Below, piece after piece: positions 1 through 64,000 of a stretch of 64,000 bases of DNA (the first letter of the stretch is position 1; each line of letters begins with the position of its first letter). The stretch is from NCBI GenBank assembly GCA_964435875.1, contig CAYTAV010000001.1, positions 2,318 to 66,317 on the forward strand, written 5' to 3'. The notes beneath the pieces were generated by a model that saw only the letters and a list, made by a program, of their open reading frames with translations, did not search any database and had not been told where the DNA came from. The stretch is from an uncultured Gammaproteobacteria bacterium. GTDB lineage: Bacteria > Patescibacteriota > Patescibacteriia > Patescibacteriales > CAYTAV01. A program made the position numbers and the translations under genes.

Positions 1-1
1 G

Positions 2-256
2 GTCGCGGCTGGCAGTGTCGAGCTGATCGATGTGCGCGAATCTGGTGAGTTCCGAGAAGGGCATATCGAGAGCGCGAAGCTGATCCCGATGGGAGAGGTC
101 GAAAAGCGTACTAGCGAGATCGACTGGAGCAAGCAAGTTGTCTTCTATTGCCGCAGCGGCGCGCGCAGCGCGTTTATCGCAGGAAAGATCGCGAAAGCCA
201 GCAGCAAAACGATTTACAACCTTATGGGAGGGATCTTGTCCTGGAGCGCGTTTTAA
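2..256 (+). CDS. Rhodanese-like sulfurtransferase domain protein (5' end lies outside the window)
   Basis: The frame is open from the window edge. The translation has ...IDVRE..EF..GHI..A and the active-site loop VVFYCRSGARS (CRxGxR), typical of single-domain rhodaneses. Confidence 0.7.
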   Translation, partial: VAAGSVELIDVRESGEFREGHIESAKLIPMGEVEKRTSEIDWSKQVVFYCRSGARSAFIAGKIAKASSKTIYNLMGGILSWSAF

Positions 257-289
257 AAATAGCCGATCATATTTTTGAATGCAATTAGA

Positions 290-1336
290 ATGGATAAGCG
301 AAACTCCGCCCTGGTCTTGTTTTCCGGCGGTCTGGATTCGATATTAGCTGCCAAATCCCTGATCAAACAGGGAATTAGGGTTACTGCCTTGAGTTTTAGC
401 AGTAATTTTTTTGATTGCGAAAAAGCCCGGATGTCCGCAAAAGATATCGGTGTGGCGCTGGTTGAAAAGGATATCAGCCGTGAAATGATCGAGCTGGTCA
501 AGCATCCGCCGAACGGCTATGGCAAGCGCATGAATCCCTGCATCGACTGCCACGGACTGATGTTCAGGCAAGCCGCACAATATTCTAGGAGGACAGCGGA
601 TAAAGACGGTAATCCTTTTTTTGATATTATCGCGTCTGGCGAGGTGCTCGGCCAGCGGCCTTTCTCACAAACAGCACAGGCTATGAAGCGGGTGGAAAAG
701 CTAGCCGGCACCGAGATACTCCGGCCGCTTTGCGCGAAATTATTGCCTGAAACGTCGTACGAGAAAAAAGGCCTGGTCGACAGGAGCTTATTGCATGCGA
801 TATCAGGCAGATCAAGGCATATGCAAGCCGGATTGGCGCGAGATTATGGGATTGCCGCATATCCTTCTCCGGCCGGCGGTTGTCTGCTAACCGACTCCAG
901 CTTCGCAGGACGCTTAAGCGGACTGCTTTCTAGATGGCCGGGAGCGGATGAGGGTGATATCGAGCTTTTAAAGGCTGGGCGCGTTTATTGGATGCCTGCA
1001 ATGATCGATGGATCATCAAGAGATAATGTGCTGGTCGTGGTTGCCAGAAACGAACAGGAGAGTACACGGCTTGGAATGCTGGCGCAAAAGGGTGATTTTA
1101 TGCTACAATTAAAAGAGCTTAAAGGCCCGTTGACGCTTGTTAGAGGCCTTAAGGATATCGGTTTCGGACTCTTTGAATTATCGGTAAAAGTGCCGTCCGC
1201 TATTGAAGCAATGATTTTCCAGCAATCCGGCAAACCAGATGCGATCATCAGCCATGCCGCCCTGCTGACCGGACTGCATTCGGCCTGCGCAAGAGGTCGG
1301 GAAGTCCGCATAATGATCACGCGAACACAAAAATAA
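290..1336 (+). CDS. PP-loop ATP pyrophosphatase, tRNA-thiolation-like (ThiI/MnmA-type)
   Basis: N-terminal PP-loop ALVLFSGGLDSILAA and a downstream NPCIDCH motif. The ORF track starts at TTG 275, but the in-frame ATG at 290 (MDKRNSALV) is more likely. It sits immediately downstream of the rhodanese gene. Confidence 0.55.
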   Translation: MDKRNSALVLFSGGLDSILAAKSLIKQGIRVTALSFSSNFFDCEKARMSAKDIGVALVEKDISREMIELVKHPPNGYGKRMNPCIDCHGLMFRQAAQYSRRTADKDGNPFFDIIASGEVLGQRPFSQTAQAMKRVEKLAGTEILRPLCAKLLPETSYEKKGLVDRSLLHAISGRSRHMQAGLARDYGIAAYPSPAGGCLLTDSSFAGRLSGLLSRWPGADEGDIELLKAGRVYWMPAMIDGSSRDNVLVVVARNEQESTRLGMLAQKGDFMLQLKELKGPLTLVRGLKDIGFGLFELSVKVPSAIEAMIFQQSGKPDAIISHAALLTGLHSACARGREVRIMITRTQK

Positions 1337-1349
1337 TCTTTAAAATCAT

Positions 1350-2519
1350 ATGTCAACAAAACCAGCCCAGCCGGAAACAGACATAATCAAGATCGTCAAT
1401 GATATAATCGTCCAGGCGATCATGCAGGGGGCGAGCGATATCCATATTGAGCCTCAAGTCGCCGAACTGGTTATCAGGTATCGTGTAGACGGGCTTCTCA
1501 AGATCATCCATAAAGCCCATCTGCAGACCGGACAATTGATCGTATCGCGCATAAAGGTCATGTGCCAGCTCGATACGACCGGCCAGCCGCGTCCGCAGGA
1601 AGGCAACATCAAATTCAGTTTCGGCGAACGCAGCGTCGATCTGCGCGTATCGATCTTCCCGACCTCGCATGGCGAAGTCGTCGTTCTGCGCATACTCGAA
1701 AGCGTGAAAATCTATACGAATTACGAACTGCTCGGATTCATGCCGGAACAAGCCCGCGTTGTCGAGGAAACCATCAAGCGCCCCTTCGGCCTTATTTTAG
1801 TCACAGGCCCGACCGGTTCGGGTAAATCGACGACGTTGTTTACCATGCTTGATAAGCTCAACGATCCCGCCCGGAGTTTGGTTACGCTCGAAGATCCGGT
1901 CGAACGCAAGCTGGACATGGCGCGCCAGACGCAGATCAACCCGGAGACCGGGCTCACCTTCGCGGCTGGATTGCGGTATCTCCTCCGGCAAGATCCGAAT
2001 ATCATTATGGTCGGGGAAATACGCGATAGCGAAACCGCCGATATAGCCGTACAAGCCGCGATTACCGGTTCCCTGGTTATCTCGACGATCCATACGAACA
2101 ATGCGGCAGGAGCGATCGTCAGGCTGATCAATCTCGGAGTCGAGCCGTTCCTGCTTTCGACTGCCCTGCGCCTTGTCACGGCGCAGAGGCTGGCTCGCAT
2201 GAATTGTCCGGAATGCCTCGCCGAATATACTCCTCCGCAGGAGCTTTATTCGGCGCTCGGCCTTGACCCCGCCAGAAAATTCTATAAATCTACCGGTTGC
2301 CAAGCATGCAACCAGCTAGGAGTCCGCGGCCGGATCGGCGTGCACCAGGTACTAACGGTAAACGACGACATTCAGGCATTGATTCTCAAGAATCCTTCCG
2401 ATGAGCAGGTCGACCAGCTGGCAGTCAAAAACGGGATGATGACTCTGCGCAATGCCGCCCTGGCAAAAGCCTATGAAGGCGTTATCAGCATCGAGGAAGT
2501 CGTTCGCTTGACTGAATAA
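1350..2519 (+). CDS. GspE/PilB-family secretion or type IV pilus assembly ATPase (compact form)
   Basis: Walker A GPTGSGKSTT, Walker B IIMVGEIRD, His box LVISTIHTNNA, and a C-terminal tetracysteine (CPEC...CQAC). At 389 aa it lacks the long N-terminal domains of classical PilB. Confidence 0.8.
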   Translation: MSTKPAQPETDIIKIVNDIIVQAIMQGASDIHIEPQVAELVIRYRVDGLLKIIHKAHLQTGQLIVSRIKVMCQLDTTGQPRPQEGNIKFSFGERSVDLRVSIFPTSHGEVVVLRILESVKIYTNYELLGFMPEQARVVEETIKRPFGLILVTGPTGSGKSTTLFTMLDKLNDPARSLVTLEDPVERKLDMARQTQINPETGLTFAAGLRYLLRQDPNIIMVGEIRDSETADIAVQAAITGSLVISTIHTNNAAGAIVRLINLGVEPFLLSTALRLVTAQRLARMNCPECLAEYTPPQELYSALGLDPARKFYKSTGCQACNQLGVRGRIGVHQVLTVNDDIQALILKNPSDEQVDQLAVKNGMMTLRNAALAKAYEGVISIEEVVRLTE

Positions 2520-2587
2520 GAGCCTTTCTGGTAATTTAATCTGGCACTAGTTATTTAAATAATCACCGGGCATATCCGGTAAAATTT

Positions 2588-3154
2588 ATGGGCACACTAC
2601 TTTGGGTCATCCTGGCAGTTATTGCAGTCGGGGCAATAGCGGTCATTGGGATGTATAACAGCCTGATCAAGCTTAAAAACAGGGTTGATGAGGCTTGGAG
2701 CGATATCGATGTCCAGCTGAAAAGGAGATACGATCTCATCCCGAACTTGGTCGAAACCGTAAAGGGCTATGCAGGACATGAGCGCGAAACGCTCGAGAAA
2801 GTCGTCCAGGCGCGCAATATGGCCATGGCAGCGCAAAAGGGCGGAGACGCCAAGGCCCAGGCAGAGGCTGAAAACATGCTGTCCGGCACCCTGAAGTCAA
2901 TTTTCGCGCTGGCTGAAAGCTATCCGGACCTCAAAGCCAACCAGAATTTCCTCGAGCTACAGCGCGAGCTGACCGATACGGAAGATAAGATCCAGGCTTC
3001 CCGCAGGTTCTACAACGGCAATGTCCGCGATTTCAATACTAAATTACAGGTCTTTCCGACTAACCTGATCGCCAACATGCTTGGATTCAAAGCGCGGGAG
3101 TTCTTCGAGATAGCCGAGGCCAAAGAACGCGAAGCCGTCCAGGTCAAGTTCTGA
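2588..3154 (+). CDS. lemA: LemA family protein
   Basis: N-terminal TM helix followed by YNSLIKLKNRVDEAWSDIDVQLKRRYDLIPNLV, ESYPDLKANQNF and RRFYNG.V..FN, all typical LemA blocks. Confidence 0.85.
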   Translation: MGTLLWVILAVIAVGAIAVIGMYNSLIKLKNRVDEAWSDIDVQLKRRYDLIPNLVETVKGYAGHERETLEKVVQARNMAMAAQKGGDAKAQAEAENMLSGTLKSIFALAESYPDLKANQNFLELQRELTDTEDKIQASRRFYNGNVRDFNTKLQVFPTNLIANMLGFKAREFFEIAEAKEREAVQVKF

Positions 3155-3183
3155 TTATTCATTTTTAAAAGCTAGGATGATAT

Positions 3184-3210
3184 AAAAGGCCCGCTTTAAC
3201 GGGCCTTTTA
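3184..3210 (+). terminator. Intrinsic terminator after lemA
   Basis: Hairpin AAAAGGCCCG/CGGGCCTTTT followed by T residues. Confidence 0.6.
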
Positions 3211-3243
3211 AAGGATGACAACGGATAATGTCGTGATAGATAT

Positions 3244-4398
3244 ATGGAAACGCGTCGTTCCGTTTATAAGATTGTTACTGGGTTATTTTCAGGCTTGCAT
3301 AACAACGCCAACCTTTTACCGTTGCATGCCATGCAAGCCCTCGACTCTATCGCTTTTTCTTTATCAGGGATTTTTATCCCGATCTTTCTCTTGTCGGGTG
3401 GGAGGGATTTAAGAAGCGTGGTAGTCTACCTTGCGCTATTCAACATATCGCTGGTCATCGGCGCATTCATTGCCGGTGGCATAGCGAGCAGCATCGGACT
3501 CAAGAAAACATTGTTAGTCCGTTTCCCTTTTCTTCTCGCCTACCTTCTGCTTTTAGTGATCGGCGAGCCGTATAAAATCAATCTAGTTATGCTGGCTTTC
3601 GCGGGAGGAATGCAGTCGGCTTTCTATTGGTCTGTGCTGAATATTCTATTTGCACGGCATGCGGAAAGCGAAAATATGGGTTCGGCAGTGAGCTGGCTGA
3701 TGGCCGTACCTCAGATTGCTAGTTTGGTCGGTCCTGTGGTTGGGGGAGCGGCGATTTTATTATTCGGTTTTCACTCGCTTTTCTACGCAACCATGGCTCT
3801 ATCGGTTGCTTCATTTCTGCCTTTATTATTTACGGAAAAACTGGATTTCAGGTTTGAATTCAAGCCATCAAGAGGACTCGAATTCTTCAGGAAAAATCCC
3901 AGATTTGTCTTTTCTGAAATTTTTGACAATATTGGCGGGGAAATGGAGGGTGTTATTTGGCCGATTTTTGTATATCTTGCATATAAGAACATAGTGGCGG
4001 TCGGCACGGTCGGGGCTTTGCTCGCTTTAGGGTCGACAACTTTTATGCTGGTAATCGGCAACTTAACCGACAAAAAACAAGAATCAGTATTTATCCGCAC
4101 GGCGGCTCCGCTGATGGTTATCATCTGGCTTGCCCGCTCGATGTTTCCTGGGCAGAATGTCATTTTTTTGTCTACCCTGTTATCCGGTTTTGTTATCTCA
4201 TTGTTAATCGTTCCTTATACGCGTTTAATTTTCAATTCCGCGAAGAAAAAGACCAACTATGATTTTTATATCGTAAAAGAATTGCCGATGTTGGCAGGCA
4301 GACTGATTTTATTCCTCGCAATTTATGTTTTCGCCGATAACTTAAAGCTAGTTTTCCCGCTCTCCGGCTTGAGTTATCTGTATTTCATGTTTTTATAA
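3244..4398 (+). CDS. Polytopic membrane protein, MFS-transporter-like
   Basis: About 10-12 hydrophobic helices with MFS-like spacing. No sharp motif was recognised and the start codon is uncertain. Confidence 0.45.
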   Translation: METRRSVYKIVTGLFSGLHNNANLLPLHAMQALDSIAFSLSGIFIPIFLLSGGRDLRSVVVYLALFNISLVIGAFIAGGIASSIGLKKTLLVRFPFLLAYLLLLVIGEPYKINLVMLAFAGGMQSAFYWSVLNILFARHAESENMGSAVSWLMAVPQIASLVGPVVGGAAILLFGFHSLFYATMALSVASFLPLLFTEKLDFRFEFKPSRGLEFFRKNPRFVFSEIFDNIGGEMEGVIWPIFVYLAYKNIVAVGTVGALLALGSTTFMLVIGNLTDKKQESVFIRTAAPLMVIIWLARSMFPGQNVIFLSTLLSGFVISLLIVPYTRLIFNSAKKKTNYDFYIVKELPMLAGRLILFLAIYVFADNLKLVFPLSGLSYLYFMFL

Positions 4399-4513
4399 TT
4401 CTATTTCCGTATGCTTTATCTGCGGATTTTATTGCTGATATTTATACAATCAGTTGCGCATATTTTGATTATTTCAGGCGTATTATCTAAAATAAAACAT
4501 ATTGCATAATACT

Positions 4514-5431
4514 ATGTCTACGATTTACACACATTCAGACTCCAACAAACGCAAGACCTGGTTTCTCTTGACTGGATTTTTAGTCTTTATCATCCTGGTA
4601 GGCTATATATTCAGTATGGCCATGGATAATGAAGGCATTCTTGTTTTTGCTGTTTTATTCAGCATATTTTCGTCTTTCTTCAGCTATTGGTTTTCCGACA
4701 AGATCGTCCTGGCTATGAGCGATGCCAAAGAAGTAACGCACGAGAATGCCCGTGAACTCTACCACCTGGTTGAAAATCTTTGTATCACGGCTGGCTTGCC
4801 GCTCCCCAGGATCTATATCATTGACGATACCGCGCCGAACGCCTTCGCGACCGGGCGCGACCCCGAGCATGCCGTGATCGCTGTTACAACCGGACTGCTT
4901 CAAAAGCTCGAAAAGTCCGAACTCGAAGGAGTTATCGCCCATGAATTATCGCATATTGGCAACCGCGACATCCTGCTTGCGACGATCGTTACCGTCCTGG
5001 TCGGCGTCATTGTACTGCTGGCAGACTGGTTCCGGCGCTGGACTTTCTGGGGCGGGGGACGGAGGCGCGATTCGGAAAAGGGAGGCGGCCAGCTCCAACT
5101 CATCATCATGGTCCTAGCCGTCGTTCTTTCAATACTGGCCCCGGTTTTCGCCTACCTGATGCAATTCGCGATTTCCCGCAAGCGCGAATTCGCCGCTGAT
5201 GCCGATGGCGCCCTGCTGACTCGTTATCCGGAAGGCCTCGCCCGGGCGCTTGAAAAGATATCCGGTGATAACGAACCCCTGGAGGTTGCCAACCGGGCGA
5301 CGGCGCATCTTTATATCTCATCGCCCTTCAAGACAGATCGTTCAGGAGTAGGTTGGTTCGCCTCGCTATTTATGACCCACCCCCCGGTCAGAGAGCGTGT
5401 TGCCGCATTAAGGGGTATGGAAGTAAAATAA
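4514..5431 (+). CDS. htpX: Zinc metalloprotease HtpX (M48 family)
   Basis: HELSHIGNRD zinc motif, N-terminal TM helices, a C-terminal E..AD block and THPP..ERV. The ATG at 4514 is preferred over the TTG at 4502. Confidence 0.85.
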   Translation: MSTIYTHSDSNKRKTWFLLTGFLVFIILVGYIFSMAMDNEGILVFAVLFSIFSSFFSYWFSDKIVLAMSDAKEVTHENARELYHLVENLCITAGLPLPRIYIIDDTAPNAFATGRDPEHAVIAVTTGLLQKLEKSELEGVIAHELSHIGNRDILLATIVTVLVGVIVLLADWFRRWTFWGGGRRRDSEKGGGQLQLIIMVLAVVLSILAPVFAYLMQFAISRKREFAADADGALLTRYPEGLARALEKISGDNEPLEVANRATAHLYISSPFKTDRSGVGWFASLFMTHPPVRERVAALRGMEVK

Positions 5432-5496
5432 GATAAATTCAACCCGCGATTATCGCAGTGCTCTAAATTTTCACCCAAAGTCGTGGAAATTTTTCT

Positions 5497-5979
5497 ATGA
5501 ATACCAAAGAAGTTCGCTCCATCGTCGATATGATAAGGGATGCAGACAACAAGGAGCTTGTTGTCGTTTCCTTGTTCCTATTACCTCTCCTGCTCGGAGC
5601 GTGGTCTATCTTTCTCAACAACCTTGATTTTCTTCACCAACGTGACGGCTGGAAATTTCTCATCATTTGTTTTCTTTTGATATCTTATGTTCTTGGTCTC
5701 ATCTACATGAAGTGGGGTGATACTCAAAAAGATAAGCTTAAGAGGGCAAGATATCATGTTGAGACTAGGCTCAAGAAAAGAGGGGGTAACCGCGCGAGTT
5801 TTGATGCCATTAGAAATGAAGTTAATGAATCCTACTCGGATGATTTTCTTAAGCAATTGATCGATTTAAATCCAGAGATATTTGGGACTTGTACTATCGA
5901 GAAAGGTGATAAGCCAGGAATTACTCTTGTTAAAGTAGAATCAAAAGACATCGAACCATCCGCTCCATCGGATCGCTGA
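5497..5979 (+). CDS. Hypothetical membrane protein
   Basis: Two hydrophobic helices followed by a charged C-terminal region. It lies in a visibly AT-rich segment and no family was recognised. Confidence 0.4.
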   Translation: MNTKEVRSIVDMIRDADNKELVVVSLFLLPLLLGAWSIFLNNLDFLHQRDGWKFLIICFLLISYVLGLIYMKWGDTQKDKLKRARYHVETRLKKRGGNRASFDAIRNEVNESYSDDFLKQLIDLNPEIFGTCTIEKGDKPGITLVKVESKDIEPSAPSDR

Positions 5980-6176
5980 TAAAACACTGTGCTATTTCGT
6001 GAGCTCTTCGCTGACAAATGGGCCGCATAACTAGTCTCAAGGAGCATAATCAATGGAACATATTTCCATCATTCTATTTTTATATGCTGGCCCAACCCCT
6101 GCATCAAAATAGGACAAGGCAATTTCCGCAAAATCTAGGTAACCACCTTTTTTATCGAAAATAAGTATTAATCGCT

Positions 6177-6602
6177 ATGCAATTAAATCATATAAAATCT
6201 AGGGCGATCATTTATTCAGGTATTATTTTGTTTTTTTTCGTAATTTTTATTTTTTTTCCAAAAAATTTTACTGTTTTAAACAATAACGGCACATGTTATG
6301 GATATATCCATTACGAGAATGTCGGTTATAAATCACAGGTTTGTTACGGCTTTTGTCAGAACTGTAACCAAATTTCGAAAAGTGAATTATCAAAGCAGAT
6401 TCAATATTATAAAGCTAAGATAAATAAATGGTTTAATATACATCCTAGCGAAGAGGGGGGTGCATGCTATTCTAGTGAGTATTGCAAGAAAATATTTTGC
6501 CTAAACACTGGCAAACCTATTTGTAGAAATTATAAATGTAAGTGTTGGTATGTAACGGATGCCGATGTTAATGATGTTGTTGAAATCCACCTTCCTCTCT
6601 AA
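6177..6602 (+). CDS. Hypothetical Cys-rich membrane-anchored or secreted protein
   Basis: N-terminal hydrophobic helix followed by many Cys (CYGF.C.NC...CYSSEYC..IFC....C..YKCKC). The DNA here is AT-rich. Confidence 0.4.
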   Translation: MQLNHIKSRAIIYSGIILFFFVIFIFFPKNFTVLNNNGTCYGYIHYENVGYKSQVCYGFCQNCNQISKSELSKQIQYYKAKINKWFNIHPSEEGGACYSSEYCKKIFCLNTGKPICRNYKCKCWYVTDADVNDVVEIHLPL

Positions 6603-6842
6603 CCAGTTAGAAAGGAAAACCCATGGCCCATTGAAAGCGCCCACCTGATCGTCTCGGCCTCACCCGCCAGGGCCTTTTTACCCCCCCAAACCAACCGATA
6701 TTCCCATTCCGTCCAAAATTTATTCAATATTAGCCATCTCTTTAGGTTTTTTTGTCTCTTAACTCTTCTCTTAAATCCGAGCCTTACAAATCTGGGACAT
6801 ATTTTGAAGATACTATTTTCGATAGGAATTTTCTATTAAAAT

Positions 6843-6874
6843 AAAACCGCCCCGTGGATGACGGAGCGGTTTTT
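6843..6874. terminator. Bidirectional hairpin terminator
   Basis: AAAACCGC-CCGT...ACGG-GCGGTTTT with an A-tract upstream and a T-tract downstream, just 3' of the minus-strand ORF 6906-7091. Confidence 0.5.
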
Positions 6875-6905
6875 GAGTATGGCAATTGCAATTGTGAATA
6901 TGCGA

Positions 6906-7091
6906 TTACTGCATATTTGAGAGCGCAATGAGGCCAACGCCGAAGACGTTGAGAAAAAGAGCAAGTGACAGGATGGTCAGCATCAGGACGCTTCCGACCT
7001 GGAAGTTGGTCACGTCATGGATGCTGGTCTCGTCCGCCGGCGCAGTAGGCTCATTGGCCGCCTGAGGGGCGTCAATGTTTTTGTTTTCCAT
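6906..7091 (-). CDS. Small tail-anchored membrane protein (hypothetical)
   Basis: The 61-aa product has an acidic/Pro-rich N-terminus and one C-terminal TM helix. A terminator hairpin follows its stop. Confidence 0.4.
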   Translation of the reverse strand: MENKNIDAPQAANEPTAPADETSIHDVTNFQVGSVLMLTILSLALFLNVFGVGLIALSNMQ

Positions 7092-7295
7092 ACTTTTGTT
7101 TTTATTTATTAATTCGGATTCAATATATGAACCGATTTTTTGTTTTTGTTGTCAAGGACCGCTCTTGTCAGTCTGTTTACAATAAAATATACTGGAAATA
7201 TCACTTGATAAACTAATTATACCAAGAAAAACAAATTAAATCAAGGGGGTGGTTATCCACATAATGCAACATTAGTGCTAATATTAAATATTTAT

Positions 7296-8732
7296 ATGCC
7301 AATAAAAAAAATCGATTATCAAAAGCTTGAGAAAAAGATTAAGCTGGAACGCATCAGCTGTTGGGAGAAATGGGGCGATAATATGCGGAAAAAGGCTTTT
7401 TCATTCGCTGAAGGCTATAAGGATTTCATCAACAAGGCTAAAACCGAGCGGGAAGCCGTCAAAGAGGCTGTAGTTTTATTAAGGAGAGCAGGCGCAAAAG
7501 AGCTGATGAAAGCTAAATCGCTGAAACCAGGCGACATAGCATATGCGGATAATCGGGGTAAATCGCTTATGGCGGCCAGAATAGGCAGGAAAGGGCTGGA
7601 TAACGGATTCAGGCTAGTCATGGGGCATATCGATGCACCGCACCTTGATCTTAAAGTGTCGCCGCTTTACGAGGACGAGGGGCTGGCGCTGTTCAAGACG
7701 CATTATTACGGCGGCATCAAAAAATACCAATGGACCACGATCGCCCTAGCTTTACACGGCGTTGTCTATCTTAAAAATGGCAAGTCGGTAGAGTTTGTTA
7801 TCGGGGAGCATGAAGATGACCCGGTATTCATGATCACTGACCTGTTGCCGCACCTGGATCGGGCAGGCGGACCTGGGTCGCCTATCAAAAACCGGGAAGT
7901 CAAGGCTGAAGACCTTAATCTGGTAATCGGCTCCTTGCCGATCAACGACGAGAAAGTCAAAGAAAAGGTCAAACTTGCCGTATTAGAGCATCTTCACAAT
8001 GAATACGGGGTCGAAGAAGAGGACTTTGCCAGTGCCGAAATTTCCGCAGTGCCCTCCGAAAAAGCCAGAGACCTCGGATTCGACAGGAGCATGATAGCGG
8101 CTTACGGGCATGATGATCGCATCTGCTCCTATGCCGGCCTGAAAGCCTTCCTGGATTCCGATCCGGCGCAGGAAACCCAGGTAATTATCCTGATCGACCG
8201 TGAAGAAATCGGTTCCGAAGGCGCGACAGGGGCCCAGTCCACGTTCATCGAGATGGCGGTGTCGAGGATGCAAAGACTGATCAAGGGCGCAAGCAGCATA
8301 GACAAGGTCTATGAGATCTTCTCTATGAGCAGGGGAATCAGCGCGGATGTTTCGGCGGCGCTGGATCCTGATTACAAAGAAGTGCACGACGTCAGAAACG
8401 CCCAAAAGCTCGGTTACGGGCTATCGATCGAAAGATACACGGGATCGGGCGGAAAATACAACACATCTGAAGCATCTGGCTCATACATCAGCGAGTTGAG
8501 GGCTTTATTCTCAAAGAACAGCGACATACTTTACCAGATCTCCGGAGGACTCGGTAAGGTCGATGAAGGCGGAGGCGGCACGATTGCGAAATATATCGCG
8601 AACCGCAACGTCGATATCGTGGATATGGGGATCCCGCTCCTCAATATGCATGCTCCCCTGGAAATCGCATCCAAGGCCGACTTGTATTGCGCTTACCTCG
8701 GTTTCAAGGCGTTTTTCGGGTGGAAGGAATAA
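7296..8732 (+). CDS. M18-family aminopeptidase (aminopeptidase 1-like)
   Basis: KTEREAV near the N-terminus, HIDAPHLDLKVSPLYED, THYYGGIKKYQW, and D/E/H metal-ligand blocks (GHDDR, DREEIGSEGATGA, MHAP.E). ATG 7296 is preferred over GTG 7275. Confidence 0.75.
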   Translation: MPIKKIDYQKLEKKIKLERISCWEKWGDNMRKKAFSFAEGYKDFINKAKTEREAVKEAVVLLRRAGAKELMKAKSLKPGDIAYADNRGKSLMAARIGRKGLDNGFRLVMGHIDAPHLDLKVSPLYEDEGLALFKTHYYGGIKKYQWTTIALALHGVVYLKNGKSVEFVIGEHEDDPVFMITDLLPHLDRAGGPGSPIKNREVKAEDLNLVIGSLPINDEKVKEKVKLAVLEHLHNEYGVEEEDFASAEISAVPSEKARDLGFDRSMIAAYGHDDRICSYAGLKAFLDSDPAQETQVIILIDREEIGSEGATGAQSTFIEMAVSRMQRLIKGASSIDKVYEIFSMSRGISADVSAALDPDYKEVHDVRNAQKLGYGLSIERYTGSGGKYNTSEASGSYISELRALFSKNSDILYQISGGLGKVDEGGGGTIAKYIANRNVDIVDMGIPLLNMHAPLEIASKADLYCAYLGFKAFFGWKE

Positions 8733-8752
8733 TCAGATGCCGCCAGATTTCA

Positions 8753-8783
8753 CAGCCCCGGATTTGCGGGGCTGTTTTTATTT
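8753..8783 (+). terminator. Intrinsic terminator after the aminopeptidase gene
   Basis: CAGCCCCG-gatttg-CGGGGCTG followed by TTTTTATTT. Confidence 0.7.
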
Positions 8784-8842
8784 AAGGAAAAAGATGGTAT
8801 AATTACTGAGGAATAATAGTTGTGCACTAAGCAGGCAGGGCA

Positions 8843-10717
8843 ATGGATATACGGACGGAACGCAAATCAGAGGTAAACGAATGGATTATCTCCGCCCGCT
8901 GGTTCTATATCGGCGGAATTTTTGTTATCGGACTGATGTCCCGCCTGCTTTCAGAGTCAAATGTGAATTTTCCGATCTGGCTCATGGCCGCTTTGCTGAT
9001 CGCAGCTGTCGGTGTCAATACAGCCATGTATGCCGGGATGAGACAGGCTAAAGCCGCAAAATCGGCGCGGATAATAGAATCTATTGGAATATTACAAATT
9101 ATTTTTGAGCTCGTTTTCTTTACGATCCTGATGCATTTCGCCGGAGGAATCGAGAGCGTAGCGATCATCTTCTATTTCATACCCGTAGTTTCCGCGTCGC
9201 TGATCTATGGCGTGCGCGGAGCTGTCTATACGGCGCTAGCTTCGGGAATATTGATCAACCTTCTGCATGTCTCCGAATACGCCGGTTTGATCACGCACCA
9301 ACCGCGTTATGATGAGCCGACGATCGAATTTTCCGATCTGTCGATCGCGCTAACCAAGACGATAACCGTTTCAATTTTCTATTTCATCGTCGGTATCTTC
9401 TCCGGCTACGGTTCGCGGCTCCTGTTCGCCCGCGAACAGCTCCTAATGAAGCATGCTGACAAGCTGGACCGCGAATCAAAGCAGCGGGCAAAACAGCTCG
9501 AACAGCTGGATTCTACCGCCCGCCTGCTTGTCAAGCGGGATCTTGAACTGACCAAGATCAACAGCGAGCTGGACAAGAAGATCGAGGAGATCGAGAAGTC
9601 GGAGGCTTCGCTCATGAAAGCGTTCCGCGATATCGAGAACGAGCGCAACAAGACGCTCGCGATAATTTCCAATCTTACCGATCCGATCATCGTGCTTGAT
9701 ACCGAGCACCGCATCAACCTGTTCAATCATGCGGCGCAGGAGATACTCGGCCTGACCGGCGCGGACATCGGGGTTCCCATATCGGACAAGAACAGCTTCA
9801 GCATCGAGAATTTCGAAGAAGTCGTCAGGCATGAATTCACCCATAAGAAAGTCGAGGAAAACAAGACGCTCGGGACGATAACCGAGGAGATGGCCGTCAA
9901 GATGGGCGATCATGACATAACTTATAAGGTGTTGACGGCTAATGTCGTCGATGAGGAGCGGCGCCAGCTCGGGATCATGAAAGTCTTTTACGACCTGACC
10001 CGCGAAAAGATGATCGACAACATGAAATCTGAATTTATCTCGATCGCCGCACACCAGTTGCGCACCCCGCTATCGGCGATCAAATGGATCATGAAGATGG
10101 TGTTGGATGAGGATGCTGGAGCGCTCAATCAAGAGCAGAAGGATCTCTTAGCAAAAGGCTACCAATCGAACGAGCGGATTATCAACCTGGTGAACGACCT
10201 ATTGAACGTATCGCGCATCGAAGAAGGCAGGTTCGGCTTTAATTTTACAGCAATCGATTTCACTGAAGTGCTGGACGTCGTCATTGAGAGCGTTGAAAAG
10301 ATCGCCGAAGAGCATAAGATCAAGCTGACGGTCAAAAAGCCCGAGAATAAGCTGGTAGTATACGCCGACAAGAGCCGGCTGATCATGGTATTGCAGAATA
10401 TGGTTGAAAATTCGATAAAATATACGCCTGAACTAGGCAAAATCGACATTGAAATAGCGGCGATCAAGAACAATATGATGCGCGTCGCGGTCAAGGATAA
10501 CGGTGTCGGCATACCTGACGCTGACAAGCACAAGCTATTCTCGAAGTTCTTCAGAGCATCGAATGTTATCCGCATGGAAACCGAGGGCACGGGCCTCGGG
10601 CTGTTCATCGCGAAGAATATCATCGAAAAGCACGGCGGCATGATCATGGTGGCAAGCGAGGAAGGCAAGGGCACCGAAGTCGCTTTTACTCTGCCCTTGC
10701 ATATGGCAGGCCAGTAG
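8843..10717 (+). CDS. Sensor histidine kinase (multi-TM, coiled coil, PAS, HisKA, HATPase)
   Basis: About 6 N-terminal TM helices. H-box SIAAHQLRTPLSAI, N-box MVENSIKYT, and G-boxes DNGVGI and GTGLGL. Confidence 0.85.
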   Translation: MDIRTERKSEVNEWIISARWFYIGGIFVIGLMSRLLSESNVNFPIWLMAALLIAAVGVNTAMYAGMRQAKAAKSARIIESIGILQIIFELVFFTILMHFAGGIESVAIIFYFIPVVSASLIYGVRGAVYTALASGILINLLHVSEYAGLITHQPRYDEPTIEFSDLSIALTKTITVSIFYFIVGIFSGYGSRLLFAREQLLMKHADKLDRESKQRAKQLEQLDSTARLLVKRDLELTKINSELDKKIEEIEKSEASLMKAFRDIENERNKTLAIISNLTDPIIVLDTEHRINLFNHAAQEILGLTGADIGVPISDKNSFSIENFEEVVRHEFTHKKVEENKTLGTITEEMAVKMGDHDITYKVLTANVVDEERRQLGIMKVFYDLTREKMIDNMKSEFISIAAHQLRTPLSAIKWIMKMVLDEDAGALNQEQKDLLAKGYQSNERIINLVNDLLNVSRIEEGRFGFNFTAIDFTEVLDVVIESVEKIAEEHKIKLTVKKPENKLVVYADKSRLIMVLQNMVENSIKYTPELGKIDIEIAAIKNNMMRVAVKDNGVGIPDADKHKLFSKFFRASNVIRMETEGTGLGLFIAKNIIEKHGGMIMVASEEGKGTEVAFTLPLHMAGQ

Positions 10718-10809
10718 GATATTATTAATCATATAGATCTCGCAGTTTTTCCGCACTACAACTGAAAGTGGGCGGTAATCCTGCAGAATAATCGCTAATA
10801 TTTAAAAAT

Positions 10810-11634
10810 ATGCCCGACAAAAAAGTATTATTGATCGAGGATGAGGTTTCCCTCGCCGAAGTATTAGAACTGAAGCTGAAGAAGGAAAATTATAACGTGA
10901 TTGTCGCTAATGACGGCGAGGATGGTTTTAACAAAGTTAAAACCGAACAGCCTGATTTGATCCTGCTCGATATATTGCTTCCAAAAATGAACGGCTATGA
11001 GGTGCTGGAAAAGATGCATGAAGAGGGTCTGCCGATCCCGCCAATCATTATTATCTCGAATTCCGGCCAGCCGATCGAGATCGAAAAAACTTCGAAATTA
11101 GGAGCAGTCGATCATCTTATCAAGGCGCAGTTCGATCCGGCGGAAGTAGTACGCAAGGTGCATTCACACCTCAATCCTGGAGCGCTCGAGGCCTTGCCAA
11201 AACAAGCTGCGCCTGCACCAACCATCATGCAGGAAAGCGGGGCGGATGACAGTGGGGCGATCAAAATACTTCTGGTCGAAGATGATAAATTCTTGCGCGA
11301 TATTTGCCGGACCAAGCTGCTTAAAGAAGGATTCAACGTGCATGAGGCGATTGACGGCGAGCAGGCACTGCAGGACATCGAATCGGCCCAGCCGGACATC
11401 GTGCTACTGGACATCATTCTGCCGAATATCGACGGCTACCAAGTGTTGACAGAAATCCGGGCTAATCAGAACCCCAAGATCGCCAAGGTACCGATCATCA
11501 TGCTTTCCAATCTTGGGCAGGAAGACGACATCAAGCGCGCGCTCGACCTCGGGGCGAACAATTATCTCGTCAAAGCGCATTTTACGACCGATGAAATCGT
11601 CGAGAAGATCAAGAAAGAACTTAAAATTGCCTAG
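10810..11634 (+). CDS. Response regulator with two receiver (REC) domains and no output domain
   Basis: Two REC units (VLLIEDE...LILLDILLP...K and ILLVEDD...IVLLDIILP...K) joined by an Ala/Pro linker. Confidence 0.8.
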   Translation: MPDKKVLLIEDEVSLAEVLELKLKKENYNVIVANDGEDGFNKVKTEQPDLILLDILLPKMNGYEVLEKMHEEGLPIPPIIIISNSGQPIEIEKTSKLGAVDHLIKAQFDPAEVVRKVHSHLNPGALEALPKQAAPAPTIMQESGADDSGAIKILLVEDDKFLRDICRTKLLKEGFNVHEAIDGEQALQDIESAQPDIVLLDIILPNIDGYQVLTEIRANQNPKIAKVPIIMLSNLGQEDDIKRALDLGANNYLVKAHFTTDEIVEKIKKELKIA

Positions 11635-11656
11635 CAACCGGAATAATATCTCCATA

Positions 11657-11681
11657 AAAGCCCCCTTTTGCGGGGCTTTTT
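11657..11681 (+). terminator. Intrinsic terminator after the REC-REC gene
   Basis: AAAGCCCC-loop-GGGGCTTTTT. Confidence 0.7.
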
Positions 11682-11758
11682 GCTTATTGCGTAAACAATT
11701 ATCTTAGATTATAGTATTGGGAGTGTTCATTGGCTAAAAACAACAGGGGGGGCTGGAC

Positions 11759-12025
11759 ATGGAAAGGGAAGTCATGCTGGAAGGACTGCTTGCCAAACTC
11801 AAGGAAATGCGGGAGTTACAGGATGAAATAGCCGGGTTGGCGCAGGCAAGACCGACTGATAAATGCGATATAACGCAGATCGATCAGATGGCAAGCCAGG
11901 GCGTAATAAGCCAGGAGGTAATCGAGCATATCGAAAGAGATAAATGCGCCCATTGCCTGTTTCTGGTCGTAAGGATCTACAGGGAAATAGTCAGTTCATT
12001 CCTGAGGGCAGAAATCAAAGCCTGA
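11759..12025 (+). CDS. Hypothetical protein (88 aa)
   Basis: The ORF is followed by its own hairpin terminator at 12064-12087. No family was recognised. Confidence 0.35.
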   Translation: MEREVMLEGLLAKLKEMRELQDEIAGLAQARPTDKCDITQIDQMASQGVISQEVIEHIERDKCAHCLFLVVRIYREIVSSFLRAEIKA

Positions 12026-12063
12026 CAAATCGATTCTAGGGGACGATACCCCGACAAAAACTC

Positions 12064-12087
12064 GCCAAGCAGTGTGCTTGGCTTTTT
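12064..12087 (+). terminator. Intrinsic terminator
   Basis: GCCAAGCA-gtg-TGCTTGGC followed by TTTTT. Confidence 0.65.
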
Positions 12088-12173
12088 ACTAAATATAGAA
12101 ACATATAAATATCCATCAGCTGATAGCTGGAATCTGATTTGCGGAAATCAGAAAATAATGAGAAGCTCGAATT

Positions 12174-13535
12174 ATGCGTAATAACAGGTTTAAGCCCGAA
12201 TTGATCGCTCCGGCGGGGACGATCGAGAAAATGAAGGCTGCGTTCGCTTTCGGAGCGGATGCGGTTTATTTAGGCGAACCCCGCTACTCCCTGCGTTCGC
12301 GGCTTAACGAATTCGATCCTGGGAAAATCAGGCAAGGAACCGCTTATGCTCATAAGTACGGCAAACGGGTTTATGCAACAGCCAATATTATTGCGCAGGA
12401 AAAGGATCTGAAGGGCTTGAGCGCTCATGTCAGGATGCTCGAACGCGCCGGGGCTGATGCCGTGATCATTTCCGACCCGGGCGTATTCTCGATCGTAAAG
12501 CAAGTCTGGCCGCGTGCGCGCATCCATCTGTCGACACAGGCTAATTGCATCAATTCCGCTTCCGCTCGCTTCTGGCAAAAACAAGGCATAGCGAGAGTGA
12601 TACTTGGCAGAGAAGCAACGCTCGAGGATATAAGAAAAATAAAAAAGGTGGCACCCAGCCTGGAACTCGAATATTTCGTCCATGGCGCCATGTGCATGGC
12701 TTATTCAGGCCGGTGCTTCTTAAGCAAACAGTTGAAGGAAAGGAGCGCTAATCAAGGAGATTGCGCCCAGCCTTGCAGATGGAAATATGAAAGGAGTGCA
12801 AAGGCCAAAGATCAAAAATTAAATAATTTGGAAGAACAGTTCGATATTATCGGAGAAAACAAGCAACTCGTAATCGAAGAAGACCAGCAAGGAAGCTATA
12901 TATTCAATTCGAAGGACCTCTGCCTGATCAAGCATCTTGATGCGCTGGGCGCGGCAGGCATCCGGGCGTTCAAGGTCGAAGGCCGGGCGAAAAGCGTTTA
13001 TTATATCGCGGCAGTAATTGGCGCTTATAGGAAGGCGGTTGATAATATCGGATGCAATAAGCAGGTAGCTAAAAAAGAATCCGAGCTGCTGTATGACGAA
13101 CTTTTCAAAAAGACTTACCACCGCGGATTTACACACGGCTTTCTTTTCGGCAAGTACGGAAGCGAGGAGTTGATCGACAGGCATTATTTCCATCCTGAGT
13201 GGGAATTCTGCGGCCAAGTCCTTGCTTCAAGAAGGCTTAGGAATCGCAGGCCTTTTGCATCCGGAAAATTCAGTATCCTGCTAAAAGCGCATAATACCCT
13301 GAAGTGCGGTGAAGAGATTGAGGCACTTCTGCCGGGTTATGATATAATCAAGGTAAGAGTGATGAGGATTTTGGATGCGTCAAGCCGCAAAGAGCTTAAG
13401 GAAGCGCACGGCGGGCAGGGCCTGCGCGTTATAATCGAGACTGCTATTGATCTGCCGGAATACAGCGTCTTACGCAGGAAAATAAGCAGAATCAGCCCTG
13501 ACTACCGCAATAAATCGAACAATATTCCTATATGA
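12174..13535 (+). CDS. Peptidase U32 family protein
   Basis: U32 signature block EYFVHGAMCMAYSGRCFLS and the N-terminal PELIAPAG...A...GADAVYLG block. Confidence 0.8.
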   Translation: MRNNRFKPELIAPAGTIEKMKAAFAFGADAVYLGEPRYSLRSRLNEFDPGKIRQGTAYAHKYGKRVYATANIIAQEKDLKGLSAHVRMLERAGADAVIISDPGVFSIVKQVWPRARIHLSTQANCINSASARFWQKQGIARVILGREATLEDIRKIKKVAPSLELEYFVHGAMCMAYSGRCFLSKQLKERSANQGDCAQPCRWKYERSAKAKDQKLNNLEEQFDIIGENKQLVIEEDQQGSYIFNSKDLCLIKHLDALGAAGIRAFKVEGRAKSVYYIAAVIGAYRKAVDNIGCNKQVAKKESELLYDELFKKTYHRGFTHGFLFGKYGSEELIDRHYFHPEWEFCGQVLASRRLRNRRPFASGKFSILLKAHNTLKCGEEIEALLPGYDIIKVRVMRILDASSRKELKEAHGGQGLRVIIETAIDLPEYSVLRRKISRISPDYRNKSNNIPI

Positions 13536-14110
13536 TTGCATTTATCAAAGGAACGATCCAGAATAAAGGAAAAGGTTATGTGATTATCCGGGCCGGGGAT
13601 GTCGGGTACCAAGTATTCGTCGGCCCTGCCTTATTCGCGGACCTGGAAATCGGCAGTTCGGCCGAGCTATACACGCATCAATATGTGCGCGAGGACGCGC
13701 TCGACCTATTCGGTTTCCGGAAGATTAGCGAACTCGAGATGTTCGAACTACTCCTGACAATCTCTGGAATCGGTCCGAAATCGGCGCTGGGAGTTCTTTC
13801 GGTAGCCGGAGTCGCTGATATCAAGGAATCAATCGCCAGGGGAGATCCCCACCTTCTGACCAAGGTTTCCGGAATCGGGAAAAAGACGGCCGAAAGAGTG
13901 ATCCTCGAACTGCGGGAGAAGGTCGGTTATGGATCAGTCGATCTGCGAAGCGGCGGGGGAACGATGTCCGGAGGCGACGAGATCGACGCGCTGGTCGCGC
14001 TAGGCTATTCAATATCGGACGCGCGTGATGCTTTAAGGACGGTTGATCCCTTAATCAAGGATTCAAGGGAGCGGATCAGGGCGGCCTTAAGAAATCTAAG
14101 CAAGCAATGA
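13532..14110 (+). CDS. ruvA: Holliday junction branch-migration complex subunit RuvA
   Basis: MIAFIKG......VII...GVGYQV, helix-hairpin-helix motifs ISGIGPKSAL and VSGIGKKTAERV, and a C-terminal domain III. It overlaps the upstream stop by 4 nt. Confidence 0.9.
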   Translation: MIAFIKGTIQNKGKGYVIIRAGDVGYQVFVGPALFADLEIGSSAELYTHQYVREDALDLFGFRKISELEMFELLLTISGIGPKSALGVLSVAGVADIKESIARGDPHLLTKVSGIGKKTAERVILELREKVGYGSVDLRSGGGTMSGGDEIDALVALGYSISDARDALRTVDPLIKDSRERIRAALRNLSKQ

Positions 14111-14119
14111 AACAACCAG

Positions 14120-15124
14120 ATGGTGACAGCGCCCCTAAAAGACAGGAAGGAATTGAACTTTTTCTTGATCAGCCAGGAACATGCGCCATTCCAGCAATCA
14201 TGGGAATGGGGCGATTTTCAGGAAGCGGCTGGTAACAGGATCGTCCGGATCGGTGTATTTGATGATAGCGGCGGGTTATGCGCGGCGGCGACGCTTGTGA
14301 AAAAGCATCTGCCGGCAAATGCGAGCTATATGTATTGCCCGAAAGGGCCGGTTATCGCATCAAAAACAGTCGACCACAAATTACAGATTATCGATGCTTT
14401 AGTAAACGGCATAATCGACATTGCTAGGCAGGAAAAAGCGATATTTTTCCGTTTCGAACCGCCGGATCCGCCCGAAAAATATTATAAGCAGGCGGTCAGG
14501 ACGATCGATGTACAGCCAAGCCGGACAAGCATAATCGAGATCAACAGGGACAGCACAGACATCATGAAAACGATGCATCCGAAGACCCGCTATAATATCA
14601 GGTTAGCCGAGAAGAAGGGTTTGAGGGTAAATGAAGCCGGAATAGAGGATTTTGAAGGATTCTGGCAGCTGATGATGGAAACTAGGGACCGGGACGGTTT
14701 TAGGTTGCATCCTAAGGAATATTATCGAAGGATGTTGGGTATCGGCGGAGCTAAACCTGCAGCAGGAAAAGCGCTATCCGTAGCATTGCTCACTGCGGAG
14801 TTCGAGGGCCGCCTGATCGCCGGTAATATCATGGCGATTTTCGGCGATACCGCGACCTACGTCCACGGGGCATCCTCCAATGCCTGGCGGCAAGTGATGG
14901 CTCCTTATCTCCTGCAGTGGGCAGGTGTCAGGAAAGCTCAAGAGCTCGGATGCAAATTTTACGACCTTTACGGCATCGATGAGCGCAAGTGGCCAGGCGT
15001 TACGAGATTCAAGCTCGGTTTTGGCGGTTATGAACAAGCTTATCCCGGCACATTCGACTTCCCGCTCGCCGGCTGGCAATACAATATCTACCGAGCTTTA
15101 AGGGCAGCCAGGAGGCTTATCTAG
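14120..15124 (+). CDS. FemA/FemB-family peptidoglycan interpeptide-bridge aminoacyltransferase
   Basis: FQQSWEWGDFQ block near the N-terminus and a GNAT-like duplicated fold length of about 330 aa with a C-terminal YDLYGI block. Confidence 0.7.
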   Translation: MVTAPLKDRKELNFFLISQEHAPFQQSWEWGDFQEAAGNRIVRIGVFDDSGGLCAAATLVKKHLPANASYMYCPKGPVIASKTVDHKLQIIDALVNGIIDIARQEKAIFFRFEPPDPPEKYYKQAVRTIDVQPSRTSIIEINRDSTDIMKTMHPKTRYNIRLAEKKGLRVNEAGIEDFEGFWQLMMETRDRDGFRLHPKEYYRRMLGIGGAKPAAGKALSVALLTAEFEGRLIAGNIMAIFGDTATYVHGASSNAWRQVMAPYLLQWAGVRKAQELGCKFYDLYGIDERKWPGVTRFKLGFGGYEQAYPGTFDFPLAGWQYNIYRALRAARRLI

Positions 15125-15152
15125 ACAAGAATAAATAGATAAATTGATATAA

Positions 15153-16565
15153 ATGCCAATACTCAACAAGATAAAGCAGTTGATTCCGCGCGGGATTTTC
15201 CACGTATTACAGCCAGCATACCACTTCTCCTTGTCATGGCTGGCCGCGATAATACACGGGAATCCCAGCCGTAAGCTGATCGTTGTCGGCGTAACCGGTA
15301 CTACGGGTAAAACTACAAGTGTTTATCTGATCGCGAAAATACTGGAAGGAGCTGGGTATAAAACCGGCTTCACCTCGACAGCTCTGTTCAATGACGGAGA
15401 GCGGGAATGGCTGAACGACAAGAAGATGACGATGGTCGGCCGTTTCTTTACGCAGAAGATGCTCAAAAGAATGGTCAGGAACGGGTGCTGTTGCGCTATC
15501 ATTGAAACGACATCCGAAGGGGTGCGCCAGTTCAGGCATCGGTTCATCAATTACGATATCCTGGTTATTACAGGGCTTTACCCCGAACATATCGAATCGC
15601 ATGGCAGTTTCGAAAACTATAAGCGAGCCAAAGGCGAGCTATTCAAGCACCTTAAGCGCTGTTCGACCAAGTATGTCGATGATGCATGCCGAGTTGCCGG
15701 GATTGCAACGGAAATAAAGAAACTTGAGTTAAAACGGATCAAAAAGACGATTATAGCCAATGGAAACGATCCCTTCGCCGGATACTTCCTGGCTTTTTGG
15801 GCAGAAGAAAAGTTCGCATACTTAAACAAATCGTCCGCCAAAGAGATCGGTCCAGACCCGGAGGCAATAAAAACGGTCGAGTTTGATCGGGTGATGTCTG
15901 ACAGCAAGGGGACGGTTTTCTATTGCCAGGATAAAGAAATACGACTTCGAATGCTTGGAGAATTCAATGCGGAGAACGCAATGGCTGCCATAACCGTGGG
16001 AACTGCATTGAGCGTGCCGTTTGATAGTATGAAATCCGGGCTTGAAAACATCGGCGGGGTCCCTGGCAGGCTCGAAAAAATCGATGCAGGCCAGAATTTT
16101 ACGGTCATAATCGATTATGCGTTCGAGCCAAACGCGCTGTTGAAATTATATGATACATTGGAAAAAATTCCGCATAATAGTATTATCCATGTGCTTGGCT
16201 CGACAGGGGGTGGCAGGGATGTTGCCCGTCGACCCGTGATGGGTAGAATAGCTGGTCAAAAGGCGAATTTTGTGATTATCACGAACGAAGATCCATATGA
16301 TGACGATCCCCAGCTGATAATCGACCAGGTAGCGGTCGGGGCTGAAAAGTCAGGGAAGAATGCCGGGACAAATTTATTAAAGATACTAGAACGTAGAGAA
16401 GCGATCAAAAAGGCGTTCGAACTGGCAGAAAATGGCGATATTGTAATAATCACAGGGAAGGGCTGTGAGCAGGGTATATGCGGACCTGGAGGCCGGATCG
16501 ACCCCTGGGATGACAGGGTTGTAGCGAGAGAGTTGTTGGAAAAAGCGGTATCCGCAAGCAAATAA
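15153..16565 (+). CDS. Mur ligase family protein (MurE-like)
   Basis: ATP-binding loop VGVTGTTGKTT, DYAFEPNAL (compare DYAHTPDAL in MurE), GSTGGGRD..RRP.MG and ITNEDPY.DDP. Confidence 0.7.
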   Translation: MPILNKIKQLIPRGIFHVLQPAYHFSLSWLAAIIHGNPSRKLIVVGVTGTTGKTTSVYLIAKILEGAGYKTGFTSTALFNDGEREWLNDKKMTMVGRFFTQKMLKRMVRNGCCCAIIETTSEGVRQFRHRFINYDILVITGLYPEHIESHGSFENYKRAKGELFKHLKRCSTKYVDDACRVAGIATEIKKLELKRIKKTIIANGNDPFAGYFLAFWAEEKFAYLNKSSAKEIGPDPEAIKTVEFDRVMSDSKGTVFYCQDKEIRLRMLGEFNAENAMAAITVGTALSVPFDSMKSGLENIGGVPGRLEKIDAGQNFTVIIDYAFEPNALLKLYDTLEKIPHNSIIHVLGSTGGGRDVARRPVMGRIAGQKANFVIITNEDPYDDDPQLIIDQVAVGAEKSGKNAGTNLLKILERREAIKKAFELAENGDIVIITGKGCEQGICGPGGRIDPWDDRVVARELLEKAVSASK

Positions 16566-16642
16566 GTAAGTAATGTTTTATATTGCTAAAATTAAACAAA
16601 AATATTCATCTTGATTTAATTCCGTCTTTAGTTTAAAATATA

Positions 16643-16671
16643 TTGACATTTGGAAAAACATTTGTTAAGAT
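16643..16671 (+). promoter_or_regulatory. Sigma-70-like promoter candidate P1 upstream of rpoB
   Basis: TTGACA (16643-16648), a 17-nt spacer, then TAAGAT (16666-16671). Confidence 0.4.
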
Positions 16672-16681
16672 ACAGCTACTA

Positions 16682-16711
16682 TTGACAAAAAAACGGAATT
16701 GATTGTATTAA
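16682..16711 (+). promoter_or_regulatory. Sigma-70-like promoter candidate P2 upstream of rpoB
   Basis: TTGACA (16682-16687), an 18-nt spacer, then TATTAA (16706-16711). Confidence 0.35.
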
Positions 16712-17015
16712 TAGTGTCCCCGAAAAGGGAAGAATTCTCATAAAATTTATAGAAAACCGAACAATTAGCGATCGTTACAGAGCAGTCGTTTTTTATTTTT
16801 ATCGGTACCGGCAAGGTTGATCTGGTTATCCGCCCCAAGCATCCGTACCCGAATCAGGAAAAATCTTCAGCATCTTTAGCACAGGCAGACTTTGCGCAAT
16901 TTTTAAGGCAGACGTATTTATAAGCCACGATTAAATAAAATTAGTGTCTCCTGTTCTCACATGATTTCTATAACCTAATTAATAACAAACTCAAGGAATG
17001 CTTGAGGATTTTTTT

Positions 17016-20000
17016 ATGCATATGGAAGCGAAAAAGCGCAAATACTTTACCTCACTTTACAAGGATGCTCCCGAGCCGAATTTAATCGAGATCCAGAAGG
17101 ACTCTTACGACTGGTTTCTAAAAGAAGGGTTAGCCGATCTATTCGATGAAATTTCACCGGTTACTGATTTTATCGGGAGGGACCTGCAGCTTTATTTCGA
17201 TGAATTCTATCTTGATGAACCGAAGTTCAATGAAGCAGAAAGCAAGGCAAAGAATATAACGTATGAAGCGCCCTTGAGGGTCAAGACTCGCCTGGTCAAC
17301 CAGCGCACTGAGACTGAAACAGCCCAAGAGGTGTTTCTTGGGGACCTTCCGATCATGACAAAGAACGGCACGTTCATAGTCAACGGCATTGAGCGCGTGG
17401 TCGTTTCACAGCTGATCCGAAGCGCCGGCGTCATCTTTTCTTCAGAGTTCATCAAGGGAAAGAAATTCTACGGCGCAAAGATAATCCCTAATCGGGGCGC
17501 CTGGCTTGAATTTGAAACGGATGTCAACAAAGTCATCTGGGTCAGGATCGACCGCAAGAGGAAAGTTGCAGCCACGTCGCTTTTACGCGCGTTCGGCTTC
17601 GGCACTGACGATGAGATCTGGCAAGTCTTGCGCGACCTAAAGGACGCAAGCGGGGAAAGGGATGAATACATAAAGGCGACGATCGGCAAGGATGCGGCTA
17701 CAAATGAAGCCGAAGGGCTTAAGGAGGTCTATAAGCGAATCCGTCCGGGCGATCTTGCCACAACCGATAATGCCCGCCAGCTGATTTTTTCCATGTTCTT
17801 CCGTTTTGACCGTTATGATTTCGGCCGCGTCGGCAGATACAAGCTTAACAAGCGCTTTGCTTTTGATATACCCAACAATAAGGAGACTCGCGTATTAAGG
17901 AAGGAAGATGTTGTTGCGATTATCAAGGAAATAATCGATCTTAACGTTTCCCAGAGGAAGGAGGATGATATCGATCATCTTGGCAATCGCCGCGTCCGGG
18001 CAATCGGCGAGCTTCTGCAGAACAAGTTCAGGGTCGGCTTGGCTCGCATGGAGAGGATCATACGCGACCGCATGAGCACGATCGAGATAAATGCCATTAC
18101 TCCCAACAAGCTGATCAATGCCCGTCCGGTGATCGGAGTCGTCAGGGAATTCTTCATGTCATCCCAGCTCTCACAATTCATGGACCAGACAAACCCGCTT
18201 TCCGAACTCGAGCATAAACGCCGCCTTTCGGCCATGGGACCTGGCGGGCTTACCAGGGAGCGGGCCGGTTTCGACGTGCGCGACGTACATACGACGCATT
18301 ACGGACGCATCTGCCCGATCGCCACTCCCGAAGGCCCCAATATCGGCTTAGTCGGCCATCTCGCGAGCTATGCCCGTTTGAACAGCTTCGGCTTCCTTGA
18401 AGCTCCTTTTCGCAGGGTCCTCCATGACGTGCCCAACGAACCGGAGTTTACGAAAGGAAAAATCGCCCGCGAAGATATCCGCGAGATTACGAAATCTGGA
18501 GAGCCCGGCAAAGTATTGATCAAAGCCGGAGAAATGATTAACGATAAGAAAGCTGAAGAGCTTCATGCGAAGCAGGGCCATATCGCGATACCGATCGTAC
18601 CGCTGGTCACGGATGAGATCGTTTTACTCGATGCGTTTGAAGAGGAAAAATATATTGTAACAGCCGCAACGACACCGATCGACGAGAACGGTAAGTTCCT
18701 GGTAGAGCGTGCGGAAGTCAGGAAATACGGGCAACCCGCTACGGAAGATATCGAGAATATCGATTTTATGGGCGTTGCGGCGAACCAGATCGTTTCGGTC
18801 GCTACCTCGCTGATCCCGTTCATGGAGCATAACGACGGGCAGCGCGCTCTTATGGGGACGAACATGCAGAGGCAGGCTGTTCCGCTTATCAATGCCGAGT
18901 CGCCGATCGTCGGTACCGGCATCGAGGGCCTGGCCGCCCGCGATTCGGGCCATATCATCATCGCTGATGAGGACGGGGAGATCTCGAAAGTCGACAGTTC
19001 GACAGTCGCGATAAAGAACAAGGCTGGCAAACAGAAAGCCTATAAGCTCACAAAGTTTCTCAGGTCCAATGCTTCAACCTGCATAAACCAGCGTCCGGTC
19101 GTTTCCAAGGGCGACCGCGTCGGCAAGGGAGACGTCATTACTGATTCGTCGGCGATCGACCGCGGGGAACTCGCGCTCGGGAAAAACGCGCTTGTAGCAT
19201 TTATGACATGGGAAGGATTCAATTATGAGGACGCGATCATCATATCCGAAAGGCTGGTCAAGGACGACACTTTCACGTCGATCTATATCGAAGATTTCAT
19301 GATAGATGTCCGCGATACCAAGCTCGGTCCCGAGGTCATCACTAATGACATACCTAATATCGGCGAAGAAAAACTCAAGAATCTTGACGAGGGCGGCATC
19401 GTCCGCATCGGGGCAAAAGTTTCGTCAGGCGATATCCTGGTCGGGAAGATAACGCCAAAGGGAGAGACCGAACTGTCGGCGGAAGAGAAGCTCCTGCGGG
19501 CGATATTCGGTGAAAAAGCGAAAGATGTACGCGATTCTTCATTATACCTTGAGCACGGGGAGCATGGGAAAGTCATCGATGTTAAGATTTTTTCACGGGA
19601 GGAAGGCGATAAGCTTTCTGCCGGGATCATCAAGACCGTGCAGGTCACCGTAGCCAATCTGCGCAAGATCCAGGTTGGAGATAAGATGGCCGGACGCCAC
19701 GGGAACAAAGGGGTCATCTCGAAGATCGTGCCTGTAGAGGATATGCCCTATCTCAAGGATGGCACCCCGATCGATATCATACTTTCTCCGCTGGGTATCA
19801 TATCCCGTATGAATCTCGGCCAGCTCCTGGAGACCCACATGGGATTTGCCGCCAAGAAGCTAGGCTACAAGGTTGCGACGCCTGCGTTGAACGGCATATC
19901 AGAACAGACTGTTGTCAGCGAGCTCGAAAGAGCAGGCCTCAACCCGGACGGAAAGGTTACGCTCTATGACGGCAAGACCGGTGAACCTTATGATAATCCG

Positions 20001-20447
20001 ATCACAGTCGGCTATAAGTATATGATGAAACTCAACCATATGGTCGAGGATAAGGTGCATCAGCGCTCGATAGGCCCTTATTCGCTCATCACCCAGCAAC
20101 CGCTCGGAGGAAAGGCGCAGTTCGGCGGGCAGCGCTTCGGAGAGATGGAAGTCTGGGCGCTGGAAGGCTACGGAGCATCCCATACCTTGCAGGAGATACT
20201 GACCATAAAATCGGACGATGTACCCGGCAGGAGCAAAGCGTATGAATCCATTATCAAGGGCGAAACTATCAGGAAATTGAACGTCCCGGAATCTTTCAAT
20301 GTTCTGATCCGGGAGCTGAAGGGCCTCTGTTTTGATGTCGAATTGCTCGACGAGGAACTCAAGAAGGTCGAGATCGGCAACGTTGAAGAAGGGAACGGCG
20401 AAAGGAAAAGGAGCGACCAGCATCCGGCGGACAAGGAAGAGGGATAA
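17016..20447 (+). CDS. rpoB: DNA-directed RNA polymerase subunit beta
   Basis: Full-length RpoB with all conserved blocks (P.L.EIQ..SY..F, GTFI.NG.ERVVVSQL, NMQRQAVPL, GRHGNKGV, GGQRFGEMEVWALE). Possible starts are ATG 16998, 17016 or 17022. GAGG lies 9 nt upstream of 17016. Confidence 0.95.
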   Translation: MHMEAKKRKYFTSLYKDAPEPNLIEIQKDSYDWFLKEGLADLFDEISPVTDFIGRDLQLYFDEFYLDEPKFNEAESKAKNITYEAPLRVKTRLVNQRTETETAQEVFLGDLPIMTKNGTFIVNGIERVVVSQLIRSAGVIFSSEFIKGKKFYGAKIIPNRGAWLEFETDVNKVIWVRIDRKRKVAATSLLRAFGFGTDDEIWQVLRDLKDASGERDEYIKATIGKDAATNEAEGLKEVYKRIRPGDLATTDNARQLIFSMFFRFDRYDFGRVGRYKLNKRFAFDIPNNKETRVLRKEDVVAIIKEIIDLNVSQRKEDDIDHLGNRRVRAIGELLQNKFRVGLARMERIIRDRMSTIEINAITPNKLINARPVIGVVREFFMSSQLSQFMDQTNPLSELEHKRRLSAMGPGGLTRERAGFDVRDVHTTHYGRICPIATPEGPNIGLVGHLASYARLNSFGFLEAPFRRVLHDVPNEPEFTKGKIAREDIREITKSGEPGKVLIKAGEMINDKKAEELHAKQGHIAIPIVPLVTDEIVLLDAFEEEKYIVTAATTPIDENGKFLVERAEVRKYGQPATEDIENIDFMGVAANQIVSVATSLIPFMEHNDGQRALMGTNMQRQAVPLINAESPIVGTGIEGLAARDSGHIIIADEDGEISKVDSSTVAIKNKAGKQKAYKLTKFLRSNASTCINQRPVVSKGDRVGKGDVITDSSAIDRGELALGKNALVAFMTWEGFNYEDAIIISERLVKDDTFTSIYIEDFMIDVRDTKLGPEVITNDIPNIGEEKLKNLDEGGIVRIGAKVSSGDILVGKITPKGETELSAEEKLLRAIFGEKAKDVRDSSLYLEHGEHGKVIDVKIFSREEGDKLSAGIIKTVQVTVANLRKIQVGDKMAGRHGNKGVISKIVPVEDMPYLKDGTPIDIILSPLGIISRMNLGQLLETHMGFAAKKLGYKVATPALNGISEQTVVSELERAGLNPDGKVTLYDGKTGEPYDNPITVGYKYMMKLNHMVEDKVHQRSIGPYSLITQQPLGGKAQFGGQRFGEMEVWALEGYGASHTLQEILTIKSDDVPGRSKAYESIIKGETIRKLNVPESFNVLIRELKGLCFDVELLDEELKKVEIGNVEEGNGERKRSDQHPADKEEG

Positions 20448-20520
20448 AAACGGCTCTGCCGCATATCGGCCGTCGACCAGACGGGAAAAATCAACAGTTG
20501 ATTACATAATTTTGATAAAT

Positions 20521-23500
20521 ATGCTCAATCCTATTAAAACTACCGATTTCGAGGCGATCAAGCTGAAGCTCGCTTCTCCGGATGAGATGCTCTCCTGGTC
20601 TCACGGCGAAGTCACCCGTCCAGAAACCATCAATTACCGGACGCAGAAGCCCGAGAAGGACGGCTTGTTTTGCGAACGCATCTTCGGCCCTTCCAAGGAC
20701 TGGGAATGCTATTGCGGGAAATATAAAAAGATCCGCTACAAGGGCATCGTTTGCGACAAGTGCGGAGTCGAGGTAACACGCAGTATCGTGCGCCGCGAAC
20801 GCATGGGCCATATCAAGCTGCAAGCGCCGGTGACCCACATATGGTTCTTAAGGGGCCTCTCCTCAAAATTCGGCTTGATCCTCGATCTTTCGATGCAGGC
20901 GATCGAAAAGGTTGTATATTTCGCCAGCTTCATCGTCACGGATGTCAACGAAGATCTTAAGCAGGACACCATAGAACAGATCAAGCAAGAGTTCAAATCA
21001 AAGAAGAAACAGATCGAATCGGATTATGCGAAGCAGACGAACGAGATAAAGAGCCGTAAAGGCAGATTAAAGGACAAAGGCTCGACCGAGGCGCAAGCCG
21101 AAGAGACCATCAGCCGCGAGATCGAGTCGCTTGATAAGGCCAAGGAAGAGAAGCTCTCGGACCTCAATCAGGCCTTCGACCGGGCGATGCGGGAGCTTAA
21201 AGAGCTTAAACCGATGCTGATCATTTCGGAAAGCGCCTACCAGGATTTGAGCCTCAAATACGGCCATCTTTTCGAAGCCGGCATCGGCGCCGAAGCGATC
21301 CGGAACCTGCTCGAGCGTATTAATATGGACGAGATGATCGCCAGCCTGGAATCCGAGCTCGAGACGGCCGTCGATTCGAAGAAAGACAAGCTTATAAAAC
21401 GGCTCAAACTTTTTAAAAGCCTTAATACCAATAATATCCGTCCGGAATGGATGGTCCTGACAGTCATCCCGGTGATTCCTCCCGACCTTCGGCCGATGGT
21501 AGCGCTTGACGGGGGACGCTTCGCGACTTCGGACCTAAACGATCTTTATCGCAGGGTGATAAATCGCAATAACCGTTTGAAGCAGCTGATCGAGCTCAAT
21601 GCACCGGAAGTGATCTGCCGGAACGAGAAGCGCATGCTCCAGGAAGCCGTTGACGCCCTGATCGACAATTCAGCGCGGCACAGCAAATCAGTAACGGCTT
21701 CAACCGGCCAGAAGAGGATGCTGAAATCGCTTGCTGATTCGCTCAAAGGCAAGCAGGGGCGCTTCCGGCAGAACCTCCTGGGCAAGCGCGTCGATTATTC
21801 AGGGCGCAGTGTCATCGTGATCAATCCGAAGTTGAAGCTTTACGAATGCGGCCTGCCGAAAGTAATGGCGCTGGAGCTCTTCAAGCCTTTCGTCATCAGC
21901 GAGCTGATCAAGCGCGGACACGTCCATAATGTGCGCAGCGCTTCGCGCTTCATCGAAGCCGGACATAACGAGGTGTGGGATATTCTTGAAGAGAGCACGA
22001 AGAAGTCGTACGTCCTTCTTAACCGCGCGCCGACGCTTCATCGGCTCGGCATCCAGGCGTTCAAGCCGATCCTGATCGAAGGCAAAGCTATCCAGATCCA
22101 TCCGCTAGTCTGTACGGCTTTTAATGCCGATTTCGACGGCGACCAGATGGCCGTGCACGTGCCGCTGACCGAAGAAGCGATCGCCGAAGCCCGAGACGTC
22201 ATGTTATCCTCGCATAATCTGCTAAAGCCTGCGACAGGAGATCCGATCGTCGCTCCGAACCAGGATATCGTCTGGGGAGCCTTTTATGTCACGTTCGAAC
22301 GCGACGCGGACCGGGATGATAAAGATTTGAAGCATTTTTCGTCTCCAGAAGATGCTAAATACGCATATAATTCCGGCAATCTGCACCTGCAGGATCCGGT
22401 CATGGTGCTTATGCCGGAGCAAGGCATCATCCGCACGACTGTCGGCCGCATAATTTTCAACGACATTCTTCCCCCCAAGCTGCGATACGTCAATAAAGGG
22501 CTGGATAAAAGCGCTCTTAAGCAGCTTGTGAAGAAATGCCTGCTTCATTACTCGAAGGAAGAGACTGTCGCGTTCCTTGATGACCTGAAGTCCAGAAGCT
22601 TTGAGTTCATAACTAAGAGCGGCTTGTCCTGGGGAATGAACGACCTGCCAGTGCTTCCCGAGAAGGACCGCCTGATCGAAGAGGCGAGCCTCAAGGTTGA
22701 CGAGATCCAGGAGCAGTATGAGGACGGCCTCTTAACCGATAGCGAGCGCTACAGCAAGATCATCGAGCTCTGGACCGGCGTTAAAGAGCGCGTGACCGAA
22801 ATATGCCGGAAAAGCCTCGAACTGAACGGGCCGATCTATTCCATGATCGAGTCCGGGGCCAGGGGATCCTGGGCCCAGCTGACGCAGATCCTCGGGATGA
22901 AAGGCCTTGTGACATCGCCTTCCGGCGACATCATCGAGCTCCCGGTTAAAGGTAACTTCAAACAGGGCTTCAAGGTCCTCGAATACTTCATTTCAACCCA
23001 TGGCGTGCGCAAAGGCCTTTCGGATACCGCTCTTCGTACGGCCAATGCCGGATATCTGACGAGGCGCTTGATCGACGTGGCCCAGGACGTAGTCATCATG
23101 AAGGACGATTGCGGAGTCAAGGACGGCCTGCTATTAACGAAGCATGAATCTGAAGAGATGGGCAGTACGCTCCTGCGCCGCATGGTCGGTCGATACCTGG
23201 CAAAAGACCTCTTAGACAAGAAGGGAAAGGTGGTCATGGAGGCTGGCACGCTGATAACCGAGCCGATCGCAGACGAGCTCAAGGACAAGGATTTTACCGA
23301 AGCGTATATGCGCTCCGTGCTGACCTGCAAGCTCACCCGCGGGGTCTGTGAAAAGTGCTACGGGTATGACCTGGGGCATAACAAACCGGTCGAGATCGGT
23401 ACGGCCGTCGGCATCATCGCCGCGCAATCGATCGGCGAACCGGGCACACAGCTGACAATGCGCACGTTCCACACGGGAGGCGTTGCAGGGCAGGAAGATA

Positions 23501-24474
23501 TTACGCAAGGCCTTCCCAGGGTCGAAGAAATCTTCGAAGCGCGACCGCCGAAACGCAAAGCCTTCATGGCAGACGTCAGCGGCGCGATCAGCATCGAGAC
23601 GGCCCAGCGGACAATCGTCGACGAGCGCGGCAAGCTGACTGTGACTAATCCGCAGGCGAAGATACTCAAGATCAAATACGAAGGCGTCGATACCGACCGC
23701 TATTATTTCAGCGAAGCGACGCAGGCCGCGGGAAAGGACAAGAAGGGGAGCGCCGAAAAGAAAATTAAGATGCTCGTTAAGGACGGCGACGAGGTCAAAG
23801 CCGGACAGGAGCTGTTTTCTTCGGGCGCCGCTTCGATTGCCGCGAAAAGGGCGGGCAAGGTGGCAGTCGAGAAAAAATTCGTCAAGATCGCCGCACCGGC
23901 CGAACGCGCGAAAGAATTCATAATTCCCAAGGGCTTCAATGTCTGGGTCAAGGACGGCGACCAGGTAGAAAAAGGCGACCAGCTGACGGAGGGCAGCCTC
24001 GATCTGCAGCAGCTTTATTCGCTCAAAGGCATCCATGAGACCCAGAAATACATAATCAAGGAGATCCAATATGTGTATTCTTCCCAGGGCCAGCCCTTGA
24101 ATGACAAGCATATCGAGATTATCGCCCGCCAGATGTTCTCGCGCATCTATGTGCAGGACGCCGGCGATACCGACCTTTTGCCGGGGGAGATCGTTGAGCG
24201 CGCCGCTTTCGAGCGCACGAATGAGGACATGAAGGCCGCTGGCAAAAAGGAAGCGAAAGGCGATATCCTGTTCCTCGGGATAACAAAATCATCCCTGACA
24301 ACGAACAGCTTCCTCTCAGCCGCATCGTTCCAGAATACCGCGAGCGTGCTGATCGAGGCCGCAATAAACGGCAAGATCGACTTCCTCGAAGGGCTCAAGG
24401 AAAACGTGATCATCGGCAGGTTGATCCCGGCGGGTACCGGCTTCAATCCGAATAAAAAATTCAGGTATTATTAA
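20521..24474 (+). CDS. rpoC: DNA-directed RNA polymerase subunit beta'
   Basis: The conserved N-terminus F..IK..LASP..... starts at ATG 20521. Zn finger CYCGKYK...C..CGVEV, catalytic NADFDGDQM and the trigger loop are present. The track ORF start at 20332 overlaps rpoB and was rejected. Confidence 0.95.
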   Translation: MLNPIKTTDFEAIKLKLASPDEMLSWSHGEVTRPETINYRTQKPEKDGLFCERIFGPSKDWECYCGKYKKIRYKGIVCDKCGVEVTRSIVRRERMGHIKLQAPVTHIWFLRGLSSKFGLILDLSMQAIEKVVYFASFIVTDVNEDLKQDTIEQIKQEFKSKKKQIESDYAKQTNEIKSRKGRLKDKGSTEAQAEETISREIESLDKAKEEKLSDLNQAFDRAMRELKELKPMLIISESAYQDLSLKYGHLFEAGIGAEAIRNLLERINMDEMIASLESELETAVDSKKDKLIKRLKLFKSLNTNNIRPEWMVLTVIPVIPPDLRPMVALDGGRFATSDLNDLYRRVINRNNRLKQLIELNAPEVICRNEKRMLQEAVDALIDNSARHSKSVTASTGQKRMLKSLADSLKGKQGRFRQNLLGKRVDYSGRSVIVINPKLKLYECGLPKVMALELFKPFVISELIKRGHVHNVRSASRFIEAGHNEVWDILEESTKKSYVLLNRAPTLHRLGIQAFKPILIEGKAIQIHPLVCTAFNADFDGDQMAVHVPLTEEAIAEARDVMLSSHNLLKPATGDPIVAPNQDIVWGAFYVTFERDADRDDKDLKHFSSPEDAKYAYNSGNLHLQDPVMVLMPEQGIIRTTVGRIIFNDILPPKLRYVNKGLDKSALKQLVKKCLLHYSKEETVAFLDDLKSRSFEFITKSGLSWGMNDLPVLPEKDRLIEEASLKVDEIQEQYEDGLLTDSERYSKIIELWTGVKERVTEICRKSLELNGPIYSMIESGARGSWAQLTQILGMKGLVTSPSGDIIELPVKGNFKQGFKVLEYFISTHGVRKGLSDTALRTANAGYLTRRLIDVAQDVVIMKDDCGVKDGLLLTKHESEEMGSTLLRRMVGRYLAKDLLDKKGKVVMEAGTLITEPIADELKDKDFTEAYMRSVLTCKLTRGVCEKCYGYDLGHNKPVEIGTAVGIIAAQSIGEPGTQLTMRTFHTGGVAGQEDITQGLPRVEEIFEARPPKRKAFMADVSGAISIETAQRTIVDERGKLTVTNPQAKILKIKYEGVDTDRYYFSEATQAAGKDKKGSAEKKIKMLVKDGDEVKAGQELFSSGAASIAAKRAGKVAVEKKFVKIAAPAERAKEFIIPKGFNVWVKDGDQVEKGDQLTEGSLDLQQLYSLKGIHETQKYIIKEIQYVYSSQGQPLNDKHIEIIARQMFSRIYVQDAGDTDLLPGEIVERAAFERTNEDMKAAGKKEAKGDILFLGITKSSLTTNSFLSAASFQNTASVLIEAAINGKIDFLEGLKENVIIGRLIPAGTGFNPNKKFRYY

Positions 24475-24511
24475 ATCTGTATTCAGCATCAATCAAATCA
24501 AATACGGGAAA

Positions 24512-24547
24512 CAACAAAGAACCAGCGTAATCGCTGGTTCTTTGTTG
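24512..24547. terminator. Bidirectional terminator between convergent rpoC and porB
   Basis: A perfect 16-bp stem CAACAAAGAACCAGCG / CGCTGGTTCTTTGTTG with a 4-nt loop. Confidence 0.75.
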
Positions 24548-24559
24548 GAATAGTATCGC

Positions 24560-25531
24560 TTATCTCAAACCGTATTTCTTGATATTCTCGTCGGCGATCG
24601 CCTGCAGGAATCCGATCTGCTTCCGGCCGGCATCAGTTTTGAACAGATGCGAGAAGCGCCCCTGGGCTTTCAAATACTCGTCTACCGGCGGGGCCGGATC
24701 CGGCACCTTCATGACTTCAGTTAGCTGACCATCGACATATTCAATGACCGGATAAAGTCCGGTCTGGGCCGCGAGCCTGCCGATCCTGACCGTTTCCGCG
24801 GGTTCGATCTTCCACCCGGGTATGCAGGGAACAGCGATTTGCAGATAGCTCGGGCCTTCGGTTTCAAGGGCTTTTTTAACCTTTTTCGCTATGTCGGGAA
24901 GGAAGCCGGCCGTTGTCTGGGCCGCGTATCTAAGGCCGTGCGCCAGTGCGATTGCGACCATATCCTTTTTCCGCTGGTGCGAGCCGATCGCATCTAGCGT
25001 GTTTCCGCTTCCCGCCGGGGTGGTTGTCGTATTGGCGGCCCAGGGCGTCGCACCGGATGCCTGGACGCCGGTGTTAGCATATGCCTCGTTGTCGTAGCAG
25101 ATGTATAAGATGTTTTCTCCCCGCTCCCACATGCCGCTGATCAAGCCGAATCCGATGTCGAAAGTGCCTCCATCACCGCCCTGCGCGACCACTTTAGGCA
25201 GGGCATCCTGGCTTTTCGTTTTTAGATTCCGGAATTGGTGCTTGTAGCGTAGGGCCGCCGATATGCCGGATGCGACGGCTGAGGCGTTTTCAAACAAGGA
25301 ATGGATCCAGGGCATGCCCCAGGCGGATTCAGGGAAGGGGGTCGTCGTTACCTCGAGGCATCCGGTGGCGTTAGCTATAATTACGTCCGGGCCGAGCGCT
25401 TCGGCCACGACGCGCGCGGCGATCAGCTGGCTGCAGCCGGCGCAAGCCCGATGTCCGGGCGCCAAAGGGAGATATTTATTCCCAGCCTTTGCAACCCCAT
25501 TTTTTTTAGCTATCGTTGTTTTTAATGCCAT
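24560..25531 (-). CDS. porB: 2-oxoacid (pyruvate):ferredoxin oxidoreductase, beta (TPP-binding) subunit
   Basis: GHRACAGC near the N-terminus, TPP motif GGDGGTFDIGF...YDNEAYANTG, PC..GW, and a C-terminal QGRFSHL block. The likely start is Met27 of the track ORF (MALKTT...). Confidence 0.85.
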   Translation of the reverse strand: MALKTTIAKKNGVAKAGNKYLPLAPGHRACAGCSQLIAARVVAEALGPDVIIANATGCLEVTTTPFPESAWGMPWIHSLFENASAVASGISAALRYKHQFRNLKTKSQDALPKVVAQGGDGGTFDIGFGLISGMWERGENILYICYDNEAYANTGVQASGATPWAANTTTTPAGSGNTLDAIGSHQRKKDMVAIALAHGLRYAAQTTAGFLPDIAKKVKKALETEGPSYLQIAVPCIPGWKIEPAETVRIGRLAAQTGLYPVIEYVDGQLTEVMKVPDPAPPVDEYLKAQGRFSHLFKTDAGRKQIGFLQAIADENIKKYGLR

Positions 25532-25601
25532 ATCCGAAATGAATAAAGAATAAAGAACCATTATAAAAGGAAATAACATATCGAGCCGGCTAGACCTGGA
25601 T

Positions 25602-25814
25602 TCAAGCACTAGGTGCAGTCGACGGATTTACACTGCTCATTTTCTTTAATTTATCGAACTGTCCCATGAATTTCGAAGCTTCCAGCATCTCAATCATAAC
25701 AGGTTTTCCGGTTCCGGAAAAGTGGATGATGAATTGCCCGAATTCGCGGGCATGGCTGATCGGCCCGCTTCCGAGCTCCCAGGAGAGTATGTTGGCATCT
25801 GGATCGTAGAGCAT
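25602..25814 (-). CDS. DUF2283-family small protein (antitoxin-like)
   Basis: MLYDPDANIL.W.L......S.E.....I......G.PV.IE.LEAS is the classic DUF2283 pattern. Confidence 0.6.
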   Translation of the reverse strand: MLYDPDANILSWELGSGPISHAREFGQFIIHFSGTGKPVMIEMLEASKFMGQFDKLKKMSSVNPSTAPSA

Positions 25815-25847
25815 GGGGGTGGAAAATAGAATATAATGTAGCAAGTA

Positions 25848-26237
25848 TTATGTAGAATGCTTGTCCTTAACGCTTTTGATTAGTCCATTTATTAGCTTAT
25901 GGGTGATTATAGTATTATCTGCAATTTTATTGAAGACTTCTTTGTCGATGTATCCAAGGTCACGAGATAATAGGAGTTGATTCTGCAATTCTGTCGTAGA
26001 ACCAAGTGCGATCGAATAAAATTGAATTTTCTCTCGAGAAGATCTTCGGCTGAATCCTTCCGAAATATTTGAAGATATTGAAACCACCGCCCGTCTTAAT
26101 TGACTTACTAAACCGTATAATTCATCTTTTGGATATTTCCTTGTAAGGCAGTAAATATCGAGGGCAAGTTTATGCGCCGTTTTCCAGGCATTCAAATCAG
26201 TAAAGCTGTTAATCTTATTATTATGAGCATTATACAT
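25848..26237 (-). CDS. Four-helix-bundle protein (23S rRNA intervening-sequence / Avd-like family)
   Basis: F.DL..W..AH.L...IY..T..YPK.E.YGL.SQLRRA..SI..NI.EGF.R.S..E...FY.IA.GS..EL..QL matches the IVS/S23p four-helix family very well. Confidence 0.85.
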   Translation of the reverse strand: MYNAHNNKINSFTDLNAWKTAHKLALDIYCLTRKYPKDELYGLVSQLRRAVVSISSNISEGFSRRSSREKIQFYSIALGSTTELQNQLLLSRDLGYIDKEVFNKIADNTIITHKLINGLIKSVKDKHST

Positions 26238-26259
26238 ACTACATGATTCATTATACTTT

Positions 26260-26478
26260 CTACATGTTCACCGGATAAAACGTTATCACCCGTTTGCCGC
26301 CCCCTTCTTTCCGATAGATGACGCCGATTCCTTCCTTGTAAGCGCAGAAAAGCCTGCCACGCCGGCCGGTCTTTTCCGGACTGGCGACAGCGTCAATAAC
26401 AGCCTCGCGCGTTATAAAGACCTTGTGCTTGTTCAAAATCTCGAATTTTTGCTCCGCGTAGGAGGAGAAGGAGATCAT
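26260..26478 (-). CDS. DUF4258-like small protein (toxin-like)
   Basis: The 72-aa product has S.YAE.KF..... I.RE.V..........GR....Y........VIY....G..RVITFYP, resembling DUF4258 members that usually pair with DUF2283. Confidence 0.4.
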   Translation of the reverse strand: MISFSSYAEQKFEILNKHKVFITREAVIDAVASPEKTGRRGRLFCAYKEGIGVIYRKEGGGKRVITFYPVNM

Positions 26479-26612
26479 ATTATTTATAAGTATATATATT
26501 AAAATAAAGACAGATAAAAAGCAATTAGTGCTACAAAATAAAAAACAACTGTTAATACAGCCGCCGTTTTATGGCCACGAAAAATTTGTGAAATAAATAA
26601 TGAAAAAATTGT

Positions 26613-27266
26613 TCAAGATTTATTTTTTATTTTCCTAAAAAGAATTAATAAAGTAACGATAAATGTTATACCTATAAATAAATATAGATATTTAGGGAAG
26701 GTACTATTTTGTTTATTAATATTATACAAGACTACGGTACCATTATTAATGATTTTTTCTCCATTTGCTTTTAATGTTTGAAGTGTTTCATCGCTGTATT
26801 GCACATCCTTTCGTACACAATCAGGCATGCAAGTTGTTACGTCTTCTCCCCTTTCGTATTCACAAATACTATTTCTATTGCATTTAACATATTTTGATAA
26901 ATCGATCCTTAGCATTTCCTTTTTATTTGCATTGTCAATAATTTTGCAATAACTTGACAAACTTAGATATGGAAGTTCGATTTTGTTTAGTCCCTCTACA
27001 GGATTAAAACCAATAGAGACTATCACAGTACCATCTTTTTCATAAAAAATAATATTAAATTTTCCTTTCGTATCAATAAGTTTTTGGAATAATTCAGGAT
27101 AAATCTCCCCATCTTTTAAAAGCGACTCATTTTTATTTTTAAGTTCGAATTTATTTATACTTGAATTGTAGAATATTTGTAAAGAGAAAATATCAGCATA
27201 TACTGAATGTGGTAAAACGGTATATAGAAAAATAATAAATAATGTAAAATAAAATATTTTCTTCAT
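26613..27266 (-). CDS. Secreted or membrane-anchored partner protein C2 (hypothetical)
   Basis: Signal-peptide-like MKKIFYFTLFIIFLYTVLPHSVYA, 5 Cys in a C..C...C....C..C cluster, and a C-terminal TM anchor with a basic tail. The start is uncertain: the track gives 27299, which overlaps the upstream gene. Confidence 0.5.
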   Translation of the reverse strand: MKKIFYFTLFIIFLYTVLPHSVYADIFSLQIFYNSSINKFELKNKNESLLKDGEIYPELFQKLIDTKGKFNIIFYEKDGTVIVSIGFNPVEGLNKIELPYLSLSSYCKIIDNANKKEMLRIDLSKYVKCNRNSICEYERGEDVTTCMPDCVRKDVQYSDETLQTLKANGEKIINNGTVVLYNINKQNSTFPKYLYLFIGITFIVTLLILFRKIKNKS

Positions 27267-27270
27267 AAGC

Positions 27271-28494
27271 TTATTGATTACATTTATCATAATAATCATC
27301 TACCCTTTGGCAATAATTATTGGTGCCACATACACCGCTTGCATGACCGGGACCAGCATTGTAGCATGCAGCAAGAATACAAACCGCAGATGTGCAATTT
27401 GCAGGTGCTGTCGCTGAGCCGGGTTGACAATTTTTTATTTTCGAATAGGCATTAAGAACATTAATTCCGCATTGGATATCTTGCATTAAATCGTTACAGT
27501 CTAAGCCTTGGCAATATGATTGTCTTGTGGCTGGAATAACCTGGGAATATCCGCACTCTCCCGAGGTGCCTGGCGCGTTGCTACAACCCTCTCCTCCTAC
27601 GATAATTGATTTAACTAAAGAAGGATTAATATTATTTGCTTGGCTTAACTGGTTTATTGCGTTGTCTACTTGGGTGCATTCTCCATTATTGCAGGCTGTT
27701 CCTGGGGGTATTGAGCTTTTATTACAACAGCACCGCACCACTTCACCTCCGTAATTAGTGCCGCAATAAGAATAATCGCTGTCATTTTGCTGGTCAGTGC
27801 ATAGTGATTGCCAACTGCATCCATCAACCGGCTTGACGTTGCAGCAGCAGACCTGGCCGGTCGGAATCGGATTCGTACTTCCGCTGGTGTCAGTTCCTGC
27901 GGAGCAATCTTCCGGACTTCCATAAACATTACCGTATTCAAGACTACACTCCGATTCATCCCTAAAACCGCATCCGAATTTCCGGTCTTCTGTCGAAGCA
28001 GTGGAAATTTTTTGGATCTCTTCCTTTGCTGGGATGATGACCCGCAAGGGATTGAATTTTATCAGGTCGGGGTTGACCCAGAACATGATAGTATAAGACC
28101 CAAGAGCGAGCACAAGGCCGGTCAAGGCCGACCCAATCCAGGAGCGGGCCTCGCCGACCTTCGAGGCGTTGCCGCCGGCCGTGATCCAAATCGCCCCGCC
28201 GATGACCATGGCAACCGCGGCGACGATGCCGACGATATTGATACCCCAGTTGTAGACGACCTTGATGTATTCGGCCATCCAGGGCACGCAATAGACGTCC
28301 AACGTCTTGTCCCCGCTCTTGAAAGTGTCGCATTTCGCCGGGTCGCCGAATTTTAGCTTGTCAGAAAAGGTGATTTTCGGGTTAGGCAATGTCCATTTCG
28401 GATCTTCGGCAGATACCGAAGTTATAATAAAAAGCAAAGCAAAAATATTAATCACGCAAATCAATAGGGGGGTTAAATATTTATTTTTATTCAT
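27271..28494 (-). CDS. P3: T4SS-pilin-like (TrbC/VirB2-like) membrane core fused to a Cys-rich region and a C-terminal SLT-like lytic transglycosylase domain
   Basis: Signal peptide, then the core YNWGINIVGIVAAVAMVIGGAIWITAGGNASKVGEARSWIGSALTGLVLALGSYT. About 26 Cys follow, including two CCC triplets. C-terminal motifs are GGEGCS, GYSQVIPATRQ and AACYNAGPG. Confidence 0.7.
   Translation of the reverse strand: MNKNKYLTPLLICVINIFALLFIITSVSAEDPKWTLPNPKITFSDKLKFGDPAKCDTFKSGDKTLDVYCVPWMAEYIKVVYNWGINIVGIVAAVAMVIGGAIWITAGGNASKVGEARSWIGSALTGLVLALGSYTIMFWVNPDLIKFNPLRVIIPAKEEIQKISTASTEDRKFGCGFRDESECSLEYGNVYGSPEDCSAGTDTSGSTNPIPTGQVCCCNVKPVDGCSWQSLCTDQQNDSDYSYCGTNYGGEVVRCCCNKSSIPPGTACNNGECTQVDNAINQLSQANNINPSLVKSIIVGGEGCSNAPGTSGECGYSQVIPATRQSYCQGLDCNDLMQDIQCGINVLNAYSKIKNCQPGSATAPANCTSAVCILAACYNAGPGHASGVCGTNNYCQRVDDYYDKCNQ
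27325..27672 (-). other. SLT-like lytic transglycosylase domain within P3 (aa ~275-390)
   Basis: INPSLVKSIIVGGEGCS (compare ..A...qES.fn), GECGYSQVIPATRQ (compare GA.GLMQimp.Ta), DIQCGINVLNAY, and AACYNAGPG (compare aaYNaGpg). Confidence 0.55.
28090..28254 (-). repeat. Conserved pilin-core coding repeat, copy in P3
   Basis: About 165 nt, GC-rich, and highly similar by eye to 30004-30168 and 30792-30957. Confidence 0.8.
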
Positions 28495-28497
28495 ATA

Positions 28498-29184
28498 TCA
28501 TTCTCCTTGCGATAAGCATCTTTCTGGTGAATTAGATAGATCGTTTGGGCAACATGTACAATAGAGAGATAATGTGTTTGCATTGAATTTTTGCCAATGG
28601 CATAGGCTATTTTTCTCGCATTCTTGTTGTATAGCAGTACTATTGCATAAATATTGGCCTTTGTTTTCTTTATTATAAAATTTTGAGGCTATACATTCTG
28701 TATTGGATTCGATTTCACATCTTGATTTTAAATCCTTATCATTAATTTTATTGCAAAAAGAGATTTTTTTTAAATTATTTGCAATTTCAAAGTAGCAAAA
28801 ATTTTTATCTTCCAACATATCACATAAAATTTCATCGTTTCTTGCAATTGCAAGCTCATATATGCACCAATGCCGAATATTTTTATTTGTAATGATTTTG
28901 CACTTATTCGGTTGATTGGATGCTACAACAGTGTCCTTAATACATTGATTCCAATAATTTTCTTTATTTGGGTCACTTCTAAGCTTATCGAGAATGAGAT
29001 TGCAAATAGAAGTTTTTTTGTCCTCTTTGGCTTTATTTATGATGCATTTAACAAAAATCGAACGGTCAGTGCTTTGGCATTTTTCAAAGGTTAAATCTTT
29101 TGTTACATTTTTAATTATCAAAAAAAAGCCCGCAATAACAGTTATTATTATTCCGTAAGTAATATATTTGACATTAATAACCAT
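28498..29184 (-). CDS. Membrane-anchored Cys-rich helical-repeat partner protein C1 (hypothetical)
   Basis: N-terminal TM helix, then 18 Cys spaced every ~8-20 aa in a recurring C..I......C pattern. The gene is very AT-rich, with a 24-nt gap to P2 and a 3-nt gap to P3. Confidence 0.5.
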   Translation of the reverse strand: MVINVKYITYGIIITVIAGFFLIIKNVTKDLTFEKCQSTDRSIFVKCIINKAKEDKKTSICNLILDKLRSDPNKENYWNQCIKDTVVASNQPNKCKIITNKNIRHWCIYELAIARNDEILCDMLEDKNFCYFEIANNLKKISFCNKINDKDLKSRCEIESNTECIASKFYNKENKGQYLCNSTAIQQECEKNSLCHWQKFNANTLSLYCTCCPNDLSNSPERCLSQGE

Positions 29185-29208
29185 AATTTAAATTTAAATA
29201 CATAGGCA

Positions 29209-30393
29209 TTATCCTTTGCATTGATTATCTCCTATATGGACGTGCGTATTGTGATCAGAGCGGTATGCGTCACAACTGTTTCCACAGACACTCTCGCATC
29301 CTGAACCGCAAATAATATAAGCTCCGCTTCCTCCTCCTGCTTGGGAGCAATTGTTGTTTACAGCATTTGCGATACTACATTGTTGTTGGCAACCACTTGT
29401 ACTCCAATCTATCGCATGGTTTTGGTAATCACCAGTTTTACACCCCCAATGGCAAGAAGTACATACATGCCCGCATATACTATTGCCTCCCACGCAGTTG
29501 TTACAGCAACATGCATTTGTTGTGCAACTATTGCTAGGCGTGCCGTAACCCCCAAAACTACCAACAGATACATTGTTTTGTATGCAATCTTTTAAATCTG
29601 TTATTTTTCCTGTACCTCCATCTTTCGCGCAACAACATTGGGACAGTCCTGCCCAGTTCGTTCCGCAGTTAGACCATGAAGACGATACCTGGTCTGAAGT
29701 GCATCCCATCTTCCATTCGCATCCCTGGTTGGCGCTAACGCCGCAACAGCAGACGTTGGTGCAAACACCCGGGTCTGTCATGTCGGCCGGGCAATCGGGG
29801 GTGCAGTTGCCTATCGAACCTTCGTTAGTGACGAATCCGTATTCAGATTTTGATTCGCATTCGGATCTTGTTGATTGGTAGCAGGTGGACTCGTCGATGG
29901 TTGTGGAAGTATTGCCTGATATCGGGATAATTTCTTCCTTTGTCGGGACGGCGACGCGCAAAGGCTTGAAGCGGACCAGGTCGGGGTTGATCGCATACAT
30001 GATCGTGTATGAGCCGAGCCCGAGCAGGAGCCCGGCGAACGCTCCGCCGATCCAAGTGCGGGCTTCACCGACTTTCGAGGCGTTGCCACCGGCCGTGATC
30101 CAGATCGCCCCGCCGACGACCATGGCGATTGCGGCGATAATACCTATGATCCCGATGCCATAAGTATATATTTGTTTTAAATATACCGCCATCCAGTTGA
30201 TGCAGAGCTTTTTCGAATCGTCCGGGCAGGGGGATGGGTCGTCAAAGCTGATATTCTGGGAAAATGTGATTTTTGGGGAGGGCTTGATAAAAGCGTAAAC
30301 CGGGGAAAAATTGATAAAAAAAAGCGATATTGCACAGAACAGCATAAAAAAAAATGATAATCTTTGCATTTTGCCCGAAATATAATTTAACAT
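29209..30393 (-). CDS. P2: T4SS-pilin-like membrane core fused to a very Cys-rich ectodomain with a possible LAS-type zinc-hydrolase motif set
   Basis: Core YTYGIGIIGIIAAIAMVVGGAIWITAGGNASKVGEARTWIGGAFAGLLLGLGSYT. About 32 Cys lie downstream, including three CCC triplets. SCHWGCKTGD gives H-x6-D and HNTHVH gives HxH. An alternative start is ATG 30369 (MQRLSFFF...). Confidence 0.65.
   Translation of the reverse strand: MLNYISGKMQRLSFFFMLFCAISLFFINFSPVYAFIKPSPKITFSQNISFDDPSPCPDDSKKLCINWMAVYLKQIYTYGIGIIGIIAAIAMVVGGAIWITAGGNASKVGEARTWIGGAFAGLLLGLGSYTIMYAINPDLVRFKPLRVAVPTKEEIIPISGNTSTTIDESTCYQSTRSECESKSEYGFVTNEGSIGNCTPDCPADMTDPGVCTNVCCCGVSANQGCEWKMGCTSDQVSSSWSNCGTNWAGLSQCCCAKDGGTGKITDLKDCIQNNVSVGSFGGYGTPSNSCTTNACCCNNCVGGNSICGHVCTSCHWGCKTGDYQNHAIDWSTSGCQQQCSIANAVNNNCSQAGGGSGAYIICGSGCESVCGNSCDAYRSDHNTHVHIGDNQCKG
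30004..30168 (-). repeat. Conserved pilin-core coding repeat, copy in P2
   Basis: Nucleotide-level similarity to the P1 and P3 cores, strongest over the GGAIWITAGGNASKVGEAR-coding part. Confidence 0.75.
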
Positions 30394-30405
30394 GCCTGTT
30401 TCTGG

Positions 30406-31239
30406 CTAGTTACAGTAATAATGGTAAGTTCCTCCTCCCGCTTGGTTCGAGACGAATTTACCCCAGCAACCACTCCCGCAACATTGCGCACAGCAGGCGT
30501 ATACTGCCCCATCGACAGATTTAAAACGCGAATCGCTTGTCTCATAAACTGAAGTACCGCACGGGTAATTGCCTTCAAGGCAGTTCTGTTTTTGCCCTTG
30601 TACGCACGAATCGGTTCCTTCACCCTCGACACATTTGCATACGTCGATTGTGATTAAGTTTCCCTGGCCATCGTCGTCATGCTCTACACTCATTTCAAGA
30701 TGGTTTCCAACTCCGCAGATTGATTCTTTTTCGACCTGTTTTATCGCAGAAGTCTTGAAATTAACTAGATCCGGGTTGATCGTATTGAAAAGGCCGTAGG
30801 ACATTAGTGCAAGCACAAGGCCGGTCAGGGCCGACCCGATCCAAGCGCGGGCTTCACCGACTTTCGAGGCGTTGCCACCGGACGTGATCCAGATCGCCCC
30901 GCCGACGACCATAGCGACTGCGGCGACGATGCCGACGATATTGATGCCCCAGTTGTAGATAGCCTTGACGTATCTTGCCAGGTTGCCCGTACTATGATCG
31001 TTAGTGTCAAATGAATAACCGGGTATCTCAACCTGATTCTTAAAGTTTATGGCTGGCTGGCCGCTTTGTTGGTTTGTCGGTTTAGTTATTTCGATTCCAA
31101 GGCTGACTGTGCAGGAGCCATCGATACACTTTCCAGCATAGCCGCCCTCTGAAGGGCAATCCGAATCTATCGTACACGCAAAGATGACCGCTGGATAAAA
31201 CAGGATTAACAGAAAGAAAAAAGCATAATACCGATGCAT
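30406..31239 (-). CDS. P1: T4SS-pilin-like membrane core flanked by Cys-rich N- and C-terminal segments
   Basis: Signal peptide MHRYYAFFFLLILFYPAVIFA, then the knot-like CTIDSDCPSEGGYAGKCIDGSC. Core YNWGINIVGIVAAVAMVVGGAIWITSGGNASKVGEARAWIGSALTGLVLALMSYG. The C-terminal tail has CC..CC..C. The start at 31239 avoids overlap with ruvC. Confidence 0.65.
   Translation of the reverse strand: MHRYYAFFFLLILFYPAVIFACTIDSDCPSEGGYAGKCIDGSCTVSLGIEITKPTNQQSGQPAINFKNQVEIPGYSFDTNDHSTGNLARYVKAIYNWGINIVGIVAAVAMVVGGAIWITSGGNASKVGEARAWIGSALTGLVLALMSYGLFNTINPDLVNFKTSAIKQVEKESICGVGNHLEMSVEHDDDGQGNLITIDVCKCVEGEGTDSCVQGQKQNCLEGNYPCGTSVYETSDSRFKSVDGAVYACCAQCCGSGCWGKFVSNQAGGGTYHYYCN
30792..30957 (-). repeat. Conserved pilin-core coding repeat, copy in P1
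   Basis: Roughly nine of ten positions are identical by eye to the P3 copy over ~135 nt. Confidence 0.8.
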
Positions 31240-31270
31240 ATTGGAAATTGATGTTGTTATAAAAGTGGAT

Positions 31271-31783
31271 TTAAGGAATATTATTCGCCCCGCAGATGGC
31301 GATCGCCAGGGCGTCGGCCGCATCGTCCGGCTTAGGCAATTCATCCAGGCAAAGCAGAAGTTTTACCATTTTCTGGACCTGCGTTTTCGAAGCCGCGCCG
31401 TAAGCCGCGACCGCCTGCTTGACTTGCAGGGGGGTGAATTCGGCAACCGGAATGCCCGCCTGTTTCGCAGCCAGAAGAACGATCCCGCGTGCATGGCCGA
31501 CAACCAGGGCTGTCTTTACGTTCTTGCAGAAGAATAACTGTTCAACCGCGATCTTAGCCGGTCCATATCTTTTGATAATCGCCGTCAGGCCTGAAAATAG
31601 GCTTTCAAGCCTTTCAGGCAAAGCGTCCCGCGCGCCGGTTTTGATCGATCCATAACCGAGGCACGAGAGTTTATGGCCCTCCGAGCAGATGATCCCATAG
31701 CCGGTATCGGCGATTCCCGGGTCGATCCCGAGTATGATCCGCTTTCTAGAAGGTTGCCCTATGGGCTGAGCCGCGCTTTTCAT
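31271..31783 (-). CDS. ruvC: Crossover junction endodeoxyribonuclease RuvC
   Basis: ILGIDPG...TGYGII, the E in VEQLFF, and the C-terminal DDAADALAIA catalytic acidic residues. Confidence 0.9.
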   Translation of the reverse strand: MKSAAQPIGQPSRKRIILGIDPGIADTGYGIICSEGHKLSCLGYGSIKTGARDALPERLESLFSGLTAIIKRYGPAKIAVEQLFFCKNVKTALVVGHARGIVLLAAKQAGIPVAEFTPLQVKQAVAAYGAASKTQVQKMVKLLLCLDELPKPDDAADALAIAICGANNIP

Positions 31784-32328
31784 ATCTCGTAGATGTATGT
31801 CCTGCTCGGCACGGTGTCGATTATATCGATCGGATCGAAGCCGGGCAGTTCGAAGGCATAGGACGCGATCCTGGCTCCTGGTTTTAGCTCTTTTTTAAGC
31901 TTATTCGCTAACCTGCCCATGACATGCGATACTAAGAATATGTAGACAGCATCAGCCGGACCAAGATCCTCTTCAAAGAAATCCTTGCGGTATATCTCCG
32001 CGCTGCTATGTCGTACCCATTTCGTAAGCCTGGCCTTCAGAAAAGGGTAGGGTGAAAGCTCGAAACCGACCGTCTTAAGGCCGATTTTTTCCGCTCTGAA
32101 AAGGACCCGTCCGTCGCCGCAACCAGGATCATAGAGTACTGCGCCTTCTTTGAGACCGAGCCTGGCGAGGATGCATACGATATTCCGGTCAGGCGTCTTT
32201 ACCCAGGGGACCAGCGTCGTTATGTTCGTCCAAAGCATCGAGAGCATGAATAATATTATCGGAACAGAGAGAATTATCGTTAGAGACAGCGCCAGAACAG
32301 CCAGGGCGATCGCAGTCAGGTCAGCCAT
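31780..32328 (-). CDS. Membrane-anchored class I SAM-dependent methyltransferase
   Basis: N-terminal hydrophobic helix or helices, then SAM motif I LYDPGCGDGRVL. Confidence 0.6.
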   Translation of the reverse strand: MADLTAIALAVLALSLTIILSVPIILFMLSMLWTNITTLVPWVKTPDRNIVCILARLGLKEGAVLYDPGCGDGRVLFRAEKIGLKTVGFELSPYPFLKARLTKWVRHSSAEIYRKDFFEEDLGPADAVYIFLVSHVMGRLANKLKKELKPGARIASYAFELPGFDPIDIIDTVPSRTYIYEI

Positions 32329-32331
32329 GTT

Positions 32332-33060
32332 TCAAATGTTGCTTATGTTAGTATAATAATCGTTAACATCCTCATTCTCTTCAAGCTCCCCGACCAGCCT
32401 TTCCAGCCGTTCCCTTTCATTGTCGGCGATCTCGATCAGGTCCTTGGCTACATATTCGACTTCTGATGATTCGGCGGATATATTCTTGTCCTCTAATAAT
32501 CCCTTGATATTCTGCAGGATTTCGACCGGACAAAAAACCGTTAATCCTTCCTCCTGCGACTGGATATCGTCTGCCCCGGCTTCAATAAGCTCTAATTCGA
32601 AACCGCTGTTATCGATATTCTGGTTTTCGATTTCCTGTTTCATGATCCTGACAACGCCTTTTTTCTCGAAGTTCCACATTACCGAACCGAACGATCCTCC
32701 GTGTTTAGAGAAAATATGCCTGATCTCGCTTGCGGTCCTGTTCTTATTATCAGTCAAACAGGTTATGACGAATTGCGTATTGGCCGGCCCGACCGCTTCA
32801 TAAGCAAGCTCTTCGATTGCTGCTCCGCCTGTTTCGCCGGTCCCGCGTTTTATCGCGCGCTCGATATTTTCTTTCGGCATGTTTGCGGCCTTGGCCTTCT
32901 CGACAGCCATCCTAAGGGAAAAATTAGCTGCCGGGTCGCCGCCCTTTTCCCTGGCCGCGACGGTTATCAGCTTGCCAAGCCTTGTAAAGACCGCCCCGCG
33001 TTTAGCGTCAGCCACTCCCTTTTGCCGTTTGATCTGCGCCCATTTGCTGTGTCCGGACAT
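32332..33060 (-). CDS. yebC: YebC/PmpR family DNA-binding transcriptional regulator
   Basis: MSGHSKWAQIKRQKG.ADAKRG..F.RL....V.A...GGDP..N..LR.A...AKA.NMPK..IERAI. The start is at Met21 of the track ORF. Confidence 0.9.
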   Translation of the reverse strand: MSGHSKWAQIKRQKGVADAKRGAVFTRLGKLITVAAREKGGDPAANFSLRMAVEKAKAANMPKENIERAIKRGTGETGGAAIEELAYEAVGPANTQFVITCLTDNKNRTASEIRHIFSKHGGSFGSVMWNFEKKGVVRIMKQEIENQNIDNSGFELELIEAGADDIQSQEEGLTVFCPVEILQNIKGLLEDKNISAESSEVEYVAKDLIEIADNERERLERLVGELEENEDVNDYYTNISNI

Positions 33061-33216
33061 TTCTGTATTTAGTATTAAGAATAATGCATTCAGGGACATT
33101 CGATGATTATAAAATAACATATTTTCAATTATTAATCAAAAATAAAAGCCTTAAATTGCATTCTGTCGTAATCAGGCTATAATTAAACCAGAGCGATTCA
33201 TTATTAGCCTTATCGT

Positions 33217-34029
33217 ATGGAAACAATCACCAGCTTGCAGAACCCGGGCGTCAAGAACGTGATAAAACTGCGTAGCGCTTCCGAAAGGAAGAAGCAGGGA
33301 CTTATCGTGATCGAAGGATGCCGCGAGCTCAAACTGGCCCTGCAATCGAATTACCCGGTAAAGGAAATATATGTTTCGTCCGAATTGTATACGGGTGATG
33401 TGTCGGCTGAAGCAGGCGGCCGGAAGGTGATGCCGGTTTCAGCGGAAGTTTTCAGAAAAATATCGATGCGTGAGCATCCAGACGGTATCCTAGCGGTCGC
33501 TGAACCGAAGTTAATCGATCTCGAACACATACTATTGTCTTCCAGCCCGCTCATCATCATCCTTGAATCTGTCGAAAAGCCGGGTAATATCGGGGCAGTT
33601 CTGCGTTCCGCAGACGCCGCGGGGGCTGACGCCGTGGTGCTCTCCGATCCGTCCTGCGATTTTTATAATCCGAATGTTATCCGCGCAAGCCAGGGAACGG
33701 TGTTTACGAAGCAGGCCGCGGCTTCAACAGCTGACGAGATATTCGCCTGGCTGGCTGATAACAATATCGAACTCGTCGCGGCGACATCTTCCGCGATGAA
33801 ATCTTACTGCGAGATCGACTATCGGCGGCCCATGGCTGTTGCCCTGGGAACGGAGGCAGACGGTTTGAGCGAAGCATGGATAAAGAAGGCCAGGGAGCTC
33901 GTTAAAATCCCGATGCAGGGAGCGATCGACTCGCTCAATGTCTCCGTTGCCGCCGCCGTGATCGTTTTCGAGGCAGTCAGACAGAGGAGGATGAATTATG
34001 AATCAGGAGTTATGAATCAGGAGTTATGA
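33217..34029 (+). CDS. TrmH/SpoU-family RNA 2'-O-methyltransferase
   Basis: SpoU motifs LE.V..PGNIGA.LRSA.A.G, NP.VIRAS.G, and LG.E..GLS.......IPM.G..DSLNVS.A.A. Confidence 0.8.
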   Translation: METITSLQNPGVKNVIKLRSASERKKQGLIVIEGCRELKLALQSNYPVKEIYVSSELYTGDVSAEAGGRKVMPVSAEVFRKISMREHPDGILAVAEPKLIDLEHILLSSSPLIIILESVEKPGNIGAVLRSADAAGADAVVLSDPSCDFYNPNVIRASQGTVFTKQAAASTADEIFAWLADNNIELVAATSSAMKSYCEIDYRRPMAVALGTEADGLSEAWIKKARELVKIPMQGAIDSLNVSVAAAVIVFEAVRQRRMNYESGVMNQEL

Positions 34030-34039
34030 ATCAGGAGTT
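33998..34039 (+). repeat. Tandem repeat, 14 bp x 3 (ATGAATCAGGAGTT) spanning the trmH stop and the GH130 start
   Basis: Three perfect head-to-tail copies, each carrying an ATG. The last copy supplies both the TGA stop of the upstream gene (34027-34029) and the ATG of the downstream gene (34026). Confidence 0.9.
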
Positions 34040-35081
34040 ATTTACCAGATCGGATAATAATCCGATTTTGAAACCGGTACCGGAGCATGCTTGGGAGTCG
34101 CGCAAACTTTATAATCCAGGCGCGGTATACCATAACGGCAAGCATCACCTATTCTACCGTGCGGTCGGAGAGGGTCCGGACTGGGAGTCGGTCATCGGCT
34201 ACGCCGCATCTGATGACGGAGAGCGCTTCGATCGTTTTTCCAGTCCCTTGCTCAAAGGAGAAGGCGAATTCGAAGTTCGGGGCCTGGAAGATCCCCGCAT
34301 CACGAAAATCGGCGATACTTTCTACATGGCTTATGCCGCCTATGACGGGATTACACCCAGGCTTTCGATCGCGACCTCGCAAGACCTGAAGAGCTGGACA
34401 AAGCACGGTCCGGCCTTGGGTGGCTGGAGATTCGCTGAAGCGGGTGGAAAGTTCGTCAAATTCATCGATGATAAGCCGGCAGTCGTGCCTCAAAGCAATG
34501 AATGGTCGAAATCGGGTGCGATATTTCCCGAGAAGATTGAAGGTAAATACGTAATGCTGTTCGGAGAATACCGGATCTGGCTCGCTTATTCTGATGACGG
34601 GCTGAACTGGAAAGGAGATCACACCCCGCTGGTTTCGCCCAGAACGGGTAGCCGTTTTGACAATTGTTATGTTGAAACAGGGCCGCCTCCGATTCTGACC
34701 GAAAAGGGCTGGTTGGTTTTTTATCACGGGGTTGATAATACGGGGCAATATTCGTTGGGCATCATTTTGTTAGATTTTTCGGATCCTAAGAAAGTATTGT
34801 CCAGGCCAGAAAAGAGCGTGTTTAGAGCCGCTCGATGGTATGAGAGCCATGGCTTGGTTGACATTCTTCCTGGAGGGCTCGATGCGATCGAAAAAATGCG
34901 GCCTGAAGAACTCGAAAAATTTGTCAGGGAGCAAGAAGCCGACGGAATCTACCCAAGAATCGTTTTCTGCAACGGCGCTATCGTGACAGACGATATGGTC
35001 CGGATATATTACGGAGCGGGGGATACGGTGGTTTGCGCGGCAACGGCGAGTCTAAGCGATTTGATAGATTTCCTGAAATAG
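34026..35081 (+). CDS. Glycoside hydrolase family 130 (DUF377) glycosidase/phosphorylase-like protein
   Basis: NPILKP....WE....YNPGAV......H..YRA, the LEDPRITKIGDTFYM.Y.AYDG block, and five-bladed-propeller-type repeats. Confidence 0.7.
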   Translation: MNQELFTRSDNNPILKPVPEHAWESRKLYNPGAVYHNGKHHLFYRAVGEGPDWESVIGYAASDDGERFDRFSSPLLKGEGEFEVRGLEDPRITKIGDTFYMAYAAYDGITPRLSIATSQDLKSWTKHGPALGGWRFAEAGGKFVKFIDDKPAVVPQSNEWSKSGAIFPEKIEGKYVMLFGEYRIWLAYSDDGLNWKGDHTPLVSPRTGSRFDNCYVETGPPPILTEKGWLVFYHGVDNTGQYSLGIILLDFSDPKKVLSRPEKSVFRAARWYESHGLVDILPGGLDAIEKMRPEELEKFVREQEADGIYPRIVFCNGAIVTDDMVRIYYGAGDTVVCAATASLSDLIDFLK

Positions 35082-35150
35082 CATTCATATGCGTAGTACG
35101 AGATTAGTCCATAGGAGGCAGGGGTATGTTATGCCGCTCGCCTGATCGAT

Positions 35151-35183
35151 AAAAAAACCGAAGATAATATCTTCGGCGTTTTT
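35151..35183. terminator. Bidirectional terminator
   Basis: AAAAAAA-CCGAAGAT-aat-ATCTTCGG-cg-TTTTT. Confidence 0.7.
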
Positions 35184-35205
35184 ATCGTTGGAAATTTGGA
35201 CAGCC

Positions 35206-35598
35206 TTATCGCGTGATAAGCCAAAAAATGCCTTCATTCTGGATCTGTTTCTCGGTCAGGATACGGCGGTTGAGGATCCTGGGGTTTTTGAAAAGTTGTT
35301 TCAGCATCATGGCAGTATTTGAAGCAGGCAAAGAGACGGTGTATAAGGCATGGCAACAAGCATTTCCGGATTCACGGGTCCAGCCAAGCCCGCTCTGGTC
35401 GATTATATCCGCGAGGTTGCGTGAAGCAACATGAATCTGGCTTATATTTTCAGCGGTGCCGCCAGGCGTAGCGTTTACGATGATATTCTTTTCTTTTCCG
35501 CCGTTCAGCCAGTGTTTGCGCTTGATCCTGCCGATTGACCGCTTATCCGTGATGCTGATCCAAATCATGGGCAGTTCTCCTTTTTGTTGAATGGACAA
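35206..35598 (-). CDS. Hypothetical protein
   Basis: ORF only, with no family recognised. The start is uncertain (MIWISITD... at 35568 is possible). Confidence 0.3.
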   Translation of the reverse strand: MSIQQKGELPMIWISITDKRSIGRIKRKHWLNGGKEKNIIVNATPGGTAENISQIHVASRNLADIIDQSGLGWTRESGNACCHALYTVSLPASNTAMMLKQLFKNPRILNRRILTEKQIQNEGIFWLITR

Positions 35599-35685
35599 TA
35601 GCAGCCCGACGCTGCATGCATAATAATGCTAAATATTAGTAGATATTTTAAAAAATTGTAAATCCCCAGTGATTAAAAGCAGAGA

Positions 35686-36099
35686 TCAGACATTGCTGAA
35701 GAATTCTTCCGGATCGATAAAATTTTCAAATTGTCTAAGTCTAACCTTCCCGCGGCTGATATCGATATGCAGATGCGGACCGCGCGACAGAGCCCCGGTA
35801 TTGCCGGTGCGGCCGATAATCGCCCCCTCGGCATACGATCCTCGCGGGGCTCGTTCCTTCAGATGCAGGCAACGCATGACAGTCTTACCGTATCTTTTGC
35901 TGAAAATTTCCGCATGGATCGTGTTGCCTCCGTCTTTGCCCCATCCGGAAAAGACTATTTTGAGCTTGCAGGGAGCAAGGACGGGAGTCCCTTCCGGCAC
36001 GACTAAGTCTGATCCAAGATGACGGGCGGAATAATATGTTTTTTCTCCGAACGCATAACCACGTTTCAAGGCACCCCAGTTTTCAAGCGGCCGTATCAT
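35686..36099 (-). CDS. M23-family metallopeptidase domain protein
   Basis: HLGSD (HxxxD), GNTG, and PHLHIDI (HxH). It is a short single-domain protein with no obvious signal peptide. Confidence 0.75.
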   Translation of the reverse strand: MIRPLENWGALKRGYAFGEKTYYSARHLGSDLVVPEGTPVLAPCKLKIVFSGWGKDGGNTIHAEIFSKRYGKTVMRCLHLKERAPRGSYAEGAIIGRTGNTGALSRGPHLHIDISRGKVRLRQFENFIDPEEFFSNV

Positions 36100-36115
36100 C
36101 CGTTTGGCGCAAAAT

Positions 36116-37168
36116 TCACCTATTCCAGACGTGCTTCGCCGCCTTCCAGAAGTACTTCGCTACGATAAGGGCAAGCAAGAGATATAGCGCAATTTTTACG
36201 GCGAATAGGATCGCAGATAAGAGGTTGACGCTGATATCCTGCAGGGCAGAATTCACATTACGGACAAGCTCTTTTATGGCTGCTTTCCATGACTGGGCAA
36301 GGGATTCCCTGTCGACGAACTTGTTTTCGCGGATATTGACCCTGAAATACGCATAAGCGAGCTTGTCAAGCTCCTCAGCTTTCGAGCGGGAAAGCCTTTC
36401 GAGCTGTTCTGCCACTGCGATCCTTTGCTGTGACAAACGCTCGATCACGCCGATCTTCGAATCGATGATTTTCGCGAGGCTCTCGGCATCCTTTGCCTGC
36501 GTCGCGACCGCGCTGATCTCGTTGTAGGAGGCGACCGCATTCTTCAGGGTTTCGTCGATCACATCCTGTTTTTTCTTCAGGATGTCCATTTCGCTCGTGA
36601 AATCCTCGACGCTGTTCTTGATCGTCCGGACGTTCTCGACCAGATCTTTCGGGCTAAGGTCCTCGATAACTGCGAGCACTTCATCCTTGTGTGCTATTTC
36701 AGCCTTAAAGATATAACTGCAGCTATTGTCGGCTTCATTAGCGTTTTCAAAGATGATATACTCGAGCGGTTTTAAGTCGCGGATTTTTGTGCAAGACTGG
36801 TCAAGATCCCTGGTCTCGATTTCAGCGAAATATTCTCTTGTTTCGTAATTTTCCGCATCTTTGCCGGTAGAAAGCCTCGAATCGTCGGCACTGCCGGCAT
36901 TACGGGCCGAGAGAACGGGCGCTTGAGCATCATATGCGAATTCTCCGGCCTCTTGCTTCGATGAGATTTCATCAAGAGGCATATTTGGCGAGATATATCC
37001 GTCAGAATCGAAAATTGAAGTCCCCCCCGTTCTGCCCATGTGCCATGAGCTGGTCTGACCCCCGAACAGGTTGATAATGAATGCGAAGGCAATGATAGCG
37101 ATCAGCGCAAGCCCGGTGATTTTCAAGGCCTTTAACGGATTGAAATCAAGATTTTTTGGTATTTTCAT
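36116..37168 (-). CDS. DUF4349-like membrane protein
   Basis: N-terminal TM helix, a central coiled-coil-rich region and C-terminal TM helices. The layout and the E.RD.....I..L block resemble DUF4349. Confidence 0.45.
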   Translation of the reverse strand: MKIPKNLDFNPLKALKITGLALIAIIAFAFIINLFGGQTSSWHMGRTGGTSIFDSDGYISPNMPLDEISSKQEAGEFAYDAQAPVLSARNAGSADDSRLSTGKDAENYETREYFAEIETRDLDQSCTKIRDLKPLEYIIFENANEADNSCSYIFKAEIAHKDEVLAVIEDLSPKDLVENVRTIKNSVEDFTSEMDILKKKQDVIDETLKNAVASYNEISAVATQAKDAESLAKIIDSKIGVIERLSQQRIAVAEQLERLSRSKAEELDKLAYAYFRVNIRENKFVDRESLAQSWKAAIKELVRNVNSALQDISVNLLSAILFAVKIALYLLLALIVAKYFWKAAKHVWNR

Positions 37169-37260
37169 AATTATATATTTAATTATTCGATTGGCCTGTT
37201 AATATTTTAGCAAAAATATATCTTGCCCGAAAGCCATTCCCTGCAAGGCAGGCGTAAGGT

Positions 37261-37289
37261 TTGACAAGGGATATTAGTTGATATATGAT
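37261..37289 (+). promoter_or_regulatory. Sigma-70-like promoter of the marR-family gene
   Basis: TTGACA (37261-37266), a 17-nt spacer, then TATGAT (37284-37289). Confidence 0.5.
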
Positions 37290-37304
37290 TGATATATCAA
37301 CTAA
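37274..37304. promoter_or_regulatory. Perfect 13-bp inverted repeat, the likely MarR operator
   Basis: TTAGTTGATATAT-gattg-ATATATCAACTAA overlapping the -10 element. Confidence 0.55.
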
Positions 37305-37320
37305 TAATAAAGTCATATTT

Positions 37321-37740
37321 ATGGATATCAAAAAAACGGCCCTGGAATTTTATATTAATCTCGCGAAAGCACAGGCGGTTAGCGAGCGGCGCTTCGATTC
37401 AAAGCTCGGAGGAATCGGTTTTAGCTGGTTTATCGTGATGTACCATCTTTCACGGGAAAAAGACGGAAAACTGCGCCGCGTAGACCTTGCTGAAAAATCC
37501 GGCCTTACCGCATCGGGCGTAACACGCATCCTGCTTCCCATGGAAAAGATCGGATTAGTCAAGCGGGAATCCAATGCGTATGACGGGCGGGTCAGCGACG
37601 TTTCGTTGACAAACGCCGGAAAAAACAAGTTAATAGAGACGCTAGAGCGGATCGAGCAATATTTTGAAGATACGATTAGGGACGAGAAAGCAATTAGGAT
37701 GAAAAAATTATCAGAACTGCTTGTTGAAATTTCTTCTTAA
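37321..37740 (+). CDS. MarR-family transcriptional regulator
   Basis: Winged-helix block L.R..LAEKSGLTASGVTR.L..MEK.GLV.RE.N..D.R......T..G. ATG 37321 is preferred because 37285 lies inside the promoter -10. Confidence 0.75.
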   Translation: MDIKKTALEFYINLAKAQAVSERRFDSKLGGIGFSWFIVMYHLSREKDGKLRRVDLAEKSGLTASGVTRILLPMEKIGLVKRESNAYDGRVSDVSLTNAGKNKLIETLERIEQYFEDTIRDEKAIRMKKLSELLVEISS

Positions 37741-37756
37741 GCATTAAAATAATTGC

Positions 37757-38209
37757 ATGAGCATGATCAAGGCAAAAATTAATGAGGATCTAAAAGGGGC
37801 GATGCGCGCTAAAGATGAAGTGCGGACTGGCACATTGCGTATGCTGATCGGCGCGATACGCAACAAGGAGATTTCTCTGCGGCAGGGAGAATCGGTTGAG
37901 TTGACTGATGAGCAGGTCGTCGAGGTGATTTCAAGCGAAATCAAGAAGCGCAAGGACTCGGTCGAAGCGTACCTCAAAGGCAGCCGCCAGGACTTGGCGG
38001 ACAGGGAAAGCGCCGAGATCGAGATTCTGACCGCATACCTTCCGATCCAATTGACAGACGAGGAACTCGAAGTGCTAGTCAAGGAAATTGTCGCCGGTTT
38101 GCCGCAGGGAGCGGCTTTCGGCCAGGCGATGGGTGCTGTCGTGCCGATGGCGAAGGGCAAGGCGGACGGAGCGCGCATTAGCGCGATGGTCAAGAAAGTG
38201 CTTTCATAG
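37757..38209 (+). CDS. GatB/YqeY domain-containing protein
   Basis: I..DLK.AMRAKD..R...LR.L..AI.N.EI, then VI...IKKR.DS.E.Y..G.R.DLA..E..EI..L..YLP. Confidence 0.85.
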   Translation: MSMIKAKINEDLKGAMRAKDEVRTGTLRMLIGAIRNKEISLRQGESVELTDEQVVEVISSEIKKRKDSVEAYLKGSRQDLADRESAEIEILTAYLPIQLTDEELEVLVKEIVAGLPQGAAFGQAMGAVVPMAKGKADGARISAMVKKVLS

Positions 38210-38240
38210 CCGGATCGGCAGAAGATGAGCAGGGAAATAT

Positions 38241-38272
38241 TTGACAAGCCATGCTATAGCATGGCTTGTCAA
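38241..38272. terminator. Bidirectional terminator between the yqeY-like gene and greA
   Basis: A near-perfect 15-bp palindrome TTGACAAGCCATGCT/AGCATGGCTTGTCAA. Confidence 0.65.
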
Positions 38273-38300
38273 ATATGTGATTTTATTATTTTTAAAATAG

Positions 38301-38801
38301 CTATTCAATTTTAATTATCAGGTATCTTTTTGTTTTGTCTTTGCATCGCACGACCGCGGTTTCACCTTCCCGCTTGCCGATCAGAGCCGAACCGAGCGGC
38401 GAGGCATGTGAAATCACTCCCGAGGACGGGTCGGTTTCGGATGGCCCGAGCAAGAGATATGTTTTTATTCGCCCGTCGATCTCGACAGTAATTTTGCCGC
38501 CGATCTGAGCTGTTCCGTCCGCGGTAGGGCGCTCGATGATGATCGCGCGCTTCAACAGGTCTTCAGTCTCGAGTATGCGGCGGTTGATCCCGCGCAACCG
38601 CGCTTTCGCCGCTTGATAAGGCGCGTTTTCCGAAAAATCCCCGTCTTGCGCATGGAGCTGCATTTCAGCGATAACTCGCGGCCGGTTTTCGGTTTTTAAC
38701 TTTACGAGCTTTTCTTCGAGTTCCTTATACTTTCCGATCGTCAGGTGAGGATCGGCTTTTAATCCAGCATATTTTCCTGTTTTGCGTTTTGGCAGTCTCA
38801 T
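38301..38801 (-). CDS. greA: Transcription elongation factor GreA
   Basis: Coiled-coil N-terminal domain with GD.SENA.Y.AAK and a C-terminal globular domain with S..SP.G.AL.GK..G. Confidence 0.85.
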   Translation of the reverse strand: MRLPKRKTGKYAGLKADPHLTIGKYKELEEKLVKLKTENRPRVIAEMQLHAQDGDFSENAPYQAAKARLRGINRRILETEDLLKRAIIIERPTADGTAQIGGKITVEIDGRIKTYLLLGPSETDPSSGVISHASPLGSALIGKREGETAVVRCKDKTKRYLIIKIE

Positions 38802-39051
38802 GATTGAAGTTTATCAGAATAACCTCAATCATGGAAACTCCTGTTCCGGTTATCTTAAGCAAAATGTATGTTGTTTAATTCCAAAAAGGACCGAATTCGG
38901 TGGTTTTTTTGGAATATGCGGGGTTTCCGCCTGTGCGAACGCTTCGGCGGATAAATATCTCTGCGACCTTCCCGCAACTTTGCGGGACGTTTCTCGCCCG
39001 AACGTCCAAAATTATTCGGTCGGGCAGGGAACCAACAAAAAACTCCCGGAG

Positions 39052-39125
39052 CGGAGCGGACGGGACTCGAACCCGCGACCTCTGCCGTGACAGGGCAGCG
39101 TTCTAACCAACTGAACTACCGCTCC
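39052..39125 (-). tRNA. tRNA-Asp (GTC)
   Basis: Cloverleaf GGAGCGG-TA-GTTC-AGTTGGTTA-GAAC-G-CTGCC-CTGTCAC-GGCAG-AGGTC-GCGGG-TTCGAGT-CCCGT-CCGCTCC-G. No CCA is encoded. Confidence 0.9.
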
Positions 39126-39516
39126 GCTCCGGGAGTTTAGAAACACCCAAAATTTTTGTCTTAATGTATCTTCTGCCGGCCGCGCTTTTAAGTAATTTTT
39201 TCTGGCCTTCCTGCTTCTAATAAAAACAGACCGGCTAAGGCCTGCAAAAATACTAACAAAATCAGGCGTGGATGTCAATAACAAAACTTTTAAAAAGTGG
39301 TATAATATGATGGTGGATGAAATATTTATTATTTTAATAAGTTGAGACTTGAAAAATCTGAACCATGCCACTCTGCGGTATGGCGAAGCACCTATGCTGG
39401 TCACTGCCAGCAAACGGGGACGCTTTCCTGAGTCTGCGCCTGCTTATTACCGGATTGCGGATCAGGAATCGGATGGCAGTACCAAGGAGTCTTCTCAAGC
39501 CTCAAATTCATACCCT

Positions 39517-41244
39517 ATGTATCTGAAAAAAGCCGTCATTATTCTTTATTCAGGACTTTTTCTCTGTGTCGTAGCCCTCGGTGCGCGTTTTTATTGGGCC
39601 AACCTGCGCGGGGCGAAACCAGTTATATTTTCTCCGCCGTATGATATAACCGAGAGCATAAACAAAACGATCCGCGGAGAAGGAGCGACTTCGAGCGACA
39701 TCAAAATCACGGAATTAAAGGAGCTGCCGCTTATTATGCCGGCCGGGTTTAAGATCGGAATTTTTGCCAAAGATCTTGATAAACCGCGCGTAATCGCGTT
39801 CGATCCGAACGGCACGCTAGTCGTTAGCATTCCTAGCAAAGGGCAAGTAATAGCATTGCCAGATAAAGATGCCGATGGAAAAGCTGACAAGATAACCATC
39901 GTGGCTGATAAGCTGAACGAACCGCACGGACTGGCTTTTAGGAAGCTGGAGGGCGGCAAGCATAAGCTTTATGTCGGCGAAACGGACAAGGTTACCGTAT
40001 TCGATTACAATCCAACAGAGATGAAAGCAAGCCTGCCGATGACGGCAGCCAAGCTGCCTGGAGGAGGAACGCATAGAACCAGGACGCTGATGTTCCAGGA
40101 AGGCTCCACTGTGGTGTCAGGCTCGACAACGATGAGTGAAAAATCCCTGAATGAGCGCTTGCTCGTTTCCGTAGGTTCTTCCTGCAATGTTTGCGAAGAA
40201 AAAGACGATCTGCGGGCGAAGATAATCGCAATGAGTCCCGACGGACGCGAAATAAACACTTTCGCATCAGGACTCCGAAACACGGTCTTTTTTACCGCTC
40301 ATCCGGTTACCGGCGAGATCTGGGGTGCTGATATGGGCAGGGATCTCTTAGGCGACAATCTGCCGCCGGACGAGATCAATATCCTCGCAGAAGGCAAAGA
40401 TTATGGCTGGCCTTATTGTTTTGGATCTAATCTGCATGACGACGAATTCGATCCGCAAAAAAAGGTCTCTTGCGAAACCAGGGAGCCAAGCTATCTTAAT
40501 ATCCAGGCGCATTCCGCACCTTTAGGGCTCGCTTTTTTCCCCGAGAGCGGCTGGCCTGTGGAATATCAGAATAGCTTGCTGGTGTCCTTGCATGGTTCAT
40601 GGAACAGGACAGAGCCAACGGGCTACAAAATCGTGCTCTATCGGCTTGATCGGCAGGGAAATTTTATAGATGTTGATGAGCATGGGAATCCGGTCATGGA
40701 AGACTTTATCACGGGCTGGTTGACTAAGGATGATCTGACCTTGGGCCGCCCGGTCGATATAAAAATCCTTGCTAACGGCATGATCTTTGTGAGTGATGAT
40801 AAGGCCGGTGTTATATACCGCATATTGCATAGTTCTTCCGGAGCAGAAAATACTGCGGATGCTAGCCAGCCGGCAACAACACCGGAAGCCGCAAAAAATA
40901 CGGAAAGCGAGATCCGGTTGACCAACCCAAAACAGGGCGAGGCCGTCAAAAGCCCATTGGGCATCGACGGGGAGGCGCCTGGCAGCTGGTTCTTCGAAGG
41001 AGTCTTTGATGCGAAAGTCTTGGATGGGGACGGGAACGAGCTCGGCAGAGGCCAGGTGCAGGCGCTCGGAGACTGGATGACTGGAGGACTGGTGCCTTTC
41101 ACCGGCAAGATCGAATATTCCAGACCAGGATCGGAAGCCGGCGCGCTAGTCCTGGTCAAAGCGAATCCTTCCGGATTACCCGAGAACGAAGTTCAGCACT
41201 ACATCAGGGTAAAATTCGGAGAGGCCGGGGCGGTTACCGAGTAG
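39517..41244 (+). CDS. PQQ-dependent sugar (sorbosone/glucose) dehydrogenase-like beta-propeller protein with a C-terminal Gmad2 Ig-like domain
   Basis: N-terminal TM helix, NEPHGLAF, GLRN..........G..W..D.G.D.......DE.N....G.DYGWPYC and SAP.G. The C-terminal P....G.A.G.WFFEG.F....D..G block is Gmad2-like. The start at ATG 39517 (MYLKK...) is preferred to TTG 39349. Confidence 0.75.
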   Translation: MYLKKAVIILYSGLFLCVVALGARFYWANLRGAKPVIFSPPYDITESINKTIRGEGATSSDIKITELKELPLIMPAGFKIGIFAKDLDKPRVIAFDPNGTLVVSIPSKGQVIALPDKDADGKADKITIVADKLNEPHGLAFRKLEGGKHKLYVGETDKVTVFDYNPTEMKASLPMTAAKLPGGGTHRTRTLMFQEGSTVVSGSTTMSEKSLNERLLVSVGSSCNVCEEKDDLRAKIIAMSPDGREINTFASGLRNTVFFTAHPVTGEIWGADMGRDLLGDNLPPDEINILAEGKDYGWPYCFGSNLHDDEFDPQKKVSCETREPSYLNIQAHSAPLGLAFFPESGWPVEYQNSLLVSLHGSWNRTEPTGYKIVLYRLDRQGNFIDVDEHGNPVMEDFITGWLTKDDLTLGRPVDIKILANGMIFVSDDKAGVIYRILHSSSGAENTADASQPATTPEAAKNTESEIRLTNPKQGEAVKSPLGIDGEAPGSWFFEGVFDAKVLDGDGNELGRGQVQALGDWMTGGLVPFTGKIEYSRPGSEAGALVLVKANPSGLPENEVQHYIRVKFGEAGAVTE

Positions 41245-41298
41245 TGCCCGACTATTGACTAAGACCGGGGAATAGGCTAGTATAGCCCGTTAAGATTT

Positions 41299-42360
41299 AT
41301 GCATTACATCCAAGAGACAAAACAATTTTCCTTCTTGTTCTGGGAGCTTGTGAATAAATCGAAACGCATCCTGGTCACTTCGCATTCCGTACCTGACGAT
41401 GATTCGATCGCATCGGTGCTGGCGGTATACGGGATGATCAGGAAGAAGCATCCGCGGAAGACGGTGCGGATCGTCTATTCTTCGCCAATCAAGAAGCGCT
41501 GGGGCCAGATCCCAAATTTCGACAAAGTTGAAGCTTCGATCGACACGGCAAGCATAATTTCAGAATTCGATCTCGCGATTTTTCTGGACGGCAATTATTT
41601 CAAGCGTTTTTCCTCAGATCCGCGGCAGCTGGCAGGTTCGCGGACAATCAAGGTCTGTATCGACCACCACGCCTCGAAGGCGGATATATTCGACCTTGCG
41701 CTGATTGCGCCCAAGGCTACATCGACGTCAGAGCTCGTCTATTACGCTTTATGCGAGCAAGAGAAGCGTTTAGCACCGGACATCGCCAAAGCGCTCCTCT
41801 TAGGACTGATCGGCGATACGGGCCGTTTCCGCTTCATCGAGCCTCGCAATGCGCATATACTTTCCATCGCCGAGAGGCTCATCAAAGAAGGGGGAATCCA
41901 AGTCGATCTGTTCATGGCCGGATATTCGAGCTACTCGAAAAAAGTTTTTAGCGCGCTTAAGCAGTTCATCAATAATTCCGAGCTTGTTTATCCCGCCAGC
42001 TGGCCGCCTTATATCGTTTCGTTCATAAGCAGGGAGCAGGCGGACGCGCAGGGCTATTCGCCGCTGGACATCGATTCAGCCGCAAGCTTATTCATAACGA
42101 CATACGGCACTTCCGTAAACGATGCGAGCTGGGGGGCCGTACTCTATCCGCTTCCGGACGGGGACGTCAAGATCGGCCTGCGCTCGCGGCCCGGAGGCGT
42201 GAACGTACGCTTAATCATGGAAGAGCTTGGGATCGGAAGCGGGCATGACCGTGCGAGCGGCGGGGTCTATAAGGTCAGGCCGAAGCGTCCGCTCGAACCT
42301 GAGGAATGCTACCGAAAATTTAAATCCTGGCTGTCGAAAAATAAACCGATATTGGCATAG
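41299..42360 (+). CDS. DHH-family phosphoesterase (NrnA-like)
   Basis: DHH motifs H..PDDDSIAS, D, IDHH and GDTGRF, followed by a DHHA1-like C-terminus with GGGH-like GSGHDRASGG. Confidence 0.8.
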   Translation: MHYIQETKQFSFLFWELVNKSKRILVTSHSVPDDDSIASVLAVYGMIRKKHPRKTVRIVYSSPIKKRWGQIPNFDKVEASIDTASIISEFDLAIFLDGNYFKRFSSDPRQLAGSRTIKVCIDHHASKADIFDLALIAPKATSTSELVYYALCEQEKRLAPDIAKALLLGLIGDTGRFRFIEPRNAHILSIAERLIKEGGIQVDLFMAGYSSYSKKVFSALKQFINNSELVYPASWPPYIVSFISREQADAQGYSPLDIDSAASLFITTYGTSVNDASWGAVLYPLPDGDVKIGLRSRPGGVNVRLIMEELGIGSGHDRASGGVYKVRPKRPLEPEECYRKFKSWLSKNKPILA

Positions 42361-42382
42361 AATATTTGATCCTGGATTAGAA

Positions 42383-42405
42383 AACCCGCATAGATAATGC
42401 GGGTT
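42383..42405. terminator. Hairpin between convergent genes
   Basis: AACCCGCAT-agata-ATGCGGGTT. Confidence 0.5.
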
Positions 42406-42423
42406 CTGTTGTCCTTGCGGCCT

Positions 42424-43398
42424 TTAGGCCGTTTTTTTCATGCAATTTTTGTGCTTCTTGTTTAAGGCATCTTTGACGATATTTGCTACTTCACCGGGTG
42501 ATAGTGAGCTTCCGTAGAGCCAGCCGCTGCCGATAATGCTGTTGCCGCCCCCCCATCTGTCGCTTGGGTCAACGAAATTTTCAATCTCGTTTAGCTTGCG
42601 GGCTAACAAGCGCATATTGATATATGCGTAGTAAACGGATAAAATTCCGATTACATAGCTATACCTCCCATTAGGTCGTTCCCGGAAAAGGACGTATATC
42701 TTGTATCCGTTCCGGAATATGCCAGTTTTTGGATGCGTACCGATTTCCTTAGCAACAATGAAATCATCCTTGGTAAGAAAAGGCTCATAGCTCATGTCCA
42801 TGTCGGTTTCTTGCGCGCGGCCAGCTACATATTCCAGAATCCTTTCCTCGATTTCATAGATGACTGCGGACCAGGTTGCCGGATCTTTCGTCTCGAGATC
42901 AAGCATTCCTCTAGATCGGAATAATGTATATGGCTCGAAGACCCAAGCCATTTTTCTGATGGTTTTTTGCTCGAATGGTATAGCTCCGGCCGTCGAATCA
43001 ATGCAATCTTCGCGGGTTGCAATTTTGTGCAATAGGTCGTTGAAAAGGAAATCGCGTTTATAACCATGGTTAATTAAGGTCCAGCACATCGCAACGTCAG
43101 GATCGTTATGGTTCGTGTAGACATCAACCCGGGGGCTTCCGTCATCACCGCGAAAAACATCGTAGAAACCTCGAAGTAATGCATTATAAATCTGTCCGCA
43201 TGTCGCATGGACGGCAATCGGGTTTGAATGTGCGTGATGGTCGAAATTCGCCTTGATTTTCGTGGGGTAAAATCGGGTTTTGCCGTGCACATAACCGTCG
43301 ACAGCAATTGAATACGGACCCGTTTCCTCATCAAATGTTTTCCATGATATCGACGGCTGACCTGGTTTCATGATAAGCCTGATTTGTTCGCTATTCAT
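42424..43398 (-). CDS. Hypothetical protein (contains an NFDHH motif)
   Basis: A long ORF with good coding character. No confident family was recognised, only a DHH-like tripeptide. Confidence 0.4.
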   Translation of the reverse strand: MNSEQIRLIMKPGQPSISWKTFDEETGPYSIAVDGYVHGKTRFYPTKIKANFDHHAHSNPIAVHATCGQIYNALLRGFYDVFRGDDGSPRVDVYTNHNDPDVAMCWTLINHGYKRDFLFNDLLHKIATREDCIDSTAGAIPFEQKTIRKMAWVFEPYTLFRSRGMLDLETKDPATWSAVIYEIEERILEYVAGRAQETDMDMSYEPFLTKDDFIVAKEIGTHPKTGIFRNGYKIYVLFRERPNGRYSYVIGILSVYYAYINMRLLARKLNEIENFVDPSDRWGGGNSIIGSGWLYGSSLSPGEVANIVKDALNKKHKNCMKKTA

Positions 43399-43615
43399 CG
43401 CATATACCCTTTTCTTCTATATTTTATAAGGGAAAATTGACCATTTTTTGGAATTTTAAAGGGCGCTCTATCTGATAAATATTTATACTCTTTTTTTAGC
43501 AACTTGGCAAGAGGGCCGATTTATGGCATAATTTAAGCTCTTAACAACAGTTTAATGTAAGTAATTTATAATCTAAGCGTCTTAATTTATAAGCTAATTC
43601 AATTATAATAAAAAT

Positions 43616-43999
43616 ATGATGCGACCAATCCATTTTGACTTATATGCAGATGACCCGGAAAGGGCGGCTAAATTCTATACCGACGTATTCGGTTGGAAAT
43701 TCGAGAAATGGGATAATCCGACAGCCGTTTATTGGCTGATTACTACCGGCCCCGAAGGGACGCCGGGAATCAACGGAGGTATGGGGCGGCGCAATCCGGA
43801 ATATCCGGATGGCGTATCGCATGCCGCGACACTGACCTATGGCGTCCCGGACTATGCCCAGTACGCGGAAAAGATCCGTCAGCACGGCGGTGAAGCCGGC
43901 GAGAAGATGGCGATCCCGGGGTTCGGCTGGCACGGCATGTGCAAGGACACCGAAGGCAACGTCTTCGGCATCATGCAGGACGATCCAAGCGCGAAATAA
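43616..43999 (+). CDS. VOC (glyoxalase/bleomycin-resistance) family protein
   Basis: I.F.LY.DD.ERA..FY..VFGW.F..W and a C-terminal D.EGN.FG.MQ.D. Confidence 0.7.
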   Translation: MMRPIHFDLYADDPERAAKFYTDVFGWKFEKWDNPTAVYWLITTGPEGTPGINGGMGRRNPEYPDGVSHAATLTYGVPDYAQYAEKIRQHGGEAGEKMAIPGFGWHGMCKDTEGNVFGIMQDDPSAK

Positions 44000-44132
44000 C
44001 GAAATATAGGACAAGTCTGGTTTGTAGTTCGGACTTGCCCTTTTTCGATTTTATTAACAGCATACAAAAAATCCAAAACCACCATCATGGCCTTGGATTT
44101 CAAAAATCTATTAAATTGTGCTGACGGCCGGC

Positions 44133-44369
44133 TTAGGCATGATGCATTGCTTCGCGGTGCGCTGTTGCAGTAAATCGTCCCGGGTAGAATGCCAGGTAAA
44201 CCCCCGAGAGGCCAACCAGAGCATAGATGACCCTGGAAAGCACTGACATTTCCCCGAACAGGAATGCTACCAGATCGAAGCTGAAAAATCCGACGAGCCC
44301 CCAGTTGATCGCACCAACTACTACTAACCCGATCATAAGCCAGTCGTACCAATGGATTCTGTTTTCCAT
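44133..44369 (-). CDS. DUF378 domain membrane protein
   Basis: VVGAINWGLVGFFSFDLVAFLFG......SRVIYALVGLSG is the DUF378 hallmark. Confidence 0.8.
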   Translation of the reverse strand: MENRIHWYDWLMIGLVVVGAINWGLVGFFSFDLVAFLFGEMSVLSRVIYALVGLSGVYLAFYPGRFTATAHREAMHHA

Positions 44370-44515
44370 ATAATTAATTTATTATGTCTATATTGACGCA
44401 GGAGGCAGAAAATTATTACAATAATATATATCATACTTATTGGTTCGGTGTTTAATTTTGAAAGGATGCGACCGTATTCGCGTCAATAAATTAGAAATCA
44501 GTTAAATGGAAAAAT

Positions 44516-44674
44516 ATGTCAAACCCTTGCGGTTGCAATCCCGGCGAGGAGTGCAAAAAACTAAAAAAATATCCTGTAAATGAAGATTTTGTAAGGCACT
44601 TCAAGGCCCGATTAACTAGGTATATAAAGGAGAATCCTTGTTCCGGACCCTGGAAAGGAAAAAATTGTAGTTAG
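44516..44674 (+). CDS. Small Cys-containing ORF (52 aa), not in the supplied track
   Basis: My translation is MSNPCGCNPGEECKKLKKYPVNEDFVRHFKARLTRYIKENPCSGPWKGKNCS. A hairpin terminator follows at 44707-44730. Confidence 0.3.
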   Translation: MSNPCGCNPGEECKKLKKYPVNEDFVRHFKARLTRYIKENPCSGPWKGKNCS

Positions 44675-44706
44675 TGTCTAAAACCAGAATGTGTAAATGC
44701 TGCAAT

Positions 44707-44730
44707 AAGCCGCCCAAATGGGCGGTTTAT
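44707..44730 (+). terminator. Intrinsic terminator after the small ORF
   Basis: AAGCCGCCC-aaat-GGGCGGTTT followed by ATT. Confidence 0.5.
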
Positions 44731-44797
44731 TGATAAGAATGTAATATTAATTAGATTGTATCGTCTTATTGGCATAAAATACTACTAATGAAAATAT

Positions 44798-45067
44798 ATG
44801 AAATATTTCAAAAAAACAGTTATTACAATGGCGCTGGTTGTGTTGATGATGGCTCCTTTAGCGGGAGTTGACGCATCAAGTGGAAAAGGTAAAAACAGGG
44901 ACCTCACCAGGGAAAACAAAAGAAAACAAGTTATAATCAAAAAACTTCCTAAAACAATGAAGTATGACAACGGGGTTAAATTTAGGAGCCACAAGGAAGA
45001 TGGTCGAAGATATGGAATAATTAAATACGAAGACAGTTTCCGCCCCAAAAGTCCAAGCCATTACTGA
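44798..45067 (+). CDS. Small secreted basic protein (hypothetical)
   Basis: Signal peptide MKYFKKTVITMALVVLMMAPLAGVDA, then a Lys/Arg-rich 60-aa region. Confidence 0.4.
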   Translation: MKYFKKTVITMALVVLMMAPLAGVDASSGKGKNRDLTRENKRKQVIIKKLPKTMKYDNGVKFRSHKEDGRRYGIIKYEDSFRPKSPSHY

Positions 45068-45083
45068 AGAGAAGAGATTTTAA

Positions 45084-45112
45084 AATAACGCCCTTACAGG
45101 GCGTTATTTTTT
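45084..45112. terminator. Bidirectional terminator overlapping the sigma-factor stop codon
   Basis: AATAACGCCCT-tac-AGGGCGTTATT followed by TTTTT. Confidence 0.65.
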
Positions 45113-45621
45113 TCCTTTTTTTCCTTATCGATGCGTGTTTTCAGCATCTTTAATCCGCGGTGGATTAATACATATATATTAGAGGAGGATTTGCCGGTTA
45201 GTGTCTTAATCTCTTTAATGTCAAGCTCGTCGATGAAACGCAAAATAATGACGTCTCTGTAAGTTTTTGGAATGGAGGAGAGGTTTCTTCTGACCACCTC
45301 CATTTCGATATCAGCATCGATTGCAGCATGTATACCGTTCTGCTTATGATCAGGAAGCGCAATCGCTTCATCAAGCGCTAGCGACGGTTTCTTCGATCGG
45401 TAATAATCAATTACAAGGTTGTTTGCGACTTTATAGATAAAACTCTTTATATTGTCTATCCGTCCGCCTTCACCAATGTAGCGCCAGGCCTTCATGAACG
45501 TTTCGGACGTAAGGTCCTCTGCAAGAGCCTCATCACTTACGCGAAAATAGATATGGCGTAAAATATCCGCAGCGCTCTTGTCATAAAACTCAAGAAACTC
45601 ATTTTCGATTCCCTTGTTCAT
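45094..45621 (-). CDS. ECF-type RNA polymerase sigma-70 family factor
   Basis: Region 2 (DLTSETF.KAW....... SF.Y..A.N..IDYYR) and region 4 (R.V..LR....L...EI...TG.S..N..V..HRGL..L). No adjacent anti-sigma gene was seen. Confidence 0.8.
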   Translation of the reverse strand: MNKGIENEFLEFYDKSAADILRHIYFRVSDEALAEDLTSETFMKAWRYIGEGGRIDNIKSFIYKVANNLVIDYYRSKKPSLALDEAIALPDHKQNGIHAAIDADIEMEVVRRNLSSIPKTYRDVIILRFIDELDIKEIKTLTGKSSSNIYVLIHRGLKMLKTRIDKEKKEKNNAL

Positions 45622-46110
45622 AATCCAGTTGAAATGCGCACAATAATGATACTATGCCAACTCATAAGTGTAAATATGCCTCATGGATGATCATGCTAAA
45701 CATAATCATGCAACAGCATAAAACAGTTTAGGGATGTTTTCACCGGGATATACCGCACAGTTTATAAAATAGATTCTGCATTTGCGCAAATCGCGAGAAT
45801 ATTTCTTTCTATAGCTTATCAACGGACGACTGCCTTTTTCAACGATATTTATTGTAAAAATAGATAATATTTAAACGTATCGAAAACATAGTCGTTGAAA
45901 TGGAAAATGAATAAACAGCTTAATGAAGATCGTGATTCTTAATAATTTTTTAATCATGCTCAACTACAATCCTAGCAAGCCATAATAAGGACTAATGCGG
46001 ACAAATTCCGCAAAAGCCGGAGGCTACCAGCTAAAATAATGAAAGGTCGAGCCAGCCCCGGGCTACAGGGGAGACCTAACAGCACGTTATAATTAAATCT
46101 TCCATAACAT

Positions 46111-47778
46111 ATGAAGAACACTATAAAGAGCATCGCCACCCTTTTGGTCGTGACCGTCATGATTGTATTTGTCGCAGGACAGGTCAAGGCCGAATACCTG
46201 GCGGCGAACGTTGAGACCGGATATGAATCCGAAAATACGGTCAAAGCGGAATCTGTAAGCGAACACCTGATGGTCAACGGCAACCACGAGATGCTTTCCA
46301 ATGAAGCAGACGTCGAAGGAGAAACCGGAGATAACGATAGCGACTATAATACAGGCAAAGGCCTGGTCGACGGCGGTGACGTTGTGATCGTCGGAGGTTT
46401 TACTAGCGAAGTAAACGTCAATATGACCGAGCAGGCCAGCACCGAGCTGCATGACTTTACGGCAATGAATGACACGACCGGCGCTTATTCGGACAACGAC
46501 GCGCTTGCCTCGCTTTTCACGGCGGTTTTCGGCGCAAACGAGAACCTGGCTTTCGTCGCTAATAAGGCGAAGATCGAAGGCGAGTCAGGTGATAACGAGA
46601 CCAGCTACAATACAGGTGACGGCGAGGTCAAATCCGGCGACGCAGAGATCGACGCTAGCGTGATGAACACGGTCAACGGCAACCTGTTGATCATCGGCAA
46701 TGATATCGATGAAGAAAGCGAATCCCTGCTCGAATCGAATTCCTCCAACTCCAATACCGGAGCGAATTCGAAAAATAAGGCGAAGGTCCGCATCAACCAC
46801 ATGGCTACAGCCGAGAATATCAATATGGCCATGCTGATGAATTATCTGAAGACCGAAGCAGAGACCGGCGATAATGAATCGAGCTATAACACCGGTTCGG
46901 CCAAGATCGATACCGGCGATGCAAACACCAAGACTACGGTCAAGAACGACGTCAATTACAACCAGACCATGATCAACATGGATCTCGGAGACTCTAATCT
47001 CGAGGCTTCAAACGACACGACCGGATATGAATCCGATAACAAGGCCAAGGTCGAATTAAATAGTGTGGTCGGCGTAATGAATGCCAACCAGGCCATGGTC
47101 ATGAATAAGGTTAAGAACGAAGCAGAGACCGGCGATAACGAAGCCAGCTATAATACCGGTTCGGCAACGATCAAGTCTGGCGATGCGGACAGCCAAGTCA
47201 GCATCGACAATGGCGATACGCTCAACAAGAACGAGACCGAAGTCAATATCGATCTCGGCAACATCAGCATGACAGCATCCAACGCCACTACCGGAGCAAA
47301 TTCAACGAATAAGGCCAAGGCTGAATTCGGCAGTGCGGTTGCGGTCGGCAATACTAACGGTTTGATGCTCAGCAACGACGTCAAGTCCGAAGCAGAAACC
47401 GGCGATAACGAGGCGAGCTACAATACCGGGACCGGGAACATCACTTCCGGCGACGCCACCTCGAACGTGACTGTAAAGAACGACGCCAACTACAATTCGA
47501 CGACGGTAAACGTCGCTCCGACCGCTAATGTCCAAGCGACCAACGATACGACCGGAGCGAATTCGACCAACAAGGCCGAAGCATCATCCGCGTCTGTCGT
47601 CTCGGTTGCTAACCAAAATTGCGGCGTGATCTCGAATGAAGTCAAGTCGGAATCAAATACCGGCGGCAACTCGACGAGTTACAACACCGGAGCCGGCACG
47701 GTTAAATCCGGCGACGCAAGCATTTCCTTCGGCGTGAACAACACGACCAACGGGAACAGCACGACCATCGGCAACTAG
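46111..47778 (+). CDS. Secreted Asn/Thr/Gly-rich repeat protein (six ~90-aa repeats), a beta-solenoid or amyloid-like fibre subunit candidate
   Basis: Signal peptide ending VKA. Recurring N.TTGA.S.NKAK... and E(A)ETGDNE.SYNTG...I.(S/T)GDA...V..N motifs, with (E/S/N)(T/S)G(D/G)N at aa 71, 159, 251, 339, 429 and 516. Confidence 0.75.
   Translation: MKNTIKSIATLLVVTVMIVFVAGQVKAEYLAANVETGYESENTVKAESVSEHLMVNGNHEMLSNEADVEGETGDNDSDYNTGKGLVDGGDVVIVGGFTSEVNVNMTEQASTELHDFTAMNDTTGAYSDNDALASLFTAVFGANENLAFVANKAKIEGESGDNETSYNTGDGEVKSGDAEIDASVMNTVNGNLLIIGNDIDEESESLLESNSSNSNTGANSKNKAKVRINHMATAENINMAMLMNYLKTEAETGDNESSYNTGSAKIDTGDANTKTTVKNDVNYNQTMINMDLGDSNLEASNDTTGYESDNKAKVELNSVVGVMNANQAMVMNKVKNEAETGDNEASYNTGSATIKSGDADSQVSIDNGDTLNKNETEVNIDLGNISMTASNATTGANSTNKAKAEFGSAVAVGNTNGLMLSNDVKSEAETGDNEASYNTGTGNITSGDATSNVTVKNDANYNSTTVNVAPTANVQATNDTTGANSTNKAEASSASVVSVANQNCGVISNEVKSESNTGGNSTSYNTGAGTVKSGDASISFGVNNTTNGNSTTIGN
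46210..47775 (+). repeat. Six imperfect in-frame coding repeats, period ~87-92 codons
   Basis: Spacing of the ETGDN-type motif in the translation. Confidence 0.8.
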
Positions 47779-47797
47779 GCCAGGGCGTCAAGGCGCA

Positions 47798-47855
47798 CCC
47801 GAGGTTCATCCTCGGGCTTCGCCGCCGCCGTACAAGCCTTGACTTGTACGGCGGC
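47798..47855 (+). promoter_or_regulatory. Two strong GC-rich hairpins between the two repeat-protein genes
   Basis: CCCGAGG-ttcat-CCTCGGG (47798-47816) and GCCGCCGTACAAG-ccttga-CTTGTACGGCGGC (47824-47855). No T-tract follows. Confidence 0.5.
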
Positions 47856-47890
47856 AGAGGAGTAATATCGAATATTAACCGTAACACCAT

Positions 47891-50722
47891 ATGTCTTACC
47901 TTAAAAGCCTTAAAACACTGAAAAAAGGAGCGGCAGGAGTCATGCTGGCGATGCTCGTTGCCTGGACGATCGCCCCGATACTTAAAGCCGAAGAGGGCGC
48001 AGTTACAGGCAGTACGGCAAGCGGAACAGCAGCGGAAACCGCCTCAACGACCGAAAGTGCGGTCGCGCCGGCAGGCGAAACTTCCGCGACGGATAATTCC
48101 GAAGCCGGTATCGGGGCCGGCAACCTGGCTACCGGCGCAGATTCAAGCAATTCAGCATCGACCGAAATCAGCAATACGCAATCCGTAATTAATATTAATA
48201 CGGCAACGACCACTAACGATTCATACTTGAAAGCCGACACGGGCAGGAATACGGCAAGCTATAATACGGGGTCGGGCATCATTACGACAGAAAAAGCCAG
48301 GGGCAAGGGCGAGATCGTCAATACGATCAACCTTAATATGGTCATCCCGGAGATTGCAGGAATCGGTCCGATTTCGGCAGAAAACGGAAATACTGGCGCC
48401 AGCTCTGATAATATCGCCAAGGTCAACGTCAACAACCAGCTCACCGTACATAATTCCAACAGCGCCAATACGACGAACCTGGTCGAAGCAGAAGTAAATT
48501 CAGGCAATAACGCGGCCGAGGGCAATACCGGCCACGGCATGATCCTCACCGGATCTGCAAGCCTAGGGCTAAATTTCATTACGATGTCGAACGCTAATTT
48601 CGTCGGTTCGCAGCGCTTCTATGCCAATTGGCAGAACATTTATGATAACCATACGGGCGATATCGATATTTCGACGGAAGCGGCCGTCAGCGCTTCCCCC
48701 CTGTCCGGACTGCTGATCGACGCTTCGAACAGCGATACCGGGGCTGGTTCGAACAATCAGGCGATTGTCGATGTAAACGACCAGACGAGCATCATCAACC
48801 AGAATACCGGCAAGATCAGGAACGAGATCAGCGCCAAGGTCACAACCGGCAAGAACAAGGCCAGCAAGAATACCGGAACAGGATCGATCGCCACCGGCCA
48901 GGCGAACTCGTCAGTCAACGTGATGAATTTCCTGAATTCGAACATAGTATCCTCGAACTGGTGGCTCAAGACCTTGAACGTCTTCGGCAGCTGGAAAGGA
49001 AATATGGTATTGCCGATGATGCCGAGGCCGAACCTGACGGTTACCCAGCCGGAACTTGAGGCAAGCGCCAATGCCACCGGCGCAGGTTCTGAAAATGCGG
49101 CTGAAGCGAATATCAACACTTCGGTAGCTATAGCAAACACAAACAATGCCGTGATAACCAACAGCGTCGATATCAAGACCAACTCGGGAGACAACAAGAC
49201 CTCGTTTAACGGAGGCACCGGAATCGTAAAGTTCGGCGATGCAGACGCCGAGACTAACGAGCTTAATGTTGCGAATGTGAACGTAACGGGCGATTCATGG
49301 TGGATGGTCGTCGTTAACAAGTTCGGCAAATGGCTGGGAACGACTATCGGGTCGCCTGTCGAGACCACGGTTAGCGCGACTGCGGCTACCACAGTCCTGA
49401 CGCCCAACGGTTCGGGCATCCGGGTGAATAACAATTCGACAGGACCTGAATCGAATAACTTCGCAGGAGCGAACGTTACCCACAGCACCGAAATAACCAA
49501 TGCGAACGAAGCTGATATCATGAACAAGCTCAAGATCGAGGCGATTACCGGCGAGAACGAAACACAGTTCAATTCCGGTCACGGATATATCGAAGCCGGC
49601 AGCATCGATGCGGTCAACAATCTCGTAAATTTTGCGAATGCCAATGTCAATGTCGGCAATTGGCTGGTTACCGTGATTAACGTTTTCGGAGACTGGGAGG
49701 GTAACGTCGTGTTCAGGACCGCGACCCAATCCGAGATCGACGCCATAAATTCTAACAGCCAGCTGATGGTCAACGGTGGATCGTCGTCAAATGCAGGTAC
49801 CGGAGCAGGTTCCTCGAACAGTTCCGGTAGCAGCTCTTCCAGTACCGGAACAACATCGAATACTAACGCATCCGATACGGCAAACAACACTTCAGCTTCG
49901 ACGCTGACGGGAGAGAATTCCGCGAGCTATAATACCGGGTCAGGGATCGTTACGGCCGGCGGCGCTGATTCCAACACGACCATCCAGAACCAGGTAAATA
50001 CGAATGTTACCGGCGCATCATCAGGCGGCGGCAATGCCACATCTACGAATTCAGGAACCGGTGCCGGGTCCAATAATTCGGCGGTTACTAATAATTCCAC
50101 TGATACGAACGTAGCAAATAGCAATACAGCCCAAGTCACGAATTCCGTACAAGCCAGCAACAACACGGGGCAGAATTCGGCCAATTATAATACAGGCAAC
50201 GGTGCGGTCGATACCGGATGGGCGACGACTTTCGCGGGCCTTTATAACCAGGTTAACGAAAACCAGACCAACGCAGGCCAGCTGCTTTCCGACCTTAACA
50301 GCATAACTGATACGACCGGCAACGACATCGGTTCGCAAACGCAAGGGAACGGCTCTGGCAACCAGAATTCGGATACAACGCCCTCCGGAGGCGGCTCATC
50401 TGCCGGATCTACGTCTTCGGGGGGAGCGGGCGGCGGCCAACCCGCTCTGACGCAGACAACCGCGCCTAGCGGACAACAGACAGTCCAGAGCGCATATTAC
50501 CCCCCGGCTCCCGTCACATACGGCCAAGGCCGAACGGTCGATTCGGCGAGCGCAGAGGACGCTAAGAACGACCTTAATTCGGATGGTTATATCAACGACC
50601 TGGACTTCTCAATCTTGATGGCGAACTGGAAAAAACCGGTCCACTCGCTTAAAGCGGATATCAATAGCGACGGATCAGTCGATGAATCCGACCTGCGGAT
50701 CCTGCTCGCTAGATGGTATTGA
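47891..50722 (+). CDS. Large secreted repeat protein (same repeat class plus Trp-containing inserts), low-complexity linker and C-terminal dockerin
   Basis: Signal peptide. Repeats N.TGA.S.N.A.V.V.N ... TG.N.A..NTG.G.I.TG.A with inserts WWLKTLNVFGSWKGNMV, WWMVVVNKFGKWLG and WLVTVINVFGDWEGNVV. Ser/Gly/Asn/Thr linker. C-terminal DLNSDGYINDLD...DINSDGSVDESD. Confidence 0.75.
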   Translation: MSYLKSLKTLKKGAAGVMLAMLVAWTIAPILKAEEGAVTGSTASGTAAETASTTESAVAPAGETSATDNSEAGIGAGNLATGADSSNSASTEISNTQSVININTATTTNDSYLKADTGRNTASYNTGSGIITTEKARGKGEIVNTINLNMVIPEIAGIGPISAENGNTGASSDNIAKVNVNNQLTVHNSNSANTTNLVEAEVNSGNNAAEGNTGHGMILTGSASLGLNFITMSNANFVGSQRFYANWQNIYDNHTGDIDISTEAAVSASPLSGLLIDASNSDTGAGSNNQAIVDVNDQTSIINQNTGKIRNEISAKVTTGKNKASKNTGTGSIATGQANSSVNVMNFLNSNIVSSNWWLKTLNVFGSWKGNMVLPMMPRPNLTVTQPELEASANATGAGSENAAEANINTSVAIANTNNAVITNSVDIKTNSGDNKTSFNGGTGIVKFGDADAETNELNVANVNVTGDSWWMVVVNKFGKWLGTTIGSPVETTVSATAATTVLTPNGSGIRVNNNSTGPESNNFAGANVTHSTEITNANEADIMNKLKIEAITGENETQFNSGHGYIEAGSIDAVNNLVNFANANVNVGNWLVTVINVFGDWEGNVVFRTATQSEIDAINSNSQLMVNGGSSSNAGTGAGSSNSSGSSSSSTGTTSNTNASDTANNTSASTLTGENSASYNTGSGIVTAGGADSNTTIQNQVNTNVTGASSGGGNATSTNSGTGAGSNNSAVTNNSTDTNVANSNTAQVTNSVQASNNTGQNSANYNTGNGAVDTGWATTFAGLYNQVNENQTNAGQLLSDLNSITDTTGNDIGSQTQGNGSGNQNSDTTPSGGGSSAGSTSSGGAGGGQPALTQTTAPSGQQTVQSAYYPPAPVTYGQGRTVDSASAEDAKNDLNSDGYINDLDFSILMANWKKPVHSLKADINSDGSVDESDLRILLARWY
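50567..50719 (+). other. Dockerin type I-like module (two EF-hand-like segments)
   Basis: D-L-N-S-D-G-Y-I-N-D-L-D-FSILMANW and D-I-N-S-D-G-S-V-D-E-S-D-LRILLARW, matching the duplicated DxNxDGxIxxxD calcium loops followed by helices. Confidence 0.7.
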
Positions 50723-50755
50723 AGATGTTAAGCTGATACTCATAGAAATATTGAT

Positions 50756-51763
50756 ATGAAAAAGACATTAATCGTGTTATTTATCGGCATTAGTCTGGCT
50801 TTTTCAAAACCAGAAGCCAAAGCTGCGGGGCTGGCCGGCTATATTATATCTCCAGCGGCGCAGGAAGCGGCCAAAGGGGAGGTAGTGCAGATCCAGGTCG
50901 AGATCGACCCTAAGGGAGAAATCTTCGATACCGCCCGAGTAAAGCTGGAATATACGCCCGGGATGTTAAACCTCGAGGGCGTAGCGAAGAATACAAAATT
51001 TTCCCAGACAGCCGGAGGCAACTCCTTTTCTGATGATAGCGGCACTTTTTCTTACGGTTCAGGCCTGCCTGGCGGCACATCGGAAAAAATCAGGTTCTTA
51101 ACTCTGACTTTCCGGACTGCCAGGGAGGGAGAAGCGAAAGTTTATCTGCGCGATGATTCATTGATCGCAAGCAACGGCATCAACGTGAGCGACTGCCGTA
51201 GCAATATGGCAACGATCAGGATCGGCAAAGCCAAGGCTAAAGTGCTGGGAGTCAAGCTCTATCCGGACGGAACGCTCTTGCGCAATTCTAAGACGAGGGA
51301 AATTTTCTACATTACGGGCGGCGCCAAGAAAAAGGTCGCAAGCCTCAAGGAGCTGGCCGCATACGGCAAGAAGACGATCATCAACGTTTCGCCCGAGGCC
51401 CTGGACGGTTATCTTCCATATGCAAACGGAACGCTCTTGCGCAATTCTAAGACGAGGGAAATTTTCTACATTACGGGCGGCGCCAAGAAAAAGGTCGCAA
51501 GCCTCAAGGAGCTGGCCGCATACGGCAAGAAGACGATCATCAACGTTTCGCCCGAGGTCCTTTCGCAATTCCCCGTTTTCAGCACTACCGGCAGCCAGCT
51601 AGCCGAAGGCGCTCTGGTCAGGGATAAAACCAGCAAGAGGATTTATGTGGTCAGCGGCGGTAAGAAATCACTAATCGCTACGCTGGCAGACCTATCGAAA
51701 TACCGAGGCAGGCAGATTATCGATATCGATCCAGGCTTGTTGTCTCAGTATCCGACCTCATGA
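50756..51763 (+). CDS. Secreted cohesin-like domain protein with three C-terminal ~53-aa repeats (putative wall-binding)
   Basis: Signal peptide. KGEVVQIQVEIDPKGEIFDTARVKLEYTPGMLNLEGV resembles the cohesin N-terminal strands. The repeats are GTLLRNSKTREIFYITGGAKKKVASLKELAAYGKKTIINVSPE.L x2 plus a diverged third copy. Confidence 0.6.
   Translation: MKKTLIVLFIGISLAFSKPEAKAAGLAGYIISPAAQEAAKGEVVQIQVEIDPKGEIFDTARVKLEYTPGMLNLEGVAKNTKFSQTAGGNSFSDDSGTFSYGSGLPGGTSEKIRFLTLTFRTAREGEAKVYLRDDSLIASNGINVSDCRSNMATIRIGKAKAKVLGVKLYPDGTLLRNSKTREIFYITGGAKKKVASLKELAAYGKKTIINVSPEALDGYLPYANGTLLRNSKTREIFYITGGAKKKVASLKELAAYGKKTIINVSPEVLSQFPVFSTTGSQLAEGALVRDKTSKRIYVVSGGKKSLIATLADLSKYRGRQIIDIDPGLLSQYPTS
50825..51193 (+). 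other. Cohesin-like module
   Basis: The pattern G(D/E).V.I.V.I......I......L.Y.P..L....V is followed by beta-rich segments ending ..FRT..EG.A.V.L. Confidence 0.5.
51267..51557 (+). repeat. Tandem duplication: two 100%-identical 132-bp copies (51267-51398 and 51426-51557), period 159 bp
   Basis: Direct comparison of the nucleotide strings. The first mismatch is at 51399 versus 51558. Confidence 0.9.
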
Positions 51764-51820
51764 AATGAACAATAAAATCAACGCTTAATTTTATCAATGT
51801 TGACCATAGATATCACCTTC

Positions 51821-51846
51821 AAGCCGCCTGTTTAAAGGCGGTTTTG
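51821..51846 (+). terminator. Intrinsic terminator after the cohesin-like gene
   Basis: AAGCCGCCT-gtttaa-AGGCGGTTTT. Confidence 0.6.
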
Positions 51847-51968
51847 CGTTAATTCCGGATTTTGACCATGTTTATGGATCGGTTTTGACTGAATGAGGCG
51901 TTGTGATATAATATGCAGTCAATGCTATCCAACAGGCGGATGAAGCGAAGCTGGCTTGGCAAGCTGTT

Positions 51969-54713
51969 ATGGAACAATACATCAAATATACATCGAAATA
52001 TCATGCAATCCTGCTCATGTCCGTGGCAATCGCGGTTTTTTACCTTGTCAGCCATTCCAGCTACCTCCTTTTCCATTTTTTAGTCGAAATCATAGGAGTC
52101 GTCGTCGCAGTTGCGGCGTTTTTTATAGTATGGAATTCTTGGCATTACATCGAAAATAACTATTTTCTCCTGGTTGGCGTTTCGTTCGTTTTTACGAGCT
52201 TCATCGACCTATTGCATCTGCTCGCCTATCGGGGGGTGAACCTCGTCGGTAATCCCGGAGACGCTGATCTGCCGATGCAGCTTTGGGTCGCGGCGCGAAC
52301 AGTATCCTCTCTTTCTTTTGCCGTCGCGCCCTACCTGGTCGGCAGGACTGCATACAAGACCAGGCATTTGTTTGTAATATATTTTATTGCCACGACAGGG
52401 CTGGTTGCTTCGATTTTTTATTTCAGGAACTTCCCACTAGCTTATACCGAAGACGGGGGGTTGACCGGCTTCAAGATCGCGATGGAGGGAGTGATCACGT
52501 TGCTTTATGCCGGCGGGGTACTAGGCTTGTATCTCAAGCGCATGCATTTCGACTCGAGAGTGCGTAATCTTATCATTTCAGCGCTGGTTATGCAGATAAC
52601 CAGGGAGATCGCCTTCACCGTCTATGCTGAACCCGGCGACCGGATCAACTTTGCAGGGCATATCCTGCATCTGGTTTCTATCTACCTGCTTTATTTAGGA
52701 ATAGTCGAAGCCTCGCTCATGAAGCCGTATCGGCTGATGTTTAAAAGCTTAAAAGACAGCGAAACCGCCCTAAAAGAAAGCGAAGCCCGTTACCGCTCTC
52801 TGGTCGAAGCTTCTCCTGATGCCATCTTGGTGCATACGCTGGGCACGGTAATGTATGCCAACCCAGCATCTGCCGAACTGTTGGGATACAAAAGTCCGGA
52901 TGTCCTGCTCGGGAAAAATATCTTTGAGATTTTCCATACAGATTCGCATGAAGCGGTCGAAGCCAGAATCGCTTCGGTTAGGAAGGGCGCGAATGAGACT
53001 CCTCTTGCCGAACTTAATGTTGTCCGCAGCGACGGTAAAAAGATCCCGGTCGAAGTAACCGGAAGATCGATCAAATACAAGAACAAACCGTCATTACAGA
53101 CCCTTTTACGTGATATCAGCGATCAGAAGAAGCGCGATTATGAACGCGACGAGCTGACAGCCCAGCTCGCACAGAAGAGCGACAGCATTGAGTTGCTTGC
53201 GGACCGGTTGAAAAAAGAACGCGATATGCTTAAAGTAATAATGGAAAATTCGGGATCGATGCTCGTTTATCTTGACCCCCGCTTCGATTTAATTAATGCG
53301 AATACGACGTTCCTGAGATATAGCGGCTTGACGACGTACGAGATAATCGGCAAGAATTTTTTCGAACTGTTCCCCGACGGGGAAATCAAGGAAATTTTTG
53401 AGCATGTCAGAGCCGCCGGCAAACCGAGGGAATTCAAGGCCCAACTCCTGTCGTTCCCGCGCATGCCAGGCGTCAAAAAGACTTATGCGGATTGGAGCTT
53501 GATACCAATTACTAACATATTCGGCGCCGTAGAAGGCCTTGTCCTTTCCTTGCAGGACGTTACCGAGAGAATCTCGAACGAGATCGAACTTAGGAGCCAT
53601 GCTGATCAACTGGAAAGGCTTTCGGTCGAACTTAGCAAGTTCCGCATGGCTGTCGATAACGCGGCAGACCACGTCGTAATTACCGACAAGGAAGGCAAGA
53701 TAATCTACGCTAATGACGCAGCCGAAAGGATTACCGGTTATGCGAAGCATGAAATGATAGGACGCTCTCCGGCTCTCTGGGGCAATAGAACCAGGATGTC
53801 TGACGGCCAGGGTACTTATACCGAGGCGTCGGTCTGGCAGGATCTTGGGCAGTCCGAGACTTTTGAAGGCGAGGTCTTAAATATCAGGAAGGATGGGACA
53901 AATTATATTGCTGATCTGCATATCGCTCCTGTTTATTCAGAAGAGGGCGAAACAGTCTTTTTTATCGCGATCGAGCGGGACGTGACCAAGATCAAAGAAA
54001 TCGACAGGGCTAAGGACGAATTCATCTCTTTCGCATCCCATCAGTTACGGACTCCGCTGACTAGTGTCAGCCTTTCTGCTGAACTGCTTCTTCGCGGGAT
54101 CATGGGCAATGTCGAAGATAAGCAGAAGAAATACTTGCTGGAGATTTACAAATCGACGCATCATATGGCCGAGCTGGTCAATACGCTGTTGAACGTATCG
54201 CGAATCGAAATGGGAACATTTGTTATAAAAAGAGAAGAGCTCGATTTGACCGAAAAGGTCGGGCGCATCCTTGAGGATATGTATTTACAAATCCGCCATA
54301 AGCGGCTAATATTGGATACGCAATATCAAGATAGCATGCCGACCGTCTATTTCGATAAGAACATACTGCGTATCGCGCTTGAGAATCTGGTATCCAACGC
54401 TATCCGCTATACTCCGGAAGGAGGGATCATCAGGGTTGAAATCGCACAAAGCGGCGTTGAGACGATCATTTCTGTGAAAGATTCTGGCTGCGGGATTCCG
54501 GAAGAAGCCCGTCCGTACATATTCCTTAAGTCTTACAGGGCTTCGAATGCGCGCAATCTTAGCGCTGACGGATTGGGCCTCGGGCTGTATATCGCGAAAT
54601 GGGTGATTGAGAAAGCAGGAGGCCGCATCTGGTTCGATTCAATCGAGGGTTCAGGATCCATCTTCCATATCGCGATACCCGCGTCAATCGAAGATATTAA
54701 CGATGCCGAATGA
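51969..54713 (+). CDS. Sensor histidine kinase (MASE3-like membrane domain, multiple PAS, HisKA, HATPase)
   Basis: About 7-8 TM helices with an H..VE......A.F...W start. Several PAS units. H-box SFASHQLRTPLTSV, N-box LVSNAIRYT, and G-boxes DSGCGI and GLGLGL. Confidence 0.85.
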   Translation: MEQYIKYTSKYHAILLMSVAIAVFYLVSHSSYLLFHFLVEIIGVVVAVAAFFIVWNSWHYIENNYFLLVGVSFVFTSFIDLLHLLAYRGVNLVGNPGDADLPMQLWVAARTVSSLSFAVAPYLVGRTAYKTRHLFVIYFIATTGLVASIFYFRNFPLAYTEDGGLTGFKIAMEGVITLLYAGGVLGLYLKRMHFDSRVRNLIISALVMQITREIAFTVYAEPGDRINFAGHILHLVSIYLLYLGIVEASLMKPYRLMFKSLKDSETALKESEARYRSLVEASPDAILVHTLGTVMYANPASAELLGYKSPDVLLGKNIFEIFHTDSHEAVEARIASVRKGANETPLAELNVVRSDGKKIPVEVTGRSIKYKNKPSLQTLLRDISDQKKRDYERDELTAQLAQKSDSIELLADRLKKERDMLKVIMENSGSMLVYLDPRFDLINANTTFLRYSGLTTYEIIGKNFFELFPDGEIKEIFEHVRAAGKPREFKAQLLSFPRMPGVKKTYADWSLIPITNIFGAVEGLVLSLQDVTERISNEIELRSHADQLERLSVELSKFRMAVDNAADHVVITDKEGKIIYANDAAERITGYAKHEMIGRSPALWGNRTRMSDGQGTYTEASVWQDLGQSETFEGEVLNIRKDGTNYIADLHIAPVYSEEGETVFFIAIERDVTKIKEIDRAKDEFISFASHQLRTPLTSVSLSAELLLRGIMGNVEDKQKKYLLEIYKSTHHMAELVNTLLNVSRIEMGTFVIKREELDLTEKVGRILEDMYLQIRHKRLILDTQYQDSMPTVYFDKNILRIALENLVSNAIRYTPEGGIIRVEIAQSGVETIISVKDSGCGIPEEARPYIFLKSYRASNARNLSADGLGLGLYIAKWVIEKAGGRIWFDSIEGSGSIFHIAIPASIEDINDAE

Positions 54714-56796
54714 CTATATGGACAACGAGGAGAAATACAAATCAACTGAAATAGTTAATCGCGGCGACAGCGCGGGCGATAAAGCGGGTGATTATGAGCG
54801 CTTGAAAACCGATTTGGCAGAGATTGAATCAAAGTACCGTATCGTAGCCGAACATACCTATGATTGGGAATTTTGGATCGATCCTGCGGGATCGTTCCTC
54901 TACTGTTCGCCTTCCTGCGAGAGGATATCGGGCAGGAAAGCCGAAGAGTTTTTGAAAAACCCTGACCTGTTCCAGGACATCGTGCATCCCGACGATACGG
55001 ATGAAATGAGGAAGCACAGGGATAAGATAGCCGAGTCCAGCAGGCCCGAAGAATTCGAATACAGGGTCATTTGTCCGGATGGAAGGATAAAATGGCTTAA
55101 CCATGTCTGTATGCCCGTTTTTGGCAGGGAGGGGCTTTATCTGGGCAGACGAGGCAGTAATCGCGACATAACTGAACGCAAGCAATTCGAAGAAGTGCTG
55201 AAGACGCAAGCCTTGGTTGTTGAGAACATGGCGGAAGGTGTGTTGGTCGCCGAGGAGGACGGCCAGATCGTTTTCACTAACCCGACGTTCGATTCGCAAT
55301 TCAGCTTTAAACGCGGGGAGCTGGTCGGAAGCAATATTTCCTCGCTGTATGCCGCCGAAAAGCAATATGACGAGGTCATGTCCAGGATCAAGCACGCTCT
55401 GGGAGAAGGTCGCAATTGGACGGGCGAATTGGCCGGCAGGACCAAGGGGGGGGAAGAATTTTTTACATATGCCAGAGTCAGCCGCCTGCAGGTTTTCGGG
55501 AGGAATTACGTAATTTATGTTCAGGAGAATATCACTGACCGGAGGATTTCTGAAAATGCTTTGAGGGATAGCGAACAGCGCTTCCGGGCGATTTTCAACC
55601 AAGCTGCCCTAGGGATTGTGCTGGCGAACATGGAAGGCCGTCCGATCGAAGCTAATAAGGCTTTCAGCGAAATGATCGGCTACTCCAAAGAGGATCTTAA
55701 GGCTATGACTTTTCTTGATTTCACTCATCCCGACGACAGAGATCTGGACAAGGAGGCGTTTGACGAGATGAAGTCCGGCTTGCGCGAAAGCTACAGCCTC
55801 GAAAAGCGTTATTTTCATAAGGATTCGAGAATCGTCTGGGTGCACGTATCAGTCTCATTGCTGCGCGGGAGGGAAGGCGAACCTGAATTCACGATCGGAG
55901 TTGTAACGGACATATCTTCAAGAAAAACGGCGGAAAGCGACCGGGAACAATTGCTTGAAGAGGTTTCAAAAAAGAATGTCGACATCGCTAGATTAGCCGC
56001 TTACCTCGAGAAGGAGCGCGATCTCTTGCAGACGATCATGGAAAATGCGGGAGCGAAGATCATGCGTCTCGGAGCGGATTTCATAATCAAGGACGTCAAT
56101 AAGGAGCTGGAAAAAAGCCTTGGCATGAGACGCGACGAACTGGTTGGCGCCAACTATTTCTACCTTTTTCCCGATGATGAACGCGAAAAAGAATTCGTTA
56201 CAGCGAGGGATGGGGGGGTGATCATGAAGGGCAAGGGTGGATCAATGCATGCAGCCGGCAGGAATCAAGGCAAAGCCGCATATTACGATTGGACGCTCAT
56301 ACCGGTCGCCGGCCCCGGGGGCAGGGTCGAAGGGCTGGTGCTTTCGCTATTCGATGTGACCGAAAGGATAACCAGGGAATTAAGCCTTAAGCTTAACGCC
56401 GAAAAACTCGATCTTGCGGCTAATGATCTAAAAAAATTCAGAGCAGCCGCAGATGCATCTTCGGATATTATCGTTATTACAGGATCGGACAAGCGTATCA
56501 TATATGCGAATTTACAGGCTCAGCTTGCGACGGGTTATACATTCGAAGAAATGGCGGGCAAGACGCCGGCGTTATGGCAGAGCAGCCGCAGACCAGATAA
56601 CGAGTTCCACGGCGGGAAAGAAAGCGTCTGGCAGGGGTCAGGCATGCTTTCCCGCCAGTTCAAGGGCACTCTGTATAATCGCGACAAGCATGGCAGGCAT
56701 TACCGGTCTCAAGCACATATTTTTCCGGTCGTCGACGAGCTTGGGGTAATAAGGCATTATGTTTCAGTCGAACGACCCGATAACCAGGAACAATAA
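54703..56796 (+). CDS. Multi-PAS protein without a kinase core (paralog of the upstream kinase sensor region)
   Basis: 4-5 PAS-like units. Long colinear similarity to aa ~420-690 of the upstream kinase. It ends right where the kinase H-box would begin. The ATG overlaps the kinase stop by 11 nt. Confidence 0.7.
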   Translation: MPNDYMDNEEKYKSTEIVNRGDSAGDKAGDYERLKTDLAEIESKYRIVAEHTYDWEFWIDPAGSFLYCSPSCERISGRKAEEFLKNPDLFQDIVHPDDTDEMRKHRDKIAESSRPEEFEYRVICPDGRIKWLNHVCMPVFGREGLYLGRRGSNRDITERKQFEEVLKTQALVVENMAEGVLVAEEDGQIVFTNPTFDSQFSFKRGELVGSNISSLYAAEKQYDEVMSRIKHALGEGRNWTGELAGRTKGGEEFFTYARVSRLQVFGRNYVIYVQENITDRRISENALRDSEQRFRAIFNQAALGIVLANMEGRPIEANKAFSEMIGYSKEDLKAMTFLDFTHPDDRDLDKEAFDEMKSGLRESYSLEKRYFHKDSRIVWVHVSVSLLRGREGEPEFTIGVVTDISSRKTAESDREQLLEEVSKKNVDIARLAAYLEKERDLLQTIMENAGAKIMRLGADFIIKDVNKELEKSLGMRRDELVGANYFYLFPDDEREKEFVTARDGGVIMKGKGGSMHAAGRNQGKAAYYDWTLIPVAGPGGRVEGLVLSLFDVTERITRELSLKLNAEKLDLAANDLKKFRAAADASSDIIVITGSDKRIIYANLQAQLATGYTFEEMAGKTPALWQSSRRPDNEFHGGKESVWQGSGMLSRQFKGTLYNRDKHGRHYRSQAHIFPVVDELGVIRHYVSVERPDNQEQ

Positions 56797-56806
56797 ATAA
56801 CAACAG

Positions 56807-56834
56807 AAAACGCCCCCTAAAAAGGGGGCGTTTT
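56807..56834. terminator. Bidirectional terminator
   Basis: AAAACGCCCCC-taaaaa-GGGGGCGTTTT. Confidence 0.75.
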
Positions 56835-56844
56835 GCAGCATGCT

Positions 56845-57516
56845 TTAGCTATTGATGCGGTAGCCGGCACCGCGCACTGTTTCTAGCAGCCGGCCGTTCT
56901 TATCCCCGATTTTTTTCCGTAGATTCGTAATATGCACATCGACTACGTTGGAAAAGGAATCAAAAGCGAAGTCCCAGATATTGGAGATTATCTGCTCCCT
57001 TCCCAGAACCTGGTTAGGGTGCCGCATGAGATATTCAAGCAGAGAGAATTCTTTCAGGGTCAGGCGTATTTCCTTGTTCGCTCGGAAAACTTTCTTCGTG
57101 ACAGGATTCAAGACGATATCCTGCAAGCGGAGTTCGGTCGGCAGCGAAGTCTGCGGCCTTCTTAATATCGCCCTGATGCGAGCCAGCAGGACTTCGAAAG
57201 TGAAAGGTTTGACTAGGTAATCGTCAGCTCCGACATTAAGGCCGGCGATAATATCATCTACGCCGTCTTTGGCAGTTAGCATCAGTATAGGCGTCGAAAT
57301 CTTTTTTTCCCTCGCTTCCTTGCAGATTTCCATCCCTCCTTTCTTGGGAAGCATGAGGTCGAGTATGATGAGATCGTAATCTTCATGGTTGAGTTCGATT
57401 CGCAGTTGTCCGGATTCTCCGTCCAGGCAAAAATCAACGGCAAAACCTTCTGCTTCCAAGCCGTCCTTGATCAGATGAGCGAGGTTTTCCTGGTCTTCGA
57501 TTACCAAAATCCGCAT
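56845..57516 (-). CDS. OmpR/PhoB-family response regulator
   Basis: REC domain (MRILVIEDQ...LIILDLMLP...K) and a winged-helix output (LT.KEF.LLEYLM....V..R..I....W.......NVVDVHI.NLRKKI......T.RG.GY.I). Confidence 0.9.
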   Translation of the reverse strand: MRILVIEDQENLAHLIKDGLEAEGFAVDFCLDGESGQLRIELNHEDYDLIILDLMLPKKGGMEICKEAREKKISTPILMLTAKDGVDDIIAGLNVGADDYLVKPFTFEVLLARIRAILRRPQTSLPTELRLQDIVLNPVTKKVFRANKEIRLTLKEFSLLEYLMRHPNQVLGREQIISNIWDFAFDSFSNVVDVHITNLRKKIGDKNGRLLETVRGAGYRINS

Positions 57517-57623
57517 AATTTAAGAGGTAGCCGTCGTAAAATATAATTCCGGAATATTCGCGGAATGTCAAATTAATCTTATAGAATTTAGATTAAAAAA
57601 AGATGAAGGATGGAGGTGATATT

Positions 57624-59459
57624 TCAGATAAGCAAGAGCAGCAGGAGCATTCCGATCAGTCCCAGGGTTGCCGCGATAATATGCGGGTGTTGGCGCTTGA
57701 TTTCGATAAGTATGTTCAGAGACAGGAAGAAGCAGGCGGCAATCAAGAGCAATTTATAATACCAGGCGCTTAAAGCGAACAATGGTCTGAGGACCTCTGG
57801 CTGATTGCGGGAGGCGAAAAGATAATCTTTGAGCACAGATTGCTCCACGGGTAGCGTCGCTTTCCATCCAATTTGCGATTGGCTCTCGTTGCCTGCTTGA
57901 TCCGCTGCTTTCAATGCGCCCGGCGTATAGGGCGGCAAGGAATCCGATTTTTTTCTAAATATGATTAACGAACCGGACCATTTGCCCTGACCAGGATCCT
58001 CGTTGCTGAGTGAAAAGCTGTAGTTGTTCCAGGAAGCATCGACGGATCTCGTATCACGGTCCGCATATGCGATGCAATTGAGTACCAGCATGCTGTCTCC
58101 CGGCGGCTTTTCTAGCCAAAAGAAACTCCTGGCCCCGTCAATAGACGGAGGTGTCGTATCGATCGTGTAAGTATAGGTTGCTGTCGTACTCGAATAATTG
58201 TCGCTTCCTGCTGAAACCAGGCTGATTTTATGGGTGCCATCGGGAAGATTGGTGCTGATGTTCGCGTAGTTCCAGTCGCCTTTGTCCTGGCTGGCGATCA
58301 GAACCCCGTTGTCATACAGTTCGAGCCGCCCCGGGTTGGGGGCGAATATCGTATATGTTACGTCGCTATTCGTCAGGAGCGCACCATCCAGCGGGAAAAT
58401 GATGACAGCCGAGCTGGAGGAAGCGGGTAATAAATCAGCGGACATTGAAATTTTGCTGCCCGAAACGCGGGTTTCCGCCAGCCCGTCTTTTCCAGTGCCT
58501 TCAGCCGATACTTTATAGCCTGTCAATCCTGGCCTGATGGGCCGGATATCAACCTGTTTACGTACAGTTGAAGAGTTTTTGCGCGTGCCATTTTTCGCCG
58601 GAGCCGCAAAAAATTGGACGACAAGCGTGCTTTCAAACCCTCCCCAGGATCCGCTGGTCATGCCGACCCCGATCTCTTGGTAGTCGCTGTCTATCAGATT
58701 AGCAAAATGCGTTGGACTCTGTACCCAGCCGTTGACAACATCCTCTGCGCTTTCGAACCCCATGGCGAGATTCTCGCCGGCGACCGAGAACGAATATTTG
58801 CTCGTTCGCAGCCAGTCGACTAGCATCTTGTTGTCCGGCCCGATATGCGAGAAATATTGCTTTGCGAGCATGTCTTGAGCTTTTGCGCGGGCGGCTTCCG
58901 TCAGTTTCGCATTCTCTTTCAGCTCAGGAACGCCCTTCTGCCGGCGTAGCTGGTTAGTCAGTTCGATCACGCGCCGGCTTTCTTTCTGCAATATGTCAGG
59001 CGAGAGCCAGGCGACTGCCGGTACGGCCGCGATTACGGTAAAAATGAACGCTTTGATGGCCAGGGAAGAGCAGGCATAGAAGATAATGCGCTTGATCGAA
59101 AGCACGCCCGGCTTATAGTCGTTCCCTGCATGAGGTATGAACATATCTTTCAGCAAGCCGCTGCCCCGGGGGTTGCGGCCGAGCATGACTTCCCGGCCGT
59201 CGCTGATCCCGTCGCCGTCCGTATCAGCCCTCAAGGGGTCGGTGCCGAATATTTTCAACTCTGCAAAATCAGAAATCCCGTCGCCGTCCGTATCAACCCT
59301 TAAGGGGTCGGTACCGAATTCTAATTCTTCACTGTCGGTCAAACCGTCGCCATCGGAGTCTTTTCGCTTACGTTTTAGCGGCTTATTTCCGTGAAACAAG
59401 GTTTTTTCCTGCTTGATGGCGCTTTTCTTGCCCGACTTAGTCTTTTTTTCTTTATCCAT
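57624..59459 (-). CDS. CAP/SCP (YkwD-like) domain membrane protein with N-terminal thrombospondin-type-3 calcium-binding repeats and an Ig-like region
   Basis: DSDGDGLTDSEE..FGTDP...DTDGDGISD x3, then a TM helix. CAP block N..R...G...L......L...A...A..M....YFSH........GEN.A.G......V..GW..SP.H..N......EIGVG. C-terminal TM helices. Confidence 0.7.
   Translation of the reverse strand: MDKEKKTKSGKKSAIKQEKTLFHGNKPLKRKRKDSDGDGLTDSEELEFGTDPLRVDTDGDGISDFAELKIFGTDPLRADTDGDGISDGREVMLGRNPRGSGLLKDMFIPHAGNDYKPGVLSIKRIIFYACSSLAIKAFIFTVIAAVPAVAWLSPDILQKESRRVIELTNQLRRQKGVPELKENAKLTEAARAKAQDMLAKQYFSHIGPDNKMLVDWLRTSKYSFSVAGENLAMGFESAEDVVNGWVQSPTHFANLIDSDYQEIGVGMTSGSWGGFESTLVVQFFAAPAKNGTRKNSSTVRKQVDIRPIRPGLTGYKVSAEGTGKDGLAETRVSGSKISMSADLLPASSSSAVIIFPLDGALLTNSDVTYTIFAPNPGRLELYDNGVLIASQDKGDWNYANISTNLPDGTHKISLVSAGSDNYSSTTATYTYTIDTTPPSIDGARSFFWLEKPPGDSMLVLNCIAYADRDTRSVDASWNNYSFSLSNEDPGQGKWSGSLIIFRKKSDSLPPYTPGALKAADQAGNESQSQIGWKATLPVEQSVLKDYLFASRNQPEVLRPLFALSAWYYKLLLIAACFFLSLNILIEIKRQHPHIIAATLGLIGMLLLLLLI
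59196..59360 (-). repeat. Coding repeats for TSP3-like DxDxDGxxDxxE units
   Basis: Near-identical stretches are visible in the DNA (…gtcgccgtccgtatca…cttaaggggtcggt…). Confidence 0.7.
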
Positions 59460-59503
59460 AAATCAAAAATGATCCGCTTAGGAATGATCTAATTATACCA
59501 GAA

Positions 59504-59531
59504 TTGACAAAAAATAGGAAAATATTATCAT
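59504..59531 (+). promoter_or_regulatory. Sigma-70-like promoter candidate for the tRNA array
   Basis: TTGACA (59504-59509), a 16-nt spacer, then TATCAT (59526-59531). Confidence 0.35.
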
Positions 59532-59665
59532 ATCATTACCCTTGCCTTCATCAGGATAATTTGTTATAGTGGTATCGAGTTCGAGGACTTATTTTTATTT
59601 TACCTATAAGCAATAATCAAAATCCTATCCGATCGGACCGCAGATGCCGGGCGCATATCGAAAGC

Positions 59666-59739
59666 GGGCAATTAGCTCAGTTGGTTAGAGCGCAACACTG
59701 ATAATGTTGAGGTCGGAGGTTCGACTCCTCCATTGCCCA
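59666..59739 (+). tRNA. tRNA-Ile (GAT)
   Basis: GGGCAAT-TA-GCTC-AGTTGGTTA-GAGC-G-CAACA-CTGATAA-TGTTG-AGGTC-GGAGG-TTCGACT-CCTCC-ATTGCCC-A. Confidence 0.9.
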
Positions 59740-59839
59740 CCGAATAGTAAAAGTCTAAAGTGTCAAGTTAAAAGCTGTTGTTTTTTGAATTTTTTCAATA
59801 TGATTTTGCACCTTTTACTTTCTATCTAAATTATTTTAT

Positions 59840-59912
59840 AGCGGGGTAGAGCAGCTGGCAGCTCGCCAGGCCCATAACCTGGAGGCCGTGGGTTCGAATC
59901 CCACCCCCGCAA
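59840..59912 (+). tRNA. Initiator tRNA-fMet (CAT)
   Basis: Nearly colinear with E. coli tRNA-fMet: AGCGGGG-TA-GAGC-AGCTGGCA-GCTC-G-CCAGG-CCCATAA-CCTGG-AGGCC-GTGGG-TTCGAAT-CCCAC-CCCCGCA-A. It has a 1:72 mismatch and A11:U24. Confidence 0.85.
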
Positions 59913-59992
59913 CATCGATGATGCCGGATAGTGGATGATGACTGCCGGATTGATAAAGCGACATTCGCTGTTCATCATTCAGCATTTATTTT

Positions 59993-60064
59993 GCCTCGGT
60001 AGCTCAGTGGTAGAGCAAATGACTGAAAATCATTGTGTCGTCAGTTCAATTCTGACCCGAGGCA
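59993..60064 (+). tRNA. tRNA-Phe (GAA)
   Basis: GCCTCGG-TA-GCTC-AGTGGTA-GAGC-A-AATGA-CTGAAAA-TCATT-GTGTC-GTCAG-TTCAATT-CTGAC-CCGAGGC-A. Confidence 0.9.
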
Positions 60065-60147
60065 CAGTAGATTTTTGTTTTTTGAAGCTAAATTATCAAT
60101 ACTGATGTAGCATCCAAGATCAATAATCCAGAATACAGTGTGCATCC

Positions 60148-60219
60148 CGGGGTGTCGTATACCGGCTAGTACGCATGCTTTGGGAGCATGTTGACTGGGT
60201 TCAATTCCCAGCACCCCGA
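60148..60219 (+). tRNA. tRNA-Pro (TGG)
   Basis: CGGGGTG-TC-GTAT-ACCGGCTA-GTAC-G-CATGC-TTTGGGA-GCATG-TTGA-CTGGG-TTCAATT-CCCAG-CACCCCG-A. Confidence 0.85.
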
Positions 60220-60316
60220 CAGAATAATTAAGGATCAGCGGTTTAGGAACGATAAAAGCCAGGTGAAATAAATTGTGTTAATCAGAAATCAAAAAACACA
60301 AATCAAGAATATTCTC

Positions 60317-60388
60317 GCGGGTATAGTATAGTGGCTTTTATGACAGCCTTCCAAGCTGTAGAGGGGGGTTCGATTCCCCCTACCCGCT
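60317..60388 (+). tRNA. tRNA-Gly (TCC)
   Basis: GCGGGTA-TA-GTAT-AGTGGCTT-TTAT-G-ACAGC-CTTCCAA-GCTGT-AGAG-GGGGG-TTCGATT-CCCCC-TACCCGC-T. The D stem is weak. Confidence 0.8.
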
Positions 60389-60443
60389 CAAAAAAGAACA
60401 GCATGCGCTGTTTTTTTCGTATTTATATTTATTACTATTGCAG

Positions 60444-60998
60444 TCAGATCCGGTCTTTAATAAACCGCCATATTCTATCAAACACCTCACTAGAAGAAAG
60501 TCCGGTAGTATCCACAACCAGGTCATAGTTCTTGCGGTCGTAGACTTTGATCCCGAAGTATTTCCTGTAGCGCAGATCGTCGCTCGCTATCCTTTGGCGG
60601 TAAAGCTTTATGACGTCGCAAAGAGTCTTTATATCAGCCCCCTCGTTGCGGCTGTCTGATATCGATACATCTTTAAAGATCCTCTGCGCCCCGACATTCT
60701 CATCGACATCGAGGAAGATCTTGAGCGAATGCGGAATAAAATGCCAGGATGTGCGGCCTTCGATGATGAAATTATCGCCGCCTTCGCCGAGCTTCTTCTG
60801 GTATTCGTCGACTTCGAGATCGGTCGACGGATCGGTTTCTCCCAGACGGTTGTATGCCTCGAGAGTCATGCCGCGCTGGCGCGCTTTTTCGCGGCGGAGA
60901 CCGCCGATGTAGTAGCGTGGCCAACCCAGCTTATCCGCCAGCATCTTGGCGATAGTCGACTTGCCAGAACCGGGCATCCCGCCGATCGAGATTATCAT
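60444..60998 (-). CDS. Cytidylate-kinase-like (archaeal-type CMP kinase) P-loop NMP kinase
   Basis: MIISIGGMPGSGKSTIAKMLA..LG P-loop, a size of ~180 aa, and an NMP-kinase layout with the central II.EGR block. Confidence 0.55.
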   Translation of the reverse strand: MIISIGGMPGSGKSTIAKMLADKLGWPRYYIGGLRREKARQRGMTLEAYNRLGETDPSTDLEVDEYQKKLGEGGDNFIIEGRTSWHFIPHSLKIFLDVDENVGAQRIFKDVSISDSRNEGADIKTLCDVIKLYRQRIASDDLRYRKYFGIKVYDRKNYDLVVDTTGLSSSEVFDRIWRFIKDRI

Positions 60999-61132
60999 GG
61001 CTTTGGGTATTATATAAATTACGAATATGATTTCCGGAAATATTATAGTCGGTTCAATTCTTGCCTGGATGCTCGGGGCTGGGCGACAGACCTGTCATGA
61101 TGTCCGTCTTTTTTTCGAAAATATAATTAGGT

Positions 61133-62047
61133 TTATTCGATAACGCTCGATATCTCATCAGGCAAGGGCGCGTCATATTCCACATAAGTACCGGCAAGAC
61201 TATGGAATCCCAGCTTGCAGGAATGCAGGAATATTCTTTTGGTTCCCAGTTTCTTGTTATTGATCTTCGAAATGCGGGTGCCATACAAGTCGTCGCCGAC
61301 GATCGGATGGCCGATCGCTGAAAGGTGGGCGCGAATTTGATGCGTGCGTCCCGTTTTCGGACAGACATCGAGCAGAGTGTAGCGGCCTGTCCTTATTTTG
61401 ACCGAATAGCTGGTGAACGAATTCTTGCCTTCGCCGCCGCGCGGCCGCGCGGCGGTCTTGCCAGTTCTTTTCGATCTTGCCAGCGGAAAATCGATCGCAC
61501 CTTCGTCGCTCCGGACGCTACCATACACGATCGCCTGGTAGCGCTTGACAACCTTGCGAATTTTGAATTGGCGGGAGAGGGATTCAAACATGCGCTCGTT
61601 TCTGGCGATGACGAGCGCCCCGCTTACATCCTTGTCTAAGCGGTGCACGATACCGGGGCGGTCAGGATCATGTCCTACCCGGCTGATCTCAGGAAAATTT
61701 TTGATCACACAGTCGATCAGCGATGGATGCTTATCCGTTGTAGATGCATGAACAGCGATTCCGGCCGGTTTGTCGACAACCAAATAATCATCACAAGCGA
61801 AAACGACCGGAATGTCGGGGCATACGCTTGTACCCGCCTTTACGATCGATTTTTCCTCGAGCGGTTCCATGATGATTTCATCCCCTATCTTGAGCGGCCG
61901 ATGCGCTTTCGCAACGACGCAGTTGACCCGTACCAAGCCTATATCGATCAGGCGTTTGATACTGGAACGTGAGTGCGCAGGATCGCGGGCGGCCAGGAAA
62001 GCGTCCAGCCTTGCGCCGGCATCATTTTCAGTTGCAATATATTTCAT
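61133..62047 (-). CDS. RluA-family 23S rRNA/tRNA pseudouridine synthase (RluD-like, with S4 domain)
   Basis: N-terminal S4-like RLD.FL.........S....I..G.V.VN and the catalytic HRLDKDVSGALV. The K.Y.A.V.G and HQIR.HL blocks are also present. Confidence 0.85.
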   Translation of the reverse strand: MKYIATENDAGARLDAFLAARDPAHSRSSIKRLIDIGLVRVNCVVAKAHRPLKIGDEIIMEPLEEKSIVKAGTSVCPDIPVVFACDDYLVVDKPAGIAVHASTTDKHPSLIDCVIKNFPEISRVGHDPDRPGIVHRLDKDVSGALVIARNERMFESLSRQFKIRKVVKRYQAIVYGSVRSDEGAIDFPLARSKRTGKTAARPRGGEGKNSFTSYSVKIRTGRYTLLDVCPKTGRTHQIRAHLSAIGHPIVGDDLYGTRISKINNKKLGTKRIFLHSCKLGFHSLAGTYVEYDAPLPDEISSVIE

Positions 62048-62050
62048 AAG

Positions 62051-63466
62051 TCATCTTTCAATTAGGTCAAGCAGTTCTTCGCGGGTGATGCCCCGGAACA
62101 GGTATAGCGAGCCGAGATAGATCAAGCCTCCGGCAGCGACCGCTAGAAGGATCGGCAATCCCGGTAACAAGAGCAGGAAAAGCGCCATCAGGCAGGATGC
62201 GGCTGCTGACTTGAGTATGATCGACAGATCCGGGAAAAAGCCGGCATAGCGCGCAGAATAATAGAGGGAAAAAAGCATGATCACTGCTTCGCTGTAGATC
62301 GTGACCCAGGCTGCCCCGTATAGGCCGTATTTTGGGATGAACAGCGCATAGCCTGCGACCGCCGTGATAGCCGTGAAAGCATAGGCCGGTATAGTTTTTT
62401 TCTGCGCTCCGACCGCGATGATCGCATGAGCTGGTACCGAGCCGATATAGATCGCCGCCGCCGCCGCCGACAGTATTCCGAGGACCGGACCTGATCCGGT
62501 AAAGTCGCTGCCAGCGACCAGCGACATGATAGCCGTCCCGGTAAGACCCGCGCCGAATATAAGCGGAACGGCAAGAATAGCCATCGCGTTGAAAGATTTC
62601 TGAAAAACGGCTCTGAAAGCATTAAGGTCGCGCGCGCTCCAGGAACGCGACAGTATCGGTAGAACAATGCCGCAGAAGATGAAAGGTATCGTCACGACCA
62701 CGTCGATGACCTTGTAGGCGGCGCCGTAGATCCCGACTTCTTTCTGCGATTTCCAGAGCGAAAGCAGGAGCGTATCGGTCTTGAGATAAAGCAGGTTAAG
62801 GATTATCGTTATCGAGAGCGGCCAAGCAAACTTGAATGTTTCTTTCCATACTTCGCGGTCGAATGCGAACGATATCTTGAAAAAAGCCCTTGAGTAGGCG
62901 TAAAGAGCGATGAAATTCGCGATACTGCCAGCGACCGACGCGATTATATAACCATGCAGGCCGGCGTTCTCCCGGTGCGAGATTATCACGCCCAAGAGCA
63001 TGACCGCCCGTCCGAATACTTCGGCGATCGATACTTTATCCATGCGCAGATTCGTCTGAAACAGCCCGACCAGCACCTGGTTAAGAGCAATGAATACGAA
63101 CGAAGCCGCGCCGATCGCGATACCGCCATTGATCTCTGCGGAATACGGGAATGCAAGTGCGATCAGCGGAGCGAGGGAAAGGAAGACGGCAGCGCTCGCC
63201 AGGCGCAGGGTAAACAGGTTGCTTAGTATGCGCTGACGGTCGATTCCGGGCTTGTTGATCATCTGCACGGTAACCAGCGTCAGGCCGAAATCAGCGATGA
63301 TCCCGAAGAAAGACAGGAATGTTATGATCGTCGTGTAAGCGCCGAATCCTTCCGTGCCTAGCCCGCGCGCCATTACTGCAATCGCAAAAAGCCCCAAGGC
63401 AGTTGCGGCGACTTTGCTTATGAATTGGGCAATCGCGTTATAAGCGACTTTTGTCGATAATTTCAT
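62051..63466 (-). CDS. MOP-superfamily flippase (polysaccharide biosynthesis / Wzx- or MurJ-like)
   Basis: About 12-14 TM helices over 471 aa, with N-terminal N...Q...K......L block typical of oligosaccharide flippases. Confidence 0.6.
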   Translation of the reverse strand: MKLSTKVAYNAIAQFISKVAATALGLFAIAVMARGLGTEGFGAYTTIITFLSFFGIIADFGLTLVTVQMINKPGIDRQRILSNLFTLRLASAAVFLSLAPLIALAFPYSAEINGGIAIGAASFVFIALNQVLVGLFQTNLRMDKVSIAEVFGRAVMLLGVIISHRENAGLHGYIIASVAGSIANFIALYAYSRAFFKISFAFDREVWKETFKFAWPLSITIILNLLYLKTDTLLLSLWKSQKEVGIYGAAYKVIDVVVTIPFIFCGIVLPILSRSWSARDLNAFRAVFQKSFNAMAILAVPLIFGAGLTGTAIMSLVAGSDFTGSGPVLGILSAAAAAIYIGSVPAHAIIAVGAQKKTIPAYAFTAITAVAGYALFIPKYGLYGAAWVTIYSEAVIMLFSLYYSARYAGFFPDLSIILKSAAASCLMALFLLLLPGLPILLAVAAGGLIYLGSLYLFRGITREELLDLIER

Positions 63467-63589
63467 CTGCAGCCGGAGATTTTATCGCTATTATTAATAT
63501 TGTACCTGCAAATTGGCTCGAAAGCCAGTTTCCTGATATAATATAGAGGCAGGATACAAATATTAGCTTAAAATATAAGAAAAAGCAAT

Positions 63590-64000
63590 ATGCTTAAAGA
63601 ATCAATTCTTTCTTTTTCAGCAATTCTTTACAGGTCCAGAACCTGCTTCTTGGCGGCGTTCATTTTCGCTTCATTATTCCTGCAGCTAGCTCAGGATGCT
63701 TGTGCGGGAGATCTCTTGAACCAGGTTACGCAAGGCCAGGCAGGGATCAGCGAGGTTGGACAGGTATTCGGCGCAAACGGAGAAAATCGCGATATCCGGG
63801 CGATCGTCGCCGCATATGTAAAGATTTTTCTCGGCTTTCTCGGACTGATCTTCATAATCATCATCATAGTCGCCGGATTCAAATGGATGACCTCGCAGGG
63901 CGACTCGAACAAGGTCGAAGATGCGCGTAAACAGCTCCAGCACGGCGTTATCGGACTCTTGATCGTGCTCGCGGCTTGGGGAATCGCCCTGTTCGCAATC
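63590..64000 (+). CDS. Canonical short T4SS-pilin-like (TrbC/VirB2-like) protein, 3' end outside the window
   Basis: My translation is MLKESILSFSAILYRSRTCFLAAFIFASLFLQLA...IFLGFLGLIFIIIIIVAGFKWMTSQGDSNKVEDARKQLQHGVIGLLIVLAAWGIALFAI. This gives a signal peptide, helix 1, a G.SNKVEDAR loop and helix 2. It is absent from the ORF track because it runs off the end of the window. Confidence 0.7.
   Translation, partial: MLKESILSFSAILYRSRTCFLAAFIFASLFLQLAQDACAGDLLNQVTQGQAGISEVGQVFGANGENRDIRAIVAAYVKIFLGFLGLIFIIIIIVAGFKWMTSQGDSNKVEDARKQLQHGVIGLLIVLAAWGIALFAI

Follow-up and report, generated by a model that had tools for sequence, protein, structure and literature searches.

Closest described systems

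The available text of two studies (Quinonero-Coronel et al. 2025, PMC12102498; Wang et al. 2023, PMC10633639) describes arrays of VirB2-like pilins in Patescibacteria. These arrays are essential in one cultivated species, while most VirB2-bearing Patescibacteria genomes have no recognisable VirB1. Array members are short, divergent paralogues (average identity 25%) arranged in a row, sometimes with non-pilin genes between them. No mention of pilin::hydrolase fusions was found in the same text. The locus described here comes from the same organism group and likewise encodes several paralogues in a row, P1 to P3, with a homologous two-helix core. It differs in that these cores carry apparently extracellular, Cys-rich tails of about 112–258 aa, one with a muralytic-type end, are 57–73% identical to their closest relatives, and do not adjoin virB4.

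VirB1-like hydrolases of Gram-positive T4SSs (pIP501 TraG, pCF10 PrgK and ICEBs1 CwlT) have a membrane anchor and, outside the cell, an SLT domain and/or a peptidase of the CHAP, NlpC/P60 or M23 type. The tails of the fusion family share this repertoire (SLT, NlpC/P60, C39-like, M15), and orthologues of P3 carry the motifs ESxGN...G(L/I)FQIN. In contrast, P1–P3 are anchored by a pilin hairpin, not by one N-terminal TM helix; they are extremely rich in Cys and encoded outside a T4SS operon, and sequence homology is not detectable beyond the generic SLT domain.

C-terminal trimming of a T4SS propilin is established for RP4 TrbC. The propilins RP4 TrbC and Ti VirB2 also extend beyond helix 2, but by a few to 27 residues that are discarded, whereas the extensions here are predicted folded domains of about 112–258 residues. 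Polymorphic toxin systems offer a third comparison (CdiA-CT/CdiI, Rhs-CT/RhsI and Xanthomonas X-Tfe/X-Tfi, the last being wall-hydrolase effectors of a bacteria-killing T4SS). As here, a demarcating motif separates a conserved N-terminal module from a C-terminal domain that varies, a small gene follows downstream, GC drops across that domain and that gene, and the partner proteins are extracytoplasmic. They differ in that the N-terminal module here is a pilin core, which to our knowledge is not among the listed trafficking domains of polymorphic toxins; partner genes are missing in most relatives; and any toxicity or immunity here is putative.

The core thus belongs to a known pilin family. 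For its fusion to Cys-rich, hydrolase-type tails, which an earlier sequence-only reading had taken to be undescribed, the literature search likewise found no paper.

Organisation of the locus

The window, that is, the whole stretch of 64,000 nucleotides analysed, derives from an ultrasmall Patescibacteria bacterium. Five tightly spaced minus-strand genes, all with open reading frames intact, occupy positions 26613–31239. The gaps are 12 nt (P1–P2), 24 nt (P2–C1), 3 nt (C1–P3) and 4 nt (P3–C2).

31271–31783, minus strand: ruvC (Pfam RuvC, E 2.8e-51)
30406–31239, minus strand: P1, pilin-core fusion of 277 aa; signal peptide (aa 1–21), then an N-terminal 4-Cys motif
30745–30981, minus strand: pilin core of P1 (aa 87–165)
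30409–30744, minus strand: tail of P1 (112 aa, 12 Cys)
29209–30393, minus strand: P2, pilin-core fusion of 394 aa
29956–30195, minus strand: pilin core of P2 (aa 67–146)
29602–29919, minus strand: clade-specific Cys module of P2 (aa 159–264) with two CCC
29212–29601, minus strand: C-terminal His/Asp/Cys-rich domain of P2 (aa 265–394), with SCHWGC (313–318), AIDW (327–330) and HNTHVH (381–386)
28498–29184, minus strand: C1, 228 aa, N-terminal membrane anchor, 18 Cys, GC 29%
27271–28494, minus strand: P3, pilin-core fusion of 407 aa
28042–28281, minus strand: pilin core of P3 (aa 72–151)
27688–28011, minus strand: Cys module of P3 (aa 162–269)
27310–27678, minus strand: divergent SLT-like domain of P3 (aa 273–395), with GGE302G, GYSQVIP (315–321) and CYNAGPG (377–383)
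26613–27266, minus strand: C2, 217 aa (228 aa from an upstream ATG at 27299), GC 26%
26544–26565, minus strand: hairpin resembling a terminator, with a T-run behind it, 48 nt 3' of the C2 stop
24560–26478, minus strand: downstream frame, comprising a 72-aa gene (26260–26478), a DUF2283 gene (25602–25844) and porB (24560–25609)
25848–26237, minus strand: 23S_rRNA_IVP gene of low GC3, inserted among the downstream-frame genes
63590–64000, plus strand: short ordinary PF18895 pilin, truncated by the window end; comparison member

The sequence-only reading had placed the cluster 31 nt after ruvC, recognised a normal short pilin at 63590 and seen no VirB4-, VirB6- or VirD4-type gene in the window. 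All three observations hold. P1 starts 31 nt past the ruvC stop, the short pilin scores 34.8 bits against PF18895 (gathering score 26.6), and neither the window nor the surroundings of most related loci yielded VirB4, VirB6 or VirD4, a VirB4-like gene lying within 10 kb of a related locus only in L003.

The hairpin beyond C2 is likely to be the operon end. Upstream, the frame of ruvC, a methyltransferase gene and yebC has an identical order in L063 and L064, and the order ruvC-P1-P2-C1-P3-(anchored gene) is kept in at least these two other genomes, within a small ABY1/Falkowbacteria-like clade. The same downstream frame follows pilin-fusion arrays in L005, L006, L007, L010, L018, L023, L025, L063 and L064.

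The shared pilin core

The cores of P1, P2 and P3 form a direct repeat family of 267 nt. Their description as almost identical suits P1 and P3, which share 58 residues of a 77-aa core block, but P2 is somewhat more diverged (52 shared with P1, 54 with P3). Single Pfam matches to PF18895 fall under the gathering score for P1 (E 3.9e-4, 20.9 bits) and P3 (E 7.5e-3), and P2 has none. The core is nonetheless assigned to this Patescibacteria VirB2/TrbC-like pilin family, as first proposed, because profile comparison with 18 bona fide short PF18895 pilins is decisive (hhalign, 99.5% probability, E 3e-22). PF18895 is also matched by 69/78 tail-bearing relatives, and TrbC/VirB2 by 6/78. AF2 models predict the expected helical hairpin, with two confident helices in P3 (72–105 and 110–140, pLDDT 76–90) and in P2 (67–100 and 105–135).

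Mean column identity of the core is 62% across 17 proteins, whereas the tails cannot be aligned. A core so much more conserved than its tails argues for a constrained interaction and against a passive anchor. At the codon level P1 and P2 are identical at 22/22 positions across AMVVGGAIWIT.GGNASKVGEAR, and such mosaics between paralogous cores indicate recombination.

After helix 2, exactly between core and variable tail, lies a junction, SYTI(M/L)..(I/V)NPDL(V/I).F in P1–P3, whose motif SYTIL..INP.LV.F is kept in 18/18 subfamily members and at whose position short pilins stop. Cleavage at this junction could yield a mature short pilin and a Cys-rich enzyme or adhesin in soluble form, for which the trimming of RP4 TrbC is a precedent. 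Such a precursor seems improbable, however, as the locus has no linked protease gene and the motif is equally explicable as a helix cap or linker.

Cysteine-rich tails and their C-terminal domains

Cysteine makes up 5.4–8.9% of P1–P3 and C1, compared with a mean of 0.98% in the 40 remaining long ORFs. The totals are 16 (P1), 35 (P2), 29 (P3), 18 (C1) and 5 (C2). Past the core, a recount gives exactly the 26 Cys in P3 and 32 in P2 estimated earlier, and 12 in P1; the N-terminal parts hold 2, 2 and 4, respectively, so that the count is even in all extracytoplasmic segments. P2 has three CCC triplets and P3 has two. DsbA-like genes stand at the head of a related locus in L018 and directly upstream of one in L003. 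Together, the signal peptides, the even Cys counts and these neighbouring DsbA-like genes support extracytoplasmic, Cys-rich tails for P1–P3. The modelled tails of P2 and P3 have pLDDT <50, and Foldseek returned no significant match, which leaves the tail folds unconfirmed.

The tail of P1, which has orthologues at the matching position in L063 and L064, resembles that of a 267-aa protein in L007 (E 3e-9). For P3, the SLT-like end proposed by the sequence-only reading gains support from several lines that are independent but individually weak: Pfam SLT PF01464 (E 0.096, aa 279–385), the SLT domain of L009:684-1652 (BLASTP E 1e-5), a protein that itself matches Pfam SLT at 1e-24, and a PHROG 'lytic tail fiber protein' (E 1.6e-3, aa 273–348). 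Precomputed annotation of the orthologue in L064 includes SLT_3 and SLT matches. A divergent lytic transglycosylase-like domain of SLT type is thus supported, with a candidate catalytic Glu that aligns in BLAST only once a one-residue gap is shifted. Its motifs are atypical (E-G for E-S, GYSQ for GLMQ), and its type (GGEG..GYSQVIP..CYNAGPG) differs from the VirB1-like ES(S/G)GN..G(L/I)FQIN of the L063 and L064 orthologues.

The end of P2 had been read as a LAS-type peptidase with H-x6-D...HxH. The residues are present (H315-x6-D322, H384-V-H386), but D322 is not kept in orthologues, no profile comparison reached significance and structural tests gave no confirmation, so that this assignment is unsupported. 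The tail matches nothing in Pfam, PDB or PHROG. Full-length orthologues in L063 and L064 (36–38% identity) keep SCH.GC, A[IV]DW and H..H.H, and the domain is probably a conserved His/Asp/Cys-rich, metal-binding one.

Partner genes and composition

Hydropathy agrees with the N-terminal anchor noted earlier in C1 and with the signal peptide and C-terminal anchor noted in C2. In C1, helical repeats of ~28 aa, bracketed by Cys, are combined with a conserved C-terminal module, C.W...CTCCP.D....P.RCL..GE. The 360 matches of an exhaustive search include the full-length relatives P0019, P0020, P0021 and P0027; P0020 and P0021 are each flanked by a P2-type and a P3-type gene, and the next gene downstream of P0019 is a T4SS_pilin gene. 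By sequence, C1 is therefore no orphan but a member of a small membrane-anchored family. C2 combines a signal-like N-terminus with a CGDGxC-like Cys motif (aa 129–150) and a basic tail after its C-terminal anchor, and has no homologue in any collection searched. In the analogous position, L064 g202 and L063 g126 both have a C-terminal TM anchor and basic tail, g202 with an additional N-terminal anchor.

Composition changes stepwise and with sharp boundaries. GC3 drops from 0.71–0.81 in the cores to 0.46–0.55 in the Cys modules, 0.31–0.33 in the C-terminal domains, 0.26 in C1 and 0.20 in C2, while flanking genes have 0.55–0.70. This fall could mark polymorphic effector/immunity cassettes, in which the core would serve trafficking or display, exchangeable wall-degrading ends would act against other cells, and the membrane-anchored C1 and C2 would be the immunity proteins cognate to P2 and P3. 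Recombination between the P1 and P2 cores is consistent with this reading, as are the extracytoplasmic, anchored C1 and C2, expected of immunity against wall hydrolases, and the end of P3, which is of another SLT type than in its orthologues, its downstream gene having changed beyond recognition concurrently. The P2 tail and C1 are conserved together, but in only three genomes, which makes the co-variation argument anecdotal. C1 is also vertically conserved in position and AT-richer than its neighbours in 3/3 genomes, so that its low GC need not mean recent transfer.

The resemblance to effector/immunity pairs pointed out by the sequence-only reading is thus possible in the window but not general. 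P1 has no small partner gene, and the P2 tail has no known toxin activity. After tail-bearing relatives, the next gene is another pilin-core gene in 29/61 cases and a small anchored gene in only 3/61, two of the three in the window; no candidate immunity gene accompanies the hydrolase-tailed arrays of L001, L009 and L022. The alternation of fusion and partner genes is confined to this small clade, and effector/immunity cassettes are an unlikely, though not negligible, explanation.

Recurrence of the architecture

The combination of core and tail is widespread in ABY1-type Patescibacteria. Although a collection of 15 billion proteins contains each of them only as a singleton, as an annotation or assembly artefact or a decaying pseudogene extension would be, the architecture recurs in >60 independent assemblies, full-length orthologues keep Cys positions and motifs, and the long ORFs are uninterrupted, even over 228 codons at 26–29% GC. 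Spacing is operon-like and the terminator-like hairpin lies past C2. The conservation data effectively refute an artefact, which is highly improbable.

Tails of relatives carry SLT, SLT_2, SLT_3, VanY, Peptidase_M15, M15_3, M15_4, 3D, NlpC/P60 and C39-like domains, which supports pilin-core::peptidoglycan-hydrolase fusion as a recurrent architecture. Other tails have Ig-like (Big_5), TIG or beta-propeller domains, and giant relatives reach 3,467 aa, with Cys-rich tails of 2,000–3,300 aa. These latter forms, the absence of T4SS genes nearby, the atypical SLT motifs of P3 and the P2 domain that matches no enzyme family would suit non-enzymatic surface adhesins, with the hairpin a mere anchor of pilin descent and the hydrolase-like ends degenerate binding modules. 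However, core conservation, including the predicted cytoplasmic loop, exceeds an anchor's needs, and several relatives have clearly intact hydrolase domains (L009 SLT; Peptidase_M15_4 up to 4e-19), which leaves adhesins distinctly improbable.

Proposed function

The preferred reading, with a probability of roughly 0.55, is that P1–P3 are paralogous Sec-exported membrane proteins in which a VirB2-type PF18895 hairpin, a conserved junction and an extracellular disulfide-stabilised tail make up a wall-acting module. Its mechanism is inferred from sequence. The loop GGNASKVGEAR would face the cytoplasm, and the outward tail would be oxidatively folded, consistent with the DsbA-like genes that flank related loci. 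To judge from published pilus structures, a homopolymeric VirB2-type filament would not accommodate a ~110–260-aa tail on each subunit, and any pilus incorporation would therefore be sparse or terminal. P1–P3 may thus be membrane-tethered, or sparsely pilus-incorporated, modules that cut or bind the wall, with C1 and C2 as membrane-anchored extracytoplasmic partners of P2 and P3 (inhibitors, immunity proteins or assembly factors). Such a module might play a VirB1-like role, opening the bacterium's own wall to a pilus or T4SS, or attack the wall of a host cell at the contact site. These findings suggest that these ultrasmall symbionts use a pilin module to carry wall-degrading enzymes.

Organisation of the operon

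Five closely spaced minus-strand genes lie between 26613 and 31239. Three (P1, P2 and P3) are pilin-core fusion genes that share a two-helix hairpin, here called the core, followed by a cysteine-rich tail; the other two (C1 and C2) are small anchored genes.

Genes and other features of the operon, in window coordinates
30406-31239, minus strand: P1, ORF of 277 aa
29209-30393, minus strand: P2, ORF of 394 aa
28498-29184, minus strand: C1, ORF of 228 aa
27271-28494, minus strand: P3, ORF of 407 aa
26613-27266, minus strand: C2, ORF of 217 aa
26565-26544: terminator-like hairpin and T-run, 3' of C2

The intergenic gaps are 12, 24, 3 and 4 nt in the order P1, P2, C1, P3, C2, and P1 starts 31 nt after the stop codon of ruvC. 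C1 lies 3' of P2 and C2 lies 3' of P3, while P1 has no partner gene. A sequence-only reading had drawn attention to this region, and its ORFs, spacing and cysteine counts proved accurate when rechecked. Its totals of cysteines past the core, 26 for P3 and 32 for P2, are exact. P3 has two CCC triplets and P2 three, and C1 has 18 cysteines in all. Cysteine accounts for 5.4–8.9% of residues in P1–P3 and C1; the mean over the window's other long ORFs is 0.98%.

The operon is genuine and conserved, and represents a variant of the Patescibacteria pilin family that had not been described before. A search of the full-text literature on PF18895, pilin fusions, and cysteine-rich or hydrolase pilins of these bacteria found no account of the fusion architecture.

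The pilin core

The core is a 267-nt repeat present in three copies, one each in P1, P2 and P3. Over 77 residues, P1 and P3 have 58 in common, P2 and P3 have 54, and P1 and P2 have 52. From N- to C-terminus, the proteins begin with a signal peptide and a short outer segment whose cysteines are even in number, and continue with helix 1, a basic GGNASKVGEAR loop, and helix 2. Hydropathy agrees with the pilin layout, in which a signal peptide precedes two hydrophobic helices joined by a short basic loop, and AF2 models place helices at residues 72-105 and 110-140 of P3 and 67-100 and 105-135 of P2 (pLDDT 76-91).

Taken singly, P1 (20.9 bits) and P3 (16.8 bits) score under the gathering score of PF18895 (T4SS_pilin; 26.6 bits), and P2 does not match the model. 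Profile comparison nevertheless bore out the earlier identification of the core as a VirB2-like Patescibacteria pilin: a profile of 17 fusion cores (alignment A4) aligned by hhalign with 18 short pilins at a probability of 99.5% (E 3e-22), and these comparison pilins all match PF18895 (18/18), four of them also matching TrbC/VirB2. Some relatives exceed the gathering score (locus L018, 37.4 bits; the P3 orthologue in locus L063, 28.6 bits), as does the short gene at 63590 (34.8 bits), and PF18895 is matched by 69 of 78 tailed relatives (E<=1e-3). A homologue search with the core profile returned short pilins only. Structure searches were less discriminating. Foldseek did not distinguish pilins from generic helical hairpins among the matches to the P3 model; against the PDB it gave no match at E<=0.001, and an archaeal conjugation pilin in 16th place (E 3.9) is not meaningful. 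PDB sequence searches with P3, P2, and profiles of the core, the P2 tail and the C1 family gave nothing or spurious matches.

Pilins of the PF18895 family stop shortly after helix 2, whereas P1, P2 and P3 continue past the core for 112, 250 and 258 residues, respectively. Helix 2 is followed by a junction motif, SYTI(M/L)..(I/V)NPDL(V/I).F, which is kept in 18/18 members of the subfamily, and the variable tail starts past this motif. By the positive-inside rule and analogy with VirB2, the GGNASKVGEAR loop would be cytoplasmic and the tail would lie outside. The strong conservation of the core, presumed cytoplasmic loop included, suggests a role beyond anchoring, possibly as the part that an assembly machine recognises. 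The best-supported reading of P1–P3 is that they are membrane-inserted pilin-family proteins presenting disulfide-rich ectodomains.

The tails and their end domains

P2 and P3 have in common a cysteine module of ~105 aa (EC...vCCC.{6}GC.W...CGT..GG...CCC), which is clade-specific and confined to this pair and its orthologues. Past this module, the two tails end differently.

Several independent lines of evidence, each weak, point to a divergent SLT-type domain at the end of P3, as the sequence-only reading had rightly proposed, and this is the best-supported assignment. P3 matches Pfam SLT PF01464 at E 0.096 and 12.7 bits (cut-off 21.3 bits) over model positions 2-101 of 117. BLASTP aligns its tail at E 1e-5 with the SLT domain of L009:684-1652, a further pilin fusion, which itself matches Pfam SLT at E 1e-24. 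A PHROG match to 'lytic tail fiber protein' has E 1.6e-3. Lastly, GGE302G, G315YSQVIP and C377YNAGPG of P3 align with ATESGG, GLMQLMP and AYNWGPG of the L009 protein, the catalytic-Glu match needing the shift of a one-residue gap. The P3 orthologues in L063 and L064, two loci that share the gene order of the window, end in a VirB1-like SLT_3 domain (ES(S/G)GN...G(L/I)FQIN). The window P3 end, unlike these, is of the classical SLT type; relative to the orthologues, the end domain has been replaced.

The end domain of P2 comprises 130 aa, in which orthologues keep SCH.GC, A[IV]DW and H..H.H[IM]. The residues of an H-x6-D...HxH set, from which a peptidoglycan hydrolase had been suggested, are present in the window (H315-x6-D322), and the HxH stands 8 residues from the C-terminus, a placement like that in the LAS-like tails of relatives. 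Conservation in orthologues extends to H315 (in SCH.GC), D329 (in A[IV]DW, 13-15 residues further on), H381, H384 and H386, while D322 is replaced by Y or L. The P2 tail matched nothing in Pfam, NCBIfam or PHROG, and a profile of its orthologues matched nothing in the PDB. Comparison by hhalign with the HxH-type (LAS-like) tails of relatives gave E 0.089 and a probability <1%, and with their VanY-type tails E 0.52, neither of which is significant. Because D322 is not kept, the hhalign comparisons are non-significant and the PDB profile search was empty, the LAS/M15 reading of P2 is unverified. The P2 end is treated here as a probable metal-binding domain.

In AF2 models built on an 18-row alignment, P2 and P3 have mean pLDDT of 46.7 and 51.6, with the hairpin alone confident and the tails <50; there is too little alignment depth for AF2 and Foldseek to be informative on the folds of the tails. 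The best-supported description of the ectodomain ends is a lytic-transglycosylase-type head in P3 and a conserved His/Asp/Cys domain in P2.

Distribution of pilin-core fusions

A core scan of GTDB species representatives yielded 58 loci. The closest belong to Candidatus Falkowbacteria, and others to Uhrbacteria, Magasanikbacteria and Komeilibacteria; by similarity, the source of the window is ABY1/Falkowbacteria-like. The core HMM detected 182 ORFs with a core, which fall into three size classes: short pilins, whose arrays reach 13 members; tailed proteins of 200-700 aa; and giants of 1,000-3,467 aa with up to 180 cysteines. The window operon is one part of a far wider group of fusion proteins built on the pilin core. 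Among the 78 tailed members scanned, Big_5 occurs in 14 and wall-hydrolase domains in about 12, with a repertoire of SLT, SLT_2, Peptidase_M15, M15_3, M15_4, VanY, 3D, NlpC/P60 and C39-like domains. The pilin-core::hydrolase fusion thus recurs as a design; alternation with small anchored genes does not.

Giants that begin with a pilin-type core and have tails of 110-180 cysteines are encoded at L028:9815-20158, L051:9444-19847, L056:9830-19816, L057:4509-14903, L039:9824-17743, L040:4414-12888, L047:11468-20146, L059:2683-11190, and others. A core-bearing gene of ~500-1,000 aa directly precedes most of them, and the pair appears to be a conserved two-gene system of its own, based on this core.

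PF18895 genes also form arrays of 11-15 at L032:4289-11213, L045:5136-15420, L042:6267-15459, L038:1220-9712 and L048:5090-14915. Some members have cysteine-rich tails, and all five arrays adjoin or interleave with a gene for a ~460-aa extracellular solute-binding protein, for which L032 and L045 gave confirmed SBP_bac_1/8 assignments. Within 10 kb of these arrays, nothing homologous to the VirB4-like protein of locus L003 was found.

Loci L005, L006, L016, L026, L028, L045 and those of other TPA MAGs recorded as 'uncultured Gammaproteobacteria bacterium' are typical of Patescibacteria, having pilin arrays and the gene frame described here, and these records are probably mislabelled.

The candidate partner genes

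A word-indexed search found C1 alone, but its apparent orphan status was overturned by an exhaustive search, which gave 360 matches. Four of these are full-length relatives (P0019, P0020, P0021 and P0027). Together with C1, they have an N-terminal anchor, helical repeats of ~28 aa bracketed by cysteines (C[YF]..[IV]A....[DN]...C..I), and a C-terminal module (C.W...CTCCP.D....P.RCL..GE) kept in all four. P0019 is encoded directly upstream of a 402-aa T4SS_pilin protein. The remaining matches are multi-repeat proteins that have the repeat alone in common with C1. The C1 repeat belongs to no Pfam family, and a scan of metagenome contigs for the C1-family pattern found nothing.

Proteins P0022-P0167, which match C1 at aa 75-160, form a large un-named family of ~28-aa repeats reaching 1,034 aa. 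Their repeat reads C[YF]..[IV]A....[DN]...C..I......C, with no Pfam model over it; among the proteins scanned, P0022 has an N-terminal DUF5667 domain.

The N-terminus of C2 is signal-like, and the protein also carries a CGDGxC-like motif and a C-terminal anchor. Relatives were absent from all collections searched, namely Pfam, NCBIfam, PHROGs, PADLOC, 66 loci, JGI metagenome contigs and IMG/VR. The genes at the C2 position in L064 and L063 (g202 and g126, respectively) resemble it only in the C-terminal TM anchor and basic tail, and g202 additionally has an N-terminal anchor. C1, and in the window C2, are best supported as anchored extracytoplasmic partners. The sequence-only reading had gone further, likening the pairs to effector/immunity or enzyme/chaperone systems, an interpretation that is speculative.

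Conservation of the locus and neighbouring genes

Two of the C1 relatives are encoded in loci, L063 and L064, that are ordered like the window. The gene order in L063 is yebC, methyltransferase, ruvC, P1 type, P2 type, C1 type, P3 type and an anchored gene, continuing downstream with a 72-aa gene, a DUF2283 gene, porB and rpoC. L064 has this order with an inserted AAA_14/DUF4143 gene.

Identity between the window and L063/L064
Flanking housekeeping genes: 60-72%
P2, full length: 36-38%
C1: 34-43%
P3, first 260 residues only: 37%

On these comparisons, the operon is conserved and its locus is a variable hot spot.

In more distant relatives (L018, L007, L008 and L021), the fusion array lies between porA and the 72-aa, DUF2283 and porB genes, and a DsbA-like gene heads the surrounding por cluster. 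The array (L018:6606-13421, and also in L007, L008 and L021) there splits a 2-oxoacid:ferredoxin oxidoreductase cluster in the order DsbA-like, porG, porD (ferredoxin), porA, array, 72-aa gene, DUF2283 gene, porB, where the Pfam assignments come from L018 and the other three loci have a matching size pattern. In the window, porB (24560-25609) is the only adjacent por gene, and ruvC lies upstream instead. A 23S_rRNA_IVP (four-helix-bundle) gene at 25848-26237 (minus strand; GC3 0.32) stands between the 72-aa and DUF2283 genes and is absent from the equivalent position of related loci. An AAA_14/DUF4143 ATPase gene recurs within or beside arrays (L008:6653-7876, L006:1706-2905, L064:3607-4788 and a JGI 3300075153 contig), and behaves like a mobile gene at the array hot spot.

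Elsewhere in the window, the cysteine-rich ORF at 43879-44352, which overlaps other frames, is probably not a gene. A secreted-looking protein of 555 aa (46111-47778, plus strand) has ~40-aa repeats (..AETGDNEASYNTG.G.I.SGDA..) and no Pfam match; it is followed by a 943-aa protein (47891-50722, plus strand) with a C-terminal dockerin domain.

Base composition and possible exchange within the operon

Composition changes along the operon, and the boundaries between segments are sharp.

GC3 of operon segments and flanking genes
Cores: 0.71-0.81
Middle cysteine modules: 0.46-0.55
P2 and P3 end domains: 0.31-0.33
C1: 0.26
C2: 0.20
Flanking genes: 0.55-0.70

Core segments with patchy codon identity
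30745-30981, minus strand: in P1
29956-30195, minus strand: in P2
28042-28281, minus strand: in P3

Over AMVVGGAIWIT.GGNASKVGEAR, the codons of P1 and P2 are identical (22/22), while shared residues elsewhere mostly use different codons; P1 and P3 carry a similar patch. This pattern suggests gene conversion among the three cores, and the patches would also fit an exchange of 3' cassettes. An origin of the low-GC parts from phages or plasmids was rejected after empty searches: nothing related to the P3 tail, C2 or the core was found in IMG/VR, and nothing related to P3 in PLSDB or INPHARED. A recent foreign origin of C1 is weakened by its orthologues in L063 and L064, which occupy the same position and are likewise AT-richer than their neighbours, so low GC alone is no proof of recent transfer.

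The same gradient bears on whether P2/C1 and P3/C2 could be effector/immunity pairs, a reading with some support. Polymorphic toxin/immunity systems similarly combine a conserved N-terminal module, a variable C-terminal domain and a compositional discontinuity. Besides the fall in GC3 along each unit, the P3 head and its downstream gene have been replaced jointly, and the P2 tail and C1 conserved jointly. These patterns come, however, from three genomes only, and P1 has no downstream partner. Nor is the pairing a general property of the family: the gene following a tailed gene is another core gene in 29/61 cases and a small anchored gene in 3/61, two of these three lying in the window.

Relation to type IV secretion and significance

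Patescibacteria rely on being in physical contact with their host cells. A T4SS and pilin array have been described as essential in Southlakia epibionticum, the only species of the group that is genetically tractable (PMC10633639; reviewed in PMC12857230), and one account of these bacteria gives most VirB2-bearing genomes as being without a recognisable VirB1-type wall hydrolase (PMC12102498). No VirB4/VirB6-type T4SS genes were detected among the nine large window ORFs scanned with Pfam, and phmmer with the L003 VirB4-like protein found nothing in the window or 61 other loci. L003 alone has a VirB4-like gene, and DUF87/P-loop_TraG and TraC-like genes, within 10 kb; at this locus a pilin::VanY fusion comes directly after a DsbA-like gene.

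The heads might cut the cell's own wall, in a VirB1-like role, or the wall of the host. The fusion proteins could possibly enter a pilus, and the tails could be released at the conserved junction. A broader proposal, to which we give perhaps one chance in seven, is that the pilin core is a general display or delivery module, defining a class of exoproteins handed to a T4SS-like machine or pilus, of which this clade would have wall-degrading heads with immunity-type partners. Such a class would span 200-aa wall hydrolases to 3,400-aa cysteine-rich giants, presented to the host cell, and P2/C1 and P3/C2 would combine exchangeable wall-degrading heads with membrane-anchored immunity-type partners. 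If true, this would be a pilin-borne polymorphic effector system with which an episymbiont opens the envelope of its host.

The conserved operon, the junction motif, the SLT head with its candidate catalytic Glu, and the C1 partner family offer handles on these proteins. 'T4SS pilin' matches in these genomes range over very different proteins, from short pilins through fusions with hydrolase or Ig-like domains to giant cysteine-rich proteins, and counts of 'pilins' should not be taken as counts of filament subunits. The pilin-core::wall-hydrolase fusions could represent the missing VirB1-type wall-opening function, or a tool for breaching the host wall.

Follow-up and report, generated by a model that had tools for sequence, protein, structure and literature searches.

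A divergent, cysteine-rich GH23/SLT-fold domain joined to a VirB2-like pilin core in Patescibacteria

A large part of bacterial diversity belongs to the Patescibacteria, which spend their lives attached to other microbes. The described enzymes closest to the protein considered here are those of the VirB1 class, such as VirB1 of Agrobacterium, PrgK of pCF10, TraG of pIP501, TcpG and the T3SS enzyme EtgA, which have a GH23/SLT-type domain, are associated with secretion by family and, in monoderm bacteria, are tethered to the membrane. Each is a protein of its own with a simple anchor. The earlier note on this DNA also held VirB1-type enzymes to be separate as a rule, and a published survey agrees that VirB1 is normally separate and finds that bacteria with VirB2-like pilins mostly lack it (PMC12102498). 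In the one Patescibacteria species tested the T4SS and pilin genes are essential, their function being unexplained (PMC10633639, PMC12857230), and the VirB2-like pilins of the phylum (PF18895), including those of the essential cluster of Ca. Southlakia epibionticum, are encoded as tandem arrays of divergent paralogs (PMC10633639, PMC12102498), which are described as small pilins in sets of 2-11 genes, enzyme-bearing members not being mentioned there.

The protein P3, encoded in the 64-kb stretch of DNA that was analysed (the window) and belonging to a bacterium with a small genome and the look of Patescibacteria, shares with the VirB1 class the GH23/SLT-type domain, the secretion association by family and the membrane tether, but its domain is fused directly to a pilin-type hairpin, its gene does not lie beside virB4, and the domain has 12-14 cysteines, a Glu shifted by one position and no Ser. 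With the published pilin arrays it has in common the hairpin family and the tandem arrangement of divergent paralogs, yet the hairpin makes up only the first third of P3, unlike in the small pilins.

Table 1. Coordinates of P3, its modules and the neighbouring genes within the window
Feature	Position	Strand	Basis
P3 gene, 407 aa	27271..28494	minus	ORF list; domain searches; AF2 fold
Predicted Sec signal peptide, residues 1-29 (VSA|ED)	28408..28494	minus	hydrophobic stretch 4-31, Kyte-Doolittle; putative cleavage site placed by eye
VirB2-like / T4SS_pilin hairpin, residues 77-138	28081..28266	minus	Pfam PF18895 and hydropathy
Cys-rich middle module with two CCC triplets among its 12 Cys (residues 151-262)	27709..28044	minus	phmmer; Cys positions
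Divergent GH23/SLT-fold domain, residues 263-407, 14 Cys	27274..27708	minus	sequence, fold, conservation
E302 codon (GGEGC), proposed catalytic acid	27589..27591	minus	invariant in 35/35; ends model helix 291-302
C2, partner gene	26613..27299	minus	homolog directly downstream of SLT-pilin gene in L005, L006, L007, L012
C1, membrane-anchored protein of 228 aa, rich in Cys, lying between P2 and P3	28498..29184	minus	ORF
P2, paralog: core and middle module, different Cys-rich tail	29209..30393	minus	ORF; core paralogy; phmmer
P1, the cluster's third paralog with a pilin core	30406..31344	minus	ORF; core paralogy

P3 is read from an uninterrupted ORF, with a Shine-Dalgarno-like GGAG 8 nt 5' of its start and the stop of the preceding gene 3 nt ahead of its ATG, and consists in order of a signal peptide, a short outer segment, a VirB2-like two-helix core, a cysteine-rich middle module and a cysteine-rich SLT domain (Table 1); a comparison of P3 with NCBIfam gave no match. 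Its hydrophobic segments according to Kyte-Doolittle are residues 4-31, 77-108 and 120-138, the two helices of the hairpin being hydrophobic and separated by the loop GGNASKVGEAR, and the combination of a signal peptide with two hydrophobic helices and a short charged loop is the VirB2-like layout. Pfam PF18895 aligns to residues 77-131 of P3 with an E-value of 0.0075 and 16.8 bits against a cut-off of 26.6, and it matches 27 of 36 family proteins at E<=0.1, two members with the same core scoring above the cut-off (P0038 with 28.3 bits and P0035 with 27.1 bits). Furthermore, 16 paralogs of the pilin core are found in the genome, and residues 151-262 resemble the paralog P2 (phmmer E 6e-11) and P0001 (E 8.7e-14). 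The signal peptide would be cleaved and the two-helix hairpin would stay embedded in the membrane, its short basic loop facing the cell interior, and the C-terminal part of about 270 residues would therefore lie outside the cell, where the 12-cysteine module may act as a spacer preceding the 145-residue GH23/SLT-fold domain with its 14 cysteines.

That the SLT-like domain is covalently linked to a VirB2-like core, as the earlier note proposed, is borne out by the family as a whole and by the relatives above the T4SS_pilin cut-off, since 35 of its 37 proteins carry that core and the other two are truncated N-terminal fragments. The fusion looks obligate, because the hairpin sits upstream in every full-length member, and within this family of about 35 the cysteine-rich SLT domain occurs only fused to a T4SS_pilin-like hairpin, in ultra-small bacteria. 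This fusion was not found described in the literature searched. Among 100 genomes from the same order a single one has the domain, and among 400 from across the phylum none has it; where the RpoC proteins of the genomes compared are 64% identical, the domain shows about 41% identity.

The nature of the C-terminal domain was examined by single-sequence searches and by profile and fold comparisons. The stretch at 27325-27672 (minus strand), in which SLT landmarks were initially noticed, encodes residues 275-390 of P3, and the four SLT blocks quoted for it are exact in the translation; the last 115 or so residues are indeed SLT-like, but the whole domain is wider and covers residues 263-407. Pfam SLT (PF01464) aligns residues 279-385 to profile positions 2-101 of 117, with 16.2 bits (E 0.008) for the domain alone and 12.7 bits (E 0.096) for the whole of P3, both of which are below the gathering score of 21.3, and it picks up one of seven close relatives. 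When the domain was compared by phmmer with 1.84e9 (1.84 billion) representative proteins, 37 matches were obtained at E<=1e-3, and four of these (P0036, P0040, P0041 and P0042) are clear Pfam SLT members (E 2e-21 to 2e-25), the step from the domain to accepted SLT proteins having an E-value of 1e-4 to 7e-4 in a library of that size. BLASTP against P0040 gave an E-value of 2e-14, and a comparison of the family profile with canonical SLTs by hhalign a probability of 95.8% with an E-value of 7.5e-9. Sequence searches of the PDB with P3 and two family profiles gave no significant match, the best being 2a5z (E 0.23), the i-type lysozyme 2dqa as top match of the first profile search (E 0.39) and EtgA as best match of the family profile (E 0.62).

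The AF2 model of the domain, built on 7 sequences (pLDDT 82.3, pTM 0.81), has six helices and a hairpin at 313-318, which corresponds to the lysozyme-like fold with a small beta-hairpin past the catalytic helix. The best 50 PDB matches found with Foldseek are all GH23 proteins, namely MltF, MltE, Slt, Slt70, MltC, g-type lysozymes and a GH23 chitinase, the probability being about 1.0 and the TM-score 0.6-0.68 against MltF, MltE, Slt70, GEWL and PRD1 P7. In the viral library the matches with a named fold or domain, several others carrying no name, are likewise GH23 types (LT_GEWL, SLT transglycosylases, tail lysins and PRD1 P7), and PRD1 P7 superposes on the model with a TM-score of 0.68 at 2.8 A. 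We can conclude that residues 263-407 of P3 are a genuine, very divergent GH23/SLT-fold domain, in agreement with what the earlier note claimed from the motifs, and there is very little doubt that a GH23 fold and a pilin core are joined in this protein. Neither of the two outcomes named in that note as speaking against an SLT domain, a lack of any profile match and a lack of the lysozyme-like fold, was observed.

Mature P3 contains 28 cysteines, divided 2 + 12 + 14 over the outer segments and absent from the hairpin, every extracytoplasmic segment having an even number, and 12 of the 14 positions in the SLT domain keep their Cys in 32 or more of the 35 family members. There are four DsbA-like genes in the genome, in which VKOR was not found, and in L012 the homologous cluster is immediately preceded by a DsbA gene. 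The notion of a cysteine-studded variant reinforced by disulfides is supported by the conserved cysteines, their even numbers and the DsbA-like genes, and the SLT domain is probably stiffened by six to seven disulfides, which may be formed with the help of the DsbA-like proteins.

The gene C2 shares a 29-nt overlap with the 3' end of P3 and encodes a signal peptide, a beta-rich ectodomain of about 165 aa with four invariant cysteines and a C-terminal membrane anchor. Its position behind the SLT-pilin gene is kept in four independent loci, which are all of the related loci. The AF2 model of C2 (pLDDT 69) is a beta-sandwich, for which the only PDB match is the generic beta-sandwich N-domain of Bacteroides peptidases (TM 0.37), and since there is no other match the fold gives no support for a known lysozyme-inhibitor fold; a word-indexed homolog search with C2 returned C2 only. 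No homolog of C1 was found in the related loci, and a relationship between C1 and C2 was rejected, as their comparison shows none. P2 has no Pfam match, and its similarity to a relative with an M15_4 tail is confined to the core. Among the related loci, L005 has VanY/M15, SLT and M15_4 tails on pilin cores together with a 3D-domain protein, L007 has SLT and NlpC/P60 tails, and L012 has an SLT and two C39-like tails. The P3 locus is flanked by rpoC, porB-like, ruvC and yebC genes, the position next to rpoC being common to this genome, L005 and L012, and virB4 does not adjoin it. No VirB4-like gene was found in the window, and an AAA_10 search of the genome for VirB4 returned only a sub-threshold fragment on contig C69, which Pfam assigns as VirB4/TraC-like (TraG/TraC-like). 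Because a VirB4/TraC-like gene was found solely as a fragment on another contig, P3 is linked to a T4SS or pilus by name and family only. The ORFs near the other pilin arrays of the genome are housekeeping genes and none are T4SS parts, no phage genes were found in the P3 neighbourhood, and a separate canonical SLT-LysM protein is encoded on contig C31.

To judge from these loci, P3 belongs to a cassette whose single pilin chassis bears interchangeable wall-degrading tails, SLT in P3 and M15, NlpC/P60 or C39-like peptidases in its relatives. We are somewhat inclined to regard P3 as an active, outward-facing and pilin-tethered glycan cutter with a specialised role, and suggest, with more reserve, that its main target could be a foreign wall. 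Most probably P3 would act at contact with the wall of another cell, its role being that of an "armed pilin" effector and not part of ordinary growth, and C2 may be its guard or assembly partner. A specialised rather than a housekeeping role is suggested by the existence of the separate SLT-LysM protein, by the rarity of the domain and by its divergence at a conserved position next to rpoC.

It should also be considered that the tethered SLT domain may open the cell's own peptidoglycan locally for a T4SS channel or a pilin structure, P3 thus replacing the separate VirB1 that is lacking in most Patescibacteria with VirB2-like pilins. The VirB4/TraC-like ATPase and the 16 pilin-core genes of the genome are consistent with such a role, as is the norm of membrane-anchored VirB1-class hydrolases in monoderms (PrgK and TraG of pIP501). 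However, a domain occurring in one of 100 genomes of the order and none of 400 of the phylum is far too rare for a general solution, the locus adjoins rpoC and not virB4 here as well as in L005 and L012, arrays with several complementary wall hydrolases exceed the need of a local opening, and the dedicated partner gene is conserved, all of which makes housekeeping of the VirB1 type rather unlikely.

The contact effector could furthermore be part of an enzyme-display filament, an "armed pilus" in which P1, P2 and P3-like subunits co-assemble through their near-identical hairpins and present disulfide-hardened wall hydrolases to the host wall, C2-type partners shielding the producer and tail swapping following the wall chemistry of the host. 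This is speculative and on balance improbable, but such a kit would combine a glycan cutter with peptide cutters and, if real, would give the essential T4SS and pilin system of Patescibacteria a concrete function. An SLT domain that is never unfused, putatively disulfide-hardened and carried on a pilin hairpin provides a testable link between pilins and wall breaching.

With respect to the active site, the earlier note took E302 for the canonical catalytic Glu and the following Ser to be replaced by Cys, and both details need correcting. BLASTP, hhalign and HMMER agree in placing G301 under the canonical catalytic Glu and E302 under the canonical Ser, which is a shift of +1, and E302 is followed by Gly303 and only then by Cys304 (+2), the GGEGC block being at 27583-27597 on the minus strand. 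Compared with the E-S motif, an invariant Glu closes the helix, helix 291-302 of the AF2 model ending with E302, yet the canonical Glu column holds Gly and there is no Ser. Counted over 35 family members, G301, E302 and G315 are each present in all 35, Y316 and Q318 each in 34, Y378 and G381 each in 33 and N379 in 32, and the groove motifs G-[LY]-x-Q and A-Y-N-x-G are present, G315, Y316 and Q318 as well as Y378, N379 and G381 aligning to the canonical ones. Since the substrate-groove motifs G-Y-x-Q and Y-N-x-G and a helix ending in an invariant Glu are kept, the domain may be expected to cleave the MurNAc-GlcNAc strands of the peptidoglycan glycan, the acid being E302, which would then sit one residue further along the helix than the canonical SLT Glu. 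The SLT-fold domain of P3 is likely to be catalytically active, and it would be of enzymological interest as a compact and probably very stable GH23 variant in which the catalytic Glu has apparently moved one position.

The invariant Gly at the canonical catalytic position, the loss of the E-S dyad and the off-register E302 may alternatively suggest a pseudo-enzyme, which has kept the lysozyme fold and the glycan groove, has lost cutting and would work as an adhesin, carried by the pilin chassis, that binds peptidoglycan; the domain is indeed under the Pfam SLT cut-off, and the conserved R324 and R397 could pair structurally with E302. Such a loss is nonetheless improbable, as all 35 sequences, whose identity is otherwise 30-50%, have E302 and the groove residues Y316, Q318, Y378 and N379 are kept with it, the model still has E302 ending the catalytic helix, and the adjoining tails of relatives are enzymes that Pfam recognises in the ordinary way. 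A chance resemblance of the motifs or faulty annotation, for instance a frameshift merging two genes, might be suspected from the non-significant single-sequence Pfam and PDB searches with P3, but is refuted with hardly any residual doubt by the hhalign E-value of 7.5e-9, the same single-ORF architecture in 35 independent protein clusters, the agreement of the PDB and viral fold searches and the unbroken ORF with its ribosome-binding site.

An active, pilin-tethered glycan cutter would have several partial counterparts among known systems. Slt70, MltE, MltC, MltF and goose-type lysozyme share with P3 the fold, the G-x-x-Q and Y-N-x-G motifs and a Glu ending the equivalent helix, whereas P3 is about 15-20% identical to the canonical family-1 lytic transglycosylases, has E-G-C for E-S and has its Glu at +1; canonical SLTs have almost no cysteines and the bacterial enzymes no disulfides, as opposed to the six to seven putative disulfides of the P3 domain. 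Like P3 and C2, the X-Tfe/X-Tfi and Tge/Tgi pairs consist of a wall hydrolase followed by a dedicated gene for a small, envelope-located partner, but the X-Tfe and Tge effectors have a secretion signal domain where P3 has a pilin fusion, and the fold of C2 is uninformative. The i-type lysozymes, with 14 cysteines in about 120 residues, resemble P3 in their dense cysteines and an S-C-G-Y-x-Q-like block. An i-type identity was however rejected, since Pfam Destabilase is absent at E<=10 and i-type lysozymes are absent from the best 50 fold matches, and the shared cysteine richness is taken to be convergent. The best viral fold matches to P3 are the phage virion GH23 lysins (PRD1 P7, tail lysins and the SLT domains of tape-measure and internal-core proteins), in which, by a likeness of fold rather than a demonstrated sequence relationship, a wall-cutting domain likewise rides on a structural, penetrating component.

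We can conclude that the C-terminal domain of P3, which follows a VirB2-like hairpin and a Cys-rich middle module in this protein, has the GH23 fold. The four SLT-landmark blocks previously quoted for P3 are all found exactly in its translation, and Pfam SLT aligns with residues 279-385 over profile positions 2-101 of 117 (E = 0.096 for whole P3 and 0.008 for the domain alone), although the 16.2 bits scored by the domain are below the gathering score of 21.3, and searches of PDB sequences with P3 and family profiles gave no significant match. With residues 262-407 as phmmer query against 1.84 billion representative proteins, only 37 proteins were retrieved at E<=1e-3, the list being closed by four clear Pfam SLT members (Pfam E 2e-21 to 2e-25), one of which matches the P3 domain in BLASTP with E 2e-14. 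Furthermore, hhalign assigns 95.8% probability and E 7.5e-9 to the match between a family profile of 26 sequences and a small profile of canonical SLTs. The AlphaFold2 model of the domain (pLDDT 82.3, pTM 0.81, 7 sequences as input) consists of six helices and a β-hairpin, and its best 50 PDB matches in Foldseek are GH23 without exception, with MltF, MltE, Slt, Slt70, MltC, goose-type lysozymes and a GH23 chitinase matched at a probability of ~1 and TM up to 0.68. Where a fold match in a viral library has a named fold or domain, this is LT_GEWL or SLT, the proteins being tail lysins, tape-measure proteins and PRD1 P7 (TM 0.68, 2.8 Å); several other matches are without any name. The deeper comparisons by phmmer, BLASTP, hhalign and Foldseek therefore provide both the profile match and the lysozyme-like fold whose absence the earlier note had named as evidence against its proposal; its SLT observation is confirmed and the interpretation supported, with two details corrected.

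Coordinates of P3 and associated features
Feature	Position	Strand	Remarks
P3, 407 aa	27271-28494	minus	found by ORF search
P3 residues 275-390	27325-27672	minus	contain the SLT-landmark blocks
GGEGC block of P3	27583-27597
Middle module of P3, 112 aa	27709-28044	minus	12 Cys
P2, pilin-core paralog of P3	29209-30393	minus
C2, partner gene, 228 aa	26613-27299	minus	signal peptide, beta-rich ectodomain, C-terminal membrane anchor
Pilin-core paralogs outside the cluster	C25:5373-8953; C23:423-10305; C11:11631-12206; C68:3657-4052; window 63572-64000
VirB4/TraC-like ATPase gene, contig C69	L001:697-1728		fragment
SLT-LysM protein	C31:1-1488 (L002)
DsbA-family gene	L012:7161-7895		contig of 302 kb

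Both corrections concern the catalytic-Glu block, in which a Glu, E302, is indeed present. The by-eye register does not hold, since it needs a one-residue gap relative to the BLASTP, hhalign and HMMER alignments, in all of which the strongly conserved [DN]-P-x-L-[IV]-[KR]-S-I-I helix stays in register, so that G301 takes the place of the canonical catalytic Glu and E302 that of the canonical Ser. Likewise, the notion that the Ser after the catalytic Glu is replaced by Cys is inexact, since Gly follows E302 and Cys304 is found at +2. G301 and E302 are invariant in 35/35 family members, whose identity is otherwise 30-50%, and the groove residues are similarly well kept, with G315 in 35/35, Y316 and Q318 in 34/35, Y378 and G381 in 33/35 and N379 in 32/35 members. 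In the AlphaFold2 model the catalytic helix ends at E302, and judged from conservation and model this residue is probably a displaced but functional catalytic acid.

The proposed covalent linkage of the SLT domain to a VirB2-like core is borne out, since an HMM of the core detects it upstream of the Cys-rich SLT domain in 35 of 37 proteins bearing this domain, the remaining two being N-terminally truncated fragments; no member of the Cys-rich SLT subfamily is therefore known outside a pilin fusion, and the fusion looks obligate. Pfam T4SS_pilin (PF18895) matches residues 77-131 of P3 below its cut-off, which family members with a P3-type core do exceed, and 27/36 family proteins match at E<=0.1. 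The P3 gene has a GGAG motif 8 nt upstream of its ATG, and the stop of the preceding gene lies 3 nt ahead of its start. In the hydropathy profile, 4-31 stands out as a signal peptide, and helices at 77-108 and 120-138 flank GGNASKVGEAR, which suggests that P3 is exported with its tail outside the cell.

The SLT domain is studded with cysteines as claimed, holding 14, of which 12 positions are kept in at least 32/35 family members, whereas the canonical SLTs retrieved have 0 or 1. Of the 28 in mature P3, the SLT domain accounts for its 14, the middle module (151-262) for 12 and the outer N-terminal segment for the other 2, and the membrane hairpin is free of cysteines. The count is even in each segment predicted to be extracytoplasmic, in keeping with all cysteines being paired in disulfides, of which the SLT domain would probably have seven. 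The genome has genes for four DsbA-like proteins and none for VKOR, and in a related locus the gene immediately upstream of the homologous pilin-hydrolase cluster is of the DsbA family, in keeping with ectodomains that need their disulfides to be formed.

The genome (1.17 Mb in 112 contigs; relatives 0.7-1.4 Mb) is of a size that would suit Patescibacteria, and its 16 pilin-core genes include eight for small pilins arranged in tandem, two for giant Cys-rich proteins of 876 aa and >2400 aa that begin with the same hairpin as P3, and those of the P1-P2-C1-P3-C2 cluster, where P1 is a further paralog and C1 a membrane-anchored Cys-rich protein. P2 and P3 share a chassis of signal peptide, hairpin and middle module (E 6e-11 between the modules) but their tails are unrelated, that of P2 having no Pfam match, which suggests that the chassis stays fixed while tails are exchanged. 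Pilin-core proteins with other tails likewise neighbour the SLT-pilin gene in related loci, along with 3D-domain proteins, the tails being VanY/M15 and M15_4 in L005, NlpC/P60 in L007 and C39-like peptidases in L012; we are thus dealing with a cassette of swappable hydrolase tails on a pilin core. In each of the four independent related loci the gene directly downstream of the SLT-pilin gene is a C2 homolog, which makes C2 a conserved partner of an unnamed family; its ectodomain has a conserved C-N-x-N-x-x-C-E-x-E...C...D-C block, and its mediocre predicted model gave no informative fold match. The cluster (window 26000-30000) lies between ruvC/yebC and rpoC and at a GC of 0.37-0.41 is AT-richer than the housekeeping genes on its flanks (~0.49-0.56), and despite this the rpoC-adjacent position is kept in relatives. 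The public records with the closest relatives (L005, L006, L007) are titled 'uncultured Gammaproteobacteria' and 'Bdellovibrionales', which look like mislabels; one is a 0.9-Mb genome of the same order with RpoC 64% identical.

If E302 acts as the acid, the P3 domain would cut glycan strands, and we tentatively favour a specialised, probably host-directed role as the likeliest, since the domain is rare (1/100 sampled genomes of the order, 0/400 across the phylum) and fast-diverging (~41% identity between genomes with RpoC 64% identical), tails are swapped on the chassis and there is a dedicated partner gene. That the domain opens the producer's own wall in the manner of VirB1 seems less likely: VirB1 is missing from most Patescibacteria genomes with such pilins and other glycosidases may substitute (PMC12102498), but the genome has a separate ordinary SLT protein with a LysM-like C-terminal part and no pilin core, and the locus is away from virB4. 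No VirB4 gene is present within the 64-kb window, no ORF translated beside the arrays on C25, C11 and C68 resembles a T4SS machine part, and the only VirB4/TraC-like gene found is cut by a contig end, so that the T4SS locus is not assembled beside any pilin cluster. The SLT-LysM protein has a twin-arginine-like N-terminus, RRKFLKAAAAGA. A non-catalytic binding role for the P3 domain, weighing the shifted Glu against the invariance of E302, is improbable.

VirB2-like pilin arrays have been described in a 2025 survey of Patescibacteria T4SS (PMC12102498), and according to a Tn-seq study and a 2025 review these pilins are essential but of unknown role (PMC10633639, PMC12857230). None of the three mentions pilin-enzyme fusions, and literature on PF18895, on CPR and lytic transglycosylases and on CPR and cysteine-rich pilins added nothing further on them. 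P3 is set apart by its Cys-rich SLT subfamily, the shift of the Glu, a fusion that looks obligate, C2 as partner and a locus next to rpoC.

What the first reader, a model, noticed from the sequence alone, without database searches (positions are those of the whole stretch)
45094..51763. ECF-sigma-linked locus encoding curli-like Asn/Thr/Gly repeat fibre proteins joined to a cohesin-dockerin pair
A lone ECF sigma gene (45094-45621, minus strand) has no visible anti-sigma partner. It is divergent from a ~490-bp leader and three co-directional secreted proteins.
- The first is a 555-aa protein made of six ~90-aa repeats.
- The second is a 943-aa protein with the same repeat grammar plus Trp-rich inserts, a low-complexity linker and a terminal dockerin.
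- The third is a 335-aa protein with a cohesin-like module and three ~53-aa repeats of a type I associate with wall-associated proteins.

The repeat grammar is (N/T)TGAxSxNxAxV ... ETGDNxxSYNTGxxxIxTGDAxxxVxVxN. It recalls the curli QxGxxNxAxxxQ strand-turn-strand units with N/T in place of Q, and predicts a beta-solenoid or amyloid-like stack.

My inference is a surface fibre whose major subunit is the 555-aa protein. The 943-aa protein would act as an adaptor that plugs via its dockerin into a wall-bound cohesin anchor. I do not recognise this repeat family or this combination as described.
Basis: partly seen in the sequence, partly recalled or inferred. Interest (0 to 1): 0.75.

Follow-up and report, generated by a model that had tools for sequence, protein, structure and literature searches.

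The report
Tethered repeat-protein surface cassette, Patescibacteria-type
Three adjacent genes encode a secreted repeat protein, a longer related protein ending in a dockerin plug, and a cohesin socket protein with its own anchor; the same cassette recurs widely in the poorly known ultra-small bacteria (candidate phyla radiation, CPR) and has no described function or known fold.

Summary
All four ORFs exist as described: an ECF sigma, a 555-aa protein with six ~88-aa repeats, a 943-aa paralogue (seven repeats, three Trp-rich inserts, linker, Pfam-significant dockerin), and a 335-aa protein.

- **Cohesin.** The N-terminal domain of the 335-aa protein models as a cohesin: pLDDT 88.6, and the top Foldseek PDB hits are all cohesins (TM 0.52-0.76; 0.64-0.76 for most).
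- **Repeat family.** It has no Pfam, NCBIfam or PDB match. It has 202 unnamed homologues at E <= 1e-3; where a source names the organism, most are CPR/Patescibacteria.
- **Conserved core.** The core is the gene pair short protein then long protein. The long protein is always tethered, in one of four interchangeable ways:
  - its own C-terminal membrane helix;
  - a dockerin plus a cohesin protein with a membrane helix;
  - a dockerin plus a cohesin protein with three ~53-aa repeats (this window);
  - direct fusion to those ~53-aa repeats.
- **Pairing.** Dockerin and cohesin co-occur 7 of 7 times, against 0 of 15 for loci without a dockerin.
- **Hairpins.** Stable hairpins separate the first two genes in 6 of 6 loci tested.
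- **Regulators.** The ECF sigma is not found near the cassette in any related locus. An OmpR-type regulator (65-70% identical) and a MASE3/PAS kinase are.
- **Curli.** "Curli-like" holds only as an analogy.

Verdict: a real, uncharacterised surface-assembly system.

The parts
46111..47778 (+). Short (A-type) repeat protein, 555 aa. It has a signal peptide (aa 1-27) and six ~88-aa N/T/G-rich repeats (aa 33-554). It is acidic (mature pI 4.06) and has no anchor motif.
   Evidence: ORF. Repeat HMM hits. 202 homologues at E <= 1e-3. No Pfam, NCBIfam or PDB match. AlphaFold all-beta model, pLDDT 78. pI and absence of LPxTG.
47798..47855 (+). Two tandem GC-rich hairpins (stems of 7 bp and 13 bp) in the 112-nt spacer between the first and second genes. 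There is no U-tract after them.
   Evidence: Fold energy -50.1 kcal/mol, z = -5.3. Spacers at the equivalent position in five other loci give z = -4.9 to -9.8.
47891..50722 (+). Long (B-type) repeat protein, 943 aa. It has a signal peptide (aa 1-33), seven repeats (aa 78-796), three Trp-rich inserts, a low-complexity linker (aa ~797-892) and a C-terminal dockerin (aa 893-943).
   Evidence: Its only PDB sequence hit is a dockerin (2y3n_B, E = 0.006, aa 892-942).
50567..50719 (+). Dockerin module of the long protein, with two F-hand-type Ca-loop motifs.
   Evidence: Pfam Dockerin_1 at 29.6 bits against a cut-off of 22.9. The orthologous dockerins are found by phmmer at E = 5e-17 to 2e-9.
50756..51763 (+). 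Anchor protein, 335 aa. It has a signal peptide (aa 1-23), a cohesin domain (aa ~24-165) and three ~53-aa basic repeats (aa 174-333). It has no membrane helix.
   Evidence: AlphaFold pLDDT 88.6. Foldseek: the top 23 PDB hits are all cohesins; best E = 1.3e-7. 33 of 56 family members match Pfam Cohesin. Repeats.
51275..51754 (+). Three tandem ~53-aa repeats, each strand-strand-strand-helix-strand-helix in the model. Their role as an envelope-attachment module is inferred. Repeats 1 and 2 are a recent duplication.
   Evidence: Secondary structure. Direct DNA repeat of 143 nt at 97% identity, 51260-51402 against 51419-51561. pI 9.93. The same repeats are fused to a long-protein homologue in L025. 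No Pfam or PDB sequence match.
45094..45621 (-). ECF-type sigma factor, 175 aa, transcribed divergently from the cassette. A functional link to the cassette is not supported.
   Evidence: Domain matches. No homologue near any related cassette. Closest relatives elsewhere lack the cassette.
45622..46110 (.). A 489-bp AT-rich intergenic region between the sigma gene and the first cassette gene. It presumably holds the promoters; no RNA element was detected.
51969..54713 (+). MASE3-PAS-PAS-PAS histidine kinase, 914 aa, immediately downstream of the cassette. It is a candidate conserved regulator.
   Evidence: Pfam domains. A MASE3 kinase homologue is transcribed divergently from the first cassette gene in L022 (E = 5e-47).
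56845..57516 (-). OmpR-family response regulator, 223 aa. It is a candidate conserved regulator of the cassette.
   Evidence: Pfam domains. It is 65% and 70% identical to the regulators adjacent to the cassette in L002 and L021.

Best explanation
This is a Patescibacteria/CPR-type cell-surface assembly cassette.

**Shown**
- Three Sec-type exported proteins are encoded in a row.
- The first (555 aa) and second (943 aa) are paralogues built from the same ~88-aa all-beta repeat.
- The second ends in a dockerin.
- The third begins with a cohesin.
- Across genomes the long paralogue is always tethered to the cell, by one of four interchangeable means: its own C-terminal membrane helix; a dockerin plus a cohesin protein with a membrane helix; a dockerin plus a cohesin protein with ~53-aa repeats; or direct fusion to those repeats.

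**Inferred**
- The long paralogue is held at the envelope by Ca-dependent dockerin-cohesin binding.
- The cohesin protein is fixed to the wall or another anionic envelope polymer by its three basic ~53-aa repeats.
- The tethered long paralogue serves as the base or template.
- The anchorless, acidic, more highly expressed short paralogue assembles on it by beta-sheet stacking. This forms an extracellular fibre or layer.
- The hairpins after the first gene give excess short-protein mRNA relative to the other two.
- Expression is more likely controlled by the conserved neighbouring MASE3/PAS kinase and OmpR-type regulator than by the adjacent ECF sigma.
For: - **Family and synteny.** The short protein has 202 homologues at E <= 1e-3. 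The pair short-then-long is present in all fetched related loci whose contig extends past the short-protein gene.
- **Two paralogue classes.** The N.FG.W.G insert occurs in 51 of 59 long proteins and 0 of 116 short ones.
- **Anchor swapping.** Many long proteins end in a hydrophobic C-terminal helix with a basic tail. Others have a dockerin with a cohesin-TM protein (L001-3, L020). L028 has the same triad as the window. The gap-free contig L025 has a 1163-aa long-protein homologue carrying two copies of the ~53-aa repeat (E = 5.6e-15 and 1.3e-9).
- **Dockerin and cohesin.** The dockerin passes Pfam. The cohesin fold is confirmed.
- **Covariation.** Dockerin and cohesin co-occur in 7 of 7 loci, against 0 of 15.
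- **Repeat structure.** The AlphaFold model is all-beta, with two ~30-residue strands per repeat joined by G/N/T arcs.
- **Covariation analysis.** It used 704 unique repeats (Meff ~600). A band appears at i+j = 96-99 between model positions 24-40 and 57-74.
- **Which positions couple.** Only alternate (inward-facing) positions couple. Their mean score is 1.1-1.6 against a background of 0.0 +/- 0.68. Outward-facing positions sit at background. This fits face-to-face packing of the two strands, with Asn, Ala, Val and Ile in the core.
- **Hairpins.** Stable hairpins follow the first gene in 6 of 6 loci.
- **Charge.** pI is 4.06 and 4.26 for the short and long proteins, and 9.93 for the anchor repeats.
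- **Regulators.**
Against: - No experiment, expression data or complex model is available.
- Polymerisation of the short protein on the long one is an inference from paralogy, anchoring and gene order.
- The AlphaFold model of the short protein is only moderately confident. pLDDT is 78 and pTM 0.61, and the five models range from 43 to 78. Coordinates could not be inspected, so parallel stacking (solenoid) and an antiparallel meander cannot be told apart.
- Foldseek found no significant structural neighbour (TM <= 0.06 in PDB).
- The ~53-aa repeats match no known wall-binding family, and their ligand is unknown.
- The hairpins lack U-tracts, and a promoter-like site lies inside the spacer. Their effect on gene stoichiometry is therefore conjecture.
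- The organism of the window was not identified. Its GC content (48.6%) is higher than that of all related loci (34-45%).
Confidence: 0.55

Rival explanations
1. A surface coat or adhesin set that does not polymerise. The long protein is a tethered, elongated adhesin or spacer. The short protein is a separate soluble or loosely bound exoprotein, for example one that binds host cells, minerals, ice or glycans. The two paralogues do not co-assemble.
For: - Nothing found here demonstrates polymerisation.
- Patescibacteria are epibionts, and surface proteins including one dockerin protein are essential in Southlakia (PMC10633639).
- Related loci carry VWA/CLIPPER adhesin-like genes and S8 peptidases next to the cassette.
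- The Trp-rich inserts occur only in the long protein, which suggests it has a distinct function.
Against: - The short-then-long gene pairing is strict and conserved across very divergent lineages.
- The two proteins share one repeat type.
- The short protein never carries any anchor.
- These three facts are easier to explain if the short protein depends on the long one for retention.
Confidence: 0.25
2. One reading: an ECF-sigma-controlled, curli-type functional amyloid fibre.
For: - The sigma gene is divergent and adjacent.
- The repeats have invariant Asn, Gly and Thr positions in every unit.
- Covariation is restricted to the inward face, compatible with a two-layer beta stack.
- The non-significant Foldseek list consists mostly of parallel beta-solenoids, with CsgA (8c50) at rank 9.
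Against: - There is no Curlin_rpt or any other Pfam match.
- The unit is 88 aa, not about 20.
- The sigma linkage is absent from all related loci and from the sigma's relatives.
- The ECF-like promoter motif occurs at chance level.
- The sigma's closest relative (L030, 41% identity) is followed by a co-directional ORF, unlike here.
Confidence: 0.1
3. A two-dimensional S-layer-like lattice rather than a fibre. The short protein forms the sheet and the long protein is the anchoring subunit.
For: - The proteins are acidic, abundant-type and free of cysteine.
- The short protein is the first gene, with a long upstream region.
- The predicted flat all-beta plates could tile.
- The identity of CPR S-layer proteins was not found in the literature searched.
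Against: - There is no similarity to any S-layer structure. RsaA appears only as a non-significant Foldseek hit (TM 0.05).
- There is no SLH or other S-layer anchoring module.
- Nothing found here distinguishes one-dimensional from two-dimensional assembly.
Confidence: 0.1

Closest known systems
Curli system (CsgA major subunit and CsgB cell-associated nucleator, Pfam Curlin_rpt PF07012)
   Same: - Two adjacent paralogous secreted proteins are built from imperfect tandem beta repeats with conserved Asn and Gly positions.
- One paralogue is free and the other is cell-associated.
- Inward-face covariation is compatible with a two-layer beta stack.
   Different: - There is no profile match.
- The repeat is 88 aa, against 19-23 aa in curli.
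- Tethering is by a membrane helix, a dockerin or wall repeats rather than by outer-membrane CsgF/CsgG.
- Named homologues are mostly from CPR/Patescibacteria.
- Amyloid character is untested.
Cellulosome anchoring by type I/II cohesin-dockerin pairs (for example Clostridium scaffoldins with SLH or sortase anchors), and non-cellulosomal cohesins such as Archaeoglobus fulgidus 2xdh
   Same: - A dockerin with two Ca-loop motifs sits on the cargo.
- A single cohesin sits on a separately encoded, surface-anchored protein.
- The cohesin fold gives TM 0.64-0.76 against most solved cohesins among the top hits.
   Different: - The cargo is a structural repeat protein, not an enzyme or scaffoldin.
- The anchor is a membrane helix or a new ~53-aa repeat, not SLH or LPxTG.
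- The window's own cohesin sequence falls below Pfam's threshold.
- Binding was not tested.
Sortase-assembled Gram-positive pili (major pilin plus wall-anchored basal pilin)
   Same: - The logic is the same: an anchored base subunit plus an unanchored major subunit from paralogous genes.
- Distant cassette versions carry a third paralogue with LPVTG, a membrane helix and a basic tail.
- L028 has a sortase gene nearby.
   Different: - The three window proteins have no LPxTG motif.
- There is no pilin (CnaB/Ig) fold.
- Attachment here is non-covalent, through cohesin-dockerin.
Archaeal sheath (SH) amyloid-like proteins of Methanospirillum and Methanothrix
   Same: - They are secreted envelope proteins with a core of two stacked beta-sheets that build a resistant outer structure (PMC11576556).
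   Different: - That paper reports no bacterial structural homologues.
- The Foldseek PDB search returned no sheath protein.
- The repeat architecture differs.

Membership tests
Curli / Curlin repeat (PF07012) | Significant match to the Curlin_rpt profile | tested here: not met
   Pfam-A scan of both repeat proteins at E <= 1 returned no family for the 555-aa protein. For the 943-aa protein it returned only the dockerin and a sub-threshold EF-hand hit.
Curli / Curlin repeat (PF07012) | Strand-turn-strand unit of about 19-23 aa | tested here: not met
   The unit is ~88 aa (HMM of 88 positions). In the model each unit has two ~30-residue strands.
Curli / Curlin repeat (PF07012) | Cross-beta amyloid properties (ThT or Congo-red binding, SDS resistance) | not testable with these tools
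   Needs recombinant protein.
Cohesin (PF00963) | Profile match to the Cohesin domain | tested here: inconclusive
   The window protein itself gives no Pfam Cohesin hit. However, 33 of 56 aligned homologues do (best E = 2.8e-9). Syntenic orthologues pass the cut-off of 24.1 bits, at 26.2 and 32.5 bits.
Cohesin (PF00963) | Nine-stranded jelly-roll cohesin fold | tested here: met
   AlphaFold pLDDT is 88.6, and 93-98 over most of the domain. The top 23 Foldseek PDB hits are all cohesin modules: E = 1.3e-7 to 1.7e-5, probability 1.00, and for most of them TM (target-normalised) 0.64-0.76 with rmsd ~3 A.
Cohesin-dockerin pair | Ca-dependent binding between the two modules | not testable with these tools
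   Only indirect evidence is available. Cohesin and dockerin co-occur in 7 of 7 loci where the long protein has a dockerin, against 0 of 15 others. No complex prediction was available.
Dockerin type I (PF00404) | Profile match above the gathering score, and two Ca-binding loop-helix segments | tested here: met
   29.6 bits against a cut-off of 22.9, at aa 893-938. DLNSDGYINDLD and DINSDGSVDESD are readable in the sequence. There is a PDB dockerin hit, 2y3n_B, at E = 0.006.
ECF (group 4) sigma-70 factors | Regions 2 and 4 only, and a match to the ECF superfamily model | tested here: met
   Sigma70_r2 and Sigma70_r4_2. TIGR02937 at 69.3 bits against a cut-off of 42.9. No specific subgroup model reached its cut-off.
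ECF (group 4) sigma-70 factors | Co-transcribed cognate anti-sigma factor | tested here: not met
   A terminator-like hairpin overlaps the 3' end of the gene. The neighbouring small ORFs have no anti-sigma family match.
Known wall-binding modules (SLH, LysM, CW_binding_2, SPOR, PG_binding) | Profile match of the ~53-aa repeats | tested here: not met
   There is no Pfam or NCBIfam hit above noise. A repeat profile found nothing in PDB sequences or in the large protein collection.
Sortase substrates (LPxTG) | C-terminal LPxTG, then a hydrophobic segment, then a basic tail | tested here: not met
   None of the three window proteins has an LP.[TSA]G motif. The motif is present in the third paralogue of distant loci.
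Parallel beta-solenoid / beta-helix | Structural superposition on a solved beta-solenoid, and in-register stacking of repeats | tested here: inconclusive
   The Foldseek hit list consists mostly of beta-solenoids, but no hit is significant (best E = 0.21, TM <= 0.06). Covariation restricted to the inward face fits two-layer packing.

The most novel reading that the evidence does not exclude
The short/long protein pair is a new, Patescibacteria-wide class of extracellular beta-stack polymer. The tethered long paralogue templates assembly of the free short paralogue, much as CsgB templates CsgA, but using an 88-aa repeat with a fold that has no solved relative. It would then be the molecular identity of surface fibres or layers of these ultra-small bacteria. 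The natural swapping among membrane helix, cohesin-dockerin and a new ~53-aa wall-binding repeat would show how such organisms attach it.
Probability: 0.35. Interest if true: 0.85.

Novelty: new variant of a known kind. Interest (0 to 1): 0.68.

Why it matters
- **An unexplored group.** Patescibacteria/CPR make up a large share of bacterial diversity. They live attached to other cells, yet the proteins that build their surface structures are largely unknown.
- **A candidate component.** This cassette is conserved across many CPR lineages: Saccharibacteria, Woykebacteria, Gottesmanbacteria, Levyibacteriota, Daviesbacteria and Staskawiczbacteria. It has no annotation, no Pfam family and no structural relative, so it is a concrete candidate for a major envelope or attachment structure.
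- **A structural role for cohesin-dockerin.** The pair is used here to tether a structural protein, not to organise enzymes.
- **A natural experiment.** The four-way interchange of anchors assigns a function to an uncharacterised ~53-aa repeat.
- **Directly testable.** Each part can be tested with recombinant domains.

Tried and rejected
1. **Exact look-up of the 555-aa protein's contig.** Nothing was on record.
2. **First genome-contig scans.** The scan with the single protein found nothing. A four-sequence alignment worked.
3. **RNA element in the 489-bp "leader".** There is no Rfam family at gathering threshold. At E <= 1 the only hit is a chance-level Y_RNA match. Folding gives z = -1.0. 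Rejected.
4. **ECF-type promoter.** A single palindromic AAC-N16-CGT site lies at 45872-45898. The window-wide rate of 1.27 sites per kb makes one site in 0.5 kb unremarkable. Rejected as evidence.
5. **The ~53-aa repeats as a known wall-binding domain.** There was no hit in Pfam, NCBIfam or PDB sequences, and none in the large protein database with a 16-repeat profile.
6. **The 88-aa repeat as a duplicated 44-aa half-unit.** hhalign of the two halves gave probability 1.4%. Rejected.
7. **Strong covariation couplings among near-invariant motif positions** (for example 4-52, 4-24, 5-41). These are inconsistent with both simple topologies. They were set aside as likely effects of repeat subtype or alignment rather than physical contacts.
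8. **Foldseek of the short-protein model against viral structures.** Only low-TM noise was returned.
9. **Fusion seen in L021.** It crosses an assembly gap, so it was not trusted. It was confirmed on the gap-free contig L025.
10. **Literature searches.** Searches for CPR cohesin/dockerin, sortase and S-layer proteins found nothing that describes this family.
Full report
**1. Checking the observation**

*Sigma factor (45094-45621, minus strand, 175 aa).*
- It matches Sigma70 regions 2 and 4.
- It matches the ECF superfamily model TIGR02937 at 69.3 bits against a cut-off of 42.9. It reaches no subgroup-specific cut-off.
- A 13-bp terminator-like hairpin lies at 45082-45110 and overlaps the 3' end of the gene. 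It has T-runs on both strands.
- The next ORF is convergent. Neither small ORF there matches any family. "No visible anti-sigma partner" is therefore correct.

*Intergenic region.* The 489 bp up to the first cassette gene are AT-rich. They show no Rfam family and no unusual folding (z = -1.0).

*555-aa protein.*
- A repeat HMM built from it and its orthologues finds six units, each scoring 71-82 bits.
- The same HMM finds seven units in the 943-aa protein.
- Composition is dominated by N, T, S, A and G.

*943-aa protein.*
- It also has three Trp-rich inserts with the motif N.FG.W.G.
- A low-complexity linker follows the repeats.
- Its C-terminal segment passes Pfam Dockerin_1 (29.6 bits, cut-off 22.9). 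Two Ca-loop motifs are readable in the sequence.
- Its only PDB sequence hit is a dockerin.

*335-aa protein.* It has three ~53-aa repeats. The first two are a recent duplication, 143 nt at 97% identity.

*Signal peptides.* All three proteins have N-termini typical of signal peptides. This was judged by inspection only.

**2. The cohesin claim**

- The window protein itself gives no Pfam Cohesin hit.
- An exhaustive HMMER search with aa 1-175 found 348 relatives at E <= 1e-3.
- Of 56 aligned relatives, 33 match Pfam Cohesin.
- The syntenic orthologues in L002 and L003 pass the gathering score.
- AlphaFold on that alignment gave pLDDT 88.6.
- The top 23 Foldseek PDB hits are all cohesin modules. 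Probability is 1.00, and for most of them TM is 0.64-0.76 with rmsd about 3 A.
- The cohesin fold is therefore established. Binding to the dockerin is not.

**3. The repeat family**

*Sequence searches.*
- Neither repeat protein matches any Pfam or NCBIfam family outside the dockerin.
- A profile of 15 orthologues finds nothing among PDB sequences.
- The 555-aa protein has 202 homologues at E <= 1e-3. All are unnamed or "hypothetical".
- Where an organism is named, it is mostly a CPR/Patescibacteria MAG. Several records labelled "uncultured Gammaproteobacteria" sit among them.

*Structure model.*
- AlphaFold gave pLDDT 78 and pTM 0.61, with the other four models scoring lower.
- The model is all-beta. 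Each repeat has two ~30-residue strands.
- The strands are joined at one end by the TTGAxS arc. At the other end they are joined by the TGDNxxSYNTGxGxIxTGDA segment, which forms two short strands.
- Foldseek found no significant neighbour in PDB (best E = 0.21, TM <= 0.06) or in BFVD.
- The non-significant PDB list consists mostly of parallel beta-solenoids, including curli CsgA at rank 9.

*Covariation analysis.*
- I ran a mean-field direct-coupling analysis on 704 unique repeats (Meff ~600).
- The top couplings form a band at i+j = 96-99 between model positions 24-40 and 57-74. Examples are 28-69, 24-72, 32-67 and 36-63.
- Only alternate positions, the Asn/Ala/Val/Ile face, couple. The other face sits at background.
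- This supports packing of the two long strands against each other. It also fits a two-layer arrangement with a buried Asn/aliphatic core.
- It cannot tell whether successive repeats stack in parallel (solenoid) or hydrogen-bond as an antiparallel meander.
- The "beta-solenoid or amyloid-like" prediction is therefore compatible with the data but unproven. Membership of the curli family is rejected: there is no profile match, and the unit is 88 aa against about 20.

**4. Comparative anatomy, the main result**

*The conserved pair.* Across the related loci I fetched, the conserved core is a gene pair.
- The first gene encodes a short repeat protein of 366-560 aa.
- The second encodes a long repeat protein of 628-1163 aa.
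- The Trp-rich insert motif marks the long class: 51 of 59 long proteins against 0 of 116 short ones.

*The short protein never has an anchor.*

*The long protein is tethered, in four alternative ways.*
- (i) In 14 distant loci many long proteins end in a hydrophobic C-terminal helix followed by a basic tail. A third paralogue there often carries LPVTG, a helix and a basic tail, which is a sortase signal.
- (ii) In L001/L004, L002, L003 and L020 it ends in a dockerin. A downstream gene encodes a cohesin protein with a C-terminal membrane helix. L019 also has a dockerin and a downstream cohesin gene, but no C-terminal helix was shown for that cohesin protein.
- (iii) In the window and in L028/L029 it ends in a dockerin. 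The cohesin protein carries three ~53-aa repeats instead of a helix.
- (iv) In L021-L025 it is fused directly to two copies of the same ~53-aa repeat. I confirmed this on the gap-free contig L025, where the long protein is 1163 aa (repeat HMM E = 5.6e-15 and 1.3e-9).

*What this shows.*
- Dockerin and cohesin covary perfectly: 7 of 7 distinct dockerin loci, against 0 of 15 others.
- The pair is therefore a genuine tether.
- It also assigns the ~53-aa repeats a role as an envelope-attachment module.
- In the window these repeats are strongly basic (pI 9.93), while the two repeat proteins are acidic (pI 4.06 and 4.26).
- What the repeats bind is unknown. No known wall-binding family matches them.

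**5. Expression signals**

- The spacer between the first and second genes folds into two very stable hairpins in the window (-50.1 kcal/mol, z = -5.3).
- The equivalent spacers in five other loci give z = -4.9 to -9.8.
- The hairpins are conserved in position, not in sequence. They lack U-tracts.
- I read them as intercistronic elements that stabilise or attenuate the transcript. That would favour excess of the first product. This is an inference.

**6. Regulators**

*The sigma linkage is not conserved.*
- No homologue of the sigma lies in the fetched flanks (5-8 kb requested; less on short contigs) of any related cassette.
- A metagenome scan with the sigma found relatives at 41% identity or less. 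None lies next to a repeat gene.
- The closest relative is followed by a co-directional ORF that the window lacks.

*A two-component system is a recurrent neighbour.*
- The OmpR-family regulator at 56845-57516 is 65% identical to the regulator adjacent to the cassette in L002, and 70% identical to the one in L021.
- That is far more conserved than the structural proteins.
- A MASE3 kinase like the one at 51969-54713 is transcribed divergently from the first cassette gene in L022.
- The two-component system is the better-supported candidate regulator. The sigma's adjacency may be incidental.

**7. Mechanism proposed**

- Shown: export signals, paralogy, the dockerin, the cohesin fold, anchor interchange and gene order.
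- Inferred: the long protein is held at the envelope via dockerin-cohesin, and the cohesin protein is fixed by its basic repeats.
- Inferred: the anchorless short protein assembles on the long one by beta-sheet stacking into a fibre or layer.
- Rivals are a non-polymerising adhesin set, an S-layer-like lattice, and the original sigma-controlled curli reading.

**8. Novelty**

- I found no description of this family in the searchable literature.
- The logic resembles curli (CsgA/CsgB), sortase pili (major pilin plus basal pilin) and cellulosome anchoring.
- The repeat, its predicted fold and the ~53-aa anchor module are new.
- I rate it a new variant of a known kind of system, with interest 0.68.

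Noticed in passing
window 26613-31344 (minus strand): Five consecutive genes (228, 407, 228, 394 and 312 aa) lie in a stretch with low GC (0.37-0.42, against ~0.49 for the window). None has a significant Pfam or PADLOC family. Two have sub-threshold T4SS_pilin hits (E = 0.0075 and 0.00046). This may be an island or a secretion or pilus-related block.
   Followed up: partly
window 51260-51402 and 51419-51561: Repeats 1 and 2 of the anchor protein are a 143-nt direct DNA repeat at 97% identity. This indicates a very recent tandem duplication of the anchoring module.
   Followed up: yes
window 57624-59459 (minus strand): A 611-aa protein has bacterial TSP3 (Ca-binding) repeats and a CAP/SCP domain. 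It is another likely secreted protein, and it lies next to the response regulator.
   Followed up: no
window 59666-60389: A cluster of five tRNA genes (Ile-GAT, Met-CAT, Phe-GAA, Pro-TGG, Gly-TCC) on the plus strand. A separate tRNA-Asp lies at 39051-39125.
   Followed up: no
window 44798-45067 (+) and 44785-45048 (-): Two overlapping antisense small ORFs lie just beyond the sigma gene's terminator. The plus-strand ORF encodes an 89-aa very basic protein with a signal-peptide-like N-terminus. The minus-strand ORF (87 aa, TTG start) is hydrophobic. Neither matches a family, and which one is real is unresolved.
   Followed up: partly
L003, L019, L020 (related loci): In one subclade the cassette is flanked upstream by a VWA plus CLIPPER(DUF11) surface protein. 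A subtilisin-like S8 peptidase is inserted between the dockerin protein and the cohesin protein. This hints at proteolytic processing in some versions.
   Followed up: no
L001 12026-13051, L002 8210-9178, L028 7507-8442; protein P0152: A fourth conserved gene follows the cohesin gene in several loci. It encodes a ~310-340-aa protein with a signal peptide and a C-terminal membrane helix (31% identity between L028 and L002, E = 2e-50). In P0152 (568 aa) it appears, by eye, to be fused to a cohesin domain. The window has no copy of it.
   Followed up: partly
L007, L009, L012, L015, L016, L017 (short-protein homologues): The short proteins of distant loci end in a conserved aromatic/hydrophobic tail, for example FDLGDLLDALGL or FSWAAFFATFG. 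This tail is absent from the window's 555-aa protein. Its meaning is unknown.
   Followed up: no
whole window against related loci: The window's GC content is 48.6%, while all fetched related loci have 34-45%. The window also carries several large PAS-rich sensor kinases, at 8843-10717, 51969-54713 and 54607-56796. The organism could not be named.
   Followed up: partly
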